DNA from: an uncultured Eubacteriales bacterium
Lineage (GTDB): Bacteria > Bacillota > Clostridia > Christensenellales > CAG-314
Assembly: GCA_949289125.1 (NCBI GenBank)
Contig: CASEME010000018.1
Coordinates: forward strand, 134,359-198,358
DNA: 64,000 nt
Direction: 5' to 3'
In this document: one piece after another, positions 1-64,000 of the stretch
Position numbering within the stretch: position 1 is the stretch's first letter
How the letters are laid out: the number at the start of each line of letters is the position of its first letter
Translations under genes and position numbers: made by a program
The notes under the pieces: generated by a model
What the model was told of the DNA's origin: nothing
What the model saw: the letters and a program-made list of their open reading frames with translations, nothing else
The model's database searches: none

Positions 1-958
1 GATAAACATATAGTGTTTGATTCGACAATGAGCGTCGCACTATTTCTCTTATATGCTCATCAGCAAAGGAAAAACCAAAAACAATTAAAATAGTATTTTC
101 TTTTTCCAAATCATAACTAAGGTTTCTCAATTGTTGATAATAGTGCTGTTCAAATACTGTTTCATGAAATTTCCATTTATTAGGATTAATTATTGCAAGT
201 TTTTTGTAAGATTTATAAAATTTGTCGAATTCACTTTGTTTATCATTATACTTATTCAATTCATTGATTAATTGGTTAATATAATCTTCTTTAACATCTG
301 TTTTTATGTTTAGAATATTATTTTCGAACTCTTTGATTTCATCTTCTTTGAATACTTCGTATATGTTATGTTGAGAGGAAGAATTTACTATAACTTCATC
401 CTTATTGTTCTTTTCCCAATTTACTGATCCATGAACTTTTATAAAATTTATTGTTGGTATTTCTGTTTTATATCTATCAAAATATCCAACTCTTCTTATA
501 TTTAAATTATAATTTTCGGGTTTAATGACCCTTGTGTTAAATCCAACAGCACCATCATTAAAATAACAATCTGCACCTTCAGCCAATATATTGTCAAATG
601 TATGCTCAAAAAATAAATCGTAGTTTGAAGTATAAATATTTATCCTTTTAGGGCGTTCATTACTCTCATTTTTAAGAAAAGAAATAAGTAATTCTATAAA
701 TTTATGATATTTATCAAGAACGCCTTGAGCGGTTTCATTTTTATAAGATTCTTTATCTGACATTTTCTTTATCCAGTGAATCCAATAAAAATAATACAGC
801 ATATTCTTATGTTTTTCACTAATAGAATTATCTGTTACCAAATCTTCGAATGTAACATTTTTGGATAATTTTAATGTATCAAACATACCTGAGCTTGCAC
901 CTGCCCCAATCAAAAAATTCACATTTTTTCCACTTAGATTTTCCAATAAATTTTTCAT
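1..958 (-). CDS. SIR2-like (SIR2_2, ThsA/DSR-type) domain protein; 3' end of gene runs off the window
   Basis: Absent from ORF track (no stop inside window). Manual minus-strand translation from ATG at 958 (GGAG RBS at 964-967): MKNLLENLSGKNVNFLIGAGASSG...IYTSNYDLFFE...IKVHGSVNW...LIVFGFSFADEHI. This is the GAGxS / NYD / HG / GFSFxD motif series of defence-type SIR2 domains. Frame is open to position 1 (at least 319 aa). Confidence 0.7.
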   Translation of the reverse strand, partial: MKNLLENLSGKNVNFLIGAGASSGMFDTLKLSKNVTFEDLVTDNSISEKHKNMLYYFYWIHWIKKMSDKESYKNETAQGVLDKYHKFIELLISFLKNESNERPKRINIYTSNYDLFFEHTFDNILAEGADCYFNDGAVGFNTRVIKPENYNLNIRRVGYFDRYKTEIPTINFIKVHGSVNWEKNNKDEVIVNSSSQHNIYEVFKEDEIKEFENNILNIKTDVKEDYINQLINELNKYNDKQSEFDKFYKSYKKLAIINPNKWKFHETVFEQHYYQQLRNLSYDLEKENTILIVFGFSFADEHIREIVRRSLSNQTLYVY

Positions 959-976
959 TTGCACTCCTTTATATCT

Positions 977-1531
977 TTATTTAAAGCAATCTTCGCCAAG
1001 TTTGTTTTTTATTCGCATTATAACCTTGCCTAATTCTTCTGCAAAATGCGTATCCATACTAGCAACACACGCTTTTCTAGCATATTGCAATGCTGTTTCA
1101 TAATCGTCTATGTCACAATATGCACTTGTAACAGATGTAAGCAGGGCTGGATTCTCTTTAAGACTAGGGAACTTTGCAGATATGTCATTATAAAATTCGA
1201 TTGCATCTTGTGATTTATTAACTTTTCGCATACAAGAAGTTTTCATTGCCGATAGAGTATGCAAGATTACTACACCGTTGGTTGCCTTTGTATAATTGTC
1301 AATAAGCCAATCTAGTAATTGCAATGCGTGTGAATAGTAGCCAGAATCTTTGAGCTTTTTAGTTTGTTCAAGAACTTCTTCATAGGGTACACTATCCAAA
1401 TTTTTAACCCGCTCATCTATGATTTTTGTCATAACATCACCATTGACAAGTATAAACATTGAATCTACCCAATTCTCCTTATAATACCTATATGTTTCAC
1501 CATCTACTATTACTGTTGGAATATTCTTCAT
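977..1531 (-). CDS. hypothetical protein, C-terminal TPR-like helical repeats; first gene of the SIR2 operon
   Basis: 184-aa ORF ending 18 nt upstream of the SIR2 start, same strand. Repeat-like helices (YYSHALQLLDWLIDNY, SQDAIEFYNDISAKF, DDYETALQYARKA). No catalytic motif recognised. Confidence 0.55.
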   Translation of the reverse strand: MKNIPTVIVDGETYRYYKENWVDSMFILVNGDVMTKIIDERVKNLDSVPYEEVLEQTKKLKDSGYYSHALQLLDWLIDNYTKATNGVVILHTLSAMKTSCMRKVNKSQDAIEFYNDISAKFPSLKENPALLTSVTSAYCDIDDYETALQYARKACVASMDTHFAEELGKVIMRIKNKLGEDCFK

Positions 1532-1665
1532 TAGTATCGCTCCTTATGCTGTTAAAATTATAACATAATAAGGATTTAATTGCAATAATTACAATGAACA
1601 GTAAAAAAGGCGATCACTAGTGAAGTGACCGACTTAATTTATATTAGATATTATTAACTAAACAA

Positions 1666-1938
1666 TTAACTTTCTTCTAGTAAAGACAAGCCTATTCTTA
1701 GTCCCAACTTTACACCATTGACAAAGTGGAAGGCTATTTCCTCACATCTGTTGTTGTCGGAGGTTTCTAAAAATTCATCAAACAGTTTCTTTTGTTCGTC
1801 ATTAAGTTGGTTGCACAGTTTTTGATGAAATTCACACTCTTTATTTATAGACTTTTTATGCTCTGGTGTAAATTACATTCTTTTATATTGTTCATTTACG
1901 TTGCCATAAAATAGATCACATAAAATTTTGTCATTCAT
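1666..1938 (-). pseudogene. small helical protein typical of Firmicute mobile elements, interrupted by an in-frame TAA
   Basis: Manual translation from ATG 1938 (AGGAG RBS): MNDKILCDLFYGNVNEQYKRM*FTPEHKKSINKECEFHQKLCNQLNDEQKKLFDEFLETSDNNRCEEIAFHFVNGVKLGLRIGLSLLEES*. The in-frame stop is at 1873-1875. The ..LFYGN...L..EQK.LF.EF...F..G.KLG.R pattern recalls small ICE/phage proteins. Confidence 0.45.
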
Positions 1939-2334
1939 ATTCTTGCTCCTTATTAGTAGTTATCTCAACATCTAATAAGGCTTTTAACACTTGCTTAAAT
2001 CTGTTGTAAATTGTTCCCCCATTTTATTCCATAAATATATCCCTAACAATACGTTACCCAGATGTATTTACCCAATGCTCATTTACACCATTTGAAATAC
2101 CTAATATCCTGTTTGTTTTAAATGCATCATATAAAACATAAAACAAAATTGTTGCGTAATAATATTATTTCAGACATTTAACACTATTTGCTATATCTAA
2201 AACATTAAATGTAAAGAACTAATATGAATAAGCTTTTTATAGTTGCATTATAAACAAACTCTTTAGAATTAGCATAAATTTGTATTTGACATGTTAACTA
2301 AGTGAACCTTATACAGTTGCAATTTACCACAATT

Positions 2335-3528
2335 TTATTCTATAGCTTCCTGTTCTAGCTTGCAGTTGTTTGTTAACATGTATTCTGTTAACTTTACAAA
2401 TTCTGCATCTTTAATATTTTTCAATCGTTTAATATCATTTGCTGTTAGTTTTTTCCAGCTTTTTCTGTTCTCAATTAAAGTATCTATATCCATTTTATAA
2501 GGTGCAAATGCAATACCAGTCTTACTCCTTAGATGCTTTAAAATATTAATTCCACCGGCATCTATATCTCCAAAATGTGAAAAGAATAGATTTTGATTAC
2601 TATTATAAAGTTTTTTTAAAAGCATTCTTTTTGTTTGATTATGAAATCCGCCTAAATACACTACAATGCAATCTTCTTTATCAAAAGTGTAAAATGTTGT
2701 TAAATTTTCTACAGTAATAACCTTTTTAGAGCCTATACTAATAAACTTCAAATCATTTATCATTTTGTCTGACAAACAAATTTCATATCCTAATTGCATC
2801 AAATTTATAACAACATTGTTAATTTCAAAACACACATTCCCTTTCATAATGGCATATGTAGTATTTTTTACAAGATTTTTTTCGCACAGAATTTCACAAA
2901 CTGTTTCCTCACTAAAATCGTCTATGCCACAAGTATCGTCAAATTCATATAAGATTTTTGCTATTTTTGTCTTTAATTTTTCAAACTTCTTAGAATCGCC
3001 AAATGTTTTTACGGAAAAGTCTCTAAATTTTGTTTCTTTATCCAATTTTTGTATTTCTTTTAGTCCAAGCAATATTTCATTTAGTTGATTACTTGAATCA
3101 AAATATGCTTTAGGCATAGCATATTTTTTCATTATCCATTCATTGCAAAATGACACAAAGTTGCCTATAATTCCATCTTTACTTTCTGCATTTAATATTT
3201 GACAAACTTTATTCAAATCATCAGCAGGATTGGATCGTTTGAGAAATTTATACACTTCATTTACATTTTCCACATTAAGTTCTAATGATTTAAAATAATC
3301 ATATCTATCTTTTTCAATTTTGATAAAGCCCCATTGACTGTATTGCGAGAGAATAGCGTCATTACGATCTCTATAATTATATGAGTCCCTACACACATAT
3401 GTTTCTAACTCTTTATCGTTGAGACCAAGTGAGATCTTTATATTTTTTTGACTACCTTTTTTAGACAGTACACTATTCTCATATTTGTCTAATAATCTAT
3501 TTAAAATATTCTTGCCAAAAGTTGACAT
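2335..3528 (-). CDS. jetD: Wadjet JetD (MksG-like, Toprim/DUF2220-type nuclease subunit)
   Basis: 397 aa, last gene of a four-gene operon. C-terminal Toprim-like block VITVENLTTFYTF...VYLGGFHN...FSHFGDIDAGGINIL. Sits 8 nt after jetC. Confidence 0.85.
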   Translation of the reverse strand: MSTFGKNILNRLLDKYENSVLSKKGSQKNIKISLGLNDKELETYVCRDSYNYRDRNDAILSQYSQWGFIKIEKDRYDYFKSLELNVENVNEVYKFLKRSNPADDLNKVCQILNAESKDGIIGNFVSFCNEWIMKKYAMPKAYFDSSNQLNEILLGLKEIQKLDKETKFRDFSVKTFGDSKKFEKLKTKIAKILYEFDDTCGIDDFSEETVCEILCEKNLVKNTTYAIMKGNVCFEINNVVINLMQLGYEICLSDKMINDLKFISIGSKKVITVENLTTFYTFDKEDCIVVYLGGFHNQTKRMLLKKLYNSNQNLFFSHFGDIDAGGINILKHLRSKTGIAFAPYKMDIDTLIENRKSWKKLTANDIKRLKNIKDAEFVKLTEYMLTNNCKLEQEAIE

Positions 3529-3536
3529 TATTGCTC

Positions 3537-6500
3537 CTAAGAAATATATTGTATGAATATACGGTTATTAATTTTTGTCAAACCTACTACTGTGTCCATA
3601 TATTCAGTTAGCGTAGCCATTCTTATAGAAGGAACTACTATACATAACTGAATATCCAATTTTTTGTAAAATTCCATCAACGCATTTATCCTACTTTCGT
3701 CCATGTTGTTGAAGGCTTCATCATAAATTACAGTACAAGCAGAAGTATTTTTATCGCCTAAAATTAGTTGATCAAAACATGTAGCTATTATTACATAAAA
3801 TGGTGTCTGCGTTTCGCCACCACTTTTTTCTTTATTTGTTTTGGAAAAATATGAAACATTATCATACTTATTTGTAGTTTTTATATCAAATTTCATATAA
3901 TTTCTATAATCAAGATAACGATTTAACATCTTTTCCGATTCACTACCTGACTTTTCTATTATAATTCTATCGAAAAGTCTTTTTAAAATATCTTTATCTC
4001 TTTCGTCAAGAACTTCATCAAAAAATGTATTGGCTTCTAAGAGCTTACCTGAGGTAATAATTCGATAATAATCTTTCATCTCGTCATCGTCAGAAGAAGA
4101 ATATACAAATTGATAAACCTCATCATCAATTCCAAATGGATTGTCTTTTAAATTTTTGTTTATAGACTTTAATGTATCCTTTGCGTCCTCAATTCTCTCC
4201 GAAAGTTTTGATAGAAAATCTGTCTTAAATCCGCTTTGGCATCTTTCAAACGCAACATCAGCTCTGGATTTATAATCCAACAAGCTTCTGTTTTTCAACT
4301 TATTATATTCATTGACAAAATCTATTACATTTTCAATTAGAGTTGACATACTTGGAGAATACTTGCTAACATATTCTCTCATTCCCCTTTCTATTTCACT
4401 CTTCATTGCATTATTAGAATTTTGTATTTTTTGACTATCTTCCCAAACTTGTCGTAAATCATATTTTTCTTCTGTTACATAATTTGAACAAAATTTTTCA
4501 TAATCTATTTTATCCAGTTTTTGACAAACCTTTGAATATTCTTCACTTTGTGTTTGATAGTCGACTGTCAATTTTTTAATTTCTTCACCTATAGCACCTT
4601 GATCTCTAACTTTAATTTCTTTTTGATGTTCTTCTTCATTTATCCTATTATTAATATTAAGAAGTTCATTTTCTACATTTTTTAAAGTTTCGCTTATTGT
4701 AAAAATATTATCGTCTTTTTCTACTTCGTCTATTTCGGCTTGCACAACTTCACGTTCGCTCATACAAACATCTTTGGCTTTCCATAAATCTTCTATGTCA
4801 ACAATCTCTTTAATTTTTGAACTTTCAATTACTCTAATTAGCTCTTTAAGATTAATCGTTTCTTTTTCTGCTAATTCTTTTTGAGCTTTTAGATCTTCTA
4901 TTTTACCAAGTAAAATGTTTTTTCTTTTTATTATAGAGTTACTGCCGACATACGGATACTCATATATTTCAGGTTTAATATTCCTTACTGTCCTATTTTT
5001 ATATACCATGCAGGTATCAGTAATCGCTGTTTGATAATTTTTTAATTCACCTACACTATCAACACAAACAACATTACCTAATAGCATATGAGCCACAAAT
5101 CGAGCATATTGATTTGTTATATTTAATTTGTTAAACAGTGTATTTTCATTTGTATCATATTCCTTTGCTCTATCACAACGCACTATACCAACGCCATAAA
5201 TATTCAAGTCAAATTTGAATTTTTCATATACTTCAAGCGCATAGTCATAATAATTAGGTTCAATGATCAAATCAAATCTTTGTGTGTTCAAATATCCTTC
5301 GATAGCATTAGCCCATCGCATATCATTTATCTCAAGATATTCACAAAGAGGGCGGACTTCGACGTCTTTTTGATAGTTCTTAAATAGTTCTCTCTTTGAT
5401 AAATCAATTAAGGTAGTTGTCCTTTTATCGTATGTATTCTTTCCCTTTTCTATTGCCTCTAATTCGTGTTGCCGTTCGTGCAAATTACTTTCTATGCTAG
5501 ATATATCTGCTTCTAATTGCAAAAGACGTCTATATTTCTCATCTTTTAAACTTTGTAAATCTTCTTTGTAACTTCTTACATGTTCTTTAAAAAGCCCAAA
5601 GTTTTTATTTTTGATATCTTCAAAAAATCTATATCTTAACCCCAAGTCTTTGATAATTATATTTTCACTTGAAATTATTTTTTCGACATTATCAATTTTT
5701 TTAGAAATTTCGTTAAGTTTAAGTTCTACGTTAGACAAACACTTTTTCTTTTCTTCAAGTACTTTGTATAATTCATTATTTACCAAGTTTATTCTCTGCG
5801 AAACATAACTTGACCTTTTGTCATCTAATTGCTTCAGTGTTTCTCTGTGAATATTTATTCCAGTGACTAACTTTTCATAATCTTTTTCTTTACTTTTAAT
5901 CTTTTTTTCTAAATCTTTTAAGTGCAAAAGAACTTTTATTGCTTCATAAAATTTCAGACGCTTTGTATTTTCATAGTATTTTTCTGCTTTATCAACAAAT
6001 GTCTCTAAAGTTTGAACTTTCTGTTCTTCTTTATCCAACTGCATTTTTATTTCTCTATAACTTCTTATTTCTTCCATCAATGCATCTATTTCTATGTTAT
6101 TATCTTTAAGGAGAAAGTTATTGACAAAAGTTGACACTTCGTTAATGGGTTTGAATGCAATAGCTTTTCTCAACAATTCTGCATATCTTTCTGGATTATC
6201 CAATTTTAATATATCACGGGCAATTGTTTTACGGCGATCCCTTTGAGAGCCATTAAGTTTAGTATCGGAAAATGCAACTTGTTTGGATTTCAAAATGTTT
6301 TTTAATTCTGAAAAATTAACTATCTTACCTTCTTGGATATAATCATTGTCACATATATGATAATTCTGTACAATGTAAAACTTTACCTTGGGCTTACCAT
6401 CATCAACGATTTCTATGGTCGCACCCAGCACCATTGGGAATTTGTCATTTTCATCTTCGTACTGCAAAGCAATATGAGATATAACATCAGCTGTATTTCT

Positions 6501-6752
6501 TAAAAATTCTTTGCCATCTCCTTCATTGCCTAACTTTCCCCTTACATAAGATTTGAGCGTTCTTTTACCATCGGCATTAGCTGCATTATTGAAACAATTA
6601 TCGTCGCCACCCGAAAGCACAAAATATATTGCATCTGTAAGCGTTGACTTTCCGCAACCATTTTCGCCCGTCAACAAAAAATTACCTTGAACCTCTACAC
6701 TAGTATTGATAAAAAAATGCCAATTAATTAATTTAATCTTCGTCAACTTCAT
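3537..6752 (-). CDS. jetC: Wadjet JetC (SMC/MukB-like ATPase)
   Basis: ~1070 aa. Walker A GENGCGKSTLTDAIYF, long coiled-coil middle, signature-like SGGETQTPFYV, Walker B VIYDEAFNNMDESR. Preferred start is ATG 6752 (GAGGAAG RBS); the ORF track start is 6776. Confidence 0.9.
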   Translation of the reverse strand: MKLTKIKLINWHFFINTSVEVQGNFLLTGENGCGKSTLTDAIYFVLSGGDDNCFNNAANADGKRTLKSYVRGKLGNEGDGKEFLRNTADVISHIALQYEDENDKFPMVLGATIEIVDDGKPKVKFYIVQNYHICDNDYIQEGKIVNFSELKNILKSKQVAFSDTKLNGSQRDRRKTIARDILKLDNPERYAELLRKAIAFKPINEVSTFVNNFLLKDNNIEIDALMEEIRSYREIKMQLDKEEQKVQTLETFVDKAEKYYENTKRLKFYEAIKVLLHLKDLEKKIKSKEKDYEKLVTGINIHRETLKQLDDKRSSYVSQRINLVNNELYKVLEEKKKCLSNVELKLNEISKKIDNVEKIISSENIIIKDLGLRYRFFEDIKNKNFGLFKEHVRSYKEDLQSLKDEKYRRLLQLEADISSIESNLHERQHELEAIEKGKNTYDKRTTTLIDLSKRELFKNYQKDVEVRPLCEYLEINDMRWANAIEGYLNTQRFDLIIEPNYYDYALEVYEKFKFDLNIYGVGIVRCDRAKEYDTNENTLFNKLNITNQYARFVAHMLLGNVVCVDSVGELKNYQTAITDTCMVYKNRTVRNIKPEIYEYPYVGSNSIIKRKNILLGKIEDLKAQKELAEKETINLKELIRVIESSKIKEIVDIEDLWKAKDVCMSEREVVQAEIDEVEKDDNIFTISETLKNVENELLNINNRINEEEHQKEIKVRDQGAIGEEIKKLTVDYQTQSEEYSKVCQKLDKIDYEKFCSNYVTEEKYDLRQVWEDSQKIQNSNNAMKSEIERGMREYVSKYSPSMSTLIENVIDFVNEYNKLKNRSLLDYKSRADVAFERCQSGFKTDFLSKLSERIEDAKDTLKSINKNLKDNPFGIDDEVYQFVYSSSDDDEMKDYYRIITSGKLLEANTFFDEVLDERDKDILKRLFDRIIIEKSGSESEKMLNRYLDYRNYMKFDIKTTNKYDNVSYFSKTNKEKSGGETQTPFYVIIATCFDQLILGDKNTSACTVIYDEAFNNMDESRINALMEFYKKLDIQLCIVVPSIRMATLTEYMDTVVGLTKINNRIFIQYIS

Positions 6753-7386
6753 TATATTCTTCCTCTTCTTTTGCAATATAAGTTTTGAGTTTATTATTTA
6801 TTAGATCTATATCATTTATTTTTACAACCATAGCTACTGTAGGAAAAATCTCTACAACATTATTCACCTCATAATTGTTTTTATCGAAATTAATCAACTT
6901 ATATTTTTTTAAATTACTAAGTGCATCTATGATCTGAGTTTTAGGAATTTTATCCTTATTCTTATAAATACCCGTATCATCTAATGCGGACAAAAGTTCA
7001 TCTATGGTTATTGATATGTTGGTATTTGCATCAATACTTTCTTTGCTTTTCAAATAATAAAACTTTCTCAGCAACACCAAAATAACTGTTTCCATTTTCT
7101 TTAATTTTACCCTGTTACGATCAGTTGTACTTTCAAGATAAAATATCTTGCGCATATCGTCATGCACAAGTTGAAATTCTATCATAGCAAAGTATGCTTG
7201 AATAATTTCTTTCATTGCCAATATAGAATAATAATCATTTTTATCTTCACTTAACTGCCCATAAACAAAGTTATATCCTATTAATTTATTACAGAGCTTG
7301 GCGAATAAATCTTTTTTCGTATCATTTAATGTATGATAAATTTCATTGAATTTTGTACATATTGTATCTTTAGAATGTGCACTCAT
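6733..7386 (-). CDS. jetB: Wadjet JetB (MukE/MksE-like, DUF4194-type)
   Basis: 217 aa with an acidic C-terminus. ATGA overlap with jetA stop, overlaps jetC start. Size and position fit the jetABCD order. Confidence 0.75.
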   Translation of the reverse strand: MSAHSKDTICTKFNEIYHTLNDTKKDLFAKLCNKLIGYNFVYGQLSEDKNDYYSILAMKEIIQAYFAMIEFQLVHDDMRKIFYLESTTDRNRVKLKKMETVILVLLRKFYYLKSKESIDANTNISITIDELLSALDDTGIYKNKDKIPKTQIIDALSNLKKYKLINFDKNNYEVNNVVEIFPTVAMVVKINDIDLINNKLKTYIAKEEEEYNEVDED

Positions 7387-8777
7387 TTCTTTTTCTCCAC
7401 AATGTAATCTGTTATTAATTTGTCCTTACAATAAAATACTTTTTGATTATATGTAATCGAATACGAAACTATTTTATTTTGACTGTATAATCCTGCTAAA
7501 AATACCTTGATTAAATCTTCGCTATCACAAATATTCATTTGCGATGCCGTCATGCTATTCCTTTCTCCTAATTGTTTACTGATAAATTTGTCAATACTTC
7601 TACAATTAAATTTTGTTTCATTAATAAATTTTTCTCTTGATTTTTTTAATTCAACTTCGGCAACAGGATCAATTACATAATCCAGTTGTGATGTTGCATT
7701 TCTTCTTCTAATTCTTGGCGTATATAAAGAATTTTCATCCAATTTACCAAAATCAAATATAGAAAACAAACCCATATCATCAACATAATCGTCACTTTGA
7801 GCAATATTTTTAAGTAGCTCAATAATCTTACCTTCAATATCAACTTCCTCATTTAACAAGAAAGCAATCTTTGACTTTGCAGTCGTTGCATATTTTGTAT
7901 TTCTTTTGTTGAGATTTTCCAAGTTGTCTTCGATATCATTAAACTGATCTAAAACATATCCCAGAGCCTCACGAAAAAAACTCTCTGCTTCTTTTTGATT
8001 TTCTTCATTAACGATTCCATTTTTTTTCTTATTGATATATTCTCCCACCATATTGGAAAAATTATCTCTTTCAAATAGTGATTTTATCTTATCTATAATT
8101 GAATGTTTATATTTAGCAGGATTATCCTTGATTCTTAAATTATCAAAAGTTTTTAAAATTACCTTATCTTGATATTCCACTAAAAATTGATCCAATATTT
8201 CCCTAGGCGTCAAGCTTTCATTTGCCAGTAGCTTTCGAATATATTTTTTTATACTTACATTTAGTCCCCTTAGCCTATCTATCAATTCTTTCGTATTTTT
8301 ATACATCTGCTCTACGATATCAGTGGAGTGAGCAGTTTGAAAATTTTTAAGGGCAGAGTAAATGCTATAAACATAACCTGTATATTCTACAGGTCTTGTA
8401 TCATTTTTTACAATTTCTTCCATTGCATTGAGAATTATAATAGCATTACTATCCATTTGATATGTTGTTTTTAATAGTTTATTATCATTTTCGTCTACTA
8501 CCCAACCATATTTCAAAAAATATCGCAATTTTTTTGATGCAATTGTTTTAATATCAGCACTTTCTATTTCACCACTTTCATCATCATAAATATTTGATGG
8601 GCAATTTTCAAGATAATCCACTAGCCATGAAAGTACCTCATCACGAGGAAACTGTTTCATTTCATTATTCATTTTAAGATTTATTAGGCATAGCAAATCA
8701 TAATTTAATCTTTTATTGATCCCCGTTAAAGGAAGAAAGAATTTCTCATTCACGAATTCAAAAAAATTTGTTGACAT
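7383..8777 (-). CDS. jetA: Wadjet JetA (MukF/MksF-like kleisin, DUF3375-type)
   Basis: ~464 aa, first gene of the operon, size and position as in jetABCD. ORF track start 8783 is a GTG; ATG at 8777 follows a GAGG. Confidence 0.75.
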   Translation of the reverse strand: MSTNFFEFVNEKFFLPLTGINKRLNYDLLCLINLKMNNEMKQFPRDEVLSWLVDYLENCPSNIYDDESGEIESADIKTIASKKLRYFLKYGWVVDENDNKLLKTTYQMDSNAIIILNAMEEIVKNDTRPVEYTGYVYSIYSALKNFQTAHSTDIVEQMYKNTKELIDRLRGLNVSIKKYIRKLLANESLTPREILDQFLVEYQDKVILKTFDNLRIKDNPAKYKHSIIDKIKSLFERDNFSNMVGEYINKKKNGIVNEENQKEAESFFREALGYVLDQFNDIEDNLENLNKRNTKYATTAKSKIAFLLNEEVDIEGKIIELLKNIAQSDDYVDDMGLFSIFDFGKLDENSLYTPRIRRRNATSQLDYVIDPVAEVELKKSREKFINETKFNCRSIDKFISKQLGERNSMTASQMNICDSEDLIKVFLAGLYSQNKIVSYSITYNQKVFYCKDKLITDYIVEKKK

Positions 8778-8950
8778 ATGCACCTCAAAAAAAATAATAC
8801 AATATTAGCCTTTTAATCTTATTACAAAACAATTTATACTTTATAATCCAATGCATTATAAATAGAACTGACAAATATAGATTTAACTTTTGTTTATATT
8901 CAAACTCTATCCTATCAATTCTCTTGGTGATATAAGTGCTTCTATATGTA

Positions 8951-9157
8951 TCACTCATCACTATTCAATCTCCCTACTGATACTTGAGCACCAAAAACAG
9001 CCAAGGCTTGATTAACTTTGTCAAGACGTAAAGTTTTTTTACCTTGTTCTAATTCTCGAACAAAGCGGAGACCAAGTCCTGCGCGTATAGCAAACTCTAC
9101 TTGGGTTAAACCTAAAGCTTTTCTATTTTGTTTTACAAACTCACTTATGTTTTTCAT
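8951..9157 (-). CDS. XRE-family HTH regulator, HipB / y4mF-like
   Basis: 68 aa. LGLTQVEFAIRAGLGLRFVRELEQGKKTLRLDKVNQALAVFG matches the HTH plus the TLRLDKV tail typical of HipB-type regulators. Same strand as jetA and directly upstream of it. No hipA nearby. Confidence 0.85.
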   Translation of the reverse strand: MKNISEFVKQNRKALGLTQVEFAIRAGLGLRFVRELEQGKKTLRLDKVNQALAVFGAQVSVGRLNSDE

Positions 9158-9184
9158 AGCAAAATTCTATAATCCAACTTAAAA

Positions 9185-9300
9185 TTTATACCAATAATTT
9201 ATACCCTTTCGGTGCTTTTGTCAAGCCTTCTATTAATATTATACCCAAACGGGTTTATTTGTTTTACAAATTTTATATTTAGTACCCTAAAGGGTATAAC
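9185..9300. promoter_or_regulatory. operator-like array: three ACCC-N4-GGGT type palindromes with TTATACC flanks
   Basis: 9203-9214 ACCCTTTCGGTG (imperfect). 9243-9254 ACCCAAACGGGT. 9283-9296 TACCCTAAAGGGTA (perfect 14-nt palindrome). TTATACC recurs at 9186, 9198, 9238 and 9349. The array lies in the divergent intergenic region between the XRE gene and the phosphatase gene. Confidence 0.45.
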
Positions 9301-9447
9301 GTTATATTTTTGATATATCTCAATTCTAAAATTGTTACATCGAAAAAACTTATACCAACCAAAATATATTGTATTTTATACTTCAATGCATTAAAATATA
9401 TATTAAACCAAATAGCAAATTTTACTTAAGAGTATAAGGAGTTTTAC

Positions 9448-10221
9448 ATGAGATATTATGTTGTATCTGATATACACGGATTTTACACCGAGCTAATCAC
9501 CACTTTGGAGGAAAAAGGATTTTTTGCAGACACGCAACCTCACAAACTTGTTATATGTGGAGATTTGTTTGACAGAGGCAAGCAAGCACTTCAACTACAA
9601 AAATTCATACTAGATCTAATAGAAAAAGATCAAGTTATCTTAATACGAGGTAATCACGAAGATTTGTTTGTAGACCTTCTTGCAAATTGGGACAAGGCTA
9701 GTTATCTTCATGGCTATCATAATTCCAATGGAACATTAGATACTGTATTGCAATTAACAAATAGTACATTTGTAGAATTATTAGAAAAAAATATTGAAAT
9801 ATTCACAAAAGCTAAAAACTCGCCATTTGTAAATAAAATTTTGCCATTAATGAAAGATTACTTTGAAACAAATAATTATATCTTTGTGCATGGTTGGATA
9901 CCTTGCAATCAAATACAACTATATCCGTATGCTAAAACACATAATAGACTAGTTAATTGGAGAAACGCAACAAAAGAACAATGGGATTTAGCTCGTTGGA
10001 CAAACGGTATGGAAGCAGCACATGATGGTATTATTGAGCACAACAAAACTATTGTTTGTGGACACTGGCACACTTCCTTTGGACATAGTTTTTATGAGAA
10101 AAAATGTAGCGAGTTTGGAGCAGACGCTGACTTTACACCTTATTACTCAAAAGGCATTATTGCTATTGATGCATGCACCGCTTATACCAGAAAAATAAAC
10201 TGCTTAATAATAGAAGATTAA
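9448..10221 (+). CDS. PPP-family metallophosphoesterase (Ser/Thr phosphatase / ApaH-like)
   Basis: 257 aa. Motifs VVSDIHG, CGDLFDRG, RGNHE, VHGW, CGHWH. AGGAG RBS upstream. Confidence 0.85.
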   Translation: MRYYVVSDIHGFYTELITTLEEKGFFADTQPHKLVICGDLFDRGKQALQLQKFILDLIEKDQVILIRGNHEDLFVDLLANWDKASYLHGYHNSNGTLDTVLQLTNSTFVELLEKNIEIFTKAKNSPFVNKILPLMKDYFETNNYIFVHGWIPCNQIQLYPYAKTHNRLVNWRNATKEQWDLARWTNGMEAAHDGIIEHNKTIVCGHWHTSFGHSFYEKKCSEFGADADFTPYYSKGIIAIDACTAYTRKINCLIIED

Positions 10222-10385
10222 AATTGAATAATTTTTCAAAATATTGTAAGTATGTTACAATGAGAATATTAAATTAGATTATTGGAATATTTATCCTTTC
10301 TTAATGAACGTATTGAAGACTTTGTAGTGGTAAAATTTTTGCATAAGCTCCAAAATGGTATTAATAGCATTTAGATTAAATTAAT

Positions 10386-10420
10386 GGCACTATTGTTCTT
10401 ATCAATAGTGCCTATTTGTA
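10386..10420. terminator. bidirectional intrinsic terminator
   Basis: Perfect 10-bp stem GGCACTATTG / CAATAGTGCC with T-rich flank, between convergent genes. Confidence 0.6.
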
Positions 10421-10460
10421 TTAACAAAATAGTTTGTATGCTCAGTTCACATTAAAGACT

Positions 10461-10977
10461 TTACAACACAATTTCGTATTTATAATCCTTCATGATTATA
10501 TCTGTTCCTCTTTTCTTATATGTGCTTTCACCTACAATTTTCCCGCCACATTTTTGAGCCACACGATTGGAAGCAGTATTTCCCTGACTTACATAAATAG
10601 TCACTTTCTCAGCCCCTTGACTACGAGCATAATCTATCATTGCTTGAGCAATTTCAGTCGCATAGCCTTGACACCAAAAATTCTTATGTACGCAATAAGC
10701 AATTATCGTACACCTTTTTGTCATCACTTATCACAAAACTACATGTCCCTACCCGTTCTAGCGAATTCTTAAAAACAGGGATCAAATAGCAACATTCCTC
10801 ATCCTCGCCTAGGCCTTCTAACATCTTCAAATAGTTCTCATCTATATCTTCTTTTGCTTCATCAGGCAAATATTGTCCCATCTCTGGATTGTTCCAGATA
10901 CTATATGCCCACAAAGCATCTTCTTTAGTGTATCCTCTTAATATAAGCCTTGAAGTTTCAATATCATTTATTTTCAT
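10461..10977 (-). pseudogene. GNAT (RimJ/RimL-like) N-acetyltransferase, split by a 1-nt frameshift
   Basis: ORFs 10684-10977 (MKINDIETSRLILRGYTKEDA...) and 10461-10727 (...IAYCVHKNFWCQGYATEIAQAMIDYA...) are the N- and C-halves of one GNAT. Removing one A in GATAATTGC (~10716) restores ...KKVYDIAYCVHKNFW. Confidence 0.8.
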
Positions 10978-11283
10978 AAAATCCTCCGTTAAATTATACT
11001 TTTCGCCATTGCTTCTTTTAGCAAGGTATTCTGTTCCGTTTCTTTATGATACGAATTGTCGCATAGTACGCCATCACAAATATGCTGTGTTCGCTCAATG
11101 CATTATTCAGTTTTTTGTTAGTTTACATAATCTATGTAAATGCTTAATAGCACCTCTATCATTAGAAGTAAGCATTGACAACACTTTTTTCAAAGACATT
11201 TATATTATGACTTGAATGTTTTTAGTAGTCAAGAGAATTATAAAAGTTTTGCATTAGTCACAAATATTTGACAATAATCAAAC

Positions 11284-11518
11284 TAAAAAGTTGCCCCACA
11301 GAGTGAAAAGTAAAGTAAAATGAATAACGAAGTAACTTTGTTACTATGCGATACTTTCTACTTTGTGGGGTCTATATAAATAACATTGAATAACAATTTT
11401 GCGGTCTATAACTCGTGAAAAAATTTGCTGCAGGGATTTTTCTAAAAGGGCAGGTATGCGTTTTAAGAGTGAAAAATAGGGCTATTTTCCGAGTGGGTAC
11501 TTTGCCCATTTATTCTGA
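11284..11518. repeat. copy 1 of a ~235-nt structured non-coding element (direct repeat of 14005-14243)
   Basis: Aligns along its whole length with 14005-14243. Identical blocks include gttactatgcgatactttctactttgtgggg, attgaataacaattttgcggtc and atgcgttttaag. Hairpin CCCCACAGAG...CTTTGTGGGG with inner stem AGTAAC/GTTACT. Confidence 0.8.
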
Positions 11519-11519
11519 C

Positions 11520-11552
11520 AACAAAAAGACAGTAGGCATATTGACCTACTGT
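11520..11552 (-). terminator. intrinsic terminator of the TAC operon
   Basis: Stem GACAGTAGG / CCTACTGTC followed on the minus strand by TTTTT. Lies 17 nt after the chaperone stop. Confidence 0.6.
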
Positions 11553-11568
11553 CTAATATTAATTTCAA

Positions 11569-11988
11569 CTAATTGATATTATTTTGATTATCCACCAATG
11601 CATTTACATCAATTGGGGGCATTATAATCGGCACCATTGCTGGTTGTGTTGTAATAAGTGAAACTTGACTTCTAATGTAAGGGAACATTATTGCAACTGT
11701 GTTTTTCTTCAAAATCTGCTCTGCTGTTGCATCATCAATGTTTTCTGCGTCTAACTTAAAATATCCTACCGTCTGTAAATAAACCCTTAAAGTATCTTCA
11801 TCATTTGTAATAGTTGTATCTATTGTCACTCTTACTTGATTTTTATTATCTTTTTTTTCAGCATATTTTACTGATATACTAGTTTTAAATTCTGTATCTT
11901 TTGTTTTCTTTTTTAATTCATATGACATCTGCGAAAACACTAAATCCTGCATTATTAATTTACTATTTACATTGTTATTTTCTTTCAT
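11569..11988 (-). CDS. SecB-like chaperone (TAC-system chaperone)
   Basis: C-terminal NTVAIMFPYIRSQVSLITTQPAMVPIIMPPIDVNAL matches the SecB hallmark (..LFPY.R..IS.L......PP..L.P.NF.AL). Preferred start ATG 11988 with AAGGTG RBS. Confidence 0.75.
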   Translation of the reverse strand: MKENNNVNSKLIMQDLVFSQMSYELKKKTKDTEFKTSISVKYAEKKDNKNQVRVTIDTTITNDEDTLRVYLQTVGYFKLDAENIDDATAEQILKKNTVAIMFPYIRSQVSLITTQPAMVPIIMPPIDVNALVDNQNNIN

Positions 11989-12002
11989 ATAATTCACCTT
12001 AA

Positions 12003-12392
12003 TTATGAATAACAAACTTCTGTTTTTTTAGGATCAAACGAGTTAGGCACATTACCTAAATAAGTATATCTAAACTTAAAAGCATCGGAAATTTTTTCTA
12101 CGAATTCATCATTGTTAATGAATTCATTAACCACTTCAACATGGTAAACTTTGTCCAAAATGCTTTTATCTTCTCTCATGAGAGTAAGTAATACTGCACT
12201 GCTTCCTTTTATTTTGTTTTTTCCTTGTTCCCATTTTTCAATAGTCTTTTTTGTAACACCCAAAATGTTTGCTAAAGCAATTTGTGTTAAATTATAATAC
12301 TCCCTAAATTCTTTTACATAGCTGGCATCAACATTGACATTTAACCTTTTGACTACTAATTTTTTGGCACTCAATAATCTCTTTATATTCAT
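12003..12392 (-). CDS. HigA/XRE-type antitoxin with C-terminal extension
   Basis: 129 aa. HTH NLTQIALANILGVTKKTIEKWEQGKNKIKGSSAVLLTLM followed by a ~45-aa tail. Start overlaps the toxin stop (TAATG). Confidence 0.8.
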   Translation of the reverse strand: MNIKRLLSAKKLVVKRLNVNVDASYVKEFREYYNLTQIALANILGVTKKTIEKWEQGKNKIKGSSAVLLTLMREDKSILDKVYHVEVVNEFINNDEFVEKISDAFKFRYTYLGNVPNSFDPKKTEVCYS

Positions 12393-12832
12393 TAAAAAGC
12401 CTCCCGTTTACTTATATTATACTCATCTATCAGCTTTTTTAGTTTGTTCATTGCTATTTTAGATATGTTTTCATCTTCACCATGAGCATGTCTGTATATA
12501 TGTAGAATAATTGCTATATTATCTTCACGATCTACCAACGTTATAACTCTGTAACCATTAGATTTACCCTTTTTTCTATAATTATCTTCTGTTCTTATTT
12601 TGCAACATGCAATTTTATAGTTTTCATTACACTGATACAATATAGAGTAAGTTTTTGATTTTCTATTAGCTTCTATCTCCGCTTGAACATTTTGTGCTAT
12701 CCGAATGAGTTCTTTTTCATCTATGTCTTTGCAATCTTTTTTTAAATTGAAAGGAGAATTAAGTAATTGTTCACTTATGTGATCTGGGTCATAAAATACT
12801 TGAAAATTTATTTTATTTGATATATTAATCAC
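12392..12832 (-). CDS. RelE/HigB-superfamily toxin
   Basis: 146 aa. KKGKSNGYRVITLVDREDNIAIILHIYRHAHGEDENIS resembles the K.GKSGGYRVI...I.LL.IY.K core of RelE/HigB toxins. First gene of a three-gene operon. Confidence 0.7.
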   Translation of the reverse strand: MINISNKINFQVFYDPDHISEQLLNSPFNLKKDCKDIDEKELIRIAQNVQAEIEANRKSKTYSILYQCNENYKIACCKIRTEDNYRKKGKSNGYRVITLVDREDNIAIILHIYRHAHGEDENISKIAMNKLKKLIDEYNISKREAF

Positions 12833-12848
12833 TCTCCTTTAATTATTA

Positions 12849-12863
12849 CCCTATTTAATAGGG
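12849..12863. promoter_or_regulatory. perfect palindrome upstream of the toxin gene (candidate antitoxin operator)
   Basis: CCCTATT-T-AATAGGG, 17 nt upstream of the toxin start codon. Confidence 0.4.
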
Positions 12864-13064
12864 CAATAACACTATAACATATCTTAAAAGAAAAGTAAAG
12901 TATTTTTCTCAATTTAGAAATCAATCAATTACAAATACATTTCATATAAAACAATATACTAATTTTAGATAAATTCAATATTGTTGTGCCATGATAGTAA
13001 ATTATAAATTTAATTTCAGCAAATATTTAAGACTTTGTAATCTAGTTCAGTAGCTCGTAATATC

Positions 13065-13535
13065 TTAAATATTCCCTTCGTATCTAGGACGAAAATAATA
13101 ATGCATTATTGCCTCAACTAGCTCAGTTGCCGCTTTGCCTTTGTCCTCTTTAATCAAAATATTTATTCTTTGTGTATTGGTCAAAATCCATTGTTTCACC
13201 GAAATATGATCTAATTGCATACTTTGATCTTTTAACAATGATTTTGCAAAAGTGCTTGGTGCACTGCAATTATAATGATGACTTACATATCTAGCATTTG
13301 ATTTAGGATTAACTTTACCAATTTTCATCACTGTATCGCCAAAGATAAAAAAATACACTGCACCATAACCTTTAGGCAAAGTCCTAGGTTGCACATGTGG
13401 ACAAGACATATCTTCCACATAATAATCACTTTCTGTTATTGGATAACCTAAACTAATAGATATTTCTTCAACAAACTTCATTATTTTAATGATTTTACTT
13501 TTCATCTTTTTACCTTTTAGATTTTTTTTCGTCAA
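13065..13535 (-). CDS. hypothetical protein, possibly GIY-YIG-like nuclease fold
   Basis: 156 aa. GAVYFFIFGDTVMKIGKV...SNARYVSHHYN...STFAKSLL...ATELVEAIMHYYF loosely fits GIY...YIG...R...H...E spacing. Start could be the internal M at 13505. The functional call is weak. Confidence 0.4.
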   Translation of the reverse strand: MTKKNLKGKKMKSKIIKIMKFVEEISISLGYPITESDYYVEDMSCPHVQPRTLPKGYGAVYFFIFGDTVMKIGKVNPKSNARYVSHHYNCSAPSTFAKSLLKDQSMQLDHISVKQWILTNTQRINILIKEDKGKAATELVEAIMHYYFRPRYEGNI

Positions 13536-13592
13536 CTAATTTAAAAATTCTAAACTAGTTATACATACACACTATTTTACAGTACAACAGGA

Positions 13593-13937
13593 TTACCTTT
13601 TCTTCAATTTGTGAGTATTTTCTTTATGCAAATGCCCATGAAAATGTACAGAATTTTGCCTTGACTTATTCTCGCTACTAAAATTGATACTAGTAGTAGT
13701 ATTTTTAACATTCGTTTTAGGTCCATAACGCAGTTCTAAGTACGCTGCATTTTTATCTGCTCGAGCGTTAGCAATTTTTAACTTTAGATTATCACGCTTG
13801 CGATCTTCAAATAATGATGTATTCTCCATTTTGTGTTCCAATTTATTAATTTTTTTACAAGCTTGACGATACTTATCTGCAGTTTTATTTCTGAATATCA
13901 TATTATGAATCATCCTTGTGACTTTATTATAACACAT
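13593..13937 (-). CDS. hypothetical small basic protein
   Basis: 114-aa ORF (possible later start MIHNMIF), lysine/arginine-rich with a His-rich tail HFHGHLHKENTHKLKKR. Lies 57 nt upstream of the 156-aa gene. Confidence 0.4.
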   Translation of the reverse strand: MCYNKVTRMIHNMIFRNKTADKYRQACKKINKLEHKMENTSLFEDRKRDNLKLKIANARADKNAAYLELRYGPKTNVKNTTTSINFSSENKSRQNSVHFHGHLHKENTHKLKKR

Positions 13938-14004
13938 AACTATGACAACTGTTTGACATAATTTTCAATAAAATAATAATTATTTTTATATCAAATATAG
14001 ATAT

Positions 14005-14243
14005 AAAAAGTTTCCCCACAAAGGGGAAAGGTAAGGCAAATTGAGTAACGGAGTGAGGTTGTTACTATGCGATACTTTCTACTTTGTGGGGGTTATAAAA
14101 ATAATATTGAATAACAATTTTGCGGTCCGTAACTCGTGGGGAAATTTGGGGTATGGGATTTTTCTAAAAAGGCAAGTATGCGTTTTAAGGGCGAGAAATA
14201 GGGCTATTTGCCGAGTAGGCATTTTCGCCCATTTTCTTCTGAC
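14005..14243. repeat. copy 2 of the ~235-nt structured non-coding element
   Basis: See copy 1. Hairpin CCCCACAAAG...CTTTGTGGGG (14014-14090) with inner AGTAAC-11nt-GTTACT. Homology to copy 1 ends exactly at ...ctgac (14243). Confidence 0.8.
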
Positions 14244-14281
14244 TCCGTCACTCGCAGGTTCAAATCCTGCTACCCTAGCCA
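14244..14281 (+). other. tRNA 3'-end fragment (T-arm + acceptor 3' strand + discriminator + CCA), att-like
   Basis: tccgtcactc GCAGG TTCAAAT CCTGC TACCCTA G CCA. I could not fold a canonical D-arm or anticodon arm upstream, so this is not an intact tRNA gene. Confidence 0.6.
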
Positions 14282-14318
14282 CAATTCAAGCGACATTTTG
14301 TATGTCGCACACACAAAA

Positions 14319-14347
14319 AGCGTGCAAATTCTGCACGCTTTTTTTTC
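14319..14347 (+). terminator. intrinsic terminator following the tRNA-like end
   Basis: AGCGTGCA-aattc-TGCACGCT followed by T8. Confidence 0.7.
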
Positions 14348-14425
14348 TCCCTTTTTGCTTACCTTCCCTTTTGCTTTAATGAACAGGACACATCAAAATG
14401 ATGTGACACTCGCATTGCTCGCTAT

Positions 14426-14465
14426 TCCGTCACTGCGTTCCTTACAGATCCTGCTGCCATTGCCA
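14426..14465 (+). repeat. decayed second copy of the tRNA 3'-end fragment
   Basis: tccgtcactgcgttccttacagatcctgctgccattgcca versus tccgtcactcgcaggttcaaatcctgctaccctagcca. The first 9 nt, atcctgct and the terminal gcca are shared. Confidence 0.45.
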
Positions 14466-14831
14466 TTTTGAGATGCTTTTTAGCTAATTTAACGCTAAAA
14501 CGCGTCTTTTTAATGATGACTTTCTACCGCCCTACCCAACATTGCAGATTTGTGGAATAAATTGTTGCTATTTTACAGTCATTGATTTTATTTATAATTA
14601 TAATGTTAATTTAGACAATTGACTTCCATGTATGAGCCGTCACCAGCCTTGTAAACTTATAATAGCCCAAATTGAAGCAGACGTTATATATCATGTCATT
14701 TATACTCGCTGACAATATTGCTTGCAATACTTTTATTACTTTCAAAAGTTGGTTTTTTGTAATATTTTCCTCTTATAAAAACTAATGATATTACCATTGT
14801 CTTAGTAACACATTCACCTTTTCTAATAGAT

Positions 14832-15444
14832 ATGAACTATCTTGACGAAATACGTGTAATATGCACCAAAGATGGTAGATGTTACATAAAGAATGACTTT
14901 TCTGCAGTTGATCCAGATGATCAAAATTCATTAAAGCCAATTAAAGAGGCATTAACAGTGCACAACCATATTTTGTTAGATCCAGACAAAAAGGTTGTTT
15001 TTGTAGAAGGAATAACCGATTACAATTATATGACGACCTTTACACAAATCCTAAACAAAAAAAGACATAGTCTTCCTGCCAATTAAAGGCGTAGGTGACA
15101 TAACTGACAGCTCCAATAAAGCTAAACAACAAGAAATTATCAAATAGCTGTTGAAAATAAGAAAAACCAAAATATTGCTAATGTTAGACGGTGATAAGGC
15201 TGGCAAAGATATGGAAAAAGCGTGCGAAGATACCGCATTACCAGCATTCAATCTATCTAAGGTTGATAGCAATTTCAAAACAATAGAAAATTTATTCGAT
15301 AAAGATGATATATCGAAGTTTGGCCTTAAAGAAAAACATGCAGGAACATCATCTTTATTAAAAAGCTTTGAAAAAGAAGATAGCTTTAGCAAAACAACTA
15401 TAGACAACTTCAAAAAACTATTCGATTATATTGATAACAACTAA
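14832..15444 (+). pseudogene. Toprim-domain (OLD / DUF4435-type) nuclease remnant
   Basis: ORFs 14832-15086 (..KKVVFVEGITDYNYM..) and 15151-15444 (..ILLMLDGDKAGKD..) carry the Toprim E and DxD motifs. They are joined only by a +1 shift at the A7 run 15057-15063, plus an in-frame TAG at 15145-15147. No N-terminal ATPase part is present. Confidence 0.6.
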
Positions 15445-15691
15445 CTCTTTAATGCAGCTCAAAGGTTTGTTTTTTGAGCTGCATTTACTATCACATTGAA
15501 AATTTAATTGCACTCTTCACTTCAATGATAATACAACACTATTGTTAGCCACACCACAGTCAACTTGGTGGATAGGCTTTTGCAAACGAAAAGGATTATT
15601 TTTTATTTTTTGCTATACTTATTGATAATCATTACTATTTGTAGTACAATTTGCTATATTTGCAAAAACAATTTTGCAATTTGGAGAACAA

Positions 15692-17062
15692 ATGAAACAT
15701 TTATCAATGGAAGTAAGAGTACCTATTGAAAAAGACAACCCAAGTATTGTGCGTGACGAACAAAAGTGCATAAAATGCGGACAATGCAAACGGGTGTGTA
15801 CCGAACAAATAGGCGTACACAACAGATACACTTTGGAGCAAACAGACAATACTGCGCTGTGCATATCTTGCGGTCAATGCAGCAACGTATGCCCCACTAA
15901 CAGCATAACCGAAAAGTACGAATACGAGCAGTTTGCCAAAGCTATAAGTGACAAAAACAAAATTGTAGTTGTCAACACATCTCCCTCTGTGCGCGTTGCC
16001 TTAGGCGAAGAATTTGGGCTACCTTTAGGTCAATTTGTACAAGGCAAGATGGTTGCACTATTAAAAAAATTGGGTGTCGACTACGTATTGGACACCAACT
16101 TTGCCGCAGACCTAACCATAGTAGAAGAAGCAAGCGAGCTTATTGAACGTATTGTCAACAAAACTGCCCCACTGTCTCAATTTACAAGTTGCTGTCCGGC
16201 ATGGGTGGAATATGCGGAAACTTTTTATCCTGAGATACTGCCCAACTTATCCACAGCAAAAAGTCCTATCGGTATGCAAGGTCCTACAGTCAAAATATAC
16301 TTTGCAAAAAAAATGGGCATAGACCACAAAAAGATATTCAATGTTGCATTGACGCCTTGCACAGCCAAAAAACACGAAATACGCAGAGAAGAAATGTGTG
16401 CTTCTGCAAAATACCACAACAATCCATCGCTTAGAGATATGGATTGTGTAATAACCACGCGCGAATTGGCTATACTTGCCAAACAAAACAACATAGACTT
16501 CAACCAGTTGGAAGATATGCCTTATGATGACCTTATGGGACAAGCATCGGGAGCAGGAGTAATATTCGGCAATACGGGCGGCGTTATGGAGGCTGCTCTG
16601 CGCACTGCCTACGAGTACATTACCAAACAAAAAGCACCGCTAAAAATGCTTAGCCTTACTCCAATAAGAGGTTGCGACGGTATAAGAGAAGCATCTGTAA
16701 ATATTGGAGATATGACACTTAACGTTGCAGTTGTGTACGGTACTGCCAACGCTGCCAAACTACTGCAACTAATCAAAAGCGGACAAAAACAATATCACTT
16801 TGTGGAAGTTATGACTTGCCCCAACGGTTGCATAGGCGGAGGCGGTCAACCCAAAAACATATTGGCTGACAATCAAAACATACGACAACACCGTATGTCG
16901 GCTTTGTACAACAAAGATGCAAGTATGACTGTACGCACCAGCCATGAAAACCCCCAAATTACGCAAGTGTACAAAGAATTTTACGGCAAACCATTGAGCA
17001 AGCTTGCCGAAGAAATGTTGCATACAACATACACTGATAAAAGCGGCAAAATTAAAAAGTAA
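15692..17062 (+). CDS. hydA: [FeFe] hydrogenase, monomeric (2x[4Fe-4S] + H-cluster domain)
   Basis: CIKCGQCKRVC and CISCGQCSNVCP ferredoxin motifs. H-cluster motifs TSCCPAW, TPCTAKKHE, EVMTCPNGCIGGGGQP. Start ATG 15692 after GGAGAA. Confidence 0.9.
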   Translation: MKHLSMEVRVPIEKDNPSIVRDEQKCIKCGQCKRVCTEQIGVHNRYTLEQTDNTALCISCGQCSNVCPTNSITEKYEYEQFAKAISDKNKIVVVNTSPSVRVALGEEFGLPLGQFVQGKMVALLKKLGVDYVLDTNFAADLTIVEEASELIERIVNKTAPLSQFTSCCPAWVEYAETFYPEILPNLSTAKSPIGMQGPTVKIYFAKKMGIDHKKIFNVALTPCTAKKHEIRREEMCASAKYHNNPSLRDMDCVITTRELAILAKQNNIDFNQLEDMPYDDLMGQASGAGVIFGNTGGVMEAALRTAYEYITKQKAPLKMLSLTPIRGCDGIREASVNIGDMTLNVAVVYGTANAAKLLQLIKSGQKQYHFVEVMTCPNGCIGGGGQPKNILADNQNIRQHRMSALYNKDASMTVRTSHENPQITQVYKEFYGKPLSKLAEEMLHTTYTDKSGKIKK

Positions 17063-17100
17063 ATAGCCAACACAAATACCAAACAACTACATACAAAAAG

Positions 17101-17136
17101 AGGCGAAAGCGGAACCAACCGCCTTCGCCTTTTTTA
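17101..17136 (+). terminator. intrinsic terminator after hydA
   Basis: GGCGAAAGCGG...CCGCCTTCGCC followed by T6. Confidence 0.7.
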
Positions 17137-17195
17137 CTATTTTTCGCAATATCAATGTCACTACCGCAATTGTCTTTTTGGCACCCCTTTGTCAC

Positions 17196-18716
17196 CTATC
17201 TTTCGTAATTAAAGATTGTCACAATCTCTTTGAACAGTTTTTCGTTTTCCACTACAATCAAAGCCAGTTTGTCTTTTGCTCGTGTGATATTTTGGTAAAG
17301 CATTTTTTCGTAGAGATAATCGGTTTTGTTGTGCACCCGTGCGCACAATTTGCCCTTTTCGTCATGATAAAAGGCATTGTTCAAAACAACCAAAACTTTG
17401 TCAAACTCCTGCCCTATGACATGGTGAGTATCGTAGTCCATACCATACTCGCCCCAATTGCCTTGCTCGACAGAATTATCCGTATAGTTGATAAACACAT
17501 AGCCACGACTGCGAAAATATTCAATAATACCCAGTGCCTCGATATTATTGCCGGCAAAACACACATTGATATTTTTGTATCTGATGTTGCGAGGTGGCTT
17601 TTTGTTGAGGTCAAATACATATCGCATAAAAAACGCAAGTTCTTTGTTGGTACGGATATGCGTTGTCAATTCGTACTGCGCTGTCAAAGGCAATGCGTTG
17701 ACCTTGTTGAAAATATCGTTGTGTTGTTCTCTCAAAGACAGCGTCTGATTGGGATCCAACGAAATAATACAAGTAATATGTTTGTCTGCAACTATATCGC
17801 ATATTTTTTGCAACTGATTAGCGTATATGCGGTGACACTCGTCAAGTAAAACAAACTTATATTGAGCAATTGTATCCAGACTGTCTTTGACGCTCTCAAT
17901 AGGTACAAGTGAAAAGTTGTCAACCTTATTGTTAAGTTGCTGATAGCCTTGGGGCAACTTGGCACAATGGACAATAAGCGTTGGCGCAAGGCGAGCAAGT
18001 TGCAACGCTATATCGTACAACAAAAGCGTCTTGCCTGTGCCTGCTTCACCCTTGATACAAAAGTATCCGCCCTTGTCCATATCTATCATTGAAAGCAAAT
18101 GGCTTTTTATCTTTTCCTGATGGTCGGTCAAAAAGTATCGTCCTTGCAAAAATGCCTCAGGCATACTGAGCGGAGATATAAGAAATTGCGACGGGCAGAA
18201 AAACCGCTGTATATCCTGCGCAAAAGGCTGGCAGAACTTACCAACAACAGTTGCCAACTCCTCAATACTACTGCTACGCAACACATCGTCCTCGTCCATA
18301 GTAAAACATTTGAGACTATCTGTTACTACAGTAAAAGAATATATCTTTCTGTTGAGCGGCGCAAGGTAATGTCTGTTTTGTCTGAGCTGTTTTTCTATGC
18401 GCTCCAATTCCACCGCCTTACTTTTTAGCTCAATATTGAGCACCTTGCCGTCCACAATTTTCAACAAGTCAAATTCCTTGCCAATCTGAGGGATAATGTA
18501 GTTGTAAAAAAATCCCTCCCACTTAAATATTCCGCACTTGTGCTTGACAAGCGTATTGACAAGCGCCTGCAAAGACTTTATCTCATGCCTTTGACACTTT
18601 ACTACTATGTCACTATTTAAAGCGTCTTTTTCCACGCAATTGTGCATAAGTACAGACTTAAAGGCTTTGACATCGTTTATTCGTGATAGCAAATACAAAT
18701 TGATCGGCTTAATCAT
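17196..18716 (-). CDS. PD-(D/E)xK (NERD-like) nuclease domain fused to SF1/UvrD-like P-loop ATPase (DUF2075-like)
   Basis: N-terminal GKEFDLLKI...VLNIELK (D...ExK). Walker A GEAGTGKTLLL, Walker B FVLLDECHRI, C-terminal TRAKDKLALIV. Preferred start ATG 18716 (GGAG RBS). Confidence 0.55.
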   Translation of the reverse strand: MIKPINLYLLSRINDVKAFKSVLMHNCVEKDALNSDIVVKCQRHEIKSLQALVNTLVKHKCGIFKWEGFFYNYIIPQIGKEFDLLKIVDGKVLNIELKSKAVELERIEKQLRQNRHYLAPLNRKIYSFTVVTDSLKCFTMDEDDVLRSSSIEELATVVGKFCQPFAQDIQRFFCPSQFLISPLSMPEAFLQGRYFLTDHQEKIKSHLLSMIDMDKGGYFCIKGEAGTGKTLLLYDIALQLARLAPTLIVHCAKLPQGYQQLNNKVDNFSLVPIESVKDSLDTIAQYKFVLLDECHRIYANQLQKICDIVADKHITCIISLDPNQTLSLREQHNDIFNKVNALPLTAQYELTTHIRTNKELAFFMRYVFDLNKKPPRNIRYKNINVCFAGNNIEALGIIEYFRSRGYVFINYTDNSVEQGNWGEYGMDYDTHHVIGQEFDKVLVVLNNAFYHDEKGKLCARVHNKTDYLYEKMLYQNITRAKDKLALIVVENEKLFKEIVTIFNYER

Positions 18717-19017
18717 GATAGTACTCCGACAACTGTTGCCATTGAGCTTTGTCAATTGCTCTCACAAAACGTTGCTTGCAATGGACTAATCAATGACAAT
18801 ATTTATATTGATATTGTAGCACAAAAGGCAACGGCAATCAATATGTTGCCTTTATCTATATTATACTTATAAGCTTTGCAACAAATTGGCAAAAATAGTC
18901 AATAATATTACCCACAAAGCTACAACTTTTTTTAAGAAAAAATTAGTACAATAATATACAATTTGCACAAGGGTATGTTATAATAGGTAAATAGTAAACA
19001 AAAGTGAAGTATTTTTT

Positions 19018-20223
19018 GTGGAGAAGTTGATGAAAAAAGACAAGGCAATACGTTGGCACAAGCCAAGACATACATTTTGCTATCACTTAATACGACCTGC
19101 CTTTAAGGCGTTTGCAAAAATAAAATACCATCTTTCGTACGAACGATTGGACAATAGCAAACGTCCCTATCTTATACTATACAATCATCAAACAGCATCC
19201 GATCAATTTTTTGTATACGCTATGTGTCCCAAGACAACGTACTTTGTAGCTACAGAGGACTTGTTTTCTATGGGATTTGTTACCAAATTTTTGACATACA
19301 CATCGGGCATAATACCTATCAAAAAGAACTCAACAGACGCTTCTGCCGTTATGACATGTTGCAGAGTTGCACGCGAAGGCTATTCGGTGGCTATTGCACC
19401 AGAGGGCAACCGTACCTACACGGGTAAAACGGTATATATAACTCCATCCATAGCAAAGATGGTAAAGCTGTTAAAGTTGCCTGTTGCAATAGTCAACTTT
19501 CATGGTGGCTACGGACTTGATCCGCGTTGGGCAATGAAATATCGCAAAGGTAAACTACATGCGCAACTACGCACCATCATTGAACCGCAACAATACAAGG
19601 ATATGAGTGCGGACGAGCTATATACGTATCTCAAACAACTACTTAGTATAGACGAAGTTAACGACGGCAGAGTATACAAAGATATACCTACATCGGCGCA
19701 GTATCTTGAACGAGTACTGTACCGTTGTCCTCAGTGCGGCAGTATTGGTACTCTACAGTCCAAAGGCAGGACATTTACCTGTCAGCATTGCTGTAGTCAC
19801 ACCACTTACCACCCCAATAAGCAGTTTGACAAAACTTTTGTGTTTGCCAATCCGGACCAATGGTGGCAATGGCAAAACGAACAAATACGCCAAACAGACA
19901 TAAACCAAGACAAAGACAAAGCTATAGCAACAGATAGCGATGTAAAAGTGGACAAGGTGTTGCAACCCAAAAAGCAACTCCTTCACAAAAGCACTACTGC
20001 TATACTTTATAAAGACCGTTTGTCTATAGGCGGGCAGTACTATATGTATGATGACATTACTGCTATGGCTGTGTGCGGCCACAACAAATTGTTTGTCTAT
20101 CACAAAGACGCCACAATACAACTAAAAGGCAACAAACGCTTTTGTGCGTTGAAATATACAAACTATTATTATCATTACAAACACACTATGGAGGGAGTAG
20201 AAGATGGATTTCTCGGCTTATGA
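19018..20223 (+). CDS. lysophospholipid (PlsC-family) acyltransferase with C-terminal zinc-ribbon region
   Basis: NHQTASDQ (HX4D) and APEGNRT motifs. CPQCG...CQHCC. The start may be ATG 19030. Confidence 0.75.
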   Translation: MEKLMKKDKAIRWHKPRHTFCYHLIRPAFKAFAKIKYHLSYERLDNSKRPYLILYNHQTASDQFFVYAMCPKTTYFVATEDLFSMGFVTKFLTYTSGIIPIKKNSTDASAVMTCCRVAREGYSVAIAPEGNRTYTGKTVYITPSIAKMVKLLKLPVAIVNFHGGYGLDPRWAMKYRKGKLHAQLRTIIEPQQYKDMSADELYTYLKQLLSIDEVNDGRVYKDIPTSAQYLERVLYRCPQCGSIGTLQSKGRTFTCQHCCSHTTYHPNKQFDKTFVFANPDQWWQWQNEQIRQTDINQDKDKAIATDSDVKVDKVLQPKKQLLHKSTTAILYKDRLSIGGQYYMYDDITAMAVCGHNKLFVYHKDATIQLKGNKRFCALKYTNYYYHYKHTMEGVEDGFLGL

Positions 20224-21715
20224 AGTATGGTCGTTTCTTTTGATACTCGCAGTATTACTCGCAAGTATGTTGTTGGCAAGCGCGCTTATGAGAGCATTTA
20301 AGTTTCTCAGAGAGTCGCTTATCCCCGTATCGGTCTTGGGTGGCATAATACTGCTTATCATATCAACCATACTTTACTTTACGGTGGGAGACTACCTATT
20401 TAATCTCACTTTGTTCAATCCTAATCAGGATACCTACAACGGTATGGAATTGCTGGAGCTTATTACATACCACACATTGGGTATAGGTTTTGTGGCCATG
20501 GGTATGCGCACAAGCAAACGCAAGTTTACCAAACAACGCAATGTGGAAATATTCAACAGCGGCGTTACCACAGTCAACACTTACCTTATTCAAGTAATTG
20601 TAGGTATGATAATTGTAATTATTGCCATGTACGGCTTTAATGTATCGGGACTTATTGAAGCGGCAGGTATATTGCTTGCCTTCGGCTTTGGACAAGGCAC
20701 AGGTCAAGCACTCAACTACGGCAATATATTTGAAAAATCAGGCTTGGAGGGCGGTGGCAACTTTGGTCTTACAATAGCGGCGCTCGGCTTTTTGTCTGCT
20801 TGTATAGGCGGCGTTATTTATCTCAACGTCTTGCGCAGAAAGGGTATAATTAAGGTAGAAGAAAAGAAGGAAGAAGAATTTACTCTTGCAGACTATCAGG
20901 ATGACAACGAAGTTCCTATGGTGTCGTCTATGGACAAATTTACAATACAGCTTGCTTTGGTATTTGGCATATACATCGTATCTTACTTTATTATGATGGG
21001 ACTGTCCGCATTGATACCGAGCTTAGAAGCAGTATTGTTTGGATTCAACTTCTTTATTGCTACACTGCTTACTATCCCTGCAAAAGCCCTTATACATCTT
21101 ATGGAAAGAAAGGGAGTAATTAAGCGCAAAATTGTCAACAACTTTATGATGAACCGTATTGGTGGTTTTTCCTTTGACCTTATGATTGTGTCGGGTATTG
21201 CAGCCATTCAGTTGCCTTTGCTTGCCAACCATTGGGGACTACTACTAATAATGGCATTGGTTGGACTTGTTGCTACGTTTGCCTATGTGTACTTTGTATC
21301 CAAAAAGTTGCACCCCACTTATGTGCACGAACAATTTCTTGTAATGTACGGTATGCTGACAGGTACTGCAAGTACAGGTATAATACTGTTAAGAGAGATT
21401 GACGGTTCTTTCAAAACACCGGCAAGCGAAAACGTAGTTTTTCAGACTTTGCCTGCAATGATATTTGGTTTTCCACTTATGTTGCTTGCGCCCTTTGCAG
21501 CCAAAGGCACCACCGAGGCATTGATTACTTTGGGAATAGCCGTAGGTATATTGGGCGTGTACAATGTGATACTGTTCCGCGACTTTATATTTACGCGGCG
21601 CAAAAAAGCCTTGGCCGTTGCAGACGGCACTGTAGAAGGCACTACTGAAGTAGACCAAGCAGACGTTAGCGATACAAGCGACGGCGGTGACAGCTCGTCT
21701 TCTGACAAACAGTAA
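20204..21715 (+). CDS. sodium/glutamate symporter family (GltS-like) membrane protein
   Basis: 503 aa, polytopic. The N-terminus and the GFGQGTGQA block resemble GltS (GGHGTGAA). Acidic/Ser-rich C-terminal tail. Confidence 0.55.
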   Translation: MDFSAYEVWSFLLILAVLLASMLLASALMRAFKFLRESLIPVSVLGGIILLIISTILYFTVGDYLFNLTLFNPNQDTYNGMELLELITYHTLGIGFVAMGMRTSKRKFTKQRNVEIFNSGVTTVNTYLIQVIVGMIIVIIAMYGFNVSGLIEAAGILLAFGFGQGTGQALNYGNIFEKSGLEGGGNFGLTIAALGFLSACIGGVIYLNVLRRKGIIKVEEKKEEEFTLADYQDDNEVPMVSSMDKFTIQLALVFGIYIVSYFIMMGLSALIPSLEAVLFGFNFFIATLLTIPAKALIHLMERKGVIKRKIVNNFMMNRIGGFSFDLMIVSGIAAIQLPLLANHWGLLLIMALVGLVATFAYVYFVSKKLHPTYVHEQFLVMYGMLTGTASTGIILLREIDGSFKTPASENVVFQTLPAMIFGFPLMLLAPFAAKGTTEALITLGIAVGILGVYNVILFRDFIFTRRKKALAVADGTVEGTTEVDQADVSDTSDGGDSSSSDKQ

Positions 21716-21731
21716 CAATATTAACTAAAAA

Positions 21732-21770
21732 CAACAGCACTCTTGCGTAATGCAAAAGTGCTGTTTTGTT
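21732..21770 (+). terminator. intrinsic terminator
   Basis: ACAGCACT...AGTGCTGT stem followed by TTTTGTT. Confidence 0.65.
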
Positions 21771-21828
21771 GTATAAAGTTATTTAGAATTAAGTTATTAG
21801 TAACATCAATGCTATATAGACGCAGATA

Positions 21829-22365
21829 TTACAACAAAGGCAATGGCGCAAGGTACACGATGTCGGGACGTTTCATAGCCTCGCCTTCTGCAAGCACAAA
21901 GCCCTTGCGGTAGATTGTACCACCGCTCATACGTACCAGCTCTTCCAAACCTCTTAAGCTGTTACCCGTAGATACAACATCGTCCACAATGCCTACCTTT
22001 TTGCCTTTCATAAGCTCAAAGTCGTGACGTGACAAATACAACTTTTGCTTTGCACCCGTGGTGATGCTGGAATCTATCTCCACTTCCACGCCGTCCTGCA
22101 TATACAACTTTTTGGACTTGCGTGCAACTGCATAGTAATGATGACCAAGTTCTCTTGCCATAACGTGCGCAAGTTGCAAGCCTTTACTTTCTGCCGTCAA
22201 CAATACTTCGCAACCCTGCATCAACTTTGCCAACTCTTTGCCGCAGTATTCGGTCATCTCCTGATTGCCGTGCAAGTTGAAAAATGCTATTTTTACACCG
22301 CTCGGTAACGGCAATATGGGCAACTGTGCTTTGTAACCTTTCAAATCTATCTCAAGATAATCCAT
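21829..22365 (-). CDS. phosphoribosyltransferase family protein (purine-salvage type)
   Basis: PRPP-binding motif KKVGIVDDVVSTGNSL. Preferred start MDYLEIDL at 22365 after GAGGAGAG. Confidence 0.7.
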   Translation of the reverse strand: MDYLEIDLKGYKAQLPILPLPSGVKIAFFNLHGNQEMTEYCGKELAKLMQGCEVLLTAESKGLQLAHVMARELGHHYYAVARKSKKLYMQDGVEVEIDSSITTGAKQKLYLSRHDFELMKGKKVGIVDDVVSTGNSLRGLEELVRMSGGTIYRKGFVLAEGEAMKRPDIVYLAPLPLL

Positions 22366-22813
22366 TGTGGTTTCTCTCCTCGGTAAAAAGTATTGTTTTG
22401 TGCAAATACCGACATTGCTCCAAACACGCATATTATTTTACTACAAATGTAGCTATCTGTCAATGTTTTACAAAAAAGTTGCTTTGCCGCATTGTCTAAG
22501 CACGCTTATTAGACAATAATTTTGCACCGCTGTTTTGTAAACTTTGATACTGTAATATATTCTAAATTGACGTCATTGTTTAACAATAATAATGCCTGTT
22601 GAAAAGCGAAATTTTATTTTGTTAGTTTGTTGATAAACGTTTGACAAATATCGACGAGTGTTTTAATATAGGAATATCTTTTTTTCTCAAAAGATTACGT
22701 TATTGGGAGGTACAATATAATGCTGTTGTTTGGCGGTTGTGTTTTTTTACCCAACTTGTGGATAATGACGACTAATACTGCACACTCCTATACTATACAC
22801 CTATAGAATACCC

Positions 22814-22853
22814 AAACCGCCCTTGCGCACAAGCCAAGGGCGGTTTGCATTTT
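22814..22853 (+). terminator. intrinsic terminator inside the leader of the purine permease gene
   Basis: 12-bp stem AAACCGCCCTTG / CAAGGGCGGTTT followed by GCATTTT. Lies 60 nt upstream of the permease start. Confidence 0.6.
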
Positions 22854-22914
22854 GTGGCAGGTGCGTTGGCGTATTGTATGAGAAACAGATAATACTATAT
22901 GGAGGGTAACTTTT

Positions 22915-24456
22915 ATGGCAGACAAAAAAGTCGGACAAGACGAACAAACCACTGTCACCACTCCCGTAGAGGAGCAGGCTACAGAGAGCTCGCAACCCAC
23001 AGCTCCAAGCGGAGAAGCTGTTGCAACTAAGCGTAGCTGGTTGGATCGTACTTTCAAACTTAAGGAGAACGGCACTACCGTCAAGACAGAAGTTATGGCT
23101 GGTATCACTACCTTTATGGCAATGGTATACATACTTATGGTCAATGCAGGTATGTTCAGTGATCCATTTGGTGACGGCACCAACCTTTTGGGCGTAAGCT
23201 ACGGCGCTATTTATATTGCAACTGCACTTTCCGCAATAGTCGGCACTGTGCTTATCGGTTTGTTGGCAAAACTGCCGTTGGCTCAGGCAAGCGGTATGGG
23301 ACTTAACGCTTTCTTCGTATATACTTGCGTCAGCTCACTTGGTTTTACTTATGCTAACGCACTTGTATTTGTTTTGATTGACGGTATCGTATTTGTATTG
23401 CTGACAGTAACCGGTCTTAGAAAGAAAATCTTTACTGCTATTCCTCGTACCGTTCGTATTGCTGTACCTGCTGCAATAGGTTTGTTTATTGCATTTATCG
23501 GTGTACAAAACTGCGACCTTGTTGTATCCGAATCTTCTACCGGTGTTACAATGGGTAGCATGAACTTGCTCGCTCGTCCTTGGTCAGAAGTTATGCCTTT
23601 GGTTGTATCCATACTTGGCGTTGTACTTATTGCAGTAATGTCCAAACTGAAAATAAAGGGTGCTATCCTTTGGGGTATTCTTGGATCAGCTGCACTTTAT
23701 TACTTGCTTGGCTTGACAACCGGTATGTACTGGGGTGAAAAAGCTTTACAAGTTAGTCTGTCCAATCCTCTTGACGCTTTCAAAGATTGGGGTACACAAT
23801 CTGTAGCAAAAGTATTTACTGATGGCTTTGATTTCAGCGCTTATCTCGAAAACAACTCCGTTGCAGGACTTGTACTTGCACTTATCACATCTTCACTTGC
23901 ATTCTGCATGGTTGATATGTTTGACACTTTGGGCACTCTTTACGGTGCTTGCGCAAGAGGCAACCTTCTTACTGCAGAAGGCGAAGTTCCCAACATGAAC
24001 AGAGCAATGCTTGCAGACGCTATCGCTACCTGCACAGGCGCTATCTGCGGTACTTCTACTGTTACTACCTTTGTAGAATCCTCTTCCGGTATTGCAGAAG
24101 GCGGTAAGACAGGTCTTACTTCTATCGTTGTTGCACTTGGTTTCTTGGTTGCAATGTTCTTGACACCTATCGCTCAGTTGATTCCCAACTGCGCTACCGC
24201 TCCCGCTCTTATCTACGTTGGTGTTCTTATGATGAACGGCGTCAAAGAAATCGAGTGGACAGATCCCGAATTTGCTGTACCGTCCTTCCTTACAATCGGC
24301 ATGACAGTATTTACTTACAGCATCAGCTTCGGTATCGGTTTCGGTATTATCTCTCATGTGCTTATCAAAGTTTGCACAGGCAAGGCTAAGGAAGTAAGCG
24401 TTACTACTTACATACTTGCAGCTTTGTTCCTTGCAATGTTCTTTGTAACTCACTAA
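22915..24456 (+). CDS. NCS2-family (AzgA/PbuG-type) adenine/guanine/hypoxanthine permease
   Basis: LDRTFKLKENGTTVKTEVMAGITTFMAMVYILMVN hallmark. 513 aa, polytopic, with a ~35-aa N-terminal extension. Confidence 0.85.
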   Translation: MADKKVGQDEQTTVTTPVEEQATESSQPTAPSGEAVATKRSWLDRTFKLKENGTTVKTEVMAGITTFMAMVYILMVNAGMFSDPFGDGTNLLGVSYGAIYIATALSAIVGTVLIGLLAKLPLAQASGMGLNAFFVYTCVSSLGFTYANALVFVLIDGIVFVLLTVTGLRKKIFTAIPRTVRIAVPAAIGLFIAFIGVQNCDLVVSESSTGVTMGSMNLLARPWSEVMPLVVSILGVVLIAVMSKLKIKGAILWGILGSAALYYLLGLTTGMYWGEKALQVSLSNPLDAFKDWGTQSVAKVFTDGFDFSAYLENNSVAGLVLALITSSLAFCMVDMFDTLGTLYGACARGNLLTAEGEVPNMNRAMLADAIATCTGAICGTSTVTTFVESSSGIAEGGKTGLTSIVVALGFLVAMFLTPIAQLIPNCATAPALIYVGVLMMNGVKEIEWTDPEFAVPSFLTIGMTVFTYSISFGIGFGIISHVLIKVCTGKAKEVSVTTYILAALFLAMFFVTH

Positions 24457-24478
24457 TTGATAGTTGCAATTATACAAA

Positions 24479-24508
24479 AGGCGAACGCTAAATGTGTTCG
24501 CCTTTTTT
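24479..24508 (+). terminator. intrinsic terminator
   Basis: GGCGAAC...GTTCGCC followed by T7. Confidence 0.7.
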
Positions 24509-24559
24509 TGTTACCGACACACCAATACTTCAATATAGACCGCTCAAACTTTTGATAAA

Positions 24560-25471
24560 GTGTACAAACAGGCATACACTAAATATATGCAAATGCGTTA
24601 TACCATAGAAGACAATTACCAAGGCAAGACAGTCAAGCAATATCTTGTAGACAACCTGCACTTATCCCTTACCAACATAATTGCACTCAAAAGCACGACC
24701 AATGGCATTGTGCTCAATGGCAAACAAGTAACGGTAAGGCATATTGTTTGTGCAAAAGATATACTTACCCTAACACTGCCCGACAAAAAATGCAACGTAT
24801 TGCCGAGCAGCAACACAATAGACATAATATACGAGGACAAGTATGTGTATGTAGTGTCAAAGCCTCAAGGATTGCCTACACACCCCGACAGAAAATACAA
24901 GACAGACACGTTGGGCAACCGCATATTGGGCAGTGTGCAGTTTGATAACAATGCACAATTACATATAGTTACTCGCCTCGACAAAGACACACAAGGGCTT
25001 GTATTGGGTGCAAAGGACTGTATTACCAAAAGACTGCTGACAGAAATGTTGGAAAAAGAGCAAATAAAAAAAACTTACATTGCCAAAGTATGGGGACAAC
25101 TTGCACAACAATGCGGCACAATAGACTTGCCACTATCAAGAGACGATAGTACCAACACTACATATCCCGACACTAACGGTAAAACAGCTGTTACACACTA
25201 CAAAGTACTGTTGTGCGACAACGAGTACAGCTTAGTACAGCTGCACCCTATTAGCGGAAGAACGCACCAACTGCGTGCGCACCTCAAAGCAGTAGGTTGT
25301 CCTATAGTTGGCGACAGCATATATGGCAAAGACAAGCCCGAAAAGAGCAAGAGTTTGTGCCTATTGATGTACAGACTGCAATTTACTCACCCATACAGCA
25401 ATCAACAGCTCGATTTTAGGGCAACATTGCCACAATGGGCAAAGGTATTAGAAGACTTAAATATTGACTGA
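24560..25471 (+). CDS. RluA-family pseudouridine synthase (S4 + catalytic domain)
   Basis: VTRLDKDTQGLVL (catalytic Asp motif) and GRTHQLRAHL. The start may be an internal M (24590/24596). Confidence 0.85.
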   Translation: MYKQAYTKYMQMRYTIEDNYQGKTVKQYLVDNLHLSLTNIIALKSTTNGIVLNGKQVTVRHIVCAKDILTLTLPDKKCNVLPSSNTIDIIYEDKYVYVVSKPQGLPTHPDRKYKTDTLGNRILGSVQFDNNAQLHIVTRLDKDTQGLVLGAKDCITKRLLTEMLEKEQIKKTYIAKVWGQLAQQCGTIDLPLSRDDSTNTTYPDTNGKTAVTHYKVLLCDNEYSLVQLHPISGRTHQLRAHLKAVGCPIVGDSIYGKDKPEKSKSLCLLMYRLQFTHPYSNQQLDFRATLPQWAKVLEDLNID

Positions 25472-25506
25472 CAAGTAGCAATATACCAACAACTATCCAA
25501 AACAAA

Positions 25507-25540
25507 AGCGACAGAACACTATTTGTTCTGTCGCTTTTAT
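25507..25540. terminator. bidirectional intrinsic terminator
   Basis: AGCGACAGAAC / GTTCTGTCGCT with A-run and T-run flanks, between convergent genes. Confidence 0.7.
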
Positions 25541-25606
25541 GTTGATTTGTGTTTGATTTAGAGATAAGCGTGTCAATATCTTTTGATACCACGTTGCTGC
25601 TTACAA

Positions 25607-26584
25607 TCAATAGGTCTTAACAAGTTTGGTCGCAAGTTCGTACAGACCGTAGTTGAAACTCTTTCTCTTGGACAAAGCCACAACAATGTCTTCCAAAATA
25701 ATATTACTGTCGCGAACACCTACTACACAGCTCGAACGACCTTCGATAAGTCCCTTAACAGCGTTACGTCCCATACGGATACCCAACAATCTGTCGGAGA
25801 AAGATGCGTCACCGCCACGTTGGAGATGTCCTACTACCATAGAACGGATATTGATATCCATTGCTTGCTTAATATCCTTAGTCATCTGTACAGCACTTCC
25901 TGCGCCCTCTGCAAGCACAATGATATTGTCATACTTGCCGTGGTCAATGTTGTGTTGCAGTCTTTCCAAAACTTCGGACATAGAAAAACGCACTTCGGGC
26001 ACAAGTATAATCTCTGCGCCACTCGTCATACCTGCATACAATGCAATGTCACCGCAGTTGCGTCCCATAACTTCCACTACACAGCTACGGTTGTTGGCAG
26101 TCATTGTGTCACGCAACATTTTTATAGTGCTCATTACTGCATTGACTGCACTGTCAAAGCCCAACGTATAGTCGGTGTATGCCAAGTCGTTGTCTATTGT
26201 GCCGGGGATACCCATTGTCAGCATACCAAACTTTGTTGCCAAAGCCTTAGCACCCTGAAAACTTCCGTCACCGCCTATTACTACAAGACCGTCAATTTTG
26301 TTTGCCTTCAACGTTTCGAACGCCTTGCGTTGACCTTCTTCCGTCTTCATCTCAGGGCAACGTGAAGTTTTGAGCACTGTACCGCCACGATGAATGATGT
26401 CGTCCACGTCCATTGCTTTCATTGTGCGGATATTGCCATCGATAAGACCTTGATAGCCGCCTGTTACGCCACACACTTCAAGTCCTTGTTCCAGACCGTA
26501 TCTTACGACAGAGTATATTGCCGCATTCATACCTTGCGAGTCGCCACCGCTTGTCAATACTGCAATTTTCTTAACTTTGCTCAT
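25607..26584 (-). CDS. pfkA: ATP-dependent 6-phosphofructokinase
   Basis: TSGGDSQGMNAAI, IGGDGS, PGTIDNDL, MGRNCGDIAL, GHLQRGG. Confidence 0.92.
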   Translation of the reverse strand: MSKVKKIAVLTSGGDSQGMNAAIYSVVRYGLEQGLEVCGVTGGYQGLIDGNIRTMKAMDVDDIIHRGGTVLKTSRCPEMKTEEGQRKAFETLKANKIDGLVVIGGDGSFQGAKALATKFGMLTMGIPGTIDNDLAYTDYTLGFDSAVNAVMSTIKMLRDTMTANNRSCVVEVMGRNCGDIALYAGMTSGAEIILVPEVRFSMSEVLERLQHNIDHGKYDNIIVLAEGAGSAVQMTKDIKQAMDINIRSMVVGHLQRGGDASFSDRLLGIRMGRNAVKGLIEGRSSCVVGVRDSNIILEDIVVALSKRKSFNYGLYELATKLVKTY

Positions 26585-26588
26585 TGTG

Positions 26589-28190
26589 TTATTCCCTCTC
26601 TTTGTTATTGTTTATTGTGTCCGAAAGATATGTGTTCAATTCTTCGTAACTGTCCTTTTTCCAACACTTACGCATTGTTATCAGTCGGCTAAATACGTTT
26701 TGATGTTTGTATGCCCTTGTGTTGCACACAAAGCCTTTGTCAATATACTTGGAACATAATTGTTTACTTCTGCTCTTAAAATCGTGATAACTGTCATTTG
26801 TGCCCCAAGCACACTCTGCTAACGCCCACAGTCTGGGCAAAAGATTGAAAAACAACTTGTTGTTGTCTGCAATATACTCCGTCCATACTGCACCTTCTAC
26901 ACCCAATATGTTGTTGCGGTTGTCTTTTTTTACTCCGCGCGGCATCACTTTGTAGCGGTATGTTCGATACAAAGGCGTTGCGGCGTAAGGATAGTCAAAG
27001 TAGACGTTTAGTGCCGACGACATAATGGCTTGTCTACCGCTATTGATTGCCTTAACAGTACTGCCTATTGTAGCTGGCTTCCAATGCTGAACAACAACTG
27101 ACCTGTCCAAAGAGCTGTTGACGCCGTCGTTCCAGCATATTACCTTTTTGCCCTTAGTTTTGAGATGCTCAACAACACCATTGACCAACCAACTTTGCAA
27201 TGCATTGTAATCATTAAGGCGCAATTCGGACAATTTTGCCTGACAACGCTTGCAGTTGCACCATCTGTCTTTGGGCGCTTCGTCACCGCCAAGATGAACA
27301 TACGGACTATCAAACAACTCAGTCACCTCGTCCAAAATGTCGCACACAAACTGCAATGTATTGTCGTTGCCTGCGCACAGAATATCTTTGGATATACCCC
27401 ACTTTTTGCGTACTTCGTAACCTTCGCCGCGACAGCCGTATTCGGGATAAGCGGCAAGCAAAGCCACACAGTGCCCAGGGATATCAATTTCCGGTATTAC
27501 CTCTATACGCAATTTGCGTGCATAGCTTACTATATCTTTAAGCTGAGCTTTGGTAAAATAACCGCCATAAGGCTTGTCGTCCACATAGCGTTGACCGTCT
27601 TTTACAATTTCCGTACCTTGACGGTAAGAGGCAACTTTGTTGATATTTGGGTATTTGTCTATCTCTACACGAAAACCTTGGTCGTCCGACAAATGCAAAT
27701 GCAGTACGTTGAGCTTTACTTCTGCCATAGCGTTCAAAATAGTTTTGACCGTGTTTACATCAAAAAAGTGTCTTGCCACATCGAGGTGCAACGCTCTCCA
27801 CTTGTACTTGGGACTGTCTGCAATGTGGCAGTTGTCACTTTGCAAAATATCAGGCTGGTCGCATGGTTGCAACACTTGCAAAAGCGTCTGTACAGCAGCA
27901 AAACCTCCAATGTCGTTACTTGCAACTACATTGATTTTGTCACCTGCCATATTTGTTTCGTAACCGTCGCCCAAAGCGTTGTCTTTGCTCTCGGGCAAAC
28001 AAAAGTGCACGTCTGCATTTGTGAGTTCTGTGCACATATCTATGTGTACTATGTTGCTACTATTGATATTGTTGACAAAGTATTGTGCACACCCCTGCAA
28101 AGCACTATCTGCATACACCAAACTATCGTTGCGCAAAACAAACTTACCTGTCAGCGCAGTATATCTTAATGGCTTTGGAATTATGTTCAT
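26589..28190 (-). CDS. GH20 beta-N-acetylhexosaminidase
   Basis: HLHLSDDQGFR, EIDIPGH, HLGGDE. Preferred start MNIIPKPL at 28190 (GAGGG RBS). Confidence 0.85.
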   Translation of the reverse strand: MNIIPKPLRYTALTGKFVLRNDSLVYADSALQGCAQYFVNNINSSNIVHIDMCTELTNADVHFCLPESKDNALGDGYETNMAGDKINVVASNDIGGFAAVQTLLQVLQPCDQPDILQSDNCHIADSPKYKWRALHLDVARHFFDVNTVKTILNAMAEVKLNVLHLHLSDDQGFRVEIDKYPNINKVASYRQGTEIVKDGQRYVDDKPYGGYFTKAQLKDIVSYARKLRIEVIPEIDIPGHCVALLAAYPEYGCRGEGYEVRKKWGISKDILCAGNDNTLQFVCDILDEVTELFDSPYVHLGGDEAPKDRWCNCKRCQAKLSELRLNDYNALQSWLVNGVVEHLKTKGKKVICWNDGVNSSLDRSVVVQHWKPATIGSTVKAINSGRQAIMSSALNVYFDYPYAATPLYRTYRYKVMPRGVKKDNRNNILGVEGAVWTEYIADNNKLFFNLLPRLWALAECAWGTNDSYHDFKSRSKQLCSKYIDKGFVCNTRAYKHQNVFSRLITMRKCWKKDSYEELNTYLSDTINNNKERE

Positions 28191-28500
28191 TAGTCCTACC
28201 CTCATAATGACATAAATATATGTAAAAATTTTACCACACTTTGTGCATAATTACAACTATTTCAAAAAAATTGAATAACAAATGCTTGCCTCAACACGGC
28301 AAAATATAGTACACAACACAATTTTTGTTGTCATTTTGTGCAAAAATACAAGTTGTTTTAAGACTAAGTTAAGTGCAATATAGTATCTTGTCCGATATAG
28401 CAGTAACTTTATACAAAATTTGTGTACACACTGCGCCAATCGTTAGTAACAATGAGCAAATTTGTGATATTATAAGCAGGCAAACAATGGAGAAGAGATT

Positions 28501-31119
28501 ATGTTGCAACTCAAAAATATCGTCAAAGATTATGTAGTAAACAAAGAGCTTACCGTACACGCGTTGAAGGGAATAAATATAGACTTTCGTGCAAACGAAT
28601 TTGTGTCCATATTGGGACCTTCTGGTTGCGGCAAAACAACTTTGCTCAACATAATAGGCGGTTTGGATCACTATACGTCGGGAGACATGACCATTGACGG
28701 AATATCCACAAAAGATTATGGCGAAAAACAATGGAACAACTACCGCAACTTGCGCATAGGTTTTGTATTCCAAAGCTACAATCTTATACCCCACCAAAGC
28801 GTAATAGAAAACGTAGAGCTTGCGTTGACTTTGTCGGGTATTAGCAAAGAAGAACGTAGACAACGTGCCAAAAAAGCACTTGAAGAAGTTGGTCTTGCAA
28901 CAGAATTAAATAAGCGTCCCAATCAGCTATCAGGCGGACAGATGCAAAGAGTTGCGCTTGCACGTGCTTTGGTCAACAATCCACAAATTGTACTTGCTGA
29001 CGAACCTACAGGCGCATTGGATAGCACAACGGGCGTACAAGTGATGGAACTACTCAAAAAAGTAGCAAACAATCACCTTGTTATCATGGTAACGCACAAT
29101 GCCGAGCTTGCCGAGCAGTATTCTACACGTATAATTCGCTTAAAAGACGGTGAAGTAGTATCGGACAGCAATCCGTACAGTGCGCCTGCACAACAGGACA
29201 CTGCTACAACAAGCGACGCACTGCCACACACTGCAACACAAGATGACCACAGTCAAACTGTTAAACAACAAAGTGATGCAAAAGTTAAGAAGGACAAAAA
29301 ACAAGACAAAAAGAAAAAGACAAAGGTAAAAATGTCGTGGTTGACTGCCATAGCGTTGTCTTTCCGCAACCTTATGACCAAAAAAGGACGTACATTTATG
29401 ACCAGCTTTGCAGGAAGCATAGGTATAATAGGCGTGGCGCTTGTACTTGCATTGTCCAACGGCTTTAATATGTATATAGCCAACTTGCAGACAGAGACGT
29501 TGTCGGGTTATCCTGTACAGGTATCGCCTATAAGCACAGACCTCGACGCTATGTACGAACAGATGATAAACGGCAACAAGGACGAGTTGCCCAAGTTTCC
29601 CGAAGGGGACAACAATGTGCATGTATATGATAGCACGGCTGTTTTGGGCAATGCAATGCACTACAATCATATCACGCAAGAATATATAGACTACATCAAC
29701 GACTATTACCAAAAAGACCTCGAAAAACCCGAACATCAACGCACGCTCAACAGTATAAGCTACTCTTACCAAAAGAGTCTCAATATCTTTGGCTACGACA
29801 ACGGCAAATACACATCTGTACTGCCTGCTGACGAAAGTGACGATCCGATGAGCGGCATAATGCAATCTTTTATGGGTAGCACCTCTGTGTTTCAGGAAGC
29901 ATTGGACAACAAAGACTACTTGTTGAGCCAATATGACGTACTTTACGGCTCGTATCCGCAAAGTTCGGATGAGTTGGCAATAATTGTAGACAGTCGCAAC
30001 CGCATAAGCACGCAAACATTGCAAGCGTTAGGTATAGACTACACATCAACGGGTGACGATACGTATCAGGATATCTCTTTTGAAGATATGTTGAAAAAAG
30101 AATTTATCCTTGTGTACAATGACGCTTATTACATCAAAGGCACGAACGGTACGGGCAAGACCACTTACACTGAGCTAAAAGACAAAGATGACGCATATAT
30201 ACAGTCTGCAATGCAAACTATCTCTCAAGACGACACAAAGTGCAAAAAGCTGAAGATTGTGGGCGTGTTGCGTATCAACCCCGATGCACCGCTGTCACTG
30301 TACGACACAGGTATACTGTATCTTTCCAGCCTTACACAAGAGTTTATGGCTAACAGCATGCAAAGCGAGATAGCTCAAGCTATGACGGCAACAGAAGGTT
30401 ATGTATATACCCCAGACAAAGACGGAGTGCTTACACTAACCACTATTGAGATGGCAAAATTGAGCTTAGCCTTTACTACAGGTTCTAAGCTCACCGACGA
30501 ACAGACTGTAGAATACTACAAGCAATATGTAGGCGCAAGCGACATACCTTCTTCAATATCTTTCTATCCTACAGACTTTGAAGGCAAAGATGAGCTACTA
30601 AGCTATCTCGACGCATGGAACGACACCGAGCAAGGCAAAGATTTGCCAATATACTACACCGATGCAACTGCCATACTGTCGGCATCTATGGGACAGATGG
30701 TCAACATAATATCCTACGTGCTTGTTGCATTTGCGTCAATCTCGCTTGTTGTGTCAAGCGTTATGATTGGTATCATCACCTATGTATCGGTAATAGAACG
30801 CACCAAAGAAATAGGCGTGTTGCGTAGTTTGGGCGCAAGCAAAAACAATGTTTCCAACATTTTCAACGCAGAAAGTTTGCTGATAGGGTTGACCGCCGGA
30901 CTGATAGGCGTACTTGTAACTTACTTGCTGTGCATACCTATCAATATCATACTTATCAATGTAGCAGGAGGCGCACTGACTACCAACCTTGCAGTACTCA
31001 ATCCGTTGGCAGCATTGTCACTTATTGCAATAAGCTGTCTGTTGACTTTGATAAGTGGCTCTATACCATCACGTATGGCAGCAAAACTCGATCCTGTCAA
31101 GGCCTTGCGCACCGAATAA
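28501..31119 (+). CDS. fused ABC transporter, ATP-binding domain + FtsX/MacB-type permease
   Basis: GPSGCGKTTLLN, LSGGQMQRVALARAL, LADEPTGALD. Lys-rich linker, large extracytoplasmic domain, C-terminal FtsX-type TM bundle. Confidence 0.85.
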   Translation: MLQLKNIVKDYVVNKELTVHALKGINIDFRANEFVSILGPSGCGKTTLLNIIGGLDHYTSGDMTIDGISTKDYGEKQWNNYRNLRIGFVFQSYNLIPHQSVIENVELALTLSGISKEERRQRAKKALEEVGLATELNKRPNQLSGGQMQRVALARALVNNPQIVLADEPTGALDSTTGVQVMELLKKVANNHLVIMVTHNAELAEQYSTRIIRLKDGEVVSDSNPYSAPAQQDTATTSDALPHTATQDDHSQTVKQQSDAKVKKDKKQDKKKKTKVKMSWLTAIALSFRNLMTKKGRTFMTSFAGSIGIIGVALVLALSNGFNMYIANLQTETLSGYPVQVSPISTDLDAMYEQMINGNKDELPKFPEGDNNVHVYDSTAVLGNAMHYNHITQEYIDYINDYYQKDLEKPEHQRTLNSISYSYQKSLNIFGYDNGKYTSVLPADESDDPMSGIMQSFMGSTSVFQEALDNKDYLLSQYDVLYGSYPQSSDELAIIVDSRNRISTQTLQALGIDYTSTGDDTYQDISFEDMLKKEFILVYNDAYYIKGTNGTGKTTYTELKDKDDAYIQSAMQTISQDDTKCKKLKIVGVLRINPDAPLSLYDTGILYLSSLTQEFMANSMQSEIAQAMTATEGYVYTPDKDGVLTLTTIEMAKLSLAFTTGSKLTDEQTVEYYKQYVGASDIPSSISFYPTDFEGKDELLSYLDAWNDTEQGKDLPIYYTDATAILSASMGQMVNIISYVLVAFASISLVVSSVMIGIITYVSVIERTKEIGVLRSLGASKNNVSNIFNAESLLIGLTAGLIGVLVTYLLCIPINIILINVAGGALTTNLAVLNPLAALSLIAISCLLTLISGSIPSRMAAKLDPVKALRTE

Positions 31120-31178
31120 CAAGCAATGTTGCAACAAAAGATTTGCAACAATCAACTATATAATGCTTACAAAAAAAA

Positions 31179-31212
31179 CAGCGAACGTTTAATTAACGTT
31201 CGCCGTTTTGTA
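31179..31212. terminator. bidirectional intrinsic terminator
   Basis: GCGAACGTT / AACGTTCGC with A8 upstream and TTTTG downstream. Confidence 0.7.
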
Positions 31213-31227
31213 TCTATGTTTTGTGAG

Positions 31228-31761
31228 TTATTTGATATAAGGAGCAAAGTCCAAAGTTTTGCCTTGAAGGTCTTTGACATACATCCCCTCTTCATTGAGT
31301 ATTGCATATCCGCTGTCGCACCCTCTCGGCCGTGAAACTGACGGCACATTGACTACCGACAAATCGCAGTAATTGAACAGTCTGCCTGTATGCGTATGTC
31401 CGTATACAAGTACATCGCCATATTGCAATATCGGCGGTATGCGCCTCGTGTTGTACACGTGGCCGTGTGAGAAAAACAAGTTGCGCCCAAAGTGATGCAT
31501 AATGGCTTTGTCCATATAAGACACACCGAGCACACCTTCGTCCTCTGTACTATCATTGTTGCCTTTGATAAGATAAAAGGGACGGGGCATACCTGCAAAA
31601 ATATCTGCTATACGCTTTTTGTCGTCCGCACCCCAACCGAATACGTCGCCGCACATCACAATTTTGTCAGTTTGTTCGTTGTGCACACACTGCACCAACT
31701 GCTGCAATGCTTTTACACTGCCGTGTACATCGGAAAAAACAAGTATCTTCATATAACTCAC
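31228..31761 (-). CDS. YfcE/MJ0936-family metallophosphoesterase
   Basis: VFSDVHGS, MCGDVF, KGNND, SHGH, GHTH. Confidence 0.8.
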   Translation of the reverse strand: MSYMKILVFSDVHGSVKALQQLVQCVHNEQTDKIVMCGDVFGWGADDKKRIADIFAGMPRPFYLIKGNNDSTEDEGVLGVSYMDKAIMHHFGRNLFFSHGHVYNTRRIPPILQYGDVLVYGHTHTGRLFNYCDLSVVNVPSVSRPRGCDSGYAILNEEGMYVKDLQGKTLDFAPYIK

Positions 31762-31840
31762 TTTTGCTAAGCAATATGCTTAGTCACAATGCTTTTGTAT
31801 ATTATCATGTTACACAAACAGCACTGCAATTTGATTTTGA

Positions 31841-33556
31841 TTACTCTTTGTCCTTGGGCGTTGCACTCTTTTTGCGTGTTGTTGTGCTTTTGCTCTTAGT
31901 AGCAGAAGTTGTTTTGCTTTTACTGCCCGATGTGGACTTTTTGGTTGTCGTAGCAGATGACTTTTGGGCAGTAGTTTTTTTTGTGGTCGTCACTGTTACA
32001 GCTTTGCTTTGATTGGGCACTTCTGCAACTGCCGTAGATTGATGTTTTACTTCCACTACAGCTTTGGACGTTTGTTTTACCTCTGCCACATGCGCAGGGT
32101 GTTTTATCGTCACTGCATTGATACCGCACAAACGCTGATACAGTGCCACATACTTTGCACTGCTCTCTTTCCAACTGTAGTCACAACGCATACCAGCCTG
32201 TTGTATATTGTCCCACTCTTGTCTGCGTTCGTAATAGAAGTTGAGCGCACGTCCTACTGTGTACCACAAGTCGTCACCGTTGTAGTTGGCAAAGCTAAAG
32301 CCATTGCCCTCTTTGGTCTGTTCGTTGTAGCTTGTAACGGTATCCTTCAGTCCGCCTGTTTCGCGCACCAAAGGCAAAGTGCCGTACTTCAACGCAATCA
32401 TCTGCGACAATCCGCACGGTTCAAAGCGACTTGGTACCAACAGCAAATCGCATGCCGCATATATTTTGTGTGCCAACTGATTGTTGAAAGTGATATTGGC
32501 AGACATTTTGAGCGGATATTTGGACTGATAGTAACGGAACATATCTTCGTATCTGCTCTCACCCGTACCAAGCACCACAAACTGTACTTCGCAGTTGAGC
32601 ATTTTTTCCATTATATAATCAACAAGGTTCAAACCTTTTTGCTCCACAAGACGGCTTACAAGACCTATCATACACACGTCTGCTTTTTGAGGCAAACCCA
32701 ACTCTTTTTGTAATGCAAGTTTGTTGTCTGTCTTGGCTTGTTTGACGTTGGAGCTGTCGTACTTGTAGGGCAAATCTTCGTCGGTTGACGGATTGTACAC
32801 CGAATAATCTATGCCGTTGAGTATACCTTCCGTTTTGTAAGCATAGCGGTTGATGACGTCGCCCAAATACTCGCTGTATTCGTCTCGCTTAATTTCCTCT
32901 GCGTATGTAGGACTTACCGTTGTCACTGCATCGCTAAACACTATGCCCGACTTCATATAGTTGACAGTACCGTTTTTGAGCACTCTGTCGGGACGGAAAA
33001 ACTGTTCGGGCAATCCTGTGAGGTCTTGCGCCTCGTGTACGTTGAGCCAACCCTGATATTTGAGGTTGTGTATGGTATATACCAACTTAATGTTGCGATA
33101 AAACTCCTGCCAACGATAAAAGGCGTCAAACAACACGGGCAAAATGCCTGTAGACCAATCGTTGGTATGTATAACGTCCACCTTTTCGCCAAGATATCCT
33201 ACCAAGTCAAGACAGGCTTTGGAAAAATAGGTAAAGCGTTCGTTGTCTGCAAAACAGTACAAGCTGTCGCCGCCAAAGTAAAACTCATTGTCCAAAAAGT
33301 AGTAATCTACGCCGTCTTGACTGAGTAAAAACACTCCGCAGTATTGATGACGCCAACTGACGTCCACATAGAAGTAACCAAGATAGGTCATCTGTTGCTG
33401 ATAGCGTTGGGGGATTATCCTTGCGTACTTGGGCATAACTACAGACACTTTGTGTCCGCTTTGCGCAACTGCCTTTGGCAAGGCGCCCAATACATCTCCA
33501 AGTCCACCCGATTTGGCAAAAGGTGCAACTTCTGCACTTACATACATAATATTCAT
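31841..33556 (-). CDS. glgA: glycogen synthase with ~93-aa basic Ser/Thr/Lys-rich C-terminal tail
   Basis: MNIMYVSAEVAPFAKSGGLGDVLGALPKA and a full GT5 core. Start ATG 33556 after AAGGAAGG. The tail contains AEVKQTSKAV / VEVKHQSTAV / AEVPNQSKAV repeats followed by a T/S/K tract. Confidence 0.9.
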   Translation of the reverse strand: MNIMYVSAEVAPFAKSGGLGDVLGALPKAVAQSGHKVSVVMPKYARIIPQRYQQQMTYLGYFYVDVSWRHQYCGVFLLSQDGVDYYFLDNEFYFGGDSLYCFADNERFTYFSKACLDLVGYLGEKVDVIHTNDWSTGILPVLFDAFYRWQEFYRNIKLVYTIHNLKYQGWLNVHEAQDLTGLPEQFFRPDRVLKNGTVNYMKSGIVFSDAVTTVSPTYAEEIKRDEYSEYLGDVINRYAYKTEGILNGIDYSVYNPSTDEDLPYKYDSSNVKQAKTDNKLALQKELGLPQKADVCMIGLVSRLVEQKGLNLVDYIMEKMLNCEVQFVVLGTGESRYEDMFRYYQSKYPLKMSANITFNNQLAHKIYAACDLLLVPSRFEPCGLSQMIALKYGTLPLVRETGGLKDTVTSYNEQTKEGNGFSFANYNGDDLWYTVGRALNFYYERRQEWDNIQQAGMRCDYSWKESSAKYVALYQRLCGINAVTIKHPAHVAEVKQTSKAVVEVKHQSTAVAEVPNQSKAVTVTTTKKTTAQKSSATTTKKSTSGSKSKTTSATKSKSTTTRKKSATPKDKE

Positions 33557-33629
33557 ACAATGTACCTTCCTTGTTGTTATGTATTTACAGTACACCACGC
33601 TTGGCACACTGTCAATAGCCGTGTGCCGT

Positions 33630-34736
33630 CTAAATAGTACGGTGCTTGCCTACCACGATAGGAAAGTCGGGCTGACCGACAAGCGTTTTGCCTTGACGTA
33701 TGTTGCAGTTTTTGTCAAGAATAACTGCGCTCAGTGTTGCGTTGGCAGATATTGTACAATCGGGCATAATGATGCTGTTTTTTACCACTGCACCCTTTTC
33801 CACACTAACGCCACGCGATATAATACTGTTTTCTACAACACCGTCTATCACGCAACCGTCGGCAACAAGACTGCATTTTACTTCTGCATTGGCAAGATAA
33901 CGTGTAGGCACTCGGTCTTTGGACTTTGTAAGTATTCTGTATTCGGACAAAAACAACTGTTTGCGGCAATTATTGTCCAACAAGTCCATACTTGCTTGGT
34001 ACAGACTATCAATATCGTACACAGTGCGCAGATAACCGTCAAAGCACCAGCCGTATATTTTGTAGCGTTTAATATTGCTTTCGATAACGTCTTTGATAAA
34101 GCTCTTTTTGTCGTGCAAACGGCATTGCTCCACTATGTCAATAAGCACTTGCTTGTTGAACACATAGTAGCCTACAATTCTGTTAGTGCACTTTTTGCGG
34201 TCGTTTTTGTACACTACGTCCACAACTTTTTCGTTTTCGTCACAATCGAGATAACTGTCGCGCTCGGTCTTTTCCTTTTCCGATTGGTACACTACAGTAA
34301 TATCTGCACCGCGCGCTATGTGTTGTTGCACAATGTCGTCAAAGCGTATGTTGCATACGTTGTTGGAATCTGCCACAACTACATAGTTTTGTTTGCATCT
34401 GCGCAAATATCCCAATGCGCTGATAAGCAAGGATATGCGTGCATCGCGCGACAAATCCACTTCGGGTGAATAGGGAGGAATAATGAGCAAACCGCCTCTT
34501 TTGCGTGCAAGATCCCAAGGTTTGCCGTTGCCTAAGTGGTTTAATAGCGATTGAAATTTGTGGTCGGTAGCAAGACCTACCGTGTCTATCTCACTGTTTA
34601 CCATAGCGGACAATACAAAGTCCACAAGGCGGTATCTGCCTGCAAAGGGAACAGCGCACGCTGTACGCACTTTTGTAAGTTCGCCCAACTCAGTCTGATT
34701 GTCACATGCCATTATAAGTCCGATTGTGTCTAACAT
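33630..34736 (-). CDS. glgD: glucose-1-phosphate adenylyltransferase regulatory subunit GlgD
   Basis: GlgC paralogue lacking the GGxGxRL motif (..TKVRTACAVPFAGRYRLVDFVLS..). TGATG overlap with glgC. Confidence 0.8.
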   Translation of the reverse strand: MLDTIGLIMACDNQTELGELTKVRTACAVPFAGRYRLVDFVLSAMVNSEIDTVGLATDHKFQSLLNHLGNGKPWDLARKRGGLLIIPPYSPEVDLSRDARISLLISALGYLRRCKQNYVVVADSNNVCNIRFDDIVQQHIARGADITVVYQSEKEKTERDSYLDCDENEKVVDVVYKNDRKKCTNRIVGYYVFNKQVLIDIVEQCRLHDKKSFIKDVIESNIKRYKIYGWCFDGYLRTVYDIDSLYQASMDLLDNNCRKQLFLSEYRILTKSKDRVPTRYLANAEVKCSLVADGCVIDGVVENSIISRGVSVEKGAVVKNSIIMPDCTISANATLSAVILDKNCNIRQGKTLVGQPDFPIVVGKHRTI

Positions 34737-35950
34737 CAGCGTTGTCCTCCTTTTACGTCTTCTATCACCATATTTTCCTTACCTATGTGGCAACGGGCGT
34801 CAATTTTGACACCTGCGCCAATAAGCGTAATGCCGCCCGTACAATATTTGGAACTATAAGTACTGTCGTCCACAAGCCCTACAGTTGCGTATTCGCCAAT
34901 CACACAGTCGTTGGCTATTATTGCATGGCTTAATTTTGCACCTTTACAAATACGTGCACCGCGCATAATTATGCAATCGGTAACCTCTGCACCTTCTTCT
35001 ATAGTTACGCTGTCAAAAATGACGCTGTGATTGACCGTACCGTCTATATAGCAACCTTCTGTTACAAAGCTATTGGTAAGTTTGCAATGCTTGTCCAAAA
35101 AGTGAGGAGCTGCAGACGGACTTTTGTACATTACAGGCCAATCTTCGTTGTACAAGTCCACACTGTCATTGTCCAACAAGTCCATATTGGATTGCCACAA
35201 ACTTTCCACCGTTCCAACGTCTTTCCAATATCCGTCAAAACGATAACCAAACACTGCTTTGCGCTGTTGCAACATCTTGGGAATGATGTTTTTGCCAAAA
35301 TCGTTGTCGGACAACAAATCGTTTTCGTCTGCAATAAGTTCTGCCTTCAACAAATCCCAATTAAAAATATAAATACCCATAGAAGCAGTATTGCTACGAG
35401 GCTCAACAGGTTTTTCTTCAAAGCTAACTACTCGGTCGTTGCTATCTGTTTCCAAAATACCAAAGCGATGTGCTTCTTCCATGGCAACAGGTATCATAGC
35501 AATAGTTGCATCCGCTTGCTTTTGTTTGTGGTGCTCCAACATTTTGCTGTAGTCCATTGTATATATATGGTCGCCCGACAGTATAAGCACATATGTAGGA
35601 TTAAACTTGTCGATAAATTCCATATTTTGGTAAATAGCGTTTGCCGTGCCTTTGTACCACTGTCCGTTGTGTTCGGTCATATAAGGTGGCAAAGTAAATA
35701 CACCGCCGTCCCCTCTGTCCAAGTCCCACGGCTGTCCGCTACCTATATATGTGTTGAGTTCCAACGGTTTGTACTGAGTCAACACACCTACGGTATCTAT
35801 ACCGGACAATGCACAGTTGGTAAGCGGAAAATCGATGATGCGATATTTGCCGCCAAACTGTACTGCAGGCTTGGCTACATCTCTCGTCAGCACGCCCAAT
35901 CGGCTACCCTGTCCGCCTGCAAGAATCATTGCAATTAGTTCTTTCCTCAT
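34736..35950 (-). CDS. glgC: glucose-1-phosphate adenylyltransferase
   Basis: [38 protein letters not shown]. Start ATG 35950 after GAGGGAGG. Confidence 0.9.
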
Positions 35951-36022
35951 TGTTACCTCCCTCTCATACAAAATATTGTGCGAAAATTGTTTTGTTTGTA
36001 TTGTTGTTGCAATGTTTGCAAA

Positions 36023-36322
36023 TCAATCTATATCAATGTGTTCTATGCCCTTTTTGTCACTGCGTTTGTACACCACAAAGCGATTGCCCACGCACAGCAC
36101 AGATTGGCTTTCCAATCTGCTGCACACCTCGTCACACATAGCTCTTGCCGAACAATCACAGCTTTTCAGCGACGCTACTTTTACCAATTCGTTGTGATAA
36201 AGTGCTGTTTGTATCTCTTTTATTACGTTGTCTGTAAGTTCCTCTTTGCCTATTATTACAAGTGGCTTCAAGGTACTTGCCATAGCTTTTAGCTTGCTAC
36301 GCTGTTTGGAAGTAAGTTGCAT
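36023..36322 (-). CDS. yhbY: YhbY/CRS1-type ribosome-assembly RNA-binding protein
   Basis: LTSKQRSKLKAMASTLKPLVIIGKEELTDNVIKEI..HELVKV. Immediately downstream of obg. Confidence 0.8.
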   Translation of the reverse strand: MQLTSKQRSKLKAMASTLKPLVIIGKEELTDNVIKEIQTALYHNELVKVASLKSCDCSARAMCDEVCSRLESQSVLCVGNRFVVYKRSDKKGIEHIDID

Positions 36323-36331
36323 TGTTTTCTC

Positions 36332-37597
36332 CTAATCTACAAAATCAAATTCGATGTCGCCCATTATTACCGTGTCGCCGTCTTTTGCACCGCGTTTGCG
36401 CAACTTGTCAATTACGCCACGTTCTTTCAATACACGCTGAAAATATCTGAAACTGTCGTAGTCGTCTATGTTGACCTTGCGTGCCAAAGCATTGACAAGT
36501 CCGCCTGTCACTTCGTACACGTCCTCGTCCAACACGTCTATATCAAAGCTGTTTTCGTCCTCTTGCTGATAGGTAAACGGTTGATACTCAAGCGGCTTAG
36601 CCGGTGGCAAGGTGTCCAACTGTTGGATAACTTCCTTAAGCAACTGCTCCACACCCTCGTGTATAATAGTTGTCATAGGAATAATTGTATATTTTTTGCC
36701 AAACTTCTTTACAAACTTTTTGTAATTGTCCTCAGCCATAGGCATGTCCATTTTGTTGGCAACTACAATCATAGGCAACTGTTTGAGCTGGTCATCGTAA
36801 CTGTATATCTCGTTGTTGATAAGCTGAAAGTCACTTATGGGATCTCTGCCCTCGCTACCCGATATATCCACAACGTGAATAAGCAATCTTGTACGCTCTA
36901 TGTGACGCAAAAAGGCAAGTCCTAAGCCCTGTCCCTGACTTGCGCCTTCAATAAGTCCGGGTATATCTGCCATAACAAAACTTTTGTCGTAGTAGCTTAC
37001 CACTCCCAAATTGGGTGACAAGGTAGTAAAGTGATAATTGGCAATTTTGGGCTTTGCAGAAGATACTACCGAAAGCAATGTAGACTTGCCCACGTTTGGA
37101 AAACCTACCAAGCCTACATCGGCAATGGTTTTGAGCTCCAAAATTACCGCATGTTCTTCACATTTTACGCCGTGTTCAGCAAAACGAGGCGCTTGTCTGC
37201 GGCTTGTAGCAAAGTGTCTGTTGCCTCGTCCACCTCTACCGCCTTTCAACACAACTTCACGCTGTCCGTCATAAAACATATCAGCAATGACATTTTCCGT
37301 TTCTGCATCACGGATAATTGTACCTTGCGGCACTTTGATAACTATGTCCTCGCCTGCCTTGCCTGTACAGTTTTTCTTGCCTCCGTTTTCGCCGTTGGTG
37401 GCTCTGAAGTGCTTGCTGAAGTGAAACTCGTTGAGCGTATTTTCCGAATTGGTAGCAACAAATACCACATCGCCACCCTTACCGCCGTCACCGCCGTCCG
37501 GTCCGCCGTTGGGTACAAACTTTTCTGTGTGCATAGACGCAGAACCGTTGCCTCCGTCACCTGCTTTGATAAAAATTTTTACTTTGTCTATAAACAT
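36332..37597 (-). CDS. obg: GTPase Obg/CgtA
   Basis: MFIDKVKIFIKAGDGGNGSASMHTEKFVPNGGPDGGDGGKGG, GFPNVGKSTLL, C-terminal OCT domain. Confidence 0.95.
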   Translation of the reverse strand: MFIDKVKIFIKAGDGGNGSASMHTEKFVPNGGPDGGDGGKGGDVVFVATNSENTLNEFHFSKHFRATNGENGGKKNCTGKAGEDIVIKVPQGTIIRDAETENVIADMFYDGQREVVLKGGRGGRGNRHFATSRRQAPRFAEHGVKCEEHAVILELKTIADVGLVGFPNVGKSTLLSVVSSAKPKIANYHFTTLSPNLGVVSYYDKSFVMADIPGLIEGASQGQGLGLAFLRHIERTRLLIHVVDISGSEGRDPISDFQLINNEIYSYDDQLKQLPMIVVANKMDMPMAEDNYKKFVKKFGKKYTIIPMTTIIHEGVEQLLKEVIQQLDTLPPAKPLEYQPFTYQQEDENSFDIDVLDEDVYEVTGGLVNALARKVNIDDYDSFRYFQRVLKERGVIDKLRKRGAKDGDTVIMGDIEFDFVD

Positions 37598-37697
37598 ACT
37601 TCAATACCTTTTGTCTGTATTTGTACTGACAGCTTGTCCGCACTACACAACGAAGTGCACAATGCCGTCATAGTTAATGTGTTCAATAGCTGATATT

Positions 37698-38975
37698 CTA
37701 ATCTGCTTTGTTGGTGCACGATATGCCTAAGTCGTAGGCAATGCTATTAGCAGCGTCCATACCCTGCTTAATTGCATAAGCAACAGTATTGACCGTATTG
37801 ACCACGTCACCGCCTGCATACACCCTATCAATACTTGTGTGCATATCCTTGTCTACGGCAACTCTGCCGTTGATTGATTGCGGTGCTGTATCGCCTGCAA
37901 AGTGCAAGTTGTTGCCTATTGCCACAACTACAAGGTCGCATTGAATATCAAATGTGTTGTTGGTGGCAACTACACCCTTTCTGCCGTCGCTTTGCACCTC
38001 ACTTGGTTGCATACGGCACAATTTAATGCCCGTAACTTTGCCTTGATTGTTCAATATCTCTATAGGCTGAGCAAGATACTCTATATTTAGTCCTTCGTCT
38101 AAGGCAGCTTGCAACTCATCGGGATATGCAGGTATCTCGTTGACTGTCCTGCGATAAACAAGCGTTGTCTTTTGAGAGTGTCTTAGCGCTGTCCTTGCAC
38201 AGTCTATTGCAGAGTTGCCTCCGCCTACTACAACTACGTGTTTTGCACGTTGTACATTTTTGAGATAATCTGCGCCAAACACAACGCCATTGCACTGTTC
38301 GCCCACTATTCCGAGCTTTACATTGCCTTGCAGTCCTGTTGCAAGGTACACTGCGTCAAACTCCTCCAACAACTGCGGCAAAGTGACCATAGTGCCCACT
38401 TCGCACGAAGTAATAAGAGTAACGCCTGTCTGATACAGCATAGCAGTCAACTTGTCCAAAGCGTCTTTTTTGAGTCTGAAGTCGGGTATGCCGTACCGTA
38501 CAACACCACCTGTCAAATGTTGCTTTTCGTACATAGTGACAGCTATGCCCAATTTTCTCAAATTGAGCGCACAAGCAATGCCCGACACGCCCGCACCCAC
38601 TATGGCAACACTTTTGCCACAATCTGTGCCTACAGTCAAAGAGTGCTGATACTGCTCGGTAAGCATACGCTCTACCTGTCCTATTGCTACTGCTCTGTCG
38701 GTAAGACCTTTTAGACAATGTCCCTCACATTGATGGGAGTGCGGACACACCACACCGCATATTGCGCCAAACAACGTACTGTTGCTTAGCAGTCGGTATG
38801 CCTCATATTCTTTGCCGTCCTTAACAAGGCGCATAATCTCGGGTATATCCACTCCCAACGGACAATATTTGACGCATTGCGCATTTTTGCAACAATAACA
38901 ACGCGATGCTTCTTTTATAATGCTGTCATTTACGTCTTGCACTTTTACTATCTCCGTTTGTTTTGTAATACTCAC
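37698..38975 (-). CDS. GltD-like NAD(P)H-dependent FAD/Fe-S oxidoreductase (glutamate synthase small-chain family)
   Basis: N-terminal Cys clusters (CYCCKNAQCVKYCP, CGVVCPHSHQCEGHC). VAIVGAGVSGIACA and VVVVGGGNSAIDCA dinucleotide folds. An alternative GTG start at 38942 follows a GGAGA. Confidence 0.75.
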   Translation of the reverse strand: MSITKQTEIVKVQDVNDSIIKEASRCYCCKNAQCVKYCPLGVDIPEIMRLVKDGKEYEAYRLLSNSTLFGAICGVVCPHSHQCEGHCLKGLTDRAVAIGQVERMLTEQYQHSLTVGTDCGKSVAIVGAGVSGIACALNLRKLGIAVTMYEKQHLTGGVVRYGIPDFRLKKDALDKLTAMLYQTGVTLITSCEVGTMVTLPQLLEEFDAVYLATGLQGNVKLGIVGEQCNGVVFGADYLKNVQRAKHVVVVGGGNSAIDCARTALRHSQKTTLVYRRTVNEIPAYPDELQAALDEGLNIEYLAQPIEILNNQGKVTGIKLCRMQPSEVQSDGRKGVVATNNTFDIQCDLVVVAIGNNLHFAGDTAPQSINGRVAVDKDMHTSIDRVYAGGDVVNTVNTVAYAIKQGMDAANSIAYDLGISCTNKAD

Positions 38976-39579
38976 ACAACCCGCTCAATTCACATTGATG
39001 GCACAACGGGTGTTGCGATTTGCACACATATCTGCCGTGCAACAAAAAATAATGATGACACCTGCTCCACATATCTTTGGGCAAAATGTCCATAAGTTGT
39101 TGTTCCGTACTCTCCACGTTGCTTGCGTGCACTATGCCCAATCGGTTGGTCACCCTGAATACGTGCGTATCTACAGCTATAGCGTCACCGCCAAATGCCA
39201 CTGCGTACACGACATTAGCCGTTTTTCTGCCTACGCCGTCCAAGGTGCGCAGTTGTTCGAGATTGTCGGGCACTATGCCCTCAAAACGCTCTACCAATGA
39301 ACGCGACATATTGTGCAAAAACAACGCTTTGTTGTGATAAAAGCCACAACTGTGTATAAGTTGTTCGATATATGGCAAAGGCAACTCCGCCATTTTTTGC
39401 GGAGTGTCTGCCACAGCAAACAGCGCAGGCGTAACCTGATTGACACGTTTGTCCGTACATTGTGCAGACAGTATTACCGCTACCAACAACTCAAAGGGTG
39501 AGTTGAAATTCAACTCACTCTTGGCATCAGAAAAACGGCGCTGCAATATATCGATAATTTGTGTTGTTCTTTCGTCCAT
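38926..39579 (-). CDS. nth: endonuclease III
   Basis: LVAVILSAQCTDKRVN, LDGVGRKTANVV, VDTHVFRV. C-terminal C-x6-C-x2-C-x5-C cluster. Confidence 0.9.
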   Translation of the reverse strand: MDERTTQIIDILQRRFSDAKSELNFNSPFELLVAVILSAQCTDKRVNQVTPALFAVADTPQKMAELPLPYIEQLIHSCGFYHNKALFLHNMSRSLVERFEGIVPDNLEQLRTLDGVGRKTANVVYAVAFGGDAIAVDTHVFRVTNRLGIVHASNVESTEQQLMDILPKDMWSRCHHYFLLHGRYVCKSQHPLCHQCELSGLCEYYKTNGDSKSARRK

Positions 39580-39705
39580 GCGGCACCTTTTTTGTCTTTT
39601 GTACTTACCGCACAGGCTTGTTGATGCTCAGCACGGCTTATTACTCATAATAATAGTACTATTATATAACAAGTCGTGCCGTTTTTCAATGCTTTTTAAG
39701 AAATT

Positions 39706-39960
39706 TTACCATCTTACAACTACTGTTTTACCACCGCTGTTGCGCACAGAAAAAATTCCTGCAAAGCTCTCAATGTTGGCAAGTTGTTCGCCAAGACGTT
39801 GGGCATCGTACTGACTGATACGCACGGACAATCCGCAGCCTACGTTGGCAGCCCTTGGCGTACTTACAAGCGCGCAGTTGAGTTTCAAATTGCGTTGCAG
39901 ATAGTTGTACACTTTGAGAGAAATGTTGCGTGAACGATATGTTACTATTACATATTCCAT
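39706..39960 (-). CDS. DUF3343-like small protein (putative S/Se-carrier-associated)
   Basis: MEYVIVTYRSRNISLKVYNYLQRNLKLNCALVSTPRAANVGCGLSVRI fits the F.S...A...E..L....I....PTPR....CG..I pattern. Divergent from the cysteine desulfurase gene. Confidence 0.55.
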   Translation of the reverse strand: MEYVIVTYRSRNISLKVYNYLQRNLKLNCALVSTPRAANVGCGLSVRISQYDAQRLGEQLANIESFAGIFSVRNSGGKTVVVRW

Positions 39961-40183
39961 AGTATGACCTCGGCAAAAAATAGTATGTAATATTGCCTTG
40001 CCGTTGTCCATACATTATTATATCACGGCAAATTGCACGGCGATATTGTGGCAAAGAAGATATTCCTCAACCGAATAAGCAGCTCGGTCAGAATATCTTT
40101 GCACCAACTAACGCCGCAATTTATTGTATGCCGACAGTACACACTAATGCCACTTTTTGTGCGCAAAAAGGAGTTGAATAACT

Positions 40184-41329
40184 GTGATTTATTTGGACAA
40201 CGCTGCAACAACACACTACAAACCGCAAAACGTAGTAGATGCAGTGACGCTTGCACTGACAAAGTATTCGTACAATCCTAACAGAGGCAGCAACAAACAA
40301 GCACAACTACTGCAACAGCGCATATACGACACAAGACGTGTAGTATGCGCACTGCTCAACGGATATTCGCCCGACAATACGGTATTTACTGCCAACACAA
40401 CAGCAGCACTGAACCTTGCAATACTTGGCAGAGTGGTAAAAGGCGGACACGTAATTACTACTGCTACCGAACACAATTCGGTGTTGCGACCGCTCAACCA
40501 GCTGTACAGACGTGGACACATACAGCTTACCGTAGTTACTCCCCGTGCAGACGGCAAAATATATGCCGATGACGTGATAAGCTCCATACGTCACAACACT
40601 TACATGACGGTATTTTGCCACACGTCCAACGTGACAGGCACAAAGCAGGATGTGGCAACTTTGTGCAAAGCGGTAAAGTACGCACGTCCGGACATAATTA
40701 CTCTGCTCGATTGTGCACAATCGGTAGGCTACAGCACCATTGATATGAAAAACTTTGCCGCAGATATGGTGGCAATACCTGCACACAAAGGTCTGCACGG
40801 TATGCAAGGTTGCGGAGTACTGTGCTTTAGTGAGTCGGCAAAACCACGCCCAATAACTTTCGGAGGCACGGGCACAGACAGCAACAATCTTCTTCAGCCC
40901 GACACTTTGCCCGACGGATTGGAAGCAGGTACGCTCAACTGTCCGTCCATATTGGCGCTGTATGCCGCTATTGAATGGTGGGCGGACGCGCACAAAAAAT
41001 ATCTGTCCGAGATGTCCAATCAACTTCAACTGCTTATTGACGGACTGCAGACAATCAACGGCGTTAGCGTGTACAGCCAACTCAATCAAAGCGGTATAGT
41101 GGCTTTTAACATAAAAGGTTATGACTCTTCAATAATAGCCGACATACTCAATCAGAAGTACGACATTGCTGTGCGCGGTGGCGTACAATGTGCTCCGCTT
41201 ATGCACAAGTGGTTGGGTACATCAGAACAAGGCGTGGTACGAGTAAGCCTTGGTTGCGACAACACACGTGAGGACTGCTATCAACTGCTTAATGCCGTGC
41301 AAAAGTTGGCAAAACTCAACACGCTATAG
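40184..41329 (+). CDS. class V aminotransferase / cysteine desulfurase
   Basis: GTG start after AAAGGAG. IYLDNAATT, PLP-lysine context IPAHKGLHG, catalytic-Cys loop RGGVQCAP. Confidence 0.85.
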   Translation: MIYLDNAATTHYKPQNVVDAVTLALTKYSYNPNRGSNKQAQLLQQRIYDTRRVVCALLNGYSPDNTVFTANTTAALNLAILGRVVKGGHVITTATEHNSVLRPLNQLYRRGHIQLTVVTPRADGKIYADDVISSIRHNTYMTVFCHTSNVTGTKQDVATLCKAVKYARPDIITLLDCAQSVGYSTIDMKNFAADMVAIPAHKGLHGMQGCGVLCFSESAKPRPITFGGTGTDSNNLLQPDTLPDGLEAGTLNCPSILALYAAIEWWADAHKKYLSEMSNQLQLLIDGLQTINGVSVYSQLNQSGIVAFNIKGYDSSIIADILNQKYDIAVRGGVQCAPLMHKWLGTSEQGVVRVSLGCDNTREDCYQLLNAVQKLAKLNTL

Positions 41330-41465
41330 GCATTGAAACAACGACAACAAAGATACACTACAAAAATAACGCCCTAATTAGTACGCATATCAACGCATAC
41401 TAAAAGGGCGTTTTATATTTTGTGCAAAGCAATGCACTATTGTGTTGATATTAGTTGCAAAACAA

Positions 41466-42089
41466 TTACAAGTGCAACTCGAGCGCACCAAACAGCACAA
41501 CTCCTACTGCCGCCGACAATACTATCATAAGTATGGGGTGCAGTTTTTTGCCTTTTATCTTTATTTTTGACACCACAAACAACAGTACAAAGAATATCAA
41601 CGATACATGGTTGAAGGTGTCAAAAGAGTTGGCGTTGATGTTGGTAAAATCGAGGTCAGGCAAAAATACAGGTATGCCAATGCTGAATACTGCAGACAAA
41701 ACAAGTCCTACTACTATAGGTCTTATACCAAACAATACGCCCTGCACGTACTTGTTGGTGCGGAACTTGTCATACAGCTTGGTAACAATAATAATGATAA
41801 TAAGCGAGGGCAATACTACTGCAAAGGTAGCTACCATAGCCCCCAAAATACTGCCAAACACACCCAAAGAGGTAGAACCGCCCACATTGATACCCACAAA
41901 TGTTGCAAGATTGATTGCAAACGGACCTGGGGTAGACTCGGATATTGCCACAAAGTTGATTAGCTGTTGTTCGGTAAGCCAACCTCTGCTCAACACCACC
42001 TGTTTCACCATAGGAAGCATTGCATAACCGCCACCTATAGTAAACAAACCTATCTTAAAATATTCCCAAAATAACAACAAAAATTCCAT
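41466..42089 (-). CDS. chromate transporter (ChrA) family protein, second half-size subunit
   Basis: MEFLLLFWEYFKIGLFTIGGGYAMLPMV...ESTPGPFAIN. Preferred start at 42089, 4 nt after the upstream stop. Confidence 0.8.
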   Translation of the reverse strand: MEFLLLFWEYFKIGLFTIGGGYAMLPMVKQVVLSRGWLTEQQLINFVAISESTPGPFAINLATFVGINVGGSTSLGVFGSILGAMVATFAVVLPSLIIIIIVTKLYDKFRTNKYVQGVLFGIRPIVVGLVLSAVFSIGIPVFLPDLDFTNINANSFDTFNHVSLIFFVLLFVVSKIKIKGKKLHPILMIVLSAAVGVVLFGALELHL

Positions 42090-42093
42090 ACCG

Positions 42094-42909
42094 CTATCTG
42101 TCCTCCCCGTCTTTGTTGTCGACATCTGAGCGGTCGTGGCTATTGGTGGCAACCTCTTTGTCCCCTTTGTCGCCCGCATCTGCTTTGTCAGCTTTGTCCG
42201 TGACAGACGCATCAGACACTACTGCGTTGGGACTGATATTGGTATCATCTTTGACCACTTGGTCAATATTACCTTCTGCCTCTTTCAACGCTTCTTCGGT
42301 GTTAGCAATATTTTCGCTGAGAGCCGTTTGTGGCAACTCTTTTTGCTGTTTGTTTTTGCTTACTCTCTCTGCTACAAGCGAATATACAAGACCGATGACA
42401 CCACCGCACAAAATGATGTATATTACACTAAACGATGTAAACAGTGCTACGCCAAATGCGGCAATCATCATCACGTAGTCAAACACAGAGCGTTTGAGCT
42501 GTTTGAACATTTTGGTAAAAGCGTTGATAATCAGTACACATACGCTTACCTGTATGCCTGCAAAAGCGGCTTTGTACCACTTGTTGTCCTGAAAAGCGTC
42601 TATCAAAAATGACAGCGCAAAAATAATCAAAAATGAAGGCAACACTACTGCCAAAGTAGCAACGCACGCTCCCAAAATACCGCGCGTGCGGTAGCCTATA
42701 GAAGTTGCCGTATTGACGGCAAGTACTCCTGGAGTGGACTCGGCAATTACCAATATGTCCAACATATCGCTGTCTGTAGCCCATTTTTTGCGTGCCACTA
42801 CTTCTTTTTCGATAATGGCAACCATAGCGTAACCGCCTCCGAACGTAAACATACCTATCTTAAAAAACGTCCAGAATAATTCCCACAAAGTTGTTTTTTT
42901 CATAACCAC
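42094..42909 (-). CDS. chromate transporter (ChrA) family protein, first half-size subunit with acidic C-terminal tail
   Basis: FWTFFKIGMFTFGGGYAMVAII...ESTPGVLAVN, then a ~85-aa D/E/K-rich tail. Confidence 0.8.
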   Translation of the reverse strand: MVMKKTTLWELFWTFFKIGMFTFGGGYAMVAIIEKEVVARKKWATDSDMLDILVIAESTPGVLAVNTATSIGYRTRGILGACVATLAVVLPSFLIIFALSFLIDAFQDNKWYKAAFAGIQVSVCVLIINAFTKMFKQLKRSVFDYVMMIAAFGVALFTSFSVIYIILCGGVIGLVYSLVAERVSKNKQQKELPQTALSENIANTEEALKEAEGNIDQVVKDDTNISPNAVVSDASVTDKADKADAGDKGDKEVATNSHDRSDVDNKDGEDR

Positions 42910-42912
42910 ACC

Positions 42913-43824
42913 TTACAGTTGATAAATTTTGTCTGCTTGTTGTACGATGTCGCGCACCGCATTTGTGTCAAAATCGGGCACATAATCTTCAGTTGCGCTG
43001 TCTGCATCCTGCGAAAAGCCGTTAATAAGCCCTACGTTGAAAAAGTACTCTGTCACAGCCTCATACTCACGCTTGGTAAGTTTTCTGTTGAGAAAAGGGT
43101 ACTTGTCGTCGGTATGAGTGACAAAGTATTGTGCCATAAGGCTTACATAGCACTGCGGATAGTACTTAGCTATCCAATCGAGCACCAATTTGGTGTCTTC
43201 CACACACTGTGGCAACACCAAATGGCGCACTATCACGCCACGCTTCATAATGCCGTTGTCAAACACATCGTTGGGTTGTTGACGTTTCATCTCGCTAATT
43301 GCCGCAGTTGCAACTTCAAAATAGTCGCTTGCTCCGCACATATTGTAAGATAATTGTGAAGAGCAAAATTTGAGGTCGGGCAAATAAATGTCCACAAGTC
43401 CTTGCAATGTTGCTAATTGTTCAACACGCTCGTATGCGTTGGTATTGTACACAACGGGAATATGCAACCTGCTTTTGACAGCGCTCAATGCACTACGAAT
43501 ATTGGGCAAAAAGTGTTGTGGAGTAACAAGATTGATGTTGTTGACGCCCATATCGTTGACATACAGCAACAACTTGGCAAGCTGTTGGTCTGTCACTTCC
43601 ACACCGTTGCCGCTTGCAGAGATGGTATAGTTTTGACAAAACCGACATCTTAAATTGCAACCACCAAAAAATATTGTACCGCTTCCGCAATTAGCAGACA
43701 AAGGCGGTTCTTCCCAATAGTGAGGTGCTACTCGTGCAACGGTGGCATTTTGCCCCGAATGGCAAAAACCGTGGTCAGTATTTCTATCCACATTGCACGC
43801 TCTCGGACACAAATTGCATTTCAT
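42913..43824 (-). CDS. radical SAM protein (PflX-like, PFL-activase homologue)
   Basis: GGCNLRCRFCQNY (CxxxCxxC). Preferred start MKCNLCPRACNVDR at 43824. Confidence 0.75.
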   Translation of the reverse strand: MKCNLCPRACNVDRNTDHGFCHSGQNATVARVAPHYWEEPPLSANCGSGTIFFGGCNLRCRFCQNYTISASGNGVEVTDQQLAKLLLYVNDMGVNNINLVTPQHFLPNIRSALSAVKSRLHIPVVYNTNAYERVEQLATLQGLVDIYLPDLKFCSSQLSYNMCGASDYFEVATAAISEMKRQQPNDVFDNGIMKRGVIVRHLVLPQCVEDTKLVLDWIAKYYPQCYVSLMAQYFVTHTDDKYPFLNRKLTKREYEAVTEYFFNVGLINGFSQDADSATEDYVPDFDTNAVRDIVQQADKIYQL

Positions 43825-44039
43825 TTGACGATTATAGCACAACGATAATTTTGTTACAAACGATTTACAAATAAATAGCTTGCAAAACACATCAAAAACA
43901 CGCTATTTTTTGATTTTCGATCAATTACACCACTCATACTTTTTCAATCGCTTGTACCAATACTTTGTACAAACCTTATTCAAGACTACAGGAAGAACAA
44001 AAAACACGGGGACAAGTACTGTACCTTGCACCCGTGATA

Positions 44040-44378
44040 TAAATAAGAGTACGGTCTGTAAGCCGAGTTCTGTTTGCGATGATTATCTATCTACGATTGT
44101 CGTCGCCGACAACCTCCAGCGAATATGTCGAGATACCGAGCAGGTATTTGTTCTCATTTCTTGCACCGAGTGGGGTTTACATGAACGCAAAGTCGCCAGT
44201 GCGTTTGTGGTCTCTTACACCTCATTTCCACCCTTACAGACAAAAGTCTGCGGTATATTTCTGTTGCACTTTCCTTAGAGTCGCCTCCACAGGGAGTTAC
44301 CCTGCACCCTTGCTCTGCGGTGCTCGGACTTTCCTCGTGAGTTGCCTCCCGCAATCATCCAACCGTCTCTTACCGCAA
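44040..44378 (-). ncRNA. rnpB: RNase P RNA
   Basis: The minus strand reads ...GAGGAAAGTCCGAGCACC..., ...GTAAGGGTGGAAATGAGGTGTAAGAGACC..., ...ACAGAACTCGGCTTACAGACCGTACTCTT. These are the universally conserved CR-I, P10-12 and CR-IV/V blocks. P1 pairing is AAGAGACGGT / ACCGTACTCTT. ORF-track entries here are spurious. Confidence 0.9.
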
Positions 44379-44536
44379 AGATTATAGTACAGTTTGTACA
44401 ACTTGTCAAACAGAGTAGGTACAAAGTATTACACTTTGTCCGCATTTTCAATTTGACATTGCGTTGTTGCAAAGCGGACGAGCTATACACATAAACTATA
44501 AAGACAAAAGTTTATGTGGGAGGTAGTACGTCTATT

Positions 44537-45229
44537 ATGTTTGCTTCACTTTTGCGGTTTTTGAAAAAACTGTTTTTCTTTACCGGATACTTTACCAACA
44601 GCACCTATCCACAACCGCTGTCTTCCCAAGAAGAGCGCAAATATCTTGAAGCTATGCAAAAGGGGGACGCCAACGCAAGAGAAAAACTTATTTATCACAA
44701 TATGCGACTTGTGGCACACATTGCAAAAAAATATTCGTCCTGCAATGACACGGACGACCTTATATCCATAGGCTCTATTGGGCTTATAAAAGGTATAGAA
44801 AGTTATCACAGCGGCAAAGGCACTACACTCGCCACCTACCTTGCGCGGTGTATAGACAATGAGATACTTATGAGCTTACGTTCCAACAAAAAGTACAAAA
44901 ATACCGTGTATTTGCAAGAACAGCTTGGTGTAGACAACGAGGGCAACGAGTACACTTTGTTGGAGATACTCTCTGCAGGAGAAGAAAGCGTGTTTCGCAA
45001 AGTGGAACTGTCTATTTTGAGGCAAAATTTGTTGCGGCTTATGAATTTGCACCTCAATAAGCGTGAAAATCAGATACTTACCATGCGCTTTGGACTCAAC
45101 GGAGATGCACCGCTTACACAGTTGCAAGCAGCAGAAAAATTAAAAATCAGTCGTAGCTACGTGTCACGCATAGAGACCAAAGCATTGTCCAAACTTCGCG
45201 ACAAAATGTCGCCCGAAGATATGCTATAA
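44537..45229 (+). CDS. sigK: sporulation sigma factor SigK (pro-sigma-K, uninterrupted)
   Basis: Pro-sequence plus YPQPLSSQEERKYLEAMQKGDANAREKLIYHNMRLVAHIAKKY and ISIGSIGLIKGIESY closely parallel B. subtilis pro-sigma-K (FPQPLSSSEEKKYL...). The ORF could start at GTG 44516. Confidence 0.85.
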   Translation: MFASLLRFLKKLFFFTGYFTNSTYPQPLSSQEERKYLEAMQKGDANAREKLIYHNMRLVAHIAKKYSSCNDTDDLISIGSIGLIKGIESYHSGKGTTLATYLARCIDNEILMSLRSNKKYKNTVYLQEQLGVDNEGNEYTLLEILSAGEESVFRKVELSILRQNLLRLMNLHLNKRENQILTMRFGLNGDAPLTQLQAAEKLKISRSYVSRIETKALSKLRDKMSPEDML

Positions 45230-45252
45230 ACTTGCGCAAATGCGGCTATTTG

Positions 45253-45717
45253 TTAAACTGCAAGCCTACGTATACGCTTTTTCGCCTTAAGCTGTGTGTA
45301 TGTCGGACACGCTATTACACGCATGGCACGTTGCTTGCGCAAATGCGCTTTTTTGTAAGCAATGACAGACAGCACAGTCTGCCACACGCCAACCGCCAAT
45401 AGATACACCGCAAAGCAAAAGCGCAACACATTGTTGCGTGCAGAGGACGCCAACAATGCGCCCATCGTGCCGACAATCATAGTAGGGATAATACAAGGCA
45501 ACAACACTTTGCCTTGTATAAGTCCGTGCTTTTTGTGAATAATAACAGCAATTATTGACATTGGCAAAAAGGACAACAGGTTGATAGCCTGTATAATTTT
45601 TTGTTCTATATCAAGCATAGACAGCAACGGTACAAGCAACGTACCGCCACCCATACCCATACCGCCTGCCACACCACCAACTATTCCAAACAACAACGCC
45701 CACAAATTGGTATTCAT
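45253..45717 (-). CDS. TauE/SafE-family anion exporter, half-size protein
   Basis: GGVAGGMGMGGGTLLVPLL motif, 4 predicted TM helices, basic tail. Confidence 0.7.
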   Translation of the reverse strand: MNTNLWALLFGIVGGVAGGMGMGGGTLLVPLLSMLDIEQKIIQAINLLSFLPMSIIAVIIHKKHGLIQGKVLLPCIIPTMIVGTMGALLASSARNNVLRFCFAVYLLAVGVWQTVLSVIAYKKAHLRKQRAMRVIACPTYTQLKAKKRIRRLAV

Positions 45718-45736
45718 CTATTTCCTCTCCAATCAT

Positions 45737-46099
45737 TTACAGCGCAAGCAGCATTTTTACTCCGCCTGCAATCAAAAACAGCCCAAAAATAAGTTTGACC
45801 GCATTACCGTTGAGCTTATTGAGTAGTAATGCACCAAAGGTACCGCCTATTGCTACGCCCAACGCCGCCAACCCTAAAGTTGCATATGGCAACGAATTTT
45901 TAAGCATATACACCAAAGAGCTGACAGCAGTAACAGGCAAAATAATTGCTATAGCAGTAGCCTGCGCCTTTTTTTGGGGCAAGGCAAACACGGTAAGTAG
46001 CAGCATCACCGTCAACACTCCGCCACCACCGCCCAAAAATCCGTTTATCCACCCAGAAACAGCAGAGAGCAGTATTGTTACGACTATTTTTTTATTCAT
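45737..46099 (-). CDS. TauE/SafE-family anion exporter, half-size protein
   Basis: GFLGGGGGVLTVMLL motif, 4 predicted TM helices. Lies 19 nt upstream of its partner. Confidence 0.7.
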   Translation of the reverse strand: MNKKIVVTILLSAVSGWINGFLGGGGGVLTVMLLLTVFALPQKKAQATAIAIILPVTAVSSLVYMLKNSLPYATLGLAALGVAIGGTFGALLLNKLNGNAVKLIFGLFLIAGGVKMLLAL

Positions 46100-46225
46100 T
46101 TTTCACCCTATTACATCTCAAAAAACAGTGCAATTTGATTGCCTTTTTGTTTAGTTTGTATTAAAATGTCTATATGTATGTACCTCTGCATACGATAATA
46201 ATTTTTATTAAAGGTATAAGAGAAA

Positions 46226-48721
46226 ATGAGCAAACAAAAACAATCAAATGTTGCAACACAGACACGCAAACCTATCAACAAAAATGCGTTGATAATATCT
46301 ATAGTTTGTGTTGTTACGGCTTTGGTAATTGCGGTATCTTTGATTATAGCTTTGTGGCCCGCACCTGCGGACAAGACCATTGCCGACCTCGACAATCCTA
46401 CAATCGAAACGTCCGATTCCACCATCAAAAATGGTGACTTCAGCTATGTTGGCGAAGAGGCTACGCTGTATCCCAAGTCTGCGCAGGATTGGAGCAAATA
46501 CACTTGGCAAGAGCCTACCAATTCCACCACTCAATACTACAAAGAGATATTGTCCAATACAAACACTCTTATGGGTATTGTGGACACCAACGATTGGGAC
46601 AAAGTAAGTAGCGACCTATCCAAGTACGGAATAACTATTGACAACCCCGGAATACCTGTACAGGACGCCAAAGACAGCAATGTGTATATGATACACAACA
46701 GAGAGCAGTACTCTGCAAGTATTTATTCGAGAAGTTTTTCCGTTGCGGCATCCACATCAGTCAAAATATCCGTATACCTCAAAACTGTAAATGTTGACGG
46801 CGCAGGTGCTTTTGTTATGGTAAAACAAAACTCCAACAACGCTGTAGAAACATCTTCGAGCAACACTCAGTATTGGTATATGCACAAAGGTATCAAAGAC
46901 GCTGGCGTAACGGGCACTACCGAATGGCAAAAGTATGACTTTTATTTCTTCAATCAGACGTCATCGTCCAAAACATTGTACATCAACGTTGGTCTTGGCA
47001 ATATCTATGACAACACCACCGCAACAGGTACTTTGTTTATTGACGAAATAACTTACGAAACAGTTACTGCCAACGACTATCGTCTGCACAAAGATGACGG
47101 CAACAGTGCTTACACTGCAGAAAAAGAGAGTGAGGACAACCCCTCTACAGTTGCTACATTGAGTGGCAGTGATCCCGGCAATGTTACTGCAGATGCTGTT
47201 ACTGCAGGTCAATACCTTACAGAATACACCTACTCACCTTTCCTCAATGATGCTGACAACCTTATTAAAGTAAGCAACAACGGTACTTACAGCGGACAAG
47301 TTGCTGTAAAGAGTAGCAATATTACTGTTGATGGCCCTTCCACCAATACACACTTGCATATCAGCTTGTGGGTAAGAGTAATAAGCGAAAACAACTCTGT
47401 ATTGCCCAATGCCAACATTTATCTGTATGAACAAGGCAACACTACCGAGCTTTCGAGTTTTACAGCTGTACGTACATCTGTAGAGATAGAGACAGACGAC
47501 AACAATGGTTGGTTGCAATACCACTTCTATGTAAGACCTGCACAAGGCAACAAAACACTGTACTTGCTTATAAGTTTGGGTGACAAAAACGGTTATGTCA
47601 ATACAGACGCTATACCCAACGGCACAATGTACGTAAGTTACCCTGTTGTAGAAGAGATTACTCGTGACGAATACTCCTCCGCTACATCAGGCACATATGT
47701 AAATACTGTAGACTTGGGCAACACCTATACAAGTAGCGATGCATTCTTTGATACGTTTGACTCCTACACCAACAACAGCAGCACTACAGGTTTGCTTACA
47801 CCCTCGGGCTGGACTCCTGTATATGCAGGCGCAGTAGAACTTACCAAAAACGGCAAAGACGACATTACAGTCAACGACTCTTACAACAGTGTAACATCTG
47901 GTATAGAGCGTGACAGTGCAGTTGCTCCCACTAACGACAAAGAAGAAAAAGCAGTACTCAAAATTACCAACAACGTAAGTACGGCATTTGGATATATGTC
48001 CTCTGACATTTCCCTGTCGGCTAACACAGTGTACCTTATCTCTGTACTTGGTCGCAGCGACGGCACTGCAAAACCCTCTGTGTACCTTATGGACTACGAT
48101 GAGGACAACAACGTATCTATGTCTTACGCTTTGTCCACCATCAACAACAAAGTTGACGACGATAAGTTTAACAACCTTGAACAGACAGGTTGGACAAGAT
48201 ACTACTTTATAGTAGCAACAGGCGACACAGCAAAGACTGTAAGATTGGTATTGTTTAACGGTGCTATGGACGCAACAGGAAGTGACACTTCCAAACAATC
48301 TTCGGGTACAGTTTACTTTGACCAAGCATGGGCAAAGAGCATAGGCACTTACAAACGTGACAACACAGCAGAACAGTTGTACACAAAGGACGACAACGGT
48401 GAATGGATACTTGACGAAGAATTGGCAAAGGAAATGACATACACCGTTACTGCTGGCTATGACGAGTTGGATACACTTATTGCAGACCTTCAGAACGAAG
48501 ACGGCACATACAAGTTTGACAACATTCAAATAGTAGACAACAGACTTACCGATATTGCAACACCTACAGAGGAAGAGGACGGAGACACTGATGGCGATAC
48601 CACAACGCCTACCAACAATGTAGATGCAGGCTTGATAGTAAGTATAGTAATAAGCTCACTGTTGCTTGCTGCTGTAATAATAGTTGTACTTGTAAAATTT
48701 GTATTCCGCAGAAGAGGCTAA
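46226..48721 (+). CDS. large surface protein with N- and C-terminal membrane anchors and three CBM/jelly-roll-like modules
   Basis: 831 aa. N-terminal TM (ALIISIVCVVTALVIAVSLIIAL) and C-terminal TM plus RRRG. Three modules each end LFIDEITYE / MYVSYPVVEEIT / VYFDQAWAKSI. Confidence 0.6.
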   Translation: MSKQKQSNVATQTRKPINKNALIISIVCVVTALVIAVSLIIALWPAPADKTIADLDNPTIETSDSTIKNGDFSYVGEEATLYPKSAQDWSKYTWQEPTNSTTQYYKEILSNTNTLMGIVDTNDWDKVSSDLSKYGITIDNPGIPVQDAKDSNVYMIHNREQYSASIYSRSFSVAASTSVKISVYLKTVNVDGAGAFVMVKQNSNNAVETSSSNTQYWYMHKGIKDAGVTGTTEWQKYDFYFFNQTSSSKTLYINVGLGNIYDNTTATGTLFIDEITYETVTANDYRLHKDDGNSAYTAEKESEDNPSTVATLSGSDPGNVTADAVTAGQYLTEYTYSPFLNDADNLIKVSNNGTYSGQVAVKSSNITVDGPSTNTHLHISLWVRVISENNSVLPNANIYLYEQGNTTELSSFTAVRTSVEIETDDNNGWLQYHFYVRPAQGNKTLYLLISLGDKNGYVNTDAIPNGTMYVSYPVVEEITRDEYSSATSGTYVNTVDLGNTYTSSDAFFDTFDSYTNNSSTTGLLTPSGWTPVYAGAVELTKNGKDDITVNDSYNSVTSGIERDSAVAPTNDKEEKAVLKITNNVSTAFGYMSSDISLSANTVYLISVLGRSDGTAKPSVYLMDYDEDNNVSMSYALSTINNKVDDDKFNNLEQTGWTRYYFIVATGDTAKTVRLVLFNGAMDATGSDTSKQSSGTVYFDQAWAKSIGTYKRDNTAEQLYTKDDNGEWILDEELAKEMTYTVTAGYDELDTLIADLQNEDGTYKFDNIQIVDNRLTDIATPTEEEDGDTDGDTTTPTNNVDAGLIVSIVISSLLLAAVIIVVLVKFVFRRRG

Positions 48722-48740
48722 AATACAAACAACCAATTAA

Positions 48741-48776
48741 AGAGGAGAATGCATAAAGCATTTTCCTCTTTTTTTT
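48741..48776 (+). terminator. intrinsic terminator
   Basis: AGAGGAGAATGC / GCATTTTCCTCT followed by T7. Confidence 0.7.
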
Positions 48777-48902
48777 GTTGCAAAGCACATTTTGTGTGAC
48801 ACTATCAACTTTTTGCAACAATATTGCAATGTTTGACCTACCCGATGTTGACAAAAGTTGTAATTTGCTTATAATAATATCGAGACTATTAAGGAGACAC
48901 CA

Positions 48903-49964
48903 ATGAGTAAAAAACTAAAGATAACATTGATTGTTGTAGCGGCAGTATTGCTTGCCTTGATAATAACGGTAATTTCGTGCGTTGCCTATGCAAAAGGAGT
49001 CACAAAAGACACGCAACAGCCTGATGAATTTTATTCCAAATGGATGAGCTATGTAAGCAGTACCACGCTTGTAAAAGACATGGTGATACCGGGCTCACAC
49101 GACGCAGGTAGCTACACAATGTCCTATGTGGCAAAGACGCAAGATCACTCTGTATACGAGCAACTAAAGCGCGGAGTGAGATACCTTGATTTGAGAGTAG
49201 AAAAAGCCAAGGACGGCACATTGTATATATATCACGGCTCAGTACGTGGGGTAGAATTGGACGTGGTGCTTGACGATGTCAAACAGTTTTTGAGTAGATA
49301 CAAAACAGAAACGGTCATTTTGGACTTTCAGCACTTCAAAGGACAAAGTCAAGATGATGTAGTAACAGCGCTCACATCCAAGATGTCCTATTCGACCAAC
49401 TTTGTAAACAACTGGAACAACACTACTACGGACGCCGAATATATAGACAGCTTAAAACTTAGTATGGCAAGAGGCAAGTGTATAATTTTTTGGGGTAGCG
49501 ACAGTGACGACAACCTCGACAAGTCCTACATCTTTAAGCGCAACGACGACAACGGCGACAGATTGTTCAGCGCATTGCAATCTTACTATACACCGTCTTA
49601 CAACAAAGGTAGTTCTTCCAACTACATTGCCAATGGTCTACCCACTTATATAGAAAAGTACAAAGCCAACCCTGTAGGTTTGTTTGTATTGCAAGGTCAG
49701 CTTACCGACGGACTGTATATATTTGGACCACGTTTCCGCGAACGTCAGCATAGCGACAATATGAACGCTTATACTCAGTCACTTGCCCAAAGTGAAGATT
49801 TGGAGTATATCAACATTATTATGCGTGACTTTATTACCGGTGAAAAATGTGCAATTATTTTGCAACTCAATCTTGCCAAAGGTTTGGTAACCAATGCAAA
49901 TATCAACACCTTTACACAAGGTTTGTCGCAATATTTGCCCGAGCTTGCTACAGACACACAATAG
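48903..49964 (+). CDS. membrane-anchored PI-PLC X-domain-like phosphodiesterase
   Basis: N-terminal TM. IPGSHDAGSY, RYLDLRV, IYHG motifs of PLC-like phosphodiesterases. Confidence 0.7.
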   Translation: MSKKLKITLIVVAAVLLALIITVISCVAYAKGVTKDTQQPDEFYSKWMSYVSSTTLVKDMVIPGSHDAGSYTMSYVAKTQDHSVYEQLKRGVRYLDLRVEKAKDGTLYIYHGSVRGVELDVVLDDVKQFLSRYKTETVILDFQHFKGQSQDDVVTALTSKMSYSTNFVNNWNNTTTDAEYIDSLKLSMARGKCIIFWGSDSDDNLDKSYIFKRNDDNGDRLFSALQSYYTPSYNKGSSSNYIANGLPTYIEKYKANPVGLFVLQGQLTDGLYIFGPRFRERQHSDNMNAYTQSLAQSEDLEYINIIMRDFITGEKCAIILQLNLAKGLVTNANINTFTQGLSQYLPELATDTQ

Positions 49965-49991
49965 CATCACAACAAATTGAAATACAAAACA

Positions 49992-50028
49992 AACAGAGCG
50001 TATGCACACATTGCATACGCTCTGTTTA
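49992..50028. terminator. bidirectional intrinsic terminator
   Basis: ACAGAGCGTATGCA / TGCATACGCTCTGT with A-rich and T-rich flanks. Confidence 0.7.
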
Positions 50029-50079
50029 TTCTTGCTAAAGTTAGATTATTGATTGAAAAGACTACACAGTCAAACAATG

Positions 50080-50595
50080 TTAGCGCAACAATACGCTACC
50101 TGTCTTTAGTAGTACTTCTTCCGCGACATTTTGCGATGTTTTACCATCGGTAGATACATCAACGTCTGCATACAGTTTGTATATATTGTCTCGTTCAGCA
50201 ACAAAGACAGTCAAACTTGCCAAATCTTTGGTGCGGTGCAAAGGTCGGTAATCTGTACTGTTTTTTAGTCGCAACTGCACTTGAGGTGCACTTGTACGCA
50301 ACCACACTATTACCGAATTGCGTTTGAGAAGTCGCATTGCACTGTCACTCAGAGGCACGCCTCCACCGCATGACACTACACAGTTGTCCAAAGGCAGAGT
50401 ACCAACAATTTGCTTTTCTGCGTCTCTTAGTGCTTGCTGCCCGCTGCAATCAATCAGTTCACCTGCAGACATACCGCACTGCTGTTCCACCAACTCGTCA
50501 GTATCAAAGTGCTGAACATTGAGACTTTGGGCAATAAGTTTTCCCACGCTTGTTTTGTAACTGCAAGCAAAGCCAATAAGTACAAGCCGCCTCAT
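50080..50595 (-). CDS. aroK: shikimate kinase (non-canonical P-loop)
   Basis: MRRLVLIGFACSYKTSVGKLIAQSL...FDTDELVEQ...GGGV. ATGA overlap with aroQ stop. The ORF-track N-terminal extension is rejected. Confidence 0.8.
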   Translation of the reverse strand: MRRLVLIGFACSYKTSVGKLIAQSLNVQHFDTDELVEQQCGMSAGELIDCSGQQALRDAEKQIVGTLPLDNCVVSCGGGVPLSDSAMRLLKRNSVIVWLRTSAPQVQLRLKNSTDYRPLHRTKDLASLTVFVAERDNIYKLYADVDVSTDGKTSQNVAEEVLLKTGSVLLR

Positions 50596-51029
50596 TTGGT
50601 TTTCTCCTCTATATGCTTTGCCAATATGTCTATTGCCTTGTAATAGCTGTTGACTCCTTGACCATAGCAGTTGTCTATAGTAACATCTTGCAATACGTTG
50701 ACCTTGCGAAAGTCCTCGCGCGCGGTGATATCGGATAAGTGCGCCTGCACAACGGGCACATCGAGGCACTCTATGCAATCTCTCAAAGACAAACCATAGT
50801 GAGTAAGCGCGCCCGCATTGAGCACTACGCCATCACAATCTGTGTTGTACAAAATATCTATCAAAGTACCTTCGCTGTTGCTTTGTCTGCACTCAACTTG
50901 CATGTTAAGTTGAGCTGCATACTGCTCGCAACAACTTTCCAACTGTTTCAAAGTGATTGTACCGTATATATCGGGATTGCGCTTGCCCAATCGATTGAGA
51001 TTGGGACCGTTGAGTATAAGTATTTTCAT
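50592..51029 (-). CDS. aroQ: type II 3-dehydroquinate dehydratase
   Basis: MKILILNGPNLNRLGKRNPDIYG...HLSDITAREDFR. Confidence 0.9.
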   Translation of the reverse strand: MKILILNGPNLNRLGKRNPDIYGTITLKQLESCCEQYAAQLNMQVECRQSNSEGTLIDILYNTDCDGVVLNAGALTHYGLSLRDCIECLDVPVVQAHLSDITAREDFRKVNVLQDVTIDNCYGQGVNSYYKAIDILAKHIEEKTK

Positions 51030-53017
51030 TGTTTCACCTTTTGCACAAAAGTTTGCATGCAATCTCCTGCTTTGACACCCGTCCACAATTCAAAACTTGC
51101 CACCGCCTGCCAATACAGCATTGGCAAGCCATCTACAGTTTGTATACCCATTGCTTGCGCTCTGTCAAGCAAGATACTGCGTTGTTTGTAATTTACCGAA
51201 AAGACAAACTGCACCTCATCGGACAGCAGTATCTGGCGTTCGTACTCACACACTGGTATGCAACTGACCACGCCGTCAAAGTGAGACAACTTGTAATCTA
51301 TACCAAACTGCAACTCCAACTGTTTGGCTTTACTTATAGTGCGGTTGATTATATTGACGCGCGCACCTTTGTTGAGCAACTGTTGTACGGCAACTACTGC
51401 TGTACCGCCTGCGCCCACAACAAGTATATTTTTGTCACATACGTCTATGCCGTTATCTTCCAACGCTTTTATAAGACCGTATCCGTCGGTAGTACAAGGC
51501 TCAATGCCCTTGCCTATGGTATTGACCGATGGACACTTAGCACCCAAAGCAACAGCCATACGCTGTTTGAAAGGCATAGTTACGTTGACGCCGTCATATT
51601 GCTTGACAATATTGATTAGTTGACTGTCGGGAGTATCGCTACTTTGTGGCAACAGGTTGTACGACATATTGACATTGGCGCTTTGTGCCAACATACACAT
51701 AAGCAAAGGGGATTTGCTTGTTACTATATCGTCGCCAAGCAGTGCACATTTGTAATACTTTGCTGACAGTATTTGCAAAAAGTTAGGCGTAGACACAGCT
51801 ATACATTGGTCGTCATCCACTATCACACTACCGCGCATAACCGATGCCACAACGCCACACATTGCTATGCGATGGTCGTGATAACTGTTGATATAAACGC
51901 ACCCCACAGGCAGATTGCTTGAGCCTGTTACTTGTAGATTGCCCTCTAAATAGGTACACTGTCGTCCCAACGCTGTACACAATTCAATGATAGCCGCCAC
52001 TCGGTCACTTTCCTTGTGACGCAACTCGTCCACACCGCAAAATACACTTGTACCGTCTACATAACATGCTAAAGTGGCAAGCAATGGCAACTCGTCTATG
52101 CACGCGGCACTTTGCTGTCTGTTTGTTGTAAGAGGTTGCAACTTACCACGGCAAGACAAACTGATATTTCCCCTCAATTCGCCGCACACGTTTGCAACAG
52201 CCGATGTCTGCACATCCATACCACTGCGTTTTAGCACCTGCAAAAAGCCTGTGCGTGTAGCGTTGAGACCGACATTGGATATATTAACTTTAGTTTTCAA
52301 AGCCACAATGCTCAAAAATGCCGCAGTAGATAAGTCCTGCGGTACATCTATTGTGCCACCACACGGGCGACTTGGGCATACAGTTGTTGTGTTGTGACAA
52401 ACTTCAACTTTGCAGTCAAGATACTGCATCATTAGTTCTGTATGATTGCGTGTAGCGATATTTTCTACAATGGTAGTTTGTCCTTGCGCAAACAATGCGG
52501 CAAGCATAATGGCACTTTTTACCTGAGCAGAAGGCACTTGTTGCACATAGTTGATACCGTACAATGTGCCACGTGTTTTTCGCACTTCCATCAACATACC
52601 TTGTTGTGTGCGTATATCTGCACCCATTTGTCTTAATGGCGCTACCACCCTGTCCATAGGACGAGTACTAAGCGAGCTGTCCCCCACAAATACCGCATCA
52701 ATGTTAAGCCCGCACACCAACCCTGCAAGCAATCTTGCCGTTGTGCCACTATTGCCACATTGAAGAGTAACTTTGGTGTTGGGTAGTTGTGCTATCGGCG
52801 TTACGGTAATTGTGTGGGCATTGACCTCAAAATGTGCGCCAAGTGCACTAAGACAACGCATTGTGGACATTGTATCGTCATTGATAGCGGCATTGACTAT
52901 TGTCAGCTTGTCTTTGGCAATACTACCAAGTATCAATGCTCTGTGCGTTATCGATTTGTCGCCAAAAGCCTCGTTGTTGTTGACTACAAATTGTCCGTCT
53001 ATTCTCAGCATTGCCAC
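51026..53017 (-). CDS. aroA: bifunctional EPSP synthase (AroA, ~415 aa) fused to shikimate dehydrogenase (AroE, ~245 aa)
   Basis: N-terminal part: GDKSITHRALILGSIA, LQCGNSGTTARLLAGL, RHKESDRV. C-terminal part: TSKSPLLMCM, NVTMPFKQ, NTI, TDGYGL, VVGAGGTAVVA, DGLPMLYWQAVASFELWTG. A single uninterrupted 663-aa ORF. Confidence 0.85.
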   Translation of the reverse strand: MAMLRIDGQFVVNNNEAFGDKSITHRALILGSIAKDKLTIVNAAINDDTMSTMRCLSALGAHFEVNAHTITVTPIAQLPNTKVTLQCGNSGTTARLLAGLVCGLNIDAVFVGDSSLSTRPMDRVVAPLRQMGADIRTQQGMLMEVRKTRGTLYGINYVQQVPSAQVKSAIMLAALFAQGQTTIVENIATRNHTELMMQYLDCKVEVCHNTTTVCPSRPCGGTIDVPQDLSTAAFLSIVALKTKVNISNVGLNATRTGFLQVLKRSGMDVQTSAVANVCGELRGNISLSCRGKLQPLTTNRQQSAACIDELPLLATLACYVDGTSVFCGVDELRHKESDRVAAIIELCTALGRQCTYLEGNLQVTGSSNLPVGCVYINSYHDHRIAMCGVVASVMRGSVIVDDDQCIAVSTPNFLQILSAKYYKCALLGDDIVTSKSPLLMCMLAQSANVNMSYNLLPQSSDTPDSQLINIVKQYDGVNVTMPFKQRMAVALGAKCPSVNTIGKGIEPCTTDGYGLIKALEDNGIDVCDKNILVVGAGGTAVVAVQQLLNKGARVNIINRTISKAKQLELQFGIDYKLSHFDGVVSCIPVCEYERQILLSDEVQFVFSVNYKQRSILLDRAQAMGIQTVDGLPMLYWQAVASFELWTGVKAGDCMQTFVQKVKQ

Positions 53018-53928
53018 AACTCCGCAAGTTTATCTTTGTCTATTGCTGTTTCGCATACTTCAAAATTGTCTTTTGGCAAACAAAAGCTGATGCCCGATTT
53101 GCCATTTTTCTTATCTTGCAACATAAGCGGTATATATTGGCACAAATTGTAACTTACACAGGGTAATTGCAATTTGGTTGACATCATATCCACATACTGT
53201 TTAGATGCCAAACCCAACTTTTGTGCAAGCTGAAGTTCCACTGCAAGCCCGTATTCTACCGCTATGCCGTGCGGTATATCATTGTCAAGTTCGAGTGCGT
53301 GTGCCACCGTATGCCCGAGATTGAGTTTGCGACGTACACCGCAATCGTATCTGTCCTCGAATACCAACTGTTCTTTGTACTGAGCGCACGCCTTTATCAA
53401 TTTGTCATTGAAGGTACCGTCGCATTGTTGGTATAGTCTAAATATATCTGACGACAACATTGCATATTTTTTTATCTCTCCCCAACCTTCCTGCAACTGT
53501 TGAGTAGGTAAAGTACGTAAAAAAGACGTATCTATCAACGTGTCACCACTGACAAAAGTACCCACTGCGTTTTTTACTCCGCACATATTGACAGCAGTTT
53601 TGCCACCTATGGCACTGTCCACCATAGCAAGCAATGTAGTAGGCACATACAAAATATTGAGACCACGTTTGTAGATAGACGCTACAAAACCCACAACGTC
53701 GCCCACACAGCCGCCACCCAACGCTACTATTGTATCGCTTTTGACTGCGTTGGCTTGAAGCAGCCATTGACAAAGTTGCTCAACACTTGCAAAACTTTTG
53801 CATTGCTCACCGTGTGGCAATACAAACACGTTGTTGCCACAAATACTGTATAATTGTGCAATATTGTCGTCTGTCACAACAAAACTATTGCTATATTGAG
53901 CCAAATCAAATTTGCCAAATGCAATCAC
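53005..53928 (-). CDS. aroB: 3-dehydroquinate synthase (short form)
   Basis: ALGGGCVGDVVGFVASIYKRGLNILYVPTTLLAMVDSAIGGKTAVN, GHTVAHALE. Confidence 0.85.
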   Translation of the reverse strand: MIAFGKFDLAQYSNSFVVTDDNIAQLYSICGNNVFVLPHGEQCKSFASVEQLCQWLLQANAVKSDTIVALGGGCVGDVVGFVASIYKRGLNILYVPTTLLAMVDSAIGGKTAVNMCGVKNAVGTFVSGDTLIDTSFLRTLPTQQLQEGWGEIKKYAMLSSDIFRLYQQCDGTFNDKLIKACAQYKEQLVFEDRYDCGVRRKLNLGHTVAHALELDNDIPHGIAVEYGLAVELQLAQKLGLASKQYVDMMSTKLQLPCVSYNLCQYIPLMLQDKKNGKSGISFCLPKDNFEVCETAIDKDKLAELWQC

Positions 53929-53972
53929 AACATTGCTCCTTTTGCAAGGTATCCTTTGCTTAGACTGTTAGT

Positions 53973-55046
53973 TTAATTTTCTTTAACTGCAAGATTGCGT
54001 ATTTTGCCCTCTTGCATCATAGTATCGAGCAACACGTATGCCAACATATTGTCGCCTATTATGCCTACAGTGGGCACAACGGTTACGTCGGCACGCTCAT
54101 AATGCGCGTCCGTCTGTTGGTGAGTCACTATGTCCACGCTTTGTACTCCCTTTACTGTGGGTACAGGTTTGACTGTAATATACACCACAATGCGATTGCC
54201 GTTGGACATACCACCCACTATACCGCCACAACGATTGGTGACGTACACTATGTCACCCTGTTGATTGACTGCCAACTCGTCGGCAACATCACGTCCGTTA
54301 GCACCTGCGTAGTGCTTGCCGTAGCCTATCTCCACCGCTTTGACTGCAGGTATAGACATCATTGCGCCCGCTATAATGCCGTCCAAGCGGTAATTGTAGG
54401 GGAAGGGTTGTCCTATACCGACGGGCACGCCGTCCGCCACAACTACACTTACACCGCCCAAACTATCACCGTTTTGACGCGCTTTGTCTACAAGTTGCTT
54501 CATTGCAACATTGGCTTTGGCGTCACAACAACGCAAGTCGGCAAAGTCTTGCCTGCCTGCACACTCTGCACTGTACTCCACATTGCTTACAACATTGCCT
54601 ATACGTTGCGTGTAGCTGTATGTCTGAATGCCATAATGCGCCAATATCTGCTTGCACACAGTACCCAACACCACATAACAAAGGCTGTTTCTGCCACTTG
54701 CTACTTCGTTGAGACTGCGTAGGTCTATAGTACCGTATTTGATACTACCCACCAAGTCCACATGTCCGCTACGCACGGCAGTAAAATTGTCTTTGTGCGA
54801 GTGTTTTCTGTTGGGCACAAAAAACTGTATTTTGTCTGTAGTTGTGCCGTTGTTCAAGCCTTCAAGTTGAACAACGTCCTCTTCGGTAAATTGTCTGTTG
54901 CTTCTGCCATATCCGCTCTTGCGTACTGCAAGCGCACGATTGATGCCATTGACATCTATAGGGTATCCCGTTGGCAAACCGCATATTGTCCCCCAATATC
55001 CTTCGCCGTGCGATTTGCCCTCAAACTGATAGGTAATGCCTTTCAT
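53973..55046 (-). CDS. aroC: chorismate synthase
   Basis: MKGITYQFEGKSHGEGYWGTICGLPTGYPID...RKSGYGRSNRQ. Start chosen at 55046. Confidence 0.9.
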   Translation of the reverse strand: MKGITYQFEGKSHGEGYWGTICGLPTGYPIDVNGINRALAVRKSGYGRSNRQFTEEDVVQLEGLNNGTTTDKIQFFVPNRKHSHKDNFTAVRSGHVDLVGSIKYGTIDLRSLNEVASGRNSLCYVVLGTVCKQILAHYGIQTYSYTQRIGNVVSNVEYSAECAGRQDFADLRCCDAKANVAMKQLVDKARQNGDSLGGVSVVVADGVPVGIGQPFPYNYRLDGIIAGAMMSIPAVKAVEIGYGKHYAGANGRDVADELAVNQQGDIVYVTNRCGGIVGGMSNGNRIVVYITVKPVPTVKGVQSVDIVTHQQTDAHYERADVTVVPTVGIIGDNMLAYVLLDTMMQEGKIRNLAVKEN

Positions 55047-55062
55047 ACCAAGCACCTCCCCA

Positions 55063-56193
55063 TCAAGTTGCATTAGCCCACGATTGGGGCATCTGCCTGT
55101 TGTTCAAAAACCACTGCGAATCTTTGAGCAAAGTGTTGTTAGCAGAACAATCTACCTGTATTTCACTGTTTGCCGACGATATTATGCGTATATTACCGTT
55201 AAAGGACGTATATTCGCCCTTATCATAATCTATACATAGCGACGTCACATACACCTTGTCCGTATACGGTGCTATGCGGTCTATAGTCTGCTGATTGGGG
55301 AAAGTATTGGTATCGCTGTACTCTGTAGAGCCTGCATTGCAAGTAACACACACAATATCGGGCTTAATGACGCTAAGCAATATTTCCGTTGTTGCTGTTT
55401 GCGAACCGTGGTGACCTGCCTTAAACAAATCAACTTCGGGCAAATCATTGCTTTCTACAAGAGATTGCTCACCGTTTTCTTCAAGGTCACCCGTAAACAG
55501 AAAATGTCGTGAGCCCTGATTGAGCAGAAAGCATACTGAATAGTCATTTTCGTTGCTCGTTTTTATTTCATAATACTTTTGATACAAAAATTGCAACTCC
55601 ACGCCCTCAGACAGTTGATATGTACGAGATGCACCGTCCTCATTGTTATAGCACTGCAAAGCGTTGTAATGCGTTGCACCAGCCTCTATCTCTTTGTCAC
55701 GCTGTTCTACATATCTATTGTACACCTGCGTATCTTTGTTGGTGCGCGGAAAGTCAATTATCACTTCGCATTCATACAACTCAAACAAACTTTTGTTGGT
55801 ATTGTCACCTGCCCAAGCCGCTATGTGGTCCTGATCGGCGTGAGTGATGATTACGTATTCCAATACACCGTCTGTGCAATAGTCGTTAACATAGTTGGCT
55901 ATGGTATTGACGCTGTTGGTGCGCGAACCGCCGTCCACCAAAATATCTGTATCGCCTGCTTTGATATAGATACAATCGCCGTTATATTTGTTGCCCAATT
56001 CTAAAAAGTGTATAGACAACTCGCCCGACACAACAGGTGCAGGCTTTTCCGTTGGACGTAAAAAGCTATCAAACCAACTTTGATAAAAGCCAAAAACAAT
56101 TATGCCTATTATCACAAGTATGGCAATTATCAATAACAAATTGAATGCTGCGCTACGATGCCTTGATGAAGTTTTGCGTCTGCCTCTTGCCAT
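55063..56193 (-). CDS. membrane-anchored MBL-fold hydrolase (ComEC C-terminal-domain-like)
   Basis: N-terminal TM. VIITHADQDHI (HxHxDH variant) and AGHHGS. Confidence 0.75.
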   Translation of the reverse strand: MARGRRKTSSRHRSAAFNLLLIIAILVIIGIIVFGFYQSWFDSFLRPTEKPAPVVSGELSIHFLELGNKYNGDCIYIKAGDTDILVDGGSRTNSVNTIANYVNDYCTDGVLEYVIITHADQDHIAAWAGDNTNKSLFELYECEVIIDFPRTNKDTQVYNRYVEQRDKEIEAGATHYNALQCYNNEDGASRTYQLSEGVELQFLYQKYYEIKTSNENDYSVCFLLNQGSRHFLFTGDLEENGEQSLVESNDLPEVDLFKAGHHGSQTATTEILLSVIKPDIVCVTCNAGSTEYSDTNTFPNQQTIDRIAPYTDKVYVTSLCIDYDKGEYTSFNGNIRIISSANSEIQVDCSANNTLLKDSQWFLNNRQMPQSWANAT

Positions 56194-56220
56194 AATCTAC
56201 CTCTCTTACGTTATTTGTTG

Positions 56221-57051
56221 CTATTTCAACAACGCGTCTATCTCATCTAATTTGTTGATAGTAGCTCTGTATCCCTCGTCTATCATCTCGTCTATCTGTT
56301 TGATAGTACTGTTGGAAAATATGCGTAGTTCTGGTTCGATAATAATATCGCTGTTTATCTGCCCTTTGTACGCAGTAGCTTTCATAAGTATACGCCAAGT
56401 AGCAGACATTCTGCTCCAAAACTTGTTGCGCTCCGTACCTTCTCCTCTTGTATGATTGAGATCTACAGATATTACCTTGTCCGCTCCCATACGGCGCACT
56501 ACGTCTGCCGGTATGTTGTTAAGCACTCCACCGTCCACAAGCCGCATATTGCCAATCTCCACAGGGGTAAATATTGCCGGCACTGCGCAACTTGCCGATA
56601 CTGCTTTGGCAACGTCGCCGCTATTGAGCACTACCTCATTGCCACTAATAAGATCGACAGCAACACATGCAAAAGGTATCTGCATCTGCTCAAAAGTCAA
56701 ACCGTTGAGCAGACGCTGAGCAATCTTCTCTATATTGCCAGAGCTGTTGTTTATTTTGAGCAGTCGGGCAGTAATAAGATCTCTGTCTTTTACGGTAAGT
56801 GAAAACTCTCTCATCTCTTCCCAACTGTAACCGGCACAGTATGCCGCACCCATTATGCTACCCACGCTTGTACCTGCGACGTAGTCAAAATGCAAACCGT
56901 GCTCTGCAAAAGCGCGCATAACACCAATGTGGGCAAAGCCTCTTGCGCCACCGCCAGAAAGTGCCAAACCCATTTTGTACTTGTTGGCTGTTTTTTTGAA
57001 ATTATATGTTTTGAACTGAGGCGTCTTAGCCTTTCTTCTAAAAATTCCCAT
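56221..57051 (-). CDS. patatin-like phospholipase
   Basis: LALSGGGARGFAHIGV, GTSVGS (GxSxG), VDGGVLNNIP. Confidence 0.85.
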   Translation of the reverse strand: MGIFRRKAKTPQFKTYNFKKTANKYKMGLALSGGGARGFAHIGVMRAFAEHGLHFDYVAGTSVGSIMGAAYCAGYSWEEMREFSLTVKDRDLITARLLKINNSSGNIEKIAQRLLNGLTFEQMQIPFACVAVDLISGNEVVLNSGDVAKAVSASCAVPAIFTPVEIGNMRLVDGGVLNNIPADVVRRMGADKVISVDLNHTRGEGTERNKFWSRMSATWRILMKATAYKGQINSDIIIEPELRIFSNSTIKQIDEMIDEGYRATINKLDEIDALLK

Positions 57052-57202
57052 GTGATTATTATACACCAAACACGGCAGTATTGCAATACCATAGGCGTTA
57101 TACACTCAAAAAGTACTGCACAATAATTTTTGCATTGCTTGTATACCATTCAACAACACCGTACAATGTGCATATCAAAAAAGTGTTGTTTCAATTTTGC
57201 AA

Positions 57203-57237
57203 CAAAAAAGATGCGGCAACTACACTGTCACCGCATC
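57203..57237 (-). terminator. intrinsic terminator of the perR-rd-rbr operon
   Basis: GATGCGG...CCGCATC, followed on the minus strand by T6. Confidence 0.6.
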
Positions 57238-57258
57238 GTAAAAATTGTAAATCTATTA

Positions 57259-57801
57259 TTATTTTTTGAAGTAACGGTTGTACAAACCAAGGAATGCTTT
57301 GCCGTGACGAGCCTCATCGCGAGCCATCTCGTGAACGGTATCGTGGATAGCGTCCAAACCAAGTTCCTTAGCACGTTTTGCAAGGTCTGTCTTGCCCATT
57401 GTTGCGCCGTTTTCTGCTTCAATACGCATCAAAAGGTTTTTAGCTGTGCTGTCGGTAACTACTTCGCCCAACAACTCTGCAAACTTAGCTGCGTGTTCAG
57501 CTTCTTCCAAAGCTGCTTTTTCCCAGTAAAGACCAATTTCGGGATAGCCTTCACGGTGAGCAACGCGTGCCATAGCAAGATACATACCAACCTCTGTGCA
57601 TTCGCCGTTGAAGTTCATTCTCAAGTCGTCCAAAATATCTTGACGAACGCCTTGTGCTACACCTACAGTGTGCTCAGCAGCCCAGCTCATATCGCCGCTT
57701 TGCTTAACAAACTTGGACTTGGGAGCCTTACATTGAGGGCACTTCTCGGGTGCTTCGTTTCCTTCGTGAACATATCCGCATACAGAACATACAAATTTCA
57801 T
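57259..57801 (-). CDS. rbr: reverse rubrerythrin (N-terminal rubredoxin-like domain + C-terminal diiron ferritin-like domain)
   Basis: [27 protein letters not shown], then ExxH motifs EEAEHAAKF and DEARHGKAF. Confidence 0.9.
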
Positions 57802-57894
57802 AATAGTTTTTTCTCCTTAATAGTAATTTTTTTGCTTAACAATAAATATATCACAATGGTATTATACCTTGTGTAGTAAGCTTTATTAGTAACC

Positions 57895-58008
57895 TTAGTC
57901 CTCTACTTTTTCAAATTGGCTGCTGTCTACACCGCAAAGAGGACAAACCTCGGGTGCTGTTTCACCTTCGTGAACATATCCGCATACTGTACATACCCAT
58001 TTTGCCAT
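57895..58008 (-). CDS. 37-aa stand-alone rubredoxin-like CxxC...CxxC protein (below ORF-track cutoff)
   Basis: Manual translation: [45 protein letters not shown] 9 nt upstream. Paralogous to the N-terminus of the downstream rubrerythrin. Confidence 0.6.
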   Translation of the reverse strand: MAKWVCTVCGYVHEGETAPEVCPLCGVDSSQFEKVED

Positions 58009-58036
58009 AAAAGATTACCTCCAAAAAATTTTTATA

Positions 58037-58390
58037 TCAGCGGCAGTTTTTGCACTTACCGTAGATTACTATTTCTACGCTGTCCACCTCAAAGTCTTGT
58101 GTATTGATGTGCACTTCTGCGTTGTCAGCGTCCGATATTGCACCACAACAAGTACACACAAGGTGCGAGTGCGGATGTACATCGGCATCATAGTGTTCGC
58201 GGTCTCCGTTGACAGATACACGCTTTACTTTGCCTAACGCACACAACTCGGACAAATTGCGATACACAGTACCTCGACTTATACAAGGCATAACTTTGCG
58301 CACCTCGTTGTACACCCAATTAGCATCGGGATGTATACGGGTGGAACACAATGCCTCATATACTGACTCTCGCTGTCTGGAATACCTCAT
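58037..58390 (-). CDS. perR: Fur-family peroxide-stress regulator (PerR-like)
   Basis: RQRESVYEAL...ISRGTVYRNLSEL...HPHSHLVCTCCG...CKNC. Confidence 0.85.
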   Translation of the reverse strand: MRYSRQRESVYEALCSTRIHPDANWVYNEVRKVMPCISRGTVYRNLSELCALGKVKRVSVNGDREHYDADVHPHSHLVCTCCGAISDADNAEVHINTQDFEVDSVEIVIYGKCKNCR

Positions 58391-58402
58391 ATCGCTCCTA
58401 AA

Positions 58403-58417
58403 TAGTAATGATTACTA
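58403..58417. promoter_or_regulatory. Fur/PerR-box-like 7-1-7 palindrome upstream of perR
   Basis: TAGTAAT-G-ATTACTA, 13 nt upstream of the perR start. Compare the Per box TTATAATnATTATAA. Confidence 0.55.
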
Positions 58418-58536
58418 CATATAATATAGCAGTGTTGAGTACACTTGTCAACAAATTTTACATACATTTTTTCATAAAACAGTTGAAAAAAAATGGCTAA
58501 TAATTTACAATCATATATATTTATAGGAGTACACTT

Positions 58537-59289
58537 TTGAACACACAACAGTTGTTGTCGCACATGCGACGCGCAATAAACGATTACAATATGATACAAA
58601 GCGGTGACAAAATAGCTGTAGGCGTATCTGGCGGCAAGGACAGTATGGTATTGCTGTATTTGTTAAAAGCCTTTCAACGCTTTAGCGACAAGCCGTTTGA
58701 ACTGATGGGCGTAACTATAGATATGGGATTTGACAAAAATTTATTTACTCCCGTACAAAAATTTTGCGACCAAAACAACATACACTATGTTGTCGAACAC
58801 ACAGACATAGCCGAGATAGTATTTGACATACGCAAAGAAAGCAATCCATGCAGTCTTTGTAGCAAAATGCGCCGAGGCGCACTCAACTCTGTGTTGCAAA
58901 GATATGGTTACAACAAATTAGCTCTTGGCCATCACAAAAACGATGTTGTAGAAACATTTCTTTTGAGTCTTGTATACGAAGGACGGCTAAACACCTTTCA
59001 ACCCAAATCGTATATGAGTCGCTCACAAATTACTCTCATACGTCCGCTTGTCTATCTCGAAGAACGCGAAATGGCAAACCTTGTAAGCACTTTGCCCGTA
59101 GTTACCAACCCTTGCCCTGCCGACAAACATTCGGAAAGACAAACTATGAAAGAGGTGATTGCAGACCTCAGAAAACGCTACCCTGATGTAGAACAACGCT
59201 TTGCCCGTGCTATTATGCACCCCGAACGATACAACTTGTGGGACAAAACACAGCAAGATGCACCGCTCGACAACGGCTACAATGCATAA
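58537..59289 (+). CDS. ttcA: TtcA-family PP-loop tRNA 2-thiocytidine synthase-like protein
   Basis: TTG start after AGGAG. VGVSGGKDSMVLL (SGGxDS), CSLCSKMRRG, NPCPAD. Confidence 0.8.
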   Translation: MNTQQLLSHMRRAINDYNMIQSGDKIAVGVSGGKDSMVLLYLLKAFQRFSDKPFELMGVTIDMGFDKNLFTPVQKFCDQNNIHYVVEHTDIAEIVFDIRKESNPCSLCSKMRRGALNSVLQRYGYNKLALGHHKNDVVETFLLSLVYEGRLNTFQPKSYMSRSQITLIRPLVYLEEREMANLVSTLPVVTNPCPADKHSERQTMKEVIADLRKRYPDVEQRFARAIMHPERYNLWDKTQQDAPLDNGYNA

Positions 59290-59307
59290 TACACTAATAC
59301 AAAAAAC

Positions 59308-59350
59308 AAACTCTGAACAGGCTAAATACACCTATTCAGAGTTTTATTTT
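59308..59350. terminator. bidirectional intrinsic terminator
   Basis: AAACTCTGAA / TTCAGAGTTT with A-run and T-run flanks. Confidence 0.65.
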
Positions 59351-59356
59351 TAGTTA

Positions 59357-60619
59357 CTATGCAGCTTCTTTGGTAGTAGTATTTGGTCGCCTCAACAAAA
59401 AGTCCATATAGTTGGCAAACACATCAGCTTTTACTTTGATACTTGTAGCCACTGTATAATTATCTTTGTCTGCACCCACCAATCGTATATCGCTTACCAC
59501 TACTGTCTTGTCCTTGCCGTACAAAGAGTCTTCAAACTTAGCTTTGATAGAACCCAAAGCCACCTCGTCACCTTCGATAACGCCGTTGAGCGTTCCTATT
59601 TGGTCGAGCTGTGCACTTGCCGTACCATCGTAGTTTTTGTGTTGTGCCGACATACCGCTTATATCCAAAACTTTGGGCGTTATTGTGCCATTGAGCTTAC
59701 TGTTTTGTGTGTCTATCACATAATTGCAAGCGTCCTCACCCTCAAGTGTAATGCGTTGCAAATCCACTGCTTTTTGCTTGCCTACGTTTTTGTCTGTAAA
59801 GTGCAAAGACTGCACGTTGACATACACCTCGTCACCTTCTTTGACGCCTTTCAAAGTTAGCTGATATCCGCTTATATTGTCCGTACCGTCATACGTCTTA
59901 ACTATCGGTCTGTCGCAGTGCACAGTGATAGGCAATGGCAATACGCTAAGTGTACCTGTAATTACTTCCACGTCATAACCATCGCACACTATCTCACCTT
60001 TGGGCTCGAGCACATAGTTGCCCACCTTTTGGTGAGGTATTGACACTACAGCTACGTCGCCTTGAGGACACTGTCCGCCATAACCGTCTATATAGCCTTT
60101 GATACTGTAAGTGACTTGCGGTTGCTCATCGCCATAATAACAAGACGCATTGGGCACTACTACGCTAAGAAGGGGACGTTTTACTTTGACATTCATCACT
60201 TGCGTATAGCCTGTACCCACATTGACACGCACATTGTAGTTGCCCGTATGCATTGGAGCTATGTCTATGGCAATCTGCCGTCCCTTAGAATAACGCCCTG
60301 TATATACACGCTTGTTTTCCACATACCAACTTACTTGTGCGCCCTCTTTCACTTCGACATCTCCCAACTGCAAAGTAAGCCGTTGTTGCTCACCCACACG
60401 CATTGTTGAGTTACCCTCTATCTTACCTATATAGGTAACGTTGGCATTGACAAAGTAACGCAAAGCCAACATAAGGCTTAGTGCGATTACCGTTGCTATC
60501 AATATACCGATAAGCAACTTTTGAGCTGTGCGCCTATCGGCTTGTTGTATAGTCTGCGCTTGCTCAGTTGTAGCAGACTTCTTGCTCTTAGTCGTATGCT
60601 CACTTTCTTTTTTTGCCAT
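59357..60619 (-). CDS. membrane-anchored surface protein with MBG/YDG-type repeat domains
   Basis: N-terminal TM after a basic leader. Repeated K.YDGT...L.G...GD.V motifs (VKTYDGTDNIS, HKNYDGTASAQL) and ...DNYTV. Confidence 0.6.
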   Translation of the reverse strand: MAKKESEHTTKSKKSATTEQAQTIQQADRRTAQKLLIGILIATVIALSLMLALRYFVNANVTYIGKIEGNSTMRVGEQQRLTLQLGDVEVKEGAQVSWYVENKRVYTGRYSKGRQIAIDIAPMHTGNYNVRVNVGTGYTQVMNVKVKRPLLSVVVPNASCYYGDEQPQVTYSIKGYIDGYGGQCPQGDVAVVSIPHQKVGNYVLEPKGEIVCDGYDVEVITGTLSVLPLPITVHCDRPIVKTYDGTDNISGYQLTLKGVKEGDEVYVNVQSLHFTDKNVGKQKAVDLQRITLEGEDACNYVIDTQNSKLNGTITPKVLDISGMSAQHKNYDGTASAQLDQIGTLNGVIEGDEVALGSIKAKFEDSLYGKDKTVVVSDIRLVGADKDNYTVATSIKVKADVFANYMDFLLRRPNTTTKEAA

Positions 60620-60754
60620 AAATACACCTCCGTGTATCTATAGCTTGCGTAAACCAACCAATATTATACCCACTACAGTACCACGCGCTTTGGAAAATTG
60701 ACTGCAACATATTGTGTTTAATATACTATTAACATCAACCGCAATATTAACAAA

Positions 60755-60786
60755 CAAAAAAACAACACGCTAATTGTAGCGTGTTG
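60755..60786 (-). terminator. intrinsic terminator after the TetR gene
   Basis: CAACACGCTA / TAGCGTGTTG, followed on the minus strand by T8. Confidence 0.65.
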
Positions 60787-60806
60787 CAATGTTACAAATA
60801 TAAAAC

Positions 60807-61433
60807 TTATTCTGCCTTGTCTTCATCGGTTGCGGGCAATGCTACTTCTTCGTCTGTAAAGTGGTCGTATCTCATCTTCATTTGACCGAAGAAGAAGGTT
60901 ATCAATTCGCGCGAATAGCGTGCTTGCATCTCTGCAGTCTGACCGTTGTTGAGAATTTTGAACAATGCAGTTAAAAAACTCTCTGCTATTGCATCATAAA
61001 AGTCGGGGTTACTAATTTTGTTGTCTATCTCAGGAAAAGCCTCTTTCATCATTTTCCTAATCTTGCCCGATATTACTTCCACTATATATTTGATAAATGC
61101 ATCATAATGTACAGTCTTGCCCTTGCGGATAATCAGTATCTCGTCGCTGTATTGCATAAGAAAACTAACCAACGATTCCGATACTTCTTTCATTGTACGA
61201 CCTTTGAAAACAAACTCCTTTTCTATAGTTTGCTTTACGCTGTCAATAAAAGGATTGATGACAGCAAAATACAATGACTCCTTATTGGTAAAGTAACGAT
61301 AAATGTTACCCAAAGAAATCTCGGCATTGTCGGCTATGTTACGAATTGATGCATCGGCATAACCGTATTGCTTAAACTCCTCTACGGCCGCTGCCAATAT
61401 TCGTTCTCTGACTTCCTTTTTCAAGTACTGCAT
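60807..61433 (-). CDS. TetR/AcrR-family transcriptional regulator
   Basis: RERILAAAVEEFKQYGYADASIRNIADNAEISLGNIYRYFTNKESL. Start at 61433 after GAGGAG. Confidence 0.85.
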   Translation of the reverse strand: MQYLKKEVRERILAAAVEEFKQYGYADASIRNIADNAEISLGNIYRYFTNKESLYFAVINPFIDSVKQTIEKEFVFKGRTMKEVSESLVSFLMQYSDEILIIRKGKTVHYDAFIKYIVEVISGKIRKMMKEAFPEIDNKISNPDFYDAIAESFLTALFKILNNGQTAEMQARYSRELITFFFGQMKMRYDHFTDEEVALPATDEDKAE

Positions 61434-61525
61434 AAGTTGCTCCTCGTGTACTATTGTAGCACAGTGAACAACGAAAAGCAAGTACTTTTTTGAAGCACGA
61501 GCTATAAATATATTTTATGTTTATT

Positions 61526-62257
61526 TTAGTATGCACACTCCAACAACATTTTGTCTGCCAACAAAGCTATAAATTCGCCATTTGTAGGCTTTTCTTGTGA
61601 GGAGTATACTTTGACGCCAAACAACGAATTGATATTTTCTATTTTGCCTCTGTTCCAAGCTACTTCTATAGCATGACGTATAGCACGTTCGACTTTGCTG
61701 GATGTTGTGTCAAACTTGCTTGCAATAGTAGGATACAGACTTTTGGTAATAGAGTTGATTATCGGCGGATTGTCCACTGCCAATTTGATGCCCTCTCTCA
61801 AAAATTGATAGCCCTTAATATGCGCAGGTATGCCCACGCTTACAAATATATTGCTTATGCGCTCGTCCAAAGTCTTTTCGGATACGCTTTTGCGACGTAC
61901 CATACGAGCGTTGTTGGCAACAGCTTTGTTTGCCGCTTGATAAATACGCTGTTCGAGCACACCATACTCTACAGGCTTTACAAGATAATAAGACGCACCA
62001 AGCTCCAACGCTTTTATTATAAACACTTCGCTCTTAAGCTCCGTAGCCACAATAAATTTTACATTGGACACGCTCTCAAGCAATGCAAAGCCGTCTGCGC
62101 CCGACATCACCAATTCTGTCACCACTACATCGGGCTTGTATTGCTCTATACATTGACGTGCGCCTGTGCCGTCTGTACTGAACACTATTTCAAAATCCGC
62201 ATTTTTGCGCAACTGCTCTTCACTTTCCGATTGACATACCAAACCTACTTTTATCAT
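61526..62257 (-). CDS. spo0A: Spo0A (sporulation master regulator) with atypical receiver domain
   Basis: C-terminal signature GIPAHIKGYQFLREGI...ITKSLYPTIASKFDTTSSKVERAIRHAIEVAWNRG...KPTNGEFIALLADK. Start ATG 62257 after GGAGGCG. The receiver has CQ for the DD pair and E48 for the phospho-acceptor Asp. Confidence 0.9.
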   Translation of the reverse strand: MIKVGLVCQSESEEQLRKNADFEIVFSTDGTGARQCIEQYKPDVVVTELVMSGADGFALLESVSNVKFIVATELKSEVFIIKALELGASYYLVKPVEYGVLEQRIYQAANKAVANNARMVRRKSVSEKTLDERISNIFVSVGIPAHIKGYQFLREGIKLAVDNPPIINSITKSLYPTIASKFDTTSSKVERAIRHAIEVAWNRGKIENINSLFGVKVYSSQEKPTNGEFIALLADKMLLECAY

Positions 62258-62340
62258 ATCCGCCTCCGTTAATTGTAAAAAGAGTATATCATACTTTTGA
62301 ATGAAAATAAAATACTTTTGTGCAAAAATATTTGTATTTT

Positions 62341-62357
62341 TGTCTAAAAGTGTCGAA
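62341..62357 (+). promoter_or_regulatory. 0A-box-like motifs between spo0A and spoIIID
   Basis: TGTCTAA-aag-TGTCGAA. TGTCGAA (62351-62357) is the core Spo0A box, ~95 nt upstream of the spo0A start. Confidence 0.4.
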
Positions 62358-62555
62358 CGCACCCAAAATTTGTTTTGACATAAAGAATTGCCACGTTTAT
62401 GCGGCGCAAAACGCAAAAATTGAAGTAAATTGTATATGTTGAGGTGTGTATTGCAGTTATTTAATTGCTTTTTGTATCTATGTTTGCCTTACACTACGCA
62501 TATTTACAAAAATCGACAATATATTATAACAACACATATTCTCAAGGGGAGTAAA

Positions 62556-62825
62556 ATGAAACAATACATACGGGCACGCATTATTGAAGTGGCAGATTAT
62601 ATTATTGCCACTCGTTGCACCGTGCGTCAAGCCGGCAAAAAGTTTTGCCTGTCCAAGTCCACCGTGCACAAAGACATGCAACAACGTCTGCCCGAAGTAG
62701 ACAGAGAAAAATGGCAAACGGTCAACAACGTGTTGGAAAATAATCTCAGTCAACGTCATTTGCGCGGCGGTATAGCCACCAAACGCAAGTACCAAAAGCA
62801 ACGAATGTTGAACACCTCCGTTTGA
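62556..62825 (+). CDS. spoIIID: stage III sporulation protein D
   Basis: MKQYIRARIIEVADYIIATRCTVRQAGKKFCLSKSTVHKDMQQRLPEVD...SQRHLRGGIATKRKYQ parallels B. subtilis SpoIIID. Start after GGGGAG. Confidence 0.9.
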   Translation: MKQYIRARIIEVADYIIATRCTVRQAGKKFCLSKSTVHKDMQQRLPEVDREKWQTVNNVLENNLSQRHLRGGIATKRKYQKQRMLNTSV

Positions 62826-62834
62826 CAAAAAGCA

Positions 62835-62868
62835 AGTGCCGCACATTATTTGTGCGGCACTATTGTTT
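62835..62868 (+). terminator. intrinsic terminator after spoIIID
   Basis: AGTGCCGCACA / TGTGCGGCACT followed by a T-rich tail. Confidence 0.6.
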
Positions 62869-62883
62869 GTATGTATTGTGTTG

Positions 62884-63846
62884 CTACATAAGGTCGTCGT
62901 CATTGTAAAGCTTTACCATACATTGCGAATCGTCTCTCAATCCTTTGCCCACCACATTGAGCAGACTTACTAAACCATCTGCCGAGCGGTGACGTTGACG
63001 CCTTTCGTGCTCTTTCAAAAATATCTCGTTTGCTTTTTGCTGTAGACTTTGTTTGTCCACGTTGCCTTCAAACAACATATCGCATATTTCTTTGCCATAC
63101 TGATATGACAAATTTAGCATTTCGTCTACGTACTGCTCGTCAAAATTGAAGTGATCCTTTTTGAAGTCGTTGCATATACCAAGGTCAAGCTCAACTACCG
63201 GTATGTCGGTAGTAAATTCCTTGCGATAGTCGTATCGTGAGTCAAAATGCAAAACAAATATCAAGTCGGGCTTTTGCTGTTCATCAGTTTTTAATAACGG
63301 ATAAAGAGGTATATTGTCTATCGCACCGCCGTCTATAGCAAGTCGCTTGTTGAGAATATCAGGACGTATACGTAAAAACGGAAAGTTGGTACCTGCATTC
63401 ATATACCTTTTCCAATACGGTACATATCGACCGCACAGCCCAAAGTATTTCACTGCAAAAAACGGTATGAAACTTACGGGAAAATATACGGGCACTTTCA
63501 ACACATCGTCTATTGCCAAAAACGAATTGACCATATCGGCAAGCAAGTTTTTGACACACACCTGCCACAACAACTCTCGTTTTTTGCTAATTTTTATATT
63601 TCTATAAATATACTCGAGTGCGTTGAGTTTGCCTGTCGATAATGCGTATGCTGTATACATACCCATAGACGAGCCTGACAAACGTACAAACTGACTTATA
63701 TCTACGTATTCGAGCAGCGCCTTGGTAAAGCCTATCTGATAAGCACATTTGCTTATCCCGCCCGAATACGCTATGGCTATTTTGAGACCTCTTGCATTAT
63801 TTTTTTTGTGTCCACAGCCGCAACCTCCTCTACAATGTCTGCCTGT
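62884..63846 (-). CDS. patatin-like phospholipase whose conserved N-terminus has no in-frame start (needs frame change at A8 tract)
   Basis: This frame reads ...RGLKIAIAYSGGISKCAYQIGF...LSGSSMG (GxSxG)...IDGGAIDNIP. It is open from 63846, but the first canonical start (TTG 63681) lies after the SGG oxyanion motif. The upstream ORF 63777-63995 is in the -1-related frame. Confidence 0.7.
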   Translation of the reverse strand, partial: TGRHCRGGCGCGHKKNNARGLKIAIAYSGGISKCAYQIGFTKALLEYVDISQFVRLSGSSMGMYTAYALSTGKLNALEYIYRNIKISKKRELLWQVCVKNLLADMVNSFLAIDDVLKVPVYFPVSFIPFFAVKYFGLCGRYVPYWKRYMNAGTNFPFLRIRPDILNKRLAIDGGAIDNIPLYPLLKTDEQQKPDLIFVLHFDSRYDYRKEFTTDIPVVELDLGICNDFKKDHFNFDEQYVDEMLNLSYQYGKEICDMLFEGNVDKQSLQQKANEIFLKEHERRQRHRSADGLVSLLNVVGKGLRDDSQCMVKLYNDDDLM

Positions 63847-64000
63847 TCAGCCGTACCCATATTCTCCTTGTTGTCGTTTTGTGCATCGTACGTACTGTTA
63901 TCGGCAGTTGATGGTATTTCCAACCCTTTAACTATTTCACTGCGTTGCAGTTCTGTCTCACGTATCCAACTGTCAAGTGCTTTGACATTGGACACAAACA
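63777..64000 (-). CDS. acidic N-terminal ORF, probably the 5' part of the patatin gene; may continue beyond the window
   Basis: 72-aa ORF (GTG-initiated in the track, no stop upstream within the window) ending just past the A8 run at 63800-63807. Confidence 0.4.
   Translation of the reverse strand, partial: FVSNVKALDSWIRETELQRSEIVKGLEIPSTADNSTYDAQNDNKENMGTAEQADIVEEVAAVDTKKIMQEVSK

What the first reader, a model, noticed from the sequence alone, without database searches (positions are those of the whole stretch)
8951..9300. Orphan HipB/y4mF-like XRE regulator placed in-line upstream of jetA, with a triple palindrome array: possible transcriptional gate for Wadjet
**Seen in sequence.**
- The 68-aa HTH protein has the TLRLDKV tail typical of HipB-type regulators.
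- No hipA follows it. The next gene on the same strand is jetA, after 167 nt.
- Upstream of the XRE gene are three spaced ACCC-N4-GGGT sites.
- One of these is a perfect palindrome, TACCCTAAAGGGTA at 9283-9296. TTATACC flanks recur around the sites.

**Inference.**
- The XRE protein autoregulates and may control the jet operon and/or the divergent phosphatase.
- Regulator-gated defence systems are known (for example CapW/BrxR types). I am not aware of a HipB-like gate described for Wadjet.
Basis: partly seen in the sequence, partly recalled or inferred. Interest (0 to 1): 0.55.

Follow-up and report, generated by a model that had tools for sequence, protein, structure and literature searches.

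The report
Orphan HipB relic beside Wadjet operon
The small regulator gene upstream of the Wadjet anti-plasmid operon is the surviving first gene of a broken three-gene HipBST toxin-antitoxin module, still carrying that module's own promoter and three binding sites, so it is a leftover that happens to sit next to Wadjet, not a purpose-built switch for it.

Summary
A 68-aa XRE protein (8951-9157, minus strand) scores above NCBIfam's cutoff for the Y4mF/HipB family. It lies upstream of an intact type I jetABCD operon and is preceded by three evenly spaced ACCC-N4-GGGT-type sites.

The "empty" 167-nt spacer is not empty. It starts with hipS codons 1-10, fused in frame through a short microhomology to a 24-nt internal piece of hipT. 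The toxin genes were therefore deleted.

In every closest relative examined (87-97% identical HipB), the gene heads a hipB-hipS-hipT operon. Those operons have the same 8-nt gene overlap and the same three operators at about -138, -97 and -57. The triple palindrome is thus the native HipBST promoter-operator.

Apart from this window's own lineage, none of about 110 informative related hipB loci has jet genes downstream. None of the three nearest JetA clades has hipB upstream.

Autoregulation is well supported by inference. A dedicated "Wadjet gate" is not supported. Incidental read-through from the hipB promoter into jetA remains plausible. No terminator was found, and the relic reading frame stays open up to jetA's ribosome-binding site (about 1% of shuffles).

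Interest is low to moderate.

The parts
9283..9299 (-). Operator O1 (distal): TTATACCC-TTTA-GGGTA on the minus strand, with a perfect ACCC-N4-GGGT core at 9284-9295.
   Evidence: An equivalent site lies at about -138 in hipBST loci L003, L004, L006, L007, L013, L019 and L020.
9238..9254 (-). Operator O2: ACCC-GTTT-GGGTATAAT on the minus strand, with a perfect core at 9243-9254. It starts 41 nt from O1.
   Evidence: These are invariant columns in alignment A1 across hipBST and orphan-hipB loci.
9199..9214 (-). Operator O3 (promoter-proximal, imperfect): CACC-GAAA-GGGTATAA on the minus strand. It lies in the -35/-10 spacer and runs into the -10.
   Evidence: It is conserved as CC-GAAA-GGGTATAAAAT in all aligned loci.
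9196..9224 (-). Predicted sigma-70-type hipB promoter: TTGACA (9224-9219), 17-nt spacer, TAAATT (9201-9196).
   Evidence: 10 of 12 consensus positions. The TTGACA is conserved in alignment A1.
8951..9157 (-). hipB: a 68-aa XRE helix-turn-helix protein of the Y4mF/HipB family. It is now an orphan.
   Evidence: It is 87-97% identical to HipB of intact hipBST operons. The nearest solved structure is HipB(Lp), 8EZT. E20V is a lineage-specific change at a position that is E in 117 of 120 homologs.
8930..8958 (-). hipS relic: start codon and codons 1-10 (MSDTYRSTYI). It overlaps the hipB stop by 8 nt, exactly as in intact operons.
8911..8934 (-). hipT relic: a 24-nt internal fragment (HipT residues about 135-142, YITKRIDR). 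It is joined in frame to hipS' at a TATAT / (T)GCYTATAT microhomology. Homology ends at 8911/8910.
   Evidence: (100% identity over 24 nt to L003 5931-5954).
8785..8958 (-). Relic fusion ORF of 57 codons from the ATG at 8958 (58 from the GTG at 8961 listed by the ORF tool). It has 16 HipS/HipT-derived codons, then 41 codons of 19%-GC sequence of unknown origin. Its TGA stop overlaps the jetA Shine-Dalgarno sequence, 7 nt before the jetA ATG.
   Evidence: The frame stays open in only 51 of 5000 dinucleotide shuffles, while the other two frames have 5 and 6 stops. No Pfam, NCBIfam or PADLOC match.
7383..8777 (-). jetA (464 aa).
   Evidence: Pfam JetA 2.4e-78. PADLOC JetA1 4.6e-75.
6733..7386 (-). 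jetB (217 aa).
3537..6752 (-). jetC (about 1071 aa, SMC-like ATPase).
   Evidence: PADLOC JetC1 2.7e-242. The start follows the gene call in L001.
2335..3528 (-). jetD (397 aa, Toprim nuclease subunit).
9448..10221 (+). Divergent calcineurin-like metallophosphatase (257 aa). It is a neighbour and is not part of the ancestral hipBST module.
   Evidence: It is absent upstream of hipB in all related loci.

Best explanation
**What it is (shown)**
- The 68-aa gene is hipB, the first gene of a tripartite hipB-hipS-hipT toxin-antitoxin operon. In that family HipT is the kinase toxin, HipS is the antitoxin and HipB is the DNA-binding repressor.
- The toxin part has been lost. A deletion of roughly 0.7 kb between short microhomologies fused hipS codon 10 to hipT codon about 136. 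A second breakpoint 24 nt later removed the rest.
- What survives is hipB with its native promoter and its three evenly spaced operators.

**How it works (inferred from family knowledge)**
- HipB dimers occupy O1-O3. O3 lies inside the promoter. The result is negative autoregulation.
- Without HipT as co-repressor, repression is probably weaker than in an intact module.

**Relation to Wadjet**
- The adjacency to jetABCD is a by-product of gene loss and shuffling inside a low-GC defence island. It is not a conserved design.
- No terminator separates hipB from jetA (shown). The relic reading frame runs right up to jetA's ribosome-binding site (shown).
- Transcripts from the hipB promoter therefore probably continue into jetABCD, so HipB may incidentally set a low, self-limiting level of part of jet transcription (inference, about even odds).
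For: **Family membership**
- TIGR03070 above cutoff.
- The closest solved relative is HipB of Legionella HipBST.

**Relatives sit in intact operons**
- HipBs at 97, 96, 94, 93 and 87% identity, and the abundant member P0177 of the same 90% cluster, all sit in hipB-hipS(110 aa, Couple_hipA)-hipT(about 322 aa, HipA_C) operons with an 8-nt hipB/hipS overlap.

**Relics in the window**
- The window keeps the same 8-nt overlap and hipS codons 1-10.
- It also keeps a 24-nt hipT fragment 100% identical to L003, joined at a shared TGCCTATAT-type microhomology.

**Operators and promoter**
- The operator array and the TTGACA are conserved column by column in hipBST loci.
- The operator motif is unique in the 64 kb.
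- Three evenly spaced HipB operators, and repression by HipB alone, are documented for HipBST (PMC10653801, PMC10627512). HipS, not HipB, is the antitoxin (PMC6581861).

**Survey**
- Of 76 informative metagenome hipB loci, 61 have hipS/hipT, 2 are partly decayed, 13 have neither, and 0 have jet genes.
- The nearest JetA clades have a Fic-HTH gene, McrBC-like genes or AbiE-SLFN upstream.
- Related islands show further decay stages.

**Read-through**
- No terminator was found, the spacer RNA has no significant structure and there is no Rfam match.
- The open frame reaches the jetA Shine-Dalgarno sequence in about 1% of shuffles.
Against: - No expression or binding data exist for this locus; DNA binding and repression are inferred from homologs.
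- The window's hipB lacks an obvious Shine-Dalgarno sequence. It has TAGAATTTTGCTATG where relatives have GGCGGTGCTATG or AAGGAATAATATG.
- It carries E20V at a position that is E in 117 of 120 homologs. The protein could be poorly made or already drifting.
- The -10 (TAAATT) is weaker than the family's TAAAAT.
- The spacer is 19% GC and contains several weak promoter-like hexamers, for example TTGAAT-18-TATATT at 8903-8874. jetA may have its own promoter.
- The open-frame statistic is post hoc.
- The origin of 8784-8910 is unknown.
Confidence: 0.75

Rival explanations
1. Dedicated or exapted gate. The HipB promoter-operator module has been recruited as the main, regulated promoter of jetABCD. 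Wadjet expression would then be held down by HipB and released when HipB is depleted, for example by stress proteolysis.
For: - hipB, the relic ORF and jetA-D lie on one strand with no terminator.
- The relic frame stays open for 41 AT-rich codons and stops inside the jetA Shine-Dalgarno sequence (1% of shuffles). This is what selection for translational coupling or against polarity would produce.
- Operators O1 and O2 are still perfect.
- Regulator-associated Wadjet loci exist for the WYL family (PMC11662680).
Against: - The arrangement is found only in this lineage: 3 contigs of the same locus.
- There are 0 jet genes downstream in the other hipB loci surveyed.
- No hipB lies upstream of the nearest JetA clades.
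- The 68-aa protein has no sensor domain.
- No operator lies near jetA.
- hipB has a weak Shine-Dalgarno sequence and the E20V change.
- Wadjet is argued to need constitutive expression (PMC11662680).
Confidence: 0.12
2. Inert scar. hipB and its operators are a decaying remnant with no influence on Wadjet. jetABCD would be transcribed from its own promoter in the AT-rich 8784-8910 segment. hipB would persist only because the deletion is recent, or because an orphan HipB gives some protection against incoming hipBST-bearing elements by cross-repression.
For: - Decay of hipBST at the head of defence islands is recurrent. There are orphan 71-aa HipBs with their own terminator, loci with only operator relics and partly decayed loci L071 and L108.
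- A weak promoter-like site lies at 8903-8874.
- The window's hipB has a degenerate Shine-Dalgarno sequence and E20V.
- Orphan hipB is common: 13 of 76 loci.
Against: - No terminator insulates hipB from jetA here. This contrasts with the 71-aa orphan lineage, which has a clear hairpin plus T-run.
- hipB is full-length, with 20-26 synonymous versus 3-9 nonsynonymous codon differences from relatives.
- The frame is improbably open up to jetA.
Confidence: 0.3
3. The 58-codon ORF (8785-8961) is a real new small protein that partners HipB. It has a hydrophobic tail, LNLYLSVLFIMHWIIKYKLF, and could be a small membrane toxin forming a new two-gene module.
For: - The frame is open in 19%-GC DNA.
- It has an 8-nt translational overlap with hipB.
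- Its C-terminal half is hydrophobic.
Against: - Its N-terminus is demonstrably a HipS/HipT fusion scar.
- It has no family match.
- It was not called as a gene in L001.
- No homologous ORF lies downstream of any other hipB.
Confidence: 0.05

Closest known systems
HipB of tripartite HipBST toxin-antitoxin systems (E. coli O127 HipBST; Legionella pneumophila HipBST, PDB 8EZT)
   Same: - It is a small XRE helix-turn-helix protein encoded first in the operon, overlapping hipS.
- Three evenly spaced inverted-repeat operators lie upstream, the proximal one overlapping the promoter and the outer or inner ones imperfect.
- HipB acts as the repressor, not the antitoxin (PMC6581861, PMC10653801, PMC10627512).
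- Close homologs of the window protein sit in exactly such operons.
   Different: - hipS and hipT are deleted down to about 50 nt of scars here.
- The operator sequence (TATACCC-N4-GGGTATA, 40-41 nt start-to-start) differs from the Legionella motif (6-nt arms, 53-bp gaps).
- The protein is shorter (68 aa) than E. coli HipB of HipBST (107 aa).
Orphan antitoxin or regulator genes left by toxin-antitoxin decay
   Same: The regulator plus promoter-operator is retained after loss of the toxin. The same decay recurs in related islands.
   Different: Here the scar is not insulated by a terminator and abuts a large defence operon on the same strand.
Defence-associated transcriptional regulators (CapW/BrxR WYL repressors; CapH-CapP; C proteins of restriction-modification systems)
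   Same: A small repressor gene lies immediately upstream of, and co-oriented with, a defence operon, with palindromic operators at its own promoter.
   Different: - Those regulators co-occur with their defence systems across many taxa and carry or partner a signal-sensing module.
- This HipB has no sensor domain and shows no co-occurrence with Wadjet outside this single lineage.
Type I Wadjet (JetABCD)
   Same: All four genes are full-length with overlapping or adjacent reading frames.
   Different: Canonical Wadjet has no associated regulator gene. The hipB here is an accidental neighbour.

Membership tests
HipB / Y4mF family (TIGR03070, 'couple_hipB') | XRE-type helix-turn-helix domain scoring above the family's curated cutoff. 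| tested here: met
   TIGR03070 77.3 bits against a 71.65-bit cutoff, residues 3-58. HTH_3 and HTH_31 match.
HipB / Y4mF family (TIGR03070, 'couple_hipB') | Encoded immediately upstream of, and coupled to, a HipA-type kinase gene (hipA, or split hipS + hipT). | tested here: not met
   No intact hipS, hipT or hipA is present. Only hipS codons 1-10 and 24 nt of hipT remain. The feature is met in all closest homologs, so membership is by descent: the gene is an orphaned member.
HipBST-type promoter-operator | Several evenly spaced inverted-repeat operators upstream of hipB, one overlapping the promoter. | tested here: met
   O1, O2 and O3 start at 9284, 9243 and 9203. O3 lies in the -35/-10 spacer. 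The array is conserved in hipBST loci. The architecture is as described for Legionella (PMC10653801).
HipBST-type promoter-operator | HipB binds the operators and represses transcription. | not testable with these tools
   This needs EMSA or footprinting and reporter assays.
Type I Wadjet (JetABCD) | jetA (DUF5716), jetB (DUF4194/MksE-like), jetC (SMC-like ATPase) and jetD (Toprim nuclease) in one operon. | tested here: met
   Pfam and PADLOC give full-length matches for all four.
Dedicated defence-system regulator (CapW/BrxR-like or CapH-like gate) | Regulator gene co-occurs with the defence system across independent lineages. | tested here: not met
   - 0 of 76 informative metagenome hipB loci have jet genes.
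- 0 of about 35 places from protein look-ups have jet genes.
- JetA clades at 73-76% and 58% identity have other upstream genes.
Dedicated defence-system regulator (CapW/BrxR-like or CapH-like gate) | Signal-sensing domain or partner (WYL/WCX, protease partner). | tested here: not met
   The 68-aa protein consists of the helix-turn-helix domain only. No partner gene is present.
Dedicated defence-system regulator (CapW/BrxR-like or CapH-like gate) | Regulator and defence genes share a promoter or operator, shown as co-transcription. | tested here: inconclusive
   No terminator and the frame stays open to the jetA Shine-Dalgarno sequence. However, there is no operator in the spacer, weak alternative promoters exist, and there are no transcript data.

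The most novel reading that the evidence does not exclude
A toxin-antitoxin control module has been exapted. After hipS and hipT were lost, the self-repressing hipB promoter became the (or a) promoter of jetABCD. Ribosomes would be handed from hipB through the relic fusion ORF to jetA by translational coupling. Wadjet would then be expressed at a homeostatic, HipB-limited level that rises when HipB is depleted.
Probability: 0.15. Interest if true: 0.5.

Novelty: new member of a known kind. Interest (0 to 1): 0.25.

Why it matters
As it stands, this mostly serves as a caution. An "orphan regulator in front of a defence operon" can be the scar of a decayed toxin-antitoxin module and need not be a regulatory design. 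The relics in the "intergenic" spacer are what reveal it.

There are two modest positive points:
- The conserved TATACCC-N4-GGGTATA triple-operator array gives a testable operator model for a large, unstudied clade of gut-Clostridia HipBST systems. These systems often head mobile defence islands.
- If hipB-promoter transcripts really feed jetABCD, this would be a natural example of a defence operon capturing a toxin-antitoxin promoter. That would bear on how defence-island genes acquire expression control after shuffling.

Tried and rejected
- **Homology of the jetA-proximal 127 nt (8784-8910).** There was no significant match to upstream regions of other jet loci or to any fetched locus. Its origin is unknown.
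- **The 37-nt imperfect direct repeat flanking the hipB module (8825-8861 and 9360-9396) as a possible insertion footprint.** Rejected: 16 of 200 shuffles score as well.
- **A terminator, attenuator or known RNA element in the spacer.** None was found.
- **Plasmid collection searches with JetA and HipB.** Only distant hits were returned, which were uninformative for the association.
- **Control of the divergent phosphatase by HipB.** No supporting evidence. The phosphatase is absent from all related hipB loci, and its putative promoter (9375-9404) lies beyond O1.
- **L002 as a natural "no-Wadjet" allele.** It matches the window through the first 29 codons of jetA and then diverges. It is an insertion or an assembly join, not a jet-less hipB locus.

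Full report
**1. Anatomy**

All the relevant genes read on the minus strand. A 68-aa ORF lies at 9157..8951. It is followed by jetA (ATG at 8777, ending at 7383), jetB (7386..6733), jetC (about 6752..3537) and jetD (3528..2335). A metallophosphatase gene diverges on the plus strand at 9448..10221.

Pfam and PADLOC identify the four jet genes as a complete type I Wadjet operon with full-length matches. The whole region from 1 to about 15,600 is 26-32% GC, against roughly 40-45% further into the window. It is therefore a low-GC island, and it also holds toxin-antitoxin-like genes.

**2.

The 68-aa protein scores 77.3 bits on NCBIfam TIGR03070 (couple_hipB / Y4mF antitoxin family; cutoff 71.65). 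It also matches HTH_3 and HTH_31. Its nearest solved relative by sequence is HipB of the Legionella HipBST system, 8EZT.

ACCC-N4-GGGT occurs only twice in the 64 kb, 41 nt apart, at 9243-9254 and 9284-9295. The expectation is 0.2, and no shuffle out of 100 reached two. A third, imperfect copy at 9203-9214 (ACCCTTTCGGTG) is the only other site with 2 or fewer mismatches in 8700-9460.

The consensus scan finds a TTGACA-17-TAAATT promoter on the minus strand at 9224..9196. The imperfect site lies in the -35/-10 spacer and its TATA flank runs into the -10.

- Only two of the three sites are perfect.
- The "perfect palindrome" at 9283-9296 has a non-symmetric central AA.

**3. The spacer is a scar, not a gap**

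An ORF overlaps the hipB stop by 8 nt (ATG at 8958) and begins MSDTYRSTYI.

The closest HipB homologs in public assemblies sit in hipB-hipS-hipT operons. This covers homologs at 97, 96, 94, 93 and 87% identity, plus the abundant member P0177 of the same 90% cluster. hipS (110 aa, Couple_hipA domain) overlaps hipB by the same 8 nt and begins MSDTYRTAYIYV. hipT (about 322 aa, HipA_C) follows.

At the DNA level:
- Window 9260-8940 aligns to these loci at 77-82% identity, from the operators through hipS codon about 7.
- Window 8934-8911 is then 100% identical to a 24-nt internal piece of hipT (L003 5931-5954; HipT residues YITKRIDR).
- The two pieces meet at a microhomology: TGCCTATAT in both hipS and hipT of L003, CTTATAT in the window. 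The junction is in frame because both genes encode A-Y-I there.
- Homology stops at 8911/8910.

So a deletion of about 0.7 kb, plus a second breakpoint, removed hipS and hipT. The 127 nt that remain before jetA (19% GC) match nothing retrieved.

**4. The triple palindrome is the native hipBST control region**

In intact hipBST loci from several lineages the same three sites lie at about -138, -97 and -57 from the hipB start:
- The distal two are TATACCC-N4-GGGT-type repeats.
- The proximal one is CC-GAAA-GGGTATAAAAT, between a conserved TTGACA and the -10.

The surrounding sequence diverges.

This mirrors published HipBST biology:
- In Legionella, three evenly spaced operators upstream of hipBST are each bound by HipB alone. 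The outer ones are asymmetric and the proximal one overlaps the promoter (PMC10653801).
- In E. coli HipBST, HipB is necessary and sufficient for repression, but it represses far better together with HipT (PMC10627512).
- HipS, not HipB, is the antitoxin (PMC6581861).

The best-supported mechanism for the feature itself is therefore that HipB dimers bind O1-O3 and autorepress P_hipB. With HipT gone, repression is probably leakier. This step is inferred from homologs; nothing was measured for this locus.

**5. Is it a gate for Wadjet?**

*Evidence against a designed or conserved association:*
- The exact protein occurs on three contigs, all the same locus.
- Among 80 metagenome loci encoding relatives (63-97% identity), 76 are informative. 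Of these, 61 have hipS and/or hipT directly downstream, 2 are partly decayed and 13 have other genes. Those other genes include a DUF262/GmrSD-like protein, an ATPase and a RhuM-like protein, judged from sequence motifs alone. None has jetA, jetB or jetC.
- None of about 35 further places from protein look-ups has jet next to hipB.
- The nearest JetA clades have different upstream genes and no sequence similarity to the window's jetA leader. The 73-76% clades have an HTH-Fic gene or McrBC-like genes plus a 108-aa ORF. The 58% clade has AbiE plus an SLFN-type helicase.
- There is no operator-like site in the hipB-jetA spacer.
- The protein is a bare helix-turn-helix domain without a sensor.

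*Evidence that hipBST commonly heads variable defence islands in these gut Clostridia and decays there:*
- hipBST often lies directly after a large serine recombinase or after the pyruvate phosphate dikinase (PPDK) gene.
- One widespread lineage has an orphan 71-aa HipB with its own terminator in front of AbiE-SLFN-GmrSD.
- Islands carrying AbiE-SLFN-JetABCD retain only O2/O3 relics, with hipB gone.

The window is one more state in this decay series.

*What keeps a weaker form of the idea alive:*
- No intrinsic terminator was found between hipB and jetA, the spacer RNA has no significant structure (z = -0.92) and there is no Rfam match.
- After the scar, the relic reading frame stays open through 41 codons of 19%-GC DNA. 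It stops at a TGA that overlaps jetA's GAGG Shine-Dalgarno sequence, 7 nt before the ATG. Only 51 of 5000 dinucleotide shuffles keep that frame open, and the other two frames have 5 and 6 stops.
- This fits continued translation from hipB to jetA, but the test is post hoc.

*Counter-points:*
- The window's hipB lacks the Shine-Dalgarno-like purine run seen in relatives.
- Its -10 is weaker than the family consensus.
- It carries E20V where 117 of 120 homologs have E.
- The AT-rich spacer contains weak promoter-like hexamers that could serve jetA independently.

**6. Verdict**

The feature is an orphaned HipB of a decayed HipBST module with its ancestral three-operator promoter. Confidence in this part is high.

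Autoregulation is likely. Read-through into jetABCD is plausible, at roughly even odds. A dedicated Wadjet gate is unlikely, at about 0.1-0.15.

Compared with known systems, it is a member by descent of the HipB/Y4mF family that fails the "coupled to a HipA-type kinase" criterion only because the kinase genes were deleted. It resembles defence-system regulators in position only.

Novelty is low: it is a new member of a known kind. The residual interest lies in the possible capture of a toxin-antitoxin promoter by a defence operon, and in the operator model for this HipBST clade.

Noticed in passing
L002 4892-5194 (corresponds to window just below 8695, inside jetA): A second metagenome contig is 99.98% identical to the window from 13585 down to 8695, through hipB and the first 29 codons of jetA. 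It then switches to unrelated, GC-richer DNA encoding a fragment on the opposite strand (...YEERLDEMWHIIPYNPKQIVEYNKQVEIIKSAGYKVLRNSHGKHKIVRRK). This is either a mobile-element insertion disrupting jetA in a co-existing strain or an assembly join.
   Followed up: partly
L008-L012 and L024-L028 (5001-5216); L122-L126 (about 2700-2800): hipBST shows a decay series at the head of gut-Clostridia defence islands:
- Intact hipBST sits after a serine recombinase or the PPDK gene.
- A widespread orphan 71-aa HipB keeps O2/O3 and has its own terminator, in front of AbiE-SLFN helicase-GmrSD or DEAD helicase.
- Islands with AbiE-SLFN-JetABCD have lost hipB, and only degenerate O2/O3 operator relics remain.
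   Followed up: partly
L029-L032 (for example L029 1975-2877, 416 nt upstream of jetA): In the JetA clade at 73% identity to the window's (P0130), the co-oriented upstream gene is a 300-aa protein combining an XRE-type helix-turn-helix domain with a Fic domain. This is another HTH-bearing, toxin-like neighbour of Wadjet. Whether it has any regulatory link to jet was not examined.
   Followed up: no
window 11569-12832 (minus strand); repeats at 11284-11519 and 14004-14243: A probable toxin-antitoxin-chaperone-like trio lies in the same low-GC island. It comprises an unannotated 146-aa ORF (12392-12832), an MqsA/HTH_3-like 129-aa protein (12003-12392) and a SecB-like 148-aa protein (11569-12015). 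Two non-coding segments of about 240 nt in the island are 84% identical to each other.
   Followed up: no
window 8771-8798 (+ strand): The best promoter-like match in the region (TTGACA-16-AATAAT, 11 of 12) is on the plus strand, overlapping the jetA start codon and pointing antisense into the relic ORF and hipB. It may be chance in AT-rich DNA, but an antisense transcript would affect both hipB and jetA translation initiation.
   Followed up: no
window 1-15600 versus 15600-24000: A sharp GC step (26-32% versus about 40-45%) marks the island boundary next to an Fe-only hydrogenase gene (15674-17062). The longer contig L001 shows that SIR2-like and DUF87 ATPase genes follow jetD beyond the window start. 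The island therefore carries several defence-type modules.
   Followed up: partly
window 17196-18755 (minus strand): A 519-aa ORF with weak SLFN-group-3 helicase and AAA_30 matches lies just outside the low-GC island. It overlaps a 223-aa plus-strand ORF. Its status as a real gene or a pseudogene was not examined.
   Followed up: no

What the first reader, a model, noticed from the sequence alone, without database searches (positions are those of the whole stretch)
11284..14243. Direct repeats of the 235-nt element bracket a 2.5-kb five-gene cassette (TAC module + GIY-YIG-like + small basic protein)
**Seen in sequence.**
- The two copies are in the same orientation, ~2.7 kb apart.
- Everything between them is one minus-strand block with its own terminator (11520-11552).
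- Homology of copy 1 stops exactly where copy 2 joins the tRNA fragment.

**Inference.**
- One possibility is that two related islands integrated in tandem at the same tRNA-type site, and the internal att was lost.
- The other is that the element acts as a recombination substrate for cassette gain or loss.
- Homologous recombination between the copies would precisely delete the TAC cassette.
Basis: partly seen in the sequence, partly recalled or inferred. Interest (0 to 1): 0.55.

Follow-up and report, generated by a model that had tools for sequence, protein, structure and literature searches.

The report
Island-end repeats flanking a TAC cassette
Two 84%-identical copies of a ~240-base non-coding sequence do bracket a five-gene toxin-antitoxin-chaperone cassette, and they most likely are the conserved end-pieces of mobile islands that inserted one after another into a glutamine tRNA gene, which is an ordinary way for bacterial defence islands to grow.

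Summary
Two direct copies lie at 11284-11519 and 14004-14243 (84% identity, E 3e-68), the only copies in the window. They bracket five intact minus-strand genes with their own terminator.

The genes are a RelE/HigB2-type toxin, an HTH antitoxin, a SecB-like chaperone (a TAC system), a small GIY-YIG-like protein and a basic 114-aa protein.

Copy 2 abuts positions 32-76 of a tRNA-Gln(CUG). Copy 1 shares the 7-nt anticodon loop (TTCTGAC) and diverges exactly after it. A second, decayed tRNA-Gln 3' fragment lies 145 nt further right. Everything left of the fragment, for at least 24 kb, is a 28% GC defence island in a ~41% GC genome.

My best reading (confidence 0.45) is that the element is the conserved arm next to the crossover site of tRNA-Gln-targeting integrative elements. 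Copy 1 would then be a hybrid junction made by a crossover in the anticodon loop, and the cassette an integrase-less, accreted (CIME-like) module.

What is missing:
- No integrase or intact tRNA was reachable.
- No related element exists in any searched collection.
- All assemblies are one strain with the same arrangement.

A plus-strand structured RNA remains possible. Cassette loss by homologous recombination is unsupported. The case is ordinary in kind and modest in interest.

The parts
11284..11519 (+). Copy 1 of the non-coding element (236 nt). It ends with TTCTGAC (11513-11519) and is followed directly by unrelated sequence.
   Evidence: stops in all six frames
11293..11371 (+). Long imperfect hairpin / inverted repeat inside copy 1. 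Its 3' half is the 33-nt block that is identical in both copies (11338-11370).
11527..11554 (-). Intrinsic terminator of the minus-strand cassette (11-bp stem followed by TTTTTGTTG).
11569..11988 (-). SecB-like TAC chaperone (139 aa).
   Evidence: Pfam SecB 7.9e-12; PADLOC PD-T4-9_C 2.6e-15; TIGR00809 4.9e-12, below its cut-off
12003..12392 (-). HTH (HigA/MqsA-type) antitoxin, 129 aa, with a ~45-aa aromatic-rich C-terminal extension that is a candidate chaperone-addiction (ChAD) segment.
   Evidence: HTH_3 7.8e-7 and MqsA_antitoxin 5.8e-6; TIGR03830 1.5e-10. The extension was read from the sequence; the ChAD role is inferred.
12392..12832 (-). RelE/HigB2-superfamily toxin (146 aa). Its stop codon overlaps the antitoxin start.
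   Evidence: profile vs PDB HigB-2 8.8e-8; 40/40 aligned family members hit PF06296; AF2 pLDDT 93, Foldseek top hits RelE/HigB2/HigB1
13065..13505 (-). 146-aa GIY-YIG-like protein.
   Evidence: invariant Y51, K61-I-G-K64, R72, N115, E131; Pfam GIY_YIG_2 only 0.12 in 2 of 18 members; AF2 pLDDT 94.6, best PDB hit R.Eco29kI with E 0.059
13593..13937 (-). 114-aa lysine/arginine-rich protein of unknown family; first gene of the cassette.
   Evidence: no hit in Pfam, PADLOC, NCBIfam or PHROGs
13939..14007 (-). Promoter-like sites for the cassette, in the 66-nt spacer left of copy 2. A near-consensus plus-strand site (13953-13980) points into copy 2.
   Evidence: consensus matches only
14004..14243 (+). 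Copy 2 of the element (240 nt). It ends with TTCTGAC (14237-14243). Hairpin at 14013-14092.
14237..14281 (+). Displaced 3' part of tRNA-Gln(CUG), positions 32-76: anticodon loop, stem 3' strand, variable loop, T arm, acceptor 3' strand, G73 and CCA.
   Evidence: the only blastn matches are tRNA-Gln genes; compared with the Brevibacillus tRNA-Gln; ARAGORN finds no intact tRNA
14315..14346 (+). Strong bidirectional hairpin terminator after the tRNA fragment (GCGTGCA-AATTC-TGCACGC with flanking A and T runs).
   Evidence: sequence; 12-bp hairpin in the fold
14426..14465 (+). Second, decayed copy of tRNA-Gln positions 39-76 (29/38 identical to 14244-14281), same orientation.
   Evidence: score 26 against a maximum of 20 in 6372 other window segments on both strands; shuffle p 0.006

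Best explanation
The ~240-nt element is the conserved arm of DNA that lies next to the crossover site at the far end of integrative islands that target tRNA-Gln(CUG).

Copy 2 plus the tRNA-Gln 3' fragment is the right-hand attachment site (attR type: arm, 7-nt overlap, displaced tRNA 3' part) of a composite low-GC defence island at least 24 kb long.

Copy 1 is an internal hybrid junction. A site-specific crossover of the tyrosine-integrase type, inside the 7-nt anticodon loop, joined the right arm of the large island to a 2.7-kb module. The large island carries Wadjet, SIR2-HerA, RM methylases and GmrSD. The module has its own arm (copy 2) but no integrase.

The module is therefore an accreted, cis-mobilizable-type (CIME-like) cassette. 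Its cargo is a HigB2/RelE toxin, an HTH antitoxin and a SecB chaperone, plus two small genes. By analogy with E. coli HigBAC, this TAC system would act as an antiphage abortive-infection switch. It would also act as an addiction module that disfavours loss of the cassette.

Shown here:
- the repeat and the exact break-point;
- the identity of the tRNA fragment and the existence of a second, decayed fragment;
- the foreign base composition;
- the gene families.

Inferred:
- that an integrase made the junction;
- that the element is bound by it;
- the order of events;
- the activity of the TAC system.
For: - Homology between the copies runs through TTCTGAC and ends at the first base of the anticodon-stem 3' strand. 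After that point 2 of 13 bases match.
- The fragment after copy 2 is tRNA-Gln positions 32-76. Anticodon-centred attP sites are the largest class in Islander, 2083 of 3919 islands, and the displaced fragment marks the island end (PMC4383910).
- A second, decayed tRNA-Gln 3' fragment lies 145 nt downstream in the same orientation. This indicates repeated use of the site.
- GC is 27-31% from at least 10 kb left of the window up to ~14 kb, against ~41% from 16 kb onward. The content is defence genes. The right part of the window is housekeeping with no integrase.
- The element is non-coding and matches no Rfam family.
- Its conservation is block-wise (33, 22, 15, 14 and 14 nt identical), as expected for protein-binding sites.
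- Tandem accretion and integrase-less cis-mobilizable modules that keep att sites are documented (PMC8978831; PMC3146451). The latter paper also reports extra conserved sequence next to the direct repeat.
Against: - No integrase and no intact tRNA-Gln were seen in the window or in the 10 kb to its left. The left end of the island was not reached.
- The internal junction lacks the tRNA 3' segment that canonical tandem arrays keep, and the cassette has no integrase. An element with such an attP would break a tRNA if it integrated alone.
- No relative of the element was found anywhere, so its position at island ends cannot be shown in a second genome. Searched: GTDB representative genomes, IMG/VR, JGI metagenomes, phage and plasmid records, and a six-frame peptide search of 5.8 billion proteins.
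- No significant repeated motif that could be an arm-type site was found.
- The plus strand shows a conserved-structure signal (alifold z -3.8 against -2.0 for the minus strand). This fits an RNA or a folded single strand as well.
Confidence: 0.45

Rival explanations
1. The element is a gene for a structured non-coding RNA on the plus strand, present as two paralogues carried by the island. The link to the tRNA fragment is secondary or incidental. This can coexist with the att-arm reading.
For: - RNAalifold consensus energy is -44.6 kcal/mol on the plus strand against -27.9 (MAFFT alignment of the reverse strand; -24.1 on the mirrored alignment) on the minus strand.
- Column-shuffle z is -3.84 (1 of 300 shuffles as good) against -1.98 for the minus strand.
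- All 13 variable predicted pairs stay paired on the plus strand and none on the minus strand. Substitutions hit 14 of 132 paired columns against 30 of 108 unpaired columns.
- A near-consensus promoter (TTGACA-16-AATAAT, 13953-13980) points into copy 2, and a strong terminator follows at 14315-14346.
Against: - There is no Rfam match, even at E up to 10.
- There are only two sequences, and the structure was predicted from the same alignment, so the pair counts are circular. 30 of 132 paired cells are G-U in a G+T-rich strand.
- In the main hairpin all changes are on one arm while the other arm (33 nt) is invariant. That looks like a sequence-specific site rather than compensatory evolution.
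- Copy 1 has no promoter-like site upstream.
- An RNA gene does not explain why homology ends exactly at the anticodon-loop boundary.
Confidence: 0.18
2. The repeat is a plain old segmental duplication or an illegitimate-recombination scar of non-coding spacer DNA with no present function. The cassette simply sits between the copies, and RecA-dependent recombination between them could occasionally delete it.
For: - The repeats are direct, so a crossover between them would remove 11520-14243 precisely (geometry).
- No function for the element was demonstrated here.
Against: - Identity is 82-84% and the longest perfect run is 33 nt. From established knowledge, not tested here, recombination frequency falls steeply with divergence and needs longer identical segments.
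- Block-wise conservation, including a 33-nt invariant block next to 28% diverged flanks, indicates constraint.
- The break-point coincides to the base with the anticodon-loop boundary, which a random duplication end would rarely do.
- There is no deletion allele in four independent samples, though all are one strain.
- The TA module would penalise loss. TA systems stabilise composite islands (PMC8978831).
Confidence: 0.2
3. The element is a folded single-strand recombination site of the integron attC type, or another hairpin-recognising system, and the five genes are a captured cassette.
For: - There is an ~80-nt imperfect hairpin whose pairing is kept on one strand only.
- The cassette is bracketed by two copies in direct orientation and includes a TA module, as is common in chromosomal integron arrays (own knowledge).
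Against: - There is no GTTRRRY/RYYYAAC core at the ends (sequence).
- The element is 236-240 nt against roughly 60-140 nt for attC.
- There are five genes with their own promoter-like sites and terminator, rather than a promoterless ORF.
- There are only two copies, and no IntI-type integrase in the window or in the 10 kb to its left.
Confidence: 0.04

Closest known systems
Tandem accretion of integrative elements and cis-mobilizable elements (ICESt1/CIME of Streptococcus thermophilus; tandem ssrA islands of Dehalococcoides)
   Same: Modules in direct order at one tRNA-type site are separated by att-related sequences. Some modules lack integration genes but keep att sites. Extra conserved sequence lies next to the direct repeat (PMC8978831; PMC3146451).
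   Different: The internal junction here keeps only the arm and the 7-nt overlap, not a copy of the tRNA 3' end. The conserved arm is long (~235 nt) and 16% diverged. Neither the integrase nor any mobility was seen.
Islander-type genomic islands in tRNA genes with an anticodon-centred attP
   Same: A displaced 3' tDNA fragment starts at the anticodon loop, lies at the end of a compositionally foreign block, and has the orientation expected for an intact tRNA upstream (PMC4383910).
   Different: The intact tRNA-Gln and the integrase were not found in the accessible sequence. Islander's tandem criterion (own fragment and own integrase per island) is not met by the cassette.
HigBAC / TAC toxin-antitoxin-chaperone antiphage systems (E. 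coli HigBAC, CmdTAC = PD-T4-9; M. tuberculosis HigBA1-SecB)
   Same: The gene order is toxin, antitoxin, SecB-like chaperone, with overlapping or adjacent genes. The toxin has a RelE/HigB fold. The antitoxin has an HTH and a C-terminal extension. The chaperone matches PD-T4-9_C (bioRxiv 10.1101/2024.02.24.581848; PMC11618068).
   Different: The toxin is a distant member of a small family: 76 representatives at E up to 0.001, nearest 49% identical. The ChAD segment, the trigger and any antiphage activity are untested.
Integron gene cassettes with attC sites
   Same: Direct repeats with an imperfect hairpin bracket a cassette that includes a TA module.
   Different: No core-site consensus, no IntI, five genes with their own signals, only two copies, and an element twice the size of attC.

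Membership tests
tRNA-integrated genomic island (Islander definition) | Displaced fragment of a tRNA gene at one island end | tested here: met
   14237-14281 is tRNA-Gln(CUG) positions 32-76.
tRNA-integrated genomic island (Islander definition) | Intact cognate tRNA gene at the other end, same orientation | tested here: inconclusive
   No tRNA in the window or in the 10 kb to its left. The island runs off the accessible sequence, and the longer public contig could not be fetched.
tRNA-integrated genomic island (Islander definition) | Integrase gene inside the island | tested here: inconclusive
   None among the annotated genes from about -10 kb to 50 kb. The expected position, next to the intact tRNA, was not reached.
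tRNA-integrated genomic island (Islander definition) | Foreign composition and accessory cargo | tested here: met
   27-31% GC against ~41%. Cargo: Wadjet, SIR2-HerA, methylases, GmrSD, TAC.
Tandem island array (Islander criterion) | [quoted passage not shown] | tested here: not met
   Copy 1 keeps only the 7-nt loop. The 2.7-kb module encodes no recombinase.
Cis-mobilizable element / accreted module | Flanked by two att-related sites in direct orientation and lacking integration and transfer genes | tested here: inconclusive
   It is flanked by arm+overlap (copy 1) and arm+overlap+tRNA fragment (copy 2), with no integrase. That these sequences are functional att sites is not shown.
Cis-mobilizable element / accreted module | Excision or co-excision with the neighbouring element | not testable with these tools
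   Needs read-level junction search or PCR. All assemblies show the integrated form.
TAC (toxin-antitoxin-chaperone) system | SecB-like chaperone encoded with a type II TA pair | tested here: met
   Pfam SecB 7.9e-12 (above its cut-off); PADLOC PD-T4-9_C 2.6e-15.
TAC (toxin-antitoxin-chaperone) system | Type II toxin of a known superfamily | tested here: met
   HigB-2 8.8e-8 by profile; PF06296 in 40/40 aligned family members; RelE/HigB fold. The single protein scores below Pfam's cut-off (17 against 27 bits).
TAC (toxin-antitoxin-chaperone) system | Antitoxin with a C-terminal chaperone-addiction (ChAD) segment | tested here: inconclusive
   The HTH ends near residue 82. A 47-aa aromatic-rich tail follows (FKFRYTY), read from the sequence.
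Integron cassette / attC | attC core sites (RYYYAAC ... GTTRRRY) and a neighbouring IntI integrase | tested here: not met
   The ends read GTTGCCC / GTTTCCC and TTCTGAC. No integrase was found.
Any described RNA family (Rfam 15) | Covariance-model match | tested here: not met
   No hit over either copy at the gathering threshold or at E up to 10.
GIY-YIG nuclease superfamily (146-aa protein) | GIY...YIG motifs, catalytic Arg, Glu and Asn; family-model match | tested here: inconclusive
   Motif-like invariant residues. Pfam GIY_YIG_2 scores only 0.12 in 2 of 18 members. The best fold hit is R.Eco29kI at E 0.059, TM 0.42.

The most novel reading that the evidence does not exclude
Defence cassettes without an integrase may be captured and exchanged at the end of a tRNA-integrated island. 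They would use only a ~235-nt arm and the 7-nt anticodon-loop overlap, serviced in trans by the resident island's integrase. That would be an integron-like cassette system built on a tRNA att site. In this reading the arm might act as a folded single strand or as a plus-strand RNA.
Probability: 0.1. Interest if true: 0.6.

Novelty: new member of a known kind. Interest (0 to 1): 0.3.

Why it matters
If the reading is right, this locus shows a defence island growing by site-specific accretion of a very small, integrase-less module. The module's only cargo is an antiphage/addiction TAC system plus two small genes. The junction is preserved to the base at the anticodon loop. That gives a concrete, PCR-testable example of how defence genes are shuffled between islands in an uncultured Clostridia-like bacterium. 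It does not change current understanding, because composite tRNA islands and TA-stabilised islands are well known.

Tried and rejected
**Searches for other copies or alleles**
- No third copy of the element in the window or in any fetched locus.
- Exact-block scans found nothing real. They covered GTDB representative genomes, IMG/VR and JGI metagenomes with the 21-mers from the two longest invariant blocks, plus a degenerate 28-mer. One 19-mer hit was a chance match.
- blastn of the element and of the whole cassette against phage and plasmid records matched only the tRNA-Gln part.
- A concatenate of all open six-frame segments of both copies, searched as a protein, aimed to catch spurious ORF calls over related elements. 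It gave no hit.
- Presence/absence polymorphism: every contig carrying cassette proteins is the same strain (99.98-100% identity) with the same arrangement. The two scaffold ends that differ look like assembly chimeras; one is a SusD-like fragment.
- Walking left to find the integrase and the intact tRNA failed. The 84-kb ENA contig is never returned for genes left of ~9 kb, and other proteins may not be looked up.
- The closest genome by hydrogenase is only 65% identical (Clostridiales bacterium VE202-15) and has no tRNA nearby.

**Alternative identities rejected**
- Coding potential: stops in all frames.
- Diversity-generating retroelement repeat pair: substitutions are of all kinds, not adenine-specific, and there is no reverse transcriptase.
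- tmRNA, or a tRNA with an intron: ARAGORN finds nothing at default thresholds, with or without introns. Only poor pseudo-structures appear at relaxed thresholds. There is no group I intron hit in Rfam.
- Guide-like complementarity of the element to tRNA-Gln: none of 8 nt or more.
- Arm-type repeat motifs: only 6-mers at chance level.
- tRNA 5'-half relics inside the element (14030-14054, 14199-14223): suggestive by eye but not significant (p about 0.06).
- Homologues of the GIY-YIG-like gene lie in unrelated contexts without the element.


Full report
**1. The observation**

The window holds exactly two copies of a non-coding element, at 11284-11519 (236 nt) and 14004-14243 (240 nt).
- They are in direct orientation with starts 2720 nt apart.
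- blastn aligns 240 columns at 84.2% identity (E 3e-68), and nhmmer gives E 1.8e-44. Nothing else in the 64 kb comes close.
- A MAFFT alignment has 196 of 240 identical columns.
- Identity is block-wise: invariant runs of 33, 22, 15, 14 and 14 nt are separated by stretches that are 25-30% diverged.
- All six reading frames are broken by stops, and the frames differ between the copies.

The repeat is therefore real, non-coding and far beyond chance.

**2. What lies between the copies**

Five intact ORFs, all on the minus strand, are followed by a hairpin plus T-run terminator at 11554-11527.

| Gene | Coordinates | Evidence |
|---|---|---|
| SecB-like chaperone | 11569-11988 | Pfam SecB 7.9e-12; PADLOC PD-T4-9_C 2.6e-15, the chaperone of the system the Vassallo screen named PD-T4-9 and later work renamed CmdTAC (own knowledge; not stated in the papers read here) |
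| HTH antitoxin, MqsA/HigA type | 12003-12392 | |
| RelE/HigB2-type toxin | 12392-12832 | see below |
| GIY-YIG-like protein, 146 aa | 13065-13505 | see below |
| Basic protein, 114 aa | 13593-13937 | no match in any library |

- The antitoxin has a ~47-aa aromatic-rich C-terminal tail, which is a candidate chaperone-addiction segment.
- The toxin alone scores only 0.007 against Pfam RelE.
- An exhaustive search found a small toxin family of 76 representatives.
  - The family profile hits Vibrio HigB-2 structures at 8.8e-8.
  - All 40 aligned members hit PF06296.
  - A confident model (pLDDT 93) retrieves only RelE/HigB folds.
Its nearest described relative is E. coli HigBAC, in which the chaperone senses a phage protein and releases the toxin (bioRxiv 10.1101/2024.02.24.581848).
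- The 146-aa protein has conserved Y, K-I-G-K, R, N and E positions. It has a confident model (pLDDT 94.6), whose best PDB match is the GIY-YIG enzyme R.Eco29kI, but only at E 0.059. 'GIY-YIG-like' is thus plausible but not established.
- Relatives of the 146-aa protein sit in unrelated contexts, so the cassette as a unit is not conserved elsewhere.

**3. The surroundings**

- From at least 10 kb left of the window to about 14 kb, GC is 27-31%. From 16 kb onward it is about 41%.
- The low-GC block is a defence island.
  - It holds GmrSD, two methyltransferases, SIR2 plus a HerA-like ATPase, a complete Wadjet JetABCD, an HTH gene, a metallophosphoesterase and a frameshifted GNAT gene.
  - These are followed by copy 1, the cassette and copy 2.
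- The rest of the window encodes housekeeping functions (Obg, PFK, glycogen synthesis, RNase P RNA) and no recombinase.

**4. The tRNA fragment and the break-point**

- The 45 nt after copy 2's unique part (14237-14281) are positions 32-76 of a tRNA-Gln(CUG): anticodon loop TTCTGAC, stem 3' strand TCCGT, variable loop, T arm, acceptor 3' strand, G73 and CCA.
- The only database matches of the region are tRNA-Gln genes. The fragment aligns base for base with a Brevibacillus tRNA-Gln.
- ARAGORN finds no intact tRNA in the window.
- A strong bidirectional terminator follows at 14315-14346.
More precisely, both copies contain the 7-nt loop (11513-11519 and 14237-14243). They diverge at the very next base, and only 2 of the next 13 bases match.
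- The anticodon loop is the classic 7-nt overlap for integrases that target tRNA genes. In Islander, 2083 of 3919 mapped islands have an anticodon-centred attP, and the displaced fragment marks the island end (PMC4383910).

**5. A further scar**

A second, decayed copy of tRNA-Gln positions 39-76 lies at 14426-14465, 145 nt downstream of the first fragment and in the same orientation.
- It is 29/38 identical to the first fragment.
- Its alignment score is 26, against a maximum of 20 in 6372 other segments of the window on both strands. Shuffle p is 0.006.
- This is what repeated integration at one tRNA leaves behind.

**6. Most likely mechanism**

I read the element as the conserved arm next to the crossover site of tRNA-Gln-targeting integrative elements.
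- Copy 2 + TTCTGAC + tRNA 3' part is an attR-type end.
- Copy 1 + TTCTGAC + unrelated DNA is what a crossover within the loop produces when a second DNA with a related arm recombines with the resident island's end. In symbols, P1-O-B' x P2-O-P2' gives P1-O-P2' ... P2-O-B'.
- The 2.7-kb module has an arm but no integrase. It would therefore be a cis-mobilizable, accreted module of the kind described for ICESt1/CIME and for the tandem ssrA islands of Dehalococcoides. In the latter, extra conserved sequence beside the repeat was also noted (PMC8978831; PMC3146451).
- A variant that I cannot exclude is a normal tandem integration followed by an integrase-mediated deletion. The deletion would run from the loop into the second island and remove its tRNA copy and its integrase.
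- The TAC system would act as an abortive-infection defence. As an addiction module it would also penalise loss of the cassette, as shown for other composite islands.
- None of the recombination steps is demonstrated. They are inferred from the anatomy.

**7. Weaknesses**

- The integrase and the intact tRNA were not found. The island continues beyond the sequence I could fetch. The longer public contig was never returned, and proteins outside the window may not be looked up.
- The element has no relative in any collection I could search, by exact blocks, by blastn or by a six-frame peptide trick. Its position at island ends therefore rests on this one locus.
- A canonical tandem array would keep a tRNA 3' copy at the internal junction. 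This one does not.

**8. The RNA alternative**

- The plus strand folds better than the minus strand as a consensus: -44.6 against -27.9 kcal/mol, and column-shuffle z -3.8 against -2.0.
- All 13 variable predicted pairs remain paired on the plus strand only.
- A near-consensus promoter points into copy 2.
- However, there are only two sequences, and the structure was derived from them. A quarter of the paired cells are G-U in a G+T-rich strand.
- In the main 80-nt hairpin every change is on one arm, while the other arm is the invariant 33-mer.
- Copy 1 has no promoter, and Rfam has no match.
- I keep this as a rival at about 0.18. It is compatible with the att-arm reading.

**9. The recombination-substrate idea**

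- A crossover between the copies would indeed delete 11520-14243.
- The copies are 16-18% diverged, with at most 33 identical bases in a row.
- Three metagenome assemblies and one Logan unitig that cover the cassette (four samples) all show the same arrangement, with no deletion or alternative cassette.
- All are one strain, so this says little either way.
- Logan unitigs end inside the shared 33-mer, as expected for k = 31. That is not evidence of rearrangement.

**10. Verdict**

- The 'tandem integration' interpretation is partly supported and refined to a hybrid junction at the anticodon loop, plus a second fossil fragment.
- The 'recombination substrate' interpretation is unsupported.
- In kind this is a composite tRNA-integrated defence island with an accreted TAC module, that is, a new member of a known kind.
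- Interest is modest (0.3).
- The most novel reading still open is integron-like capture of integrase-less defence cassettes through a long arm at a tRNA att site, possibly involving a folded strand or an RNA. I put it at about 0.1.

Noticed in passing
window 14426-14465: A second, decayed copy of the tRNA-Gln 3' part (positions 39-76) lies 145 nt downstream of the first fragment in the same orientation. It is a probable fossil of an earlier integration at the same tRNA.
   Followed up: yes
window 2335-8783 (minus strand): A complete type I Wadjet system: JetA 7383-8783, JetB 6733-7386, JetC 3537-6776, JetD 2335-3528.
   Followed up: partly
L020/L031 (about 10 kb left of the window start) and window 977-1531: The low-GC island continues with a 184-aa gene, SIR2_2, a DUF87/HerA-like ATPase, two DNA methyltransferases, two unknown genes, GmrSD and a HEPN (pEK499_p136) gene. 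No tRNA or integrase occurs up to the scaffold end.
   Followed up: partly
window 17196-18755 (minus strand): A 519-aa protein matches PADLOC AbiO (2.5e-137) and Nhi (1e-133). It sits in ~40% GC DNA on the far side of the [FeFe] hydrogenase gene (15674-17062).
   Followed up: no
window 10461-10977 (minus strand): A GNAT acetyltransferase gene is split by a frameshift into 97-aa and 88-aa ORFs that cover profile positions 1-76 and 83-137. The same split is present in all public assemblies, so it is probably a pseudogene next to copy 1.
   Followed up: partly
window 14832-15444 (plus strand): Two short ORFs (84 and 97 aa) lie in an AT-rich stretch between the tRNA fragments and the hydrogenase gene. 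They look like pieces of a Toprim/OLD-type gene (motif VFVEGITD; weak DnaG-Toprim hit 0.022). They may be a remnant of another accessory gene.
   Followed up: partly
window 13953-13980 (plus strand): A near-consensus promoter-like site (TTGACA-16-AATAAT) in the 66-nt spacer points into copy 2. It is divergent from the cassette's own promoter-like sites.
   Followed up: no
window 14030-14054 and 14199-14223 (copy 2); 11478-11502 (copy 1): Stretches inside the element resemble parts of a tRNA-Gln 5' half. One is GGTAAGGCAA followed 8 nt later by ACGGA. The other is TAGGGCTATTTGCCGAGTAGGCA, about 38 nt before the loop. Neither is significant by shuffling (p about 0.06), but both would fit an arm that once contained a captured tRNA copy.
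   Followed up: partly
L005 16292-16672; L006 1-303: Two public scaffolds that share this region diverge abruptly into unrelated, higher-GC sequence; one is a SusD-like fragment. They are probably assembly chimeras, not alternative alleles.
   Followed up: partly
L036, L039-L041; L024-L030; L042-L050: Relatives of the 146-aa GIY-YIG-like protein occur in three contexts: next to a GNAT gene and isoleucyl-tRNA synthetase in other Clostridia-like genomes; ahead of an uncharacterised four-gene operon; and on nine IMG/VR viral contigs. This is a small, unnamed family.
   Followed up: partly
window 44042-44370 (minus strand): Bacterial RNase P RNA, class A (244 bits).
   Followed up: no

What the first reader, a model, noticed from the sequence alone, without database searches (positions are those of the whole stretch)
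14005..14281. ~235-nt conserved structured non-coding element that ends in a tRNA-like T-arm/acceptor/CCA
**Seen in sequence.**
- The element (also present at 11284-11518) contains an ~80-nt extended hairpin. The hairpin is closed by CCCCACAAAG / CTTTGTGGGG, with an inner stem AGTAAC/GTTACT.
- The 3' arm (gttactatgcgatactttctactttgtgggg) is identical in both copies.
- The 5' arm differs yet stays complementary. An A->G change gives G.U, GGAAAG versus GAAAAG both pair opposite CTTTCT, and the loop is 11 nt versus 3 nt.
- Copy 2 continues directly into GCAGG-TTCAAAT-CCTGC + TACCCTA + G + CCA, followed by a strong terminator.
- A possible 7-bp acceptor partner TGGGGTA lies at 14147-14153. A D-arm-like GCCGAGTAGGC also exists, but no anticodon stem can be formed.
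- All ORFs here are short, mutually overlapping and lack an RBS.

**Inference.** This is one of three things:
- an unrecognised structured RNA with a tRNA-like 3' domain;
- a decayed tRNA plus conserved island-end sequence;
- arm-type recombinase binding DNA.

I could not match it to tmRNA, T-box, retron msr/msd, group II intron or omega-RNA features.
Basis: partly seen in the sequence, partly recalled or inferred. Interest (0 to 1): 0.7.

Follow-up and report, generated by a model that had tools for sequence, protein, structure and literature searches.

The report
Island end at a tRNA-Gln gene
This is most likely not a new structured RNA: it is the right-hand junction of a defence island inserted into a glutamine tRNA gene, made of the island's integrase-binding arm plus the displaced last 45 bases of the tRNA, which is an ordinary, well-understood feature.

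Summary
The sequence features are real. There are two ~235-nt copies (11284-11519 and 14005-14243, 79-87% identical), each starting with a stable ~80-nt hairpin, and a 33-nt stretch is identical in both.

The "tRNA-like T-arm/acceptor/CCA" is exactly positions 31-75 of tRNA-Gln(CUG). It matches intact genes in related Clostridia MAGs 45/45 and begins in the anticodon loop (TTCTGAC). This is the usual signature of integration by a tyrosine integrase at the anticodon loop. Copy 1 shares the element through TTCTGAC and then diverges, so it is a second, internal island-end junction.

A tyrosine-integrase clade found beside tRNA-Gln(CUG) in other gut Clostridia makes the same kind of displaced fragment, preceded by 130-300 nt non-coding arms. 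Those arms carry TGGGG sites at -99/-89 from the crossover. The base of the hairpin is an inverted pair of the same motif.

Rfam and ARAGORN find nothing in the element. With two sequences there is no real covariation. No homologue of the whole element was found anywhere.

Verdict: an attR junction (P arm + overlap + displaced tRNA 3' part), with a relic copy left by tandem accretion. The role of the hairpin is not settled. Interest is low.

The parts
14005..14236 (+). Copy 2 of the conserved non-coding arm. Read as the P arm of attP, now forming the attR junction at the right end of the low-GC defence island.
   Evidence: It is homologous to 11284-11512. It lies directly 5' of the tRNA crossover point. 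It holds 4 of the window's 18 KTGGGGNWW sites in 232 nt.
14237..14243 (+). TTCTGAC, the tRNA-Gln anticodon loop (anticodon CTG). This is the inferred overlap or crossover region and the last bases shared by copy 1 and copy 2.
   Evidence: tRNA identity starts at 14237. Copy 1 carries the same heptamer at 11513-11519 and then diverges.
14237..14281 (+). Displaced 3' fragment of tRNA-Gln(CUG), positions 31-75: anticodon loop, 3' anticodon stem, variable loop, T arm, 3' acceptor strand, discriminator G and CCA.
   Evidence: 45/45 identity to intact tRNA-Gln(CUG) genes in L007, L025 and L031. Local alignment score is 90, covering tRNA positions 31-75. ARAGORN finds no whole tRNA here.
14013..14092 (.). 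Long imperfect hairpin of copy 2. Its base is an inverted pair of the GTGGGG motif. On the - strand it is followed by AAACTTTTTAT.
   Evidence: folding, z -5.2 on the + strand and -6.7 to -7.4 on the - strand. (terminator-like site on the - strand at 14029-14011). (motif sites).
14011..14019 (-). Inverted arm-type-like site GTGGGGAAA, forming the 5' base of the hairpin.
   Evidence: It has the same motif as the -100 site and as the L087a sites.
14086..14094 (+). Arm-type-like site GTGGGGGTT(ATAA), 150 nt before the crossover, forming the 3' base of the hairpin.
   Evidence: It resembles GTGGGGTTATAA in the L095 arm.
14136..14154 (+). Tandem pair of arm-type-like sites, GTGGGGAAA and TTGGGGTAT, 10 bp apart at -100 and -90 from the crossover.
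   Evidence: The same spacing and distance (-99/-89) occur in the arms of L087a and L090. There is one site at -90 in L086 and sites at -89/-77 in L095. Ungapped identity to L087a peaks at offsets 0 and +1.
14315..14343 (+). Intrinsic terminator hairpin followed by U8, downstream of the displaced tRNA end.
   Evidence: -16.6 kcal/mol, z -5.0.
14426..14465 (+). Second, decayed tRNA-Gln 3' fragment, followed by TTTTGAG. It is a scar of an earlier integration at the same tRNA gene.
   Evidence: local alignment score 40; the best of 500 shuffles scored 28.
11284..11512 (+). Copy 1 of the arm, an internal relic junction. The -100/-90 TGGGG pair is lost (GTGAAAAAATTTGCTGCAG).
11513..11519 (+). TTCTGAC at the end of copy 1. 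Homology to copy 2 stops here, and no tRNA sequence follows.
11293..11371 (.). Long hairpin of copy 1. Its 5' base on the - strand reads GTGGGGCAA, the same motif as in the L077 and L086 arms.
11569..12832 (-). Three-gene toxin / antitoxin / SecB-like chaperone module between the two copies (RelE-like, MqsA-like HTH, SecB-like = PD-T4-9_C). This is cargo, not part of the element.
13065..13937 (-). Two small cargo genes of unknown function (156 aa and 114 aa). They are transcribed away from copy 2.

Best explanation
The finding is the attR junction of a genomic (defence) island integrated into a tRNA-Gln(CUG) gene.

**Mechanism (inferred from established knowledge of tDNA-integrating islands)**
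- A tyrosine integrase recombined the element's attP with the tRNA gene inside the 7-nt anticodon loop, TTCTGAC.
- The element's own copy of the tRNA 3' part restored the gene at the far (left) end, which is outside this window.
- The original 3' 45 nt of the tRNA, with its downstream terminator, was pushed to the right end.
- That fragment now sits directly after the element's P arm (14005-14236).

**The arm**
- It is non-coding recombination DNA.
- It carries GTGGGG/TTGGGG arm-type-like sites at -150, -100 and -90 from the crossover, plus an inverted one at about -226 (TGGGG core at -223).
- The inverted pair forms the base of the ~80-nt hairpin.

**Copy 1**
- Copy 1 (11284-11519) is the same kind of junction left inside the island by tandem accretion of a related element.
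- The 2.5-kb segment to its right has no integrase and no tRNA piece after the overlap.
- Copy 1 has also lost the -100/-90 site pair, so it is a decayed, CIME-like relic.

**The hairpin (weakest step)**
- Its best-supported role is a DNA or terminator feature at the outer edge of the arm.
- On the strand that carries int in related elements, the hairpin is followed by a U5 tract.
- It could therefore stop int-strand read-through into cargo, in the geometry of lambda tI/sib.
- This is inference only.
For: **The tRNA fragment**
- 14237-14281 equals tRNA-Gln(CUG) positions 31-75, 45/45 against intact genes in Clostridia MAGs.
- No whole tRNA lies anywhere in the window.

**Homology between the copies**
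- It ends exactly after TTCTGAC.

**Independent islands with the same signature**
- L028, L040, L077 and L086-L090 have displaced fragments starting at tRNA position 31 or 32, each preceded by 130-300 nt of non-coding arm.
- L077 and L086 show complete islands: intact tRNA-Gln, then int on the opposite strand, then cargo, arm and fragment.
- The integrase clade (PF14659 + PF22022 + PF00589) lies beside tRNA-Gln(CUG) in every locus where a tRNA was found.

**Shared sites in the arms**
- TGGGG sites lie at -100/-90 in copy 2, against -99/-89, -90 and -89/-77 in those arms.
- Ungapped identity to L087a peaks at offsets 0 and +1.
- KTGGGGNWW occurs 4 times in the 239 nt of copy 2, against 18 times in the whole 64 kb.

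**Island context**
- The sequence left of 14281 is 27-31% GC, against about 40% beyond 15.7 kb.
- It encodes Wadjet and PD-T4-9-like systems, and SIR2-HerA, methyltransferases and GmrSD further left.
- A second, decayed fragment at 14426-14465 shows repeated use of this site.

**Literature**
- Displaced tDNA fragments mark island ends, and 2083 of 3919 Islander islands have an anticodon-centred attP (PMC4383910).
- Tandem accretion and CIMEs are described in PMC5704250.
Against: - The left end of the island (intact tRNA-Gln and integrase) was not seen. The window and the ENA contig, which reaches about 9.9 kb further left, do not get there. No such integrase is encoded in the window.
- No homologue of the whole 235-nt element was found outside this strain, so arm function rests on shared short sites, not on alignable homology.
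- Copy 1 is not followed by a tRNA 3' part, as a simple tandem array would predict. An extra deletion or a secondary-site event must be assumed.
- The inner 20 bp of the hairpin and the perfectly conserved 33-nt arm are not explained by inverted binding sites alone.
- The + strand folds better than the - strand (alifold -44.6 against -27.9 kcal/mol). This would suit a + strand RNA or single-stranded DNA.
Confidence: 0.85

Rival explanations
1. A + strand structured non-coding RNA of about 235-360 nt. It would be transcribed from the promoter-like site at 13953-13980, run through the hairpin and the tRNA 3' part, and end at the 14315-14343 terminator. The TGGGGTA/TACCCTA helix plus the T arm would give it a tRNA-like 3' domain, for example as a processing signal or as mimicry.
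For: - A near-consensus TTGACA-16-AATAAT site lies at 13953-13980, and a strong terminator lies downstream.
- The + strand folds better than the - strand, and the changes that keep pairs are G.U-type, which only work on the + strand.
- Whole-element z-scores are -3.3 and -5.7.
Against: - Rfam gives no hit in the region even at E<=10, and ARAGORN gives none.
- The tRNA piece is a verbatim displaced gene fragment.
- Copy 1 lacks the promoter position, TGGGGTA and the tRNA part.
- Outside the hairpin, more than half of the changed pairs break between the copies, and the only two-sided change flanks the hairpin base.
- TGGGGTA belongs to a site pair conserved in position in unrelated arms.
Confidence: 0.05
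2. The hairpin is a single-strand origin (sso) or an oriT-like site. It would act on single-stranded DNA when the island moves as an integrative mobilizable element.
For: - Related integrases sit next to Mob_Pre (MOBV) relaxase genes in defence-carrying elements.
- The hairpin is strand-asymmetric, with G.T-compatible changes on the + strand.
- Copy 2 contains TGCCGAG, the core of the ssoA RSB site TTATGCCGAGAAAATTT (PMC4598088; sequence).
Against: - The CS-6 motif (TAGCGT) is absent.
- The RSB-like 7-mer lies 115-130 nt beyond the hairpin, not in its arm.
- A 7-mer match is within chance expectation.
- In the related elements mob lies at the int end, not at the P-arm end.
- No relaxase is seen in the window or in the extra ~10 kb.
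Confidence: 0.05
3. Within the attR reading, the hairpin is an intrinsic terminator or sib-like retroregulator. It would act on transcripts of the int-carrying strand that cross attP in the excised circle, or that enter from the chromosome. This is compatible with the best explanation and concerns only the hairpin's role.
For: - In every related element seen, int is on the strand opposite to the tRNA and is transcribed toward it.
- On that strand both hairpins are followed by CTTTTT.
- The L077, L028 and L040 arms also start with a hairpin plus T-run on that strand.
- The cargo promoters lie just beyond the hairpin.
Against: - The U tract starts 3-4 nt after the long stem.
- An 80-nt stem is atypical for a terminator.
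- The - strand fold is weaker than the + strand fold.
- The arms of the P0133 type show no equivalent hairpin.
Confidence: 0.35

Closest known systems
attR junctions of tRNA-integrated genomic islands (Islander-type islands; anticodon-loop 'A' sublocation of tyrosine integrases, Williams 2002; PMC4383910)
   Same: - The displaced 3' tDNA fragment is identical to the gene and in the same orientation.
- It starts in the anticodon loop.
- It is preceded by non-coding element DNA and followed by chromosomal or older flank.
- The island is compositionally foreign and carries defence cargo.
   Different: - The integrase and the regenerated tRNA at the other end were not observed here.
- The arm begins with an unusually long (~80 nt) hairpin.
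Islands of the tRNA-Gln(CUG)-specific tyrosine integrase clade found here in gut Clostridia (P0127, P0133, P0230, P0200; loci L077, L086-L090, L095, L028, L040)
   Same: - Same target gene and same crossover position.
- The arm length is similar.
- TGGGG sites lie at about -100 and -90, and GTGGGGTTATAA-like and TGTGGGGCAA-like sites are shared.
- Defence or restriction-modification cargo, and tandem arrays at the site.
   Different: - The arms are not alignable by BLAST outside the short sites.
- None of those arms has the long hairpin or the 33-nt invariant stretch.
CIME / tandem accretion of integrative elements (ICESt1/ICESt3 family and IMEs; PMC5704250)
   Same: Two related att-type junctions lie in direct orientation, and between them is an integrase-less segment that carries a toxin-antitoxin module.
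   Different: - The internal junction keeps only the 7-nt overlap and lacks the target-gene 3' part.
- Its arm sites have decayed, so it is probably no longer mobilizable.
Phage lambda tI / sib hairpin beyond attP (my own knowledge; not tested here)
   Same: The hairpin lies on the far side of attP from int, about 150-230 nt from the crossover. It is oriented to act on int-strand transcripts only when attP is intact.
   Different: - No evidence of transcription, antitermination or RNase III processing.
- The U tract is not adjacent to the stem.
- The orientation of int in this island is inferred from relatives.

Membership tests
tDNA-integrated island end (attR) | A fragment identical to the 3' part of a tRNA gene, in the gene's orientation, with no 5' half. 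| tested here: met
   14237-14281 equals positions 31-75 of tRNA-Gln(CUG), 45/45. ARAGORN finds no tRNA in the window.
tDNA-integrated island end (attR) | The fragment starts at a recognised crossover sublocation (anticodon loop, T loop, or T/acceptor junction). | tested here: met
   The fragment starts at TTCTGAC, the anticodon loop. Independent fragments in L028, L040, L077 and L086-L090 start at the same place. The sublocation classes are described in PMC4383910.
tDNA-integrated island end (attR) | An intact, regenerated tRNA gene and an integrase gene at the other end of the island. | not testable with these tools
   The left end is outside the window. The ENA contig ends about 9.9 kb further left without a tRNA or int. 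The 286-kb NCBI contig's DNA was not returned.
tDNA-integrated island end (attR) | The DNA between the ends is foreign in composition and carries cargo. | tested here: met
   27-31% GC against about 40%. The cargo includes Wadjet, PD-T4-9-like, SIR2-HerA, methyltransferases and GmrSD.
P arm of attP for a heterobivalent tyrosine integrase | Repeated arm-type sites at fixed distances from the crossover, shared with elements that use related integrases. | tested here: met
   TGGGG lies at -100/-90 here, against -99/-89, -90 and -89/-77 in the L087a, L090, L086 and L095 arms. The motif is enriched: 4 sites in 239 nt against 18 in 64 kb. Binding itself was not tested.
P arm of attP for a heterobivalent tyrosine integrase | A cognate integrase with an arm-binding domain encoded by the same element. 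| not testable with these tools
   There is no integrase in the window, and the rest of the island is not available.
Structured RNA gene (any Rfam family; tRNA or tmRNA) | A match to a curated covariance model or a tRNA/tmRNA detector. | tested here: not met
   Nothing in this region reaches the gathering score, and at E<=10 there are only weak terminator-type matches. ARAGORN finds 0 genes.
Structured RNA gene (any Rfam family; tRNA or tmRNA) | Compensatory base-pair covariation across homologues. | tested here: inconclusive
   Only two sequences exist. There are 14 one-sided changes and 1 two-sided change, and 3-4 of the 8 changed hairpin pairs break on transfer. No further homologues were found.
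CIME / tandem accretion | An internal att junction of the same type, bounding a segment without an integrase. | tested here: met
   Copy 1 ends with TTCTGAC at 11513-11519. The segment 11520-14004 encodes only a TA-chaperone module and two small ORFs.
CIME / tandem accretion | The internal junction retains the target-gene fragment (a full att site). | tested here: not met
   No tRNA-Gln similarity follows 11519. A secondary deletion must be assumed.
ssoA-type single-strand origin | RSB in the hairpin arm and CS-6 (TAGCGT) in the terminal loop. | tested here: not met
   Only the 7-mer TGCCGAG is present, at 14208-14214 and outside the hairpin. TAGCGT is absent from the element (sequence; motifs from PMC4598088).

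The most novel reading that the evidence does not exclude
The long hairpin at the outer edge of the arm, built on an inverted pair of integrase arm-type sites and carrying a 33-nt invariant strand, may be a functional nucleic-acid structure rather than a by-product. It could be a sib-like retroregulator or terminator that senses whether attP is intact, or a + strand RNA or single-stranded DNA element that uses the adjacent tRNA 3' half. A related oddity is that the arm-type site TTGGGGTAT is identical to the 5' end of the target tRNA gene. The integrase might therefore also read the tRNA 5' end, 30 bp from the crossover in attB/attL, as an arm site.
Probability: 0.1. Interest if true: 0.5.

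Novelty: new member of a known kind. Interest (0 to 1): 0.15.

Why it matters
It matters mainly as a correction: a candidate "novel tRNA-like structured RNA" turns out to be an ordinary island-chromosome junction.

Three modest positive points follow.
- It marks the exact right boundary (14243/14281) of a large defence island carrying Wadjet, SIR2-HerA, GmrSD, restriction-modification and PD-T4-9-like systems, in an uncultured gut Clostridia genome.
- It points to a tyrosine-integrase clade dedicated to the anticodon loop of tRNA-Gln(CUG). This clade carries defence cargo and MOBV relaxases in gut Clostridia, with a recognisable TGGGG site pair 90-100 bp from the crossover.
- It shows layered reuse of the site: a perfect fragment, a decayed fragment and an internal relic junction.

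Tried and rejected
**Searches for homologues of the element (none found)**
- Exact 21-24-mers from the invariant hairpin arm and from other conserved blocks gave no hit in viral, genome or metagenome contigs. The single hit was a high-GC chance match.
- BLAST against phages and plasmids hit only the tRNA part.
- A junction pattern, CCCAT..TTCTGACTCCGTCA, in metagenomes gave only chance hits.
- The tRNA 3'-half pattern gave nothing in viral contigs.

**Searches through neighbouring proteins**
- The 114-aa neighbour has no homologue other than itself.
- Exact-protein look-ups returned only the same strain from two ENA samples and one Logan run, at 99.98-100% identity. They gave no new variant of the element.

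**Reaching the island's left end**
- Extending the contig through the GmrSD gene failed: the ENA contig ends first, and the NCBI contig's DNA was not returned.

**Ideas rejected**
- Copy 2 as decayed tRNA 5' halves: the 10-mer GGTAAGGCAA and the 9-mer TTGGGGTAT match the tRNA 5' half more than chance allows. TTGGGGTAT is better explained as an arm-type site conserved in position in other arms. GGTAAGGCAA remains unexplained.
- ssoA: RSB and CS-6 are not present in the right places.
- Coding: the two copies differ by single-nucleotide indels, and no gene is called.
- An OLD/Toprim reading of the ORFs at 14832-15444: no Pfam or PADLOC hit.
Full report
**1. What is in the sequence**

The window holds two direct copies of a ~235-nt non-coding element, at 11284-11519 and 14005-14243. 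Identity is 79% over the first 157 nt and 87% over the next 71 nt.

Each copy opens with an ~80-nt imperfect hairpin, at 11293-11371 and 14013-14092. The hairpin is far more stable than shuffled sequence on both strands:
- + strand: -32.4 and -32.8 kcal/mol, z -6.8 and -5.2.
- - strand: -24.3 and -28.9 kcal/mol, z -5.0 and -7.4.

A 33-nt stretch of the 3' arm is identical in both copies. A Logan contig from the same sample breaks at exactly that repeat. Gene callers placed no gene in either copy in three assemblies. The copies differ by single-nucleotide indels, so the element is non-coding. The descriptive part of the finding is therefore correct.

**2. The "tRNA-like" end is a displaced piece of a real tRNA gene**

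ARAGORN finds no tRNA or tmRNA anywhere in the window. Rfam finds nothing in this region at gathering score. At E<=10 it reports only weak terminator-type matches.

A scan of one genome per species with the last 28 nt returned 43 loci from Clostridia, Christensenellaceae and Oscillospiraceae MAGs. In 41 of them the match is the 3' end of an intact tRNA-Gln(CUG), with the sequence TGGGGTATCGCCAAGCGGTAAGGCAACGGATTCTGACTCCGTCACTCGCAGGTTCAAATCCTGCTACCCTAGCCA. Of the other two, L018 is cut at the end of its block and L028 is a displaced fragment (section 4).

Window 14237-14281 equals positions 31-75 of that gene, 45/45 against L007, L025 and L031. The piece therefore covers the anticodon loop (TTCTGAC, anticodon CTG), the 3' anticodon stem, the variable loop, the T arm, the acceptor 3' strand, G73 and CCA. 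The 5' half is absent.

Copy 1 also ends with TTCTGAC (11513-11519) and then continues with unrelated sequence. The homology between the copies thus ends precisely at the 3' edge of the anticodon loop.

**3. Context**

- Everything to the left of 14281 is 27-31% GC. The DNA beyond about 15.7 kb is about 40% GC.
- The low-GC part encodes Wadjet JetABCD, a metallophosphatase, a split GNAT gene and a toxin / HTH-antitoxin / SecB-like module whose chaperone matches PD-T4-9_C.
- An ENA contig with the same sequence continues about 10 kb further left with SIR2-HerA, two methyltransferases and GmrSD.
- A second, decayed tRNA-Gln 3' fragment lies at 14426-14465, followed by TTTTGAG (alignment score 40; the best of 500 shuffles scored 28).
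- A strong terminator lies at 14315-14343.

This is the layout of an integration hot spot used more than once.

**4. Independent islands at the same tRNA show the same architecture**

- Displaced fragments that begin at tRNA position 31 or 32 occur in L028 and L040. Each is preceded by a ~200-nt conserved non-coding arm.
- A 435-aa tyrosine integrase lies about 125 nt downstream of tRNA-Gln(CUG) in L046 and L039, on the opposite strand and transcribed toward the tRNA.
- Its homologues P0127, P0133, P0230 and P0200 (PF14659 + PF22022 + PF00589) sit in the same position beside tRNA-Gln(CUG) in many gut metagenome contigs. Several lie next to a Mob_Pre relaxase and defence or restriction cargo.
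- Two loci show whole islands. L077 has the tRNA at 11504-11430, int, cargo, a ~300-nt arm and a fragment of positions 31-73 at 3978-3935. L086 has its fragment at 1173-1130.
- L087 and L088 show tandem arrays.

This matches the published rule that the regenerated tDNA and its displaced fragment mark island ends. The anticodon loop is one of the standard crossover sublocations, used by 2083 of 3919 Islander islands (PMC4383910).

**5. The arm shares positioned sites with those islands**

The arms are not alignable by BLAST. When they are anchored at the crossover, TGGGG motifs line up:

| Arm | Positions of TGGGG relative to the crossover |
|---|---|
| Window copy 2 | -150, -100, -90 |
| L087a, L090 | -99, -89 |
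| L086, L087b | -90 |
| L095 | -89, -77 |

- Ungapped identity between copy 2 and L087a over -106..-57 peaks at offsets 0 and +1: 24/50, against a mean of 14 and sd 3.5 over all offsets.
- The -150 site, GTGGGGGTTATAA, resembles GTGGGGTTATAA in L095.
- The 5' base of the hairpin read on the other strand is GTGGGGAAA in copy 2 and GTGGGGCAA in copy 1. The latter is identical to the core of TGTGGGGCAA in L077 and L086.
- KTGGGGNWW occurs 18 times in the 64-kb window on both strands. Four of these lie in the 239 nt of copy 2 and one in copy 1.
- Copy 1 has lost that pair (GTGAAAAAATTTGCTGCAG). This fits a relic that is no longer under selection.

**6. Is there an RNA?**

- The + strand consensus fold is better than the - strand fold (-44.6 against -27.9 kcal/mol). 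In the + strand fold, 14 pairs differ on one side only (A-U to G-U, or U-G to C-G), and only one pair differs on both sides.
- I transferred the minimum-energy fold of one copy to the other. In the hairpin, 3-4 of the 8 changed pairs break. In the rest of the element, 8 of 13-14 break.
- With two sequences this is no evidence of covariation.
- A near-consensus promoter-like site on the + strand (13953-13980) lies outside the conserved element and is not conserved at copy 1.
- I could find no further homologue on which to build an alignment.
- An RNA cannot be excluded, but nothing requires one.

**7. The hairpin**

Part of its complementarity follows from the inverted pair of GTGGGG sites at its base. 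The inner helices and the invariant 33-nt arm are not explained by that.

On the - strand both hairpins are followed by CTTTTT, 3-4 nt after the stem. The - strand is the int-carrying strand in every related element. The arms of L077, L028 and L040 also start with a hairpin plus T-run on that strand.

In the excised circle, int-strand transcripts would cross attP and meet this hairpin before the cargo promoters. This is the geometry of lambda tI/sib (my own knowledge). I rate this role as plausible (about 0.35) but unproven.

An ssoA-type origin was tested and not met. Only a 7-mer of RSB is present, outside the hairpin, and CS-6 is absent.

**8. Copy 1**

The segment between the copies (11520-14004) has no integrase and no tRNA piece after the overlap. 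The simplest history has three steps:
- a related element integrated at this tRNA;
- a second element integrated at the same site, giving tandem accretion as described for CIMEs and IMEs (PMC5704250);
- a deletion then removed the inner tRNA part and int.

The missing fragment is a real gap in this account.

**9. Verdict**

The finding is an attR junction: the P arm of attP, the anticodon-loop overlap and the displaced 3' 45 nt of tRNA-Gln(CUG). An internal relic copy accompanies it. It is a new member of a well-known kind. Confidence is 0.85 and interest is low (0.15).

The main unverified link is the island's left end, which lies outside all the DNA I could obtain.

Noticed in passing
L004, L005, L008, L011, L022, L023, L027, L036, L037 (e.g. 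L008 6275-6295): Many Clostridia MAGs carry a 21-nt repeat of the tRNA-Gln 3' end (CAAATCCTGCTACCCTAGCCA, from the T loop to CCA) 160-210 nt downstream of the intact gene; L029 and L038 have variants of this (L029 about 1.3 kb downstream, L038 with one mismatch). L036 and L037 have two such repeats. This looks like a widespread short scar or small element from a second class of integration at the T loop.
   Followed up: partly
window 14146-14154 versus tRNA-Gln positions -1 to 8: The arm-type-like site TTGGGGTAT is identical to the 5' end of the target tRNA gene, including the base before it. Copy 2 also contains GGTAAGGCAA (14030-14039), identical to tRNA positions 17-26. The matches exceed chance. 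The first is explained as an arm site, but the coincidence with the tRNA 5' end and the second match are unexplained.
   Followed up: partly
window 15738 / L001 1-381: The ENA contig scaffold_1098 is identical to the window up to 15738. It then continues in frame into a SusD/RagB-like sequence instead of the [FeFe]-hydrogenase-like gene of the window. One of the two assemblies is chimeric at this point.
   Followed up: partly
window 11569-12832 (-): A three-gene module: a RelE-like 146-aa protein, a MqsA-like HTH protein and a SecB-like chaperone. The chaperone matches PADLOC PD-T4-9_C (E 3.9e-15). It is a toxin-antitoxin-chaperone or PD-T4-9-like defence module.
   Followed up: partly
window 2335-8783 (-) and about 10 kb to the left (L002, L070): The island is a dense defence island: Wadjet JetA, JetB, JetC and JetD, then SIR2 + DUF87 (HerA-like), two methyltransferases, GmrSD and a pEK499_p136-like protein.
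   Followed up: partly
window 10461-10977 (-): A GNAT acetyltransferase gene is split into two overlapping ORFs (97 aa and 88 aa). It is probably a frameshifted pseudogene and lies immediately beside copy 1.
   Followed up: no
window 14048-14054 and 11327-11333; L028 5791-5797; L040 2440-2446: ACGGAGT (ACGAAGT in copy 1), the reverse complement of the tRNA core half-site ACTCCGT, lies 172-189 nt before the crossover in four arms of two otherwise unalignable arm families. It could be an extra core-type site or chance.
   Followed up: no
L028 7212-7526: A CRISPR-like array: repeats that all translate to VLVLYEITLFSN lie about 1.2 kb downstream of the displaced tRNA-Gln fragment in a Christensenellaceae MAG.
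   Followed up: no
window 44042-44370 (-): A bacterial RNase P RNA, class A (244 bits), consistent with a Clostridia-type host.
   Followed up: no
L096-L109: Integrases of this clade are commonly preceded by DUF6291 and a Mob_Pre (MOBV) relaxase. They sit beside large defence-like genes (for example MZB/DEAD helicase and MmeI-type restriction-modification). They therefore look like integrative mobilizable elements specialised for tRNA-Gln(CUG).
   Followed up: partly
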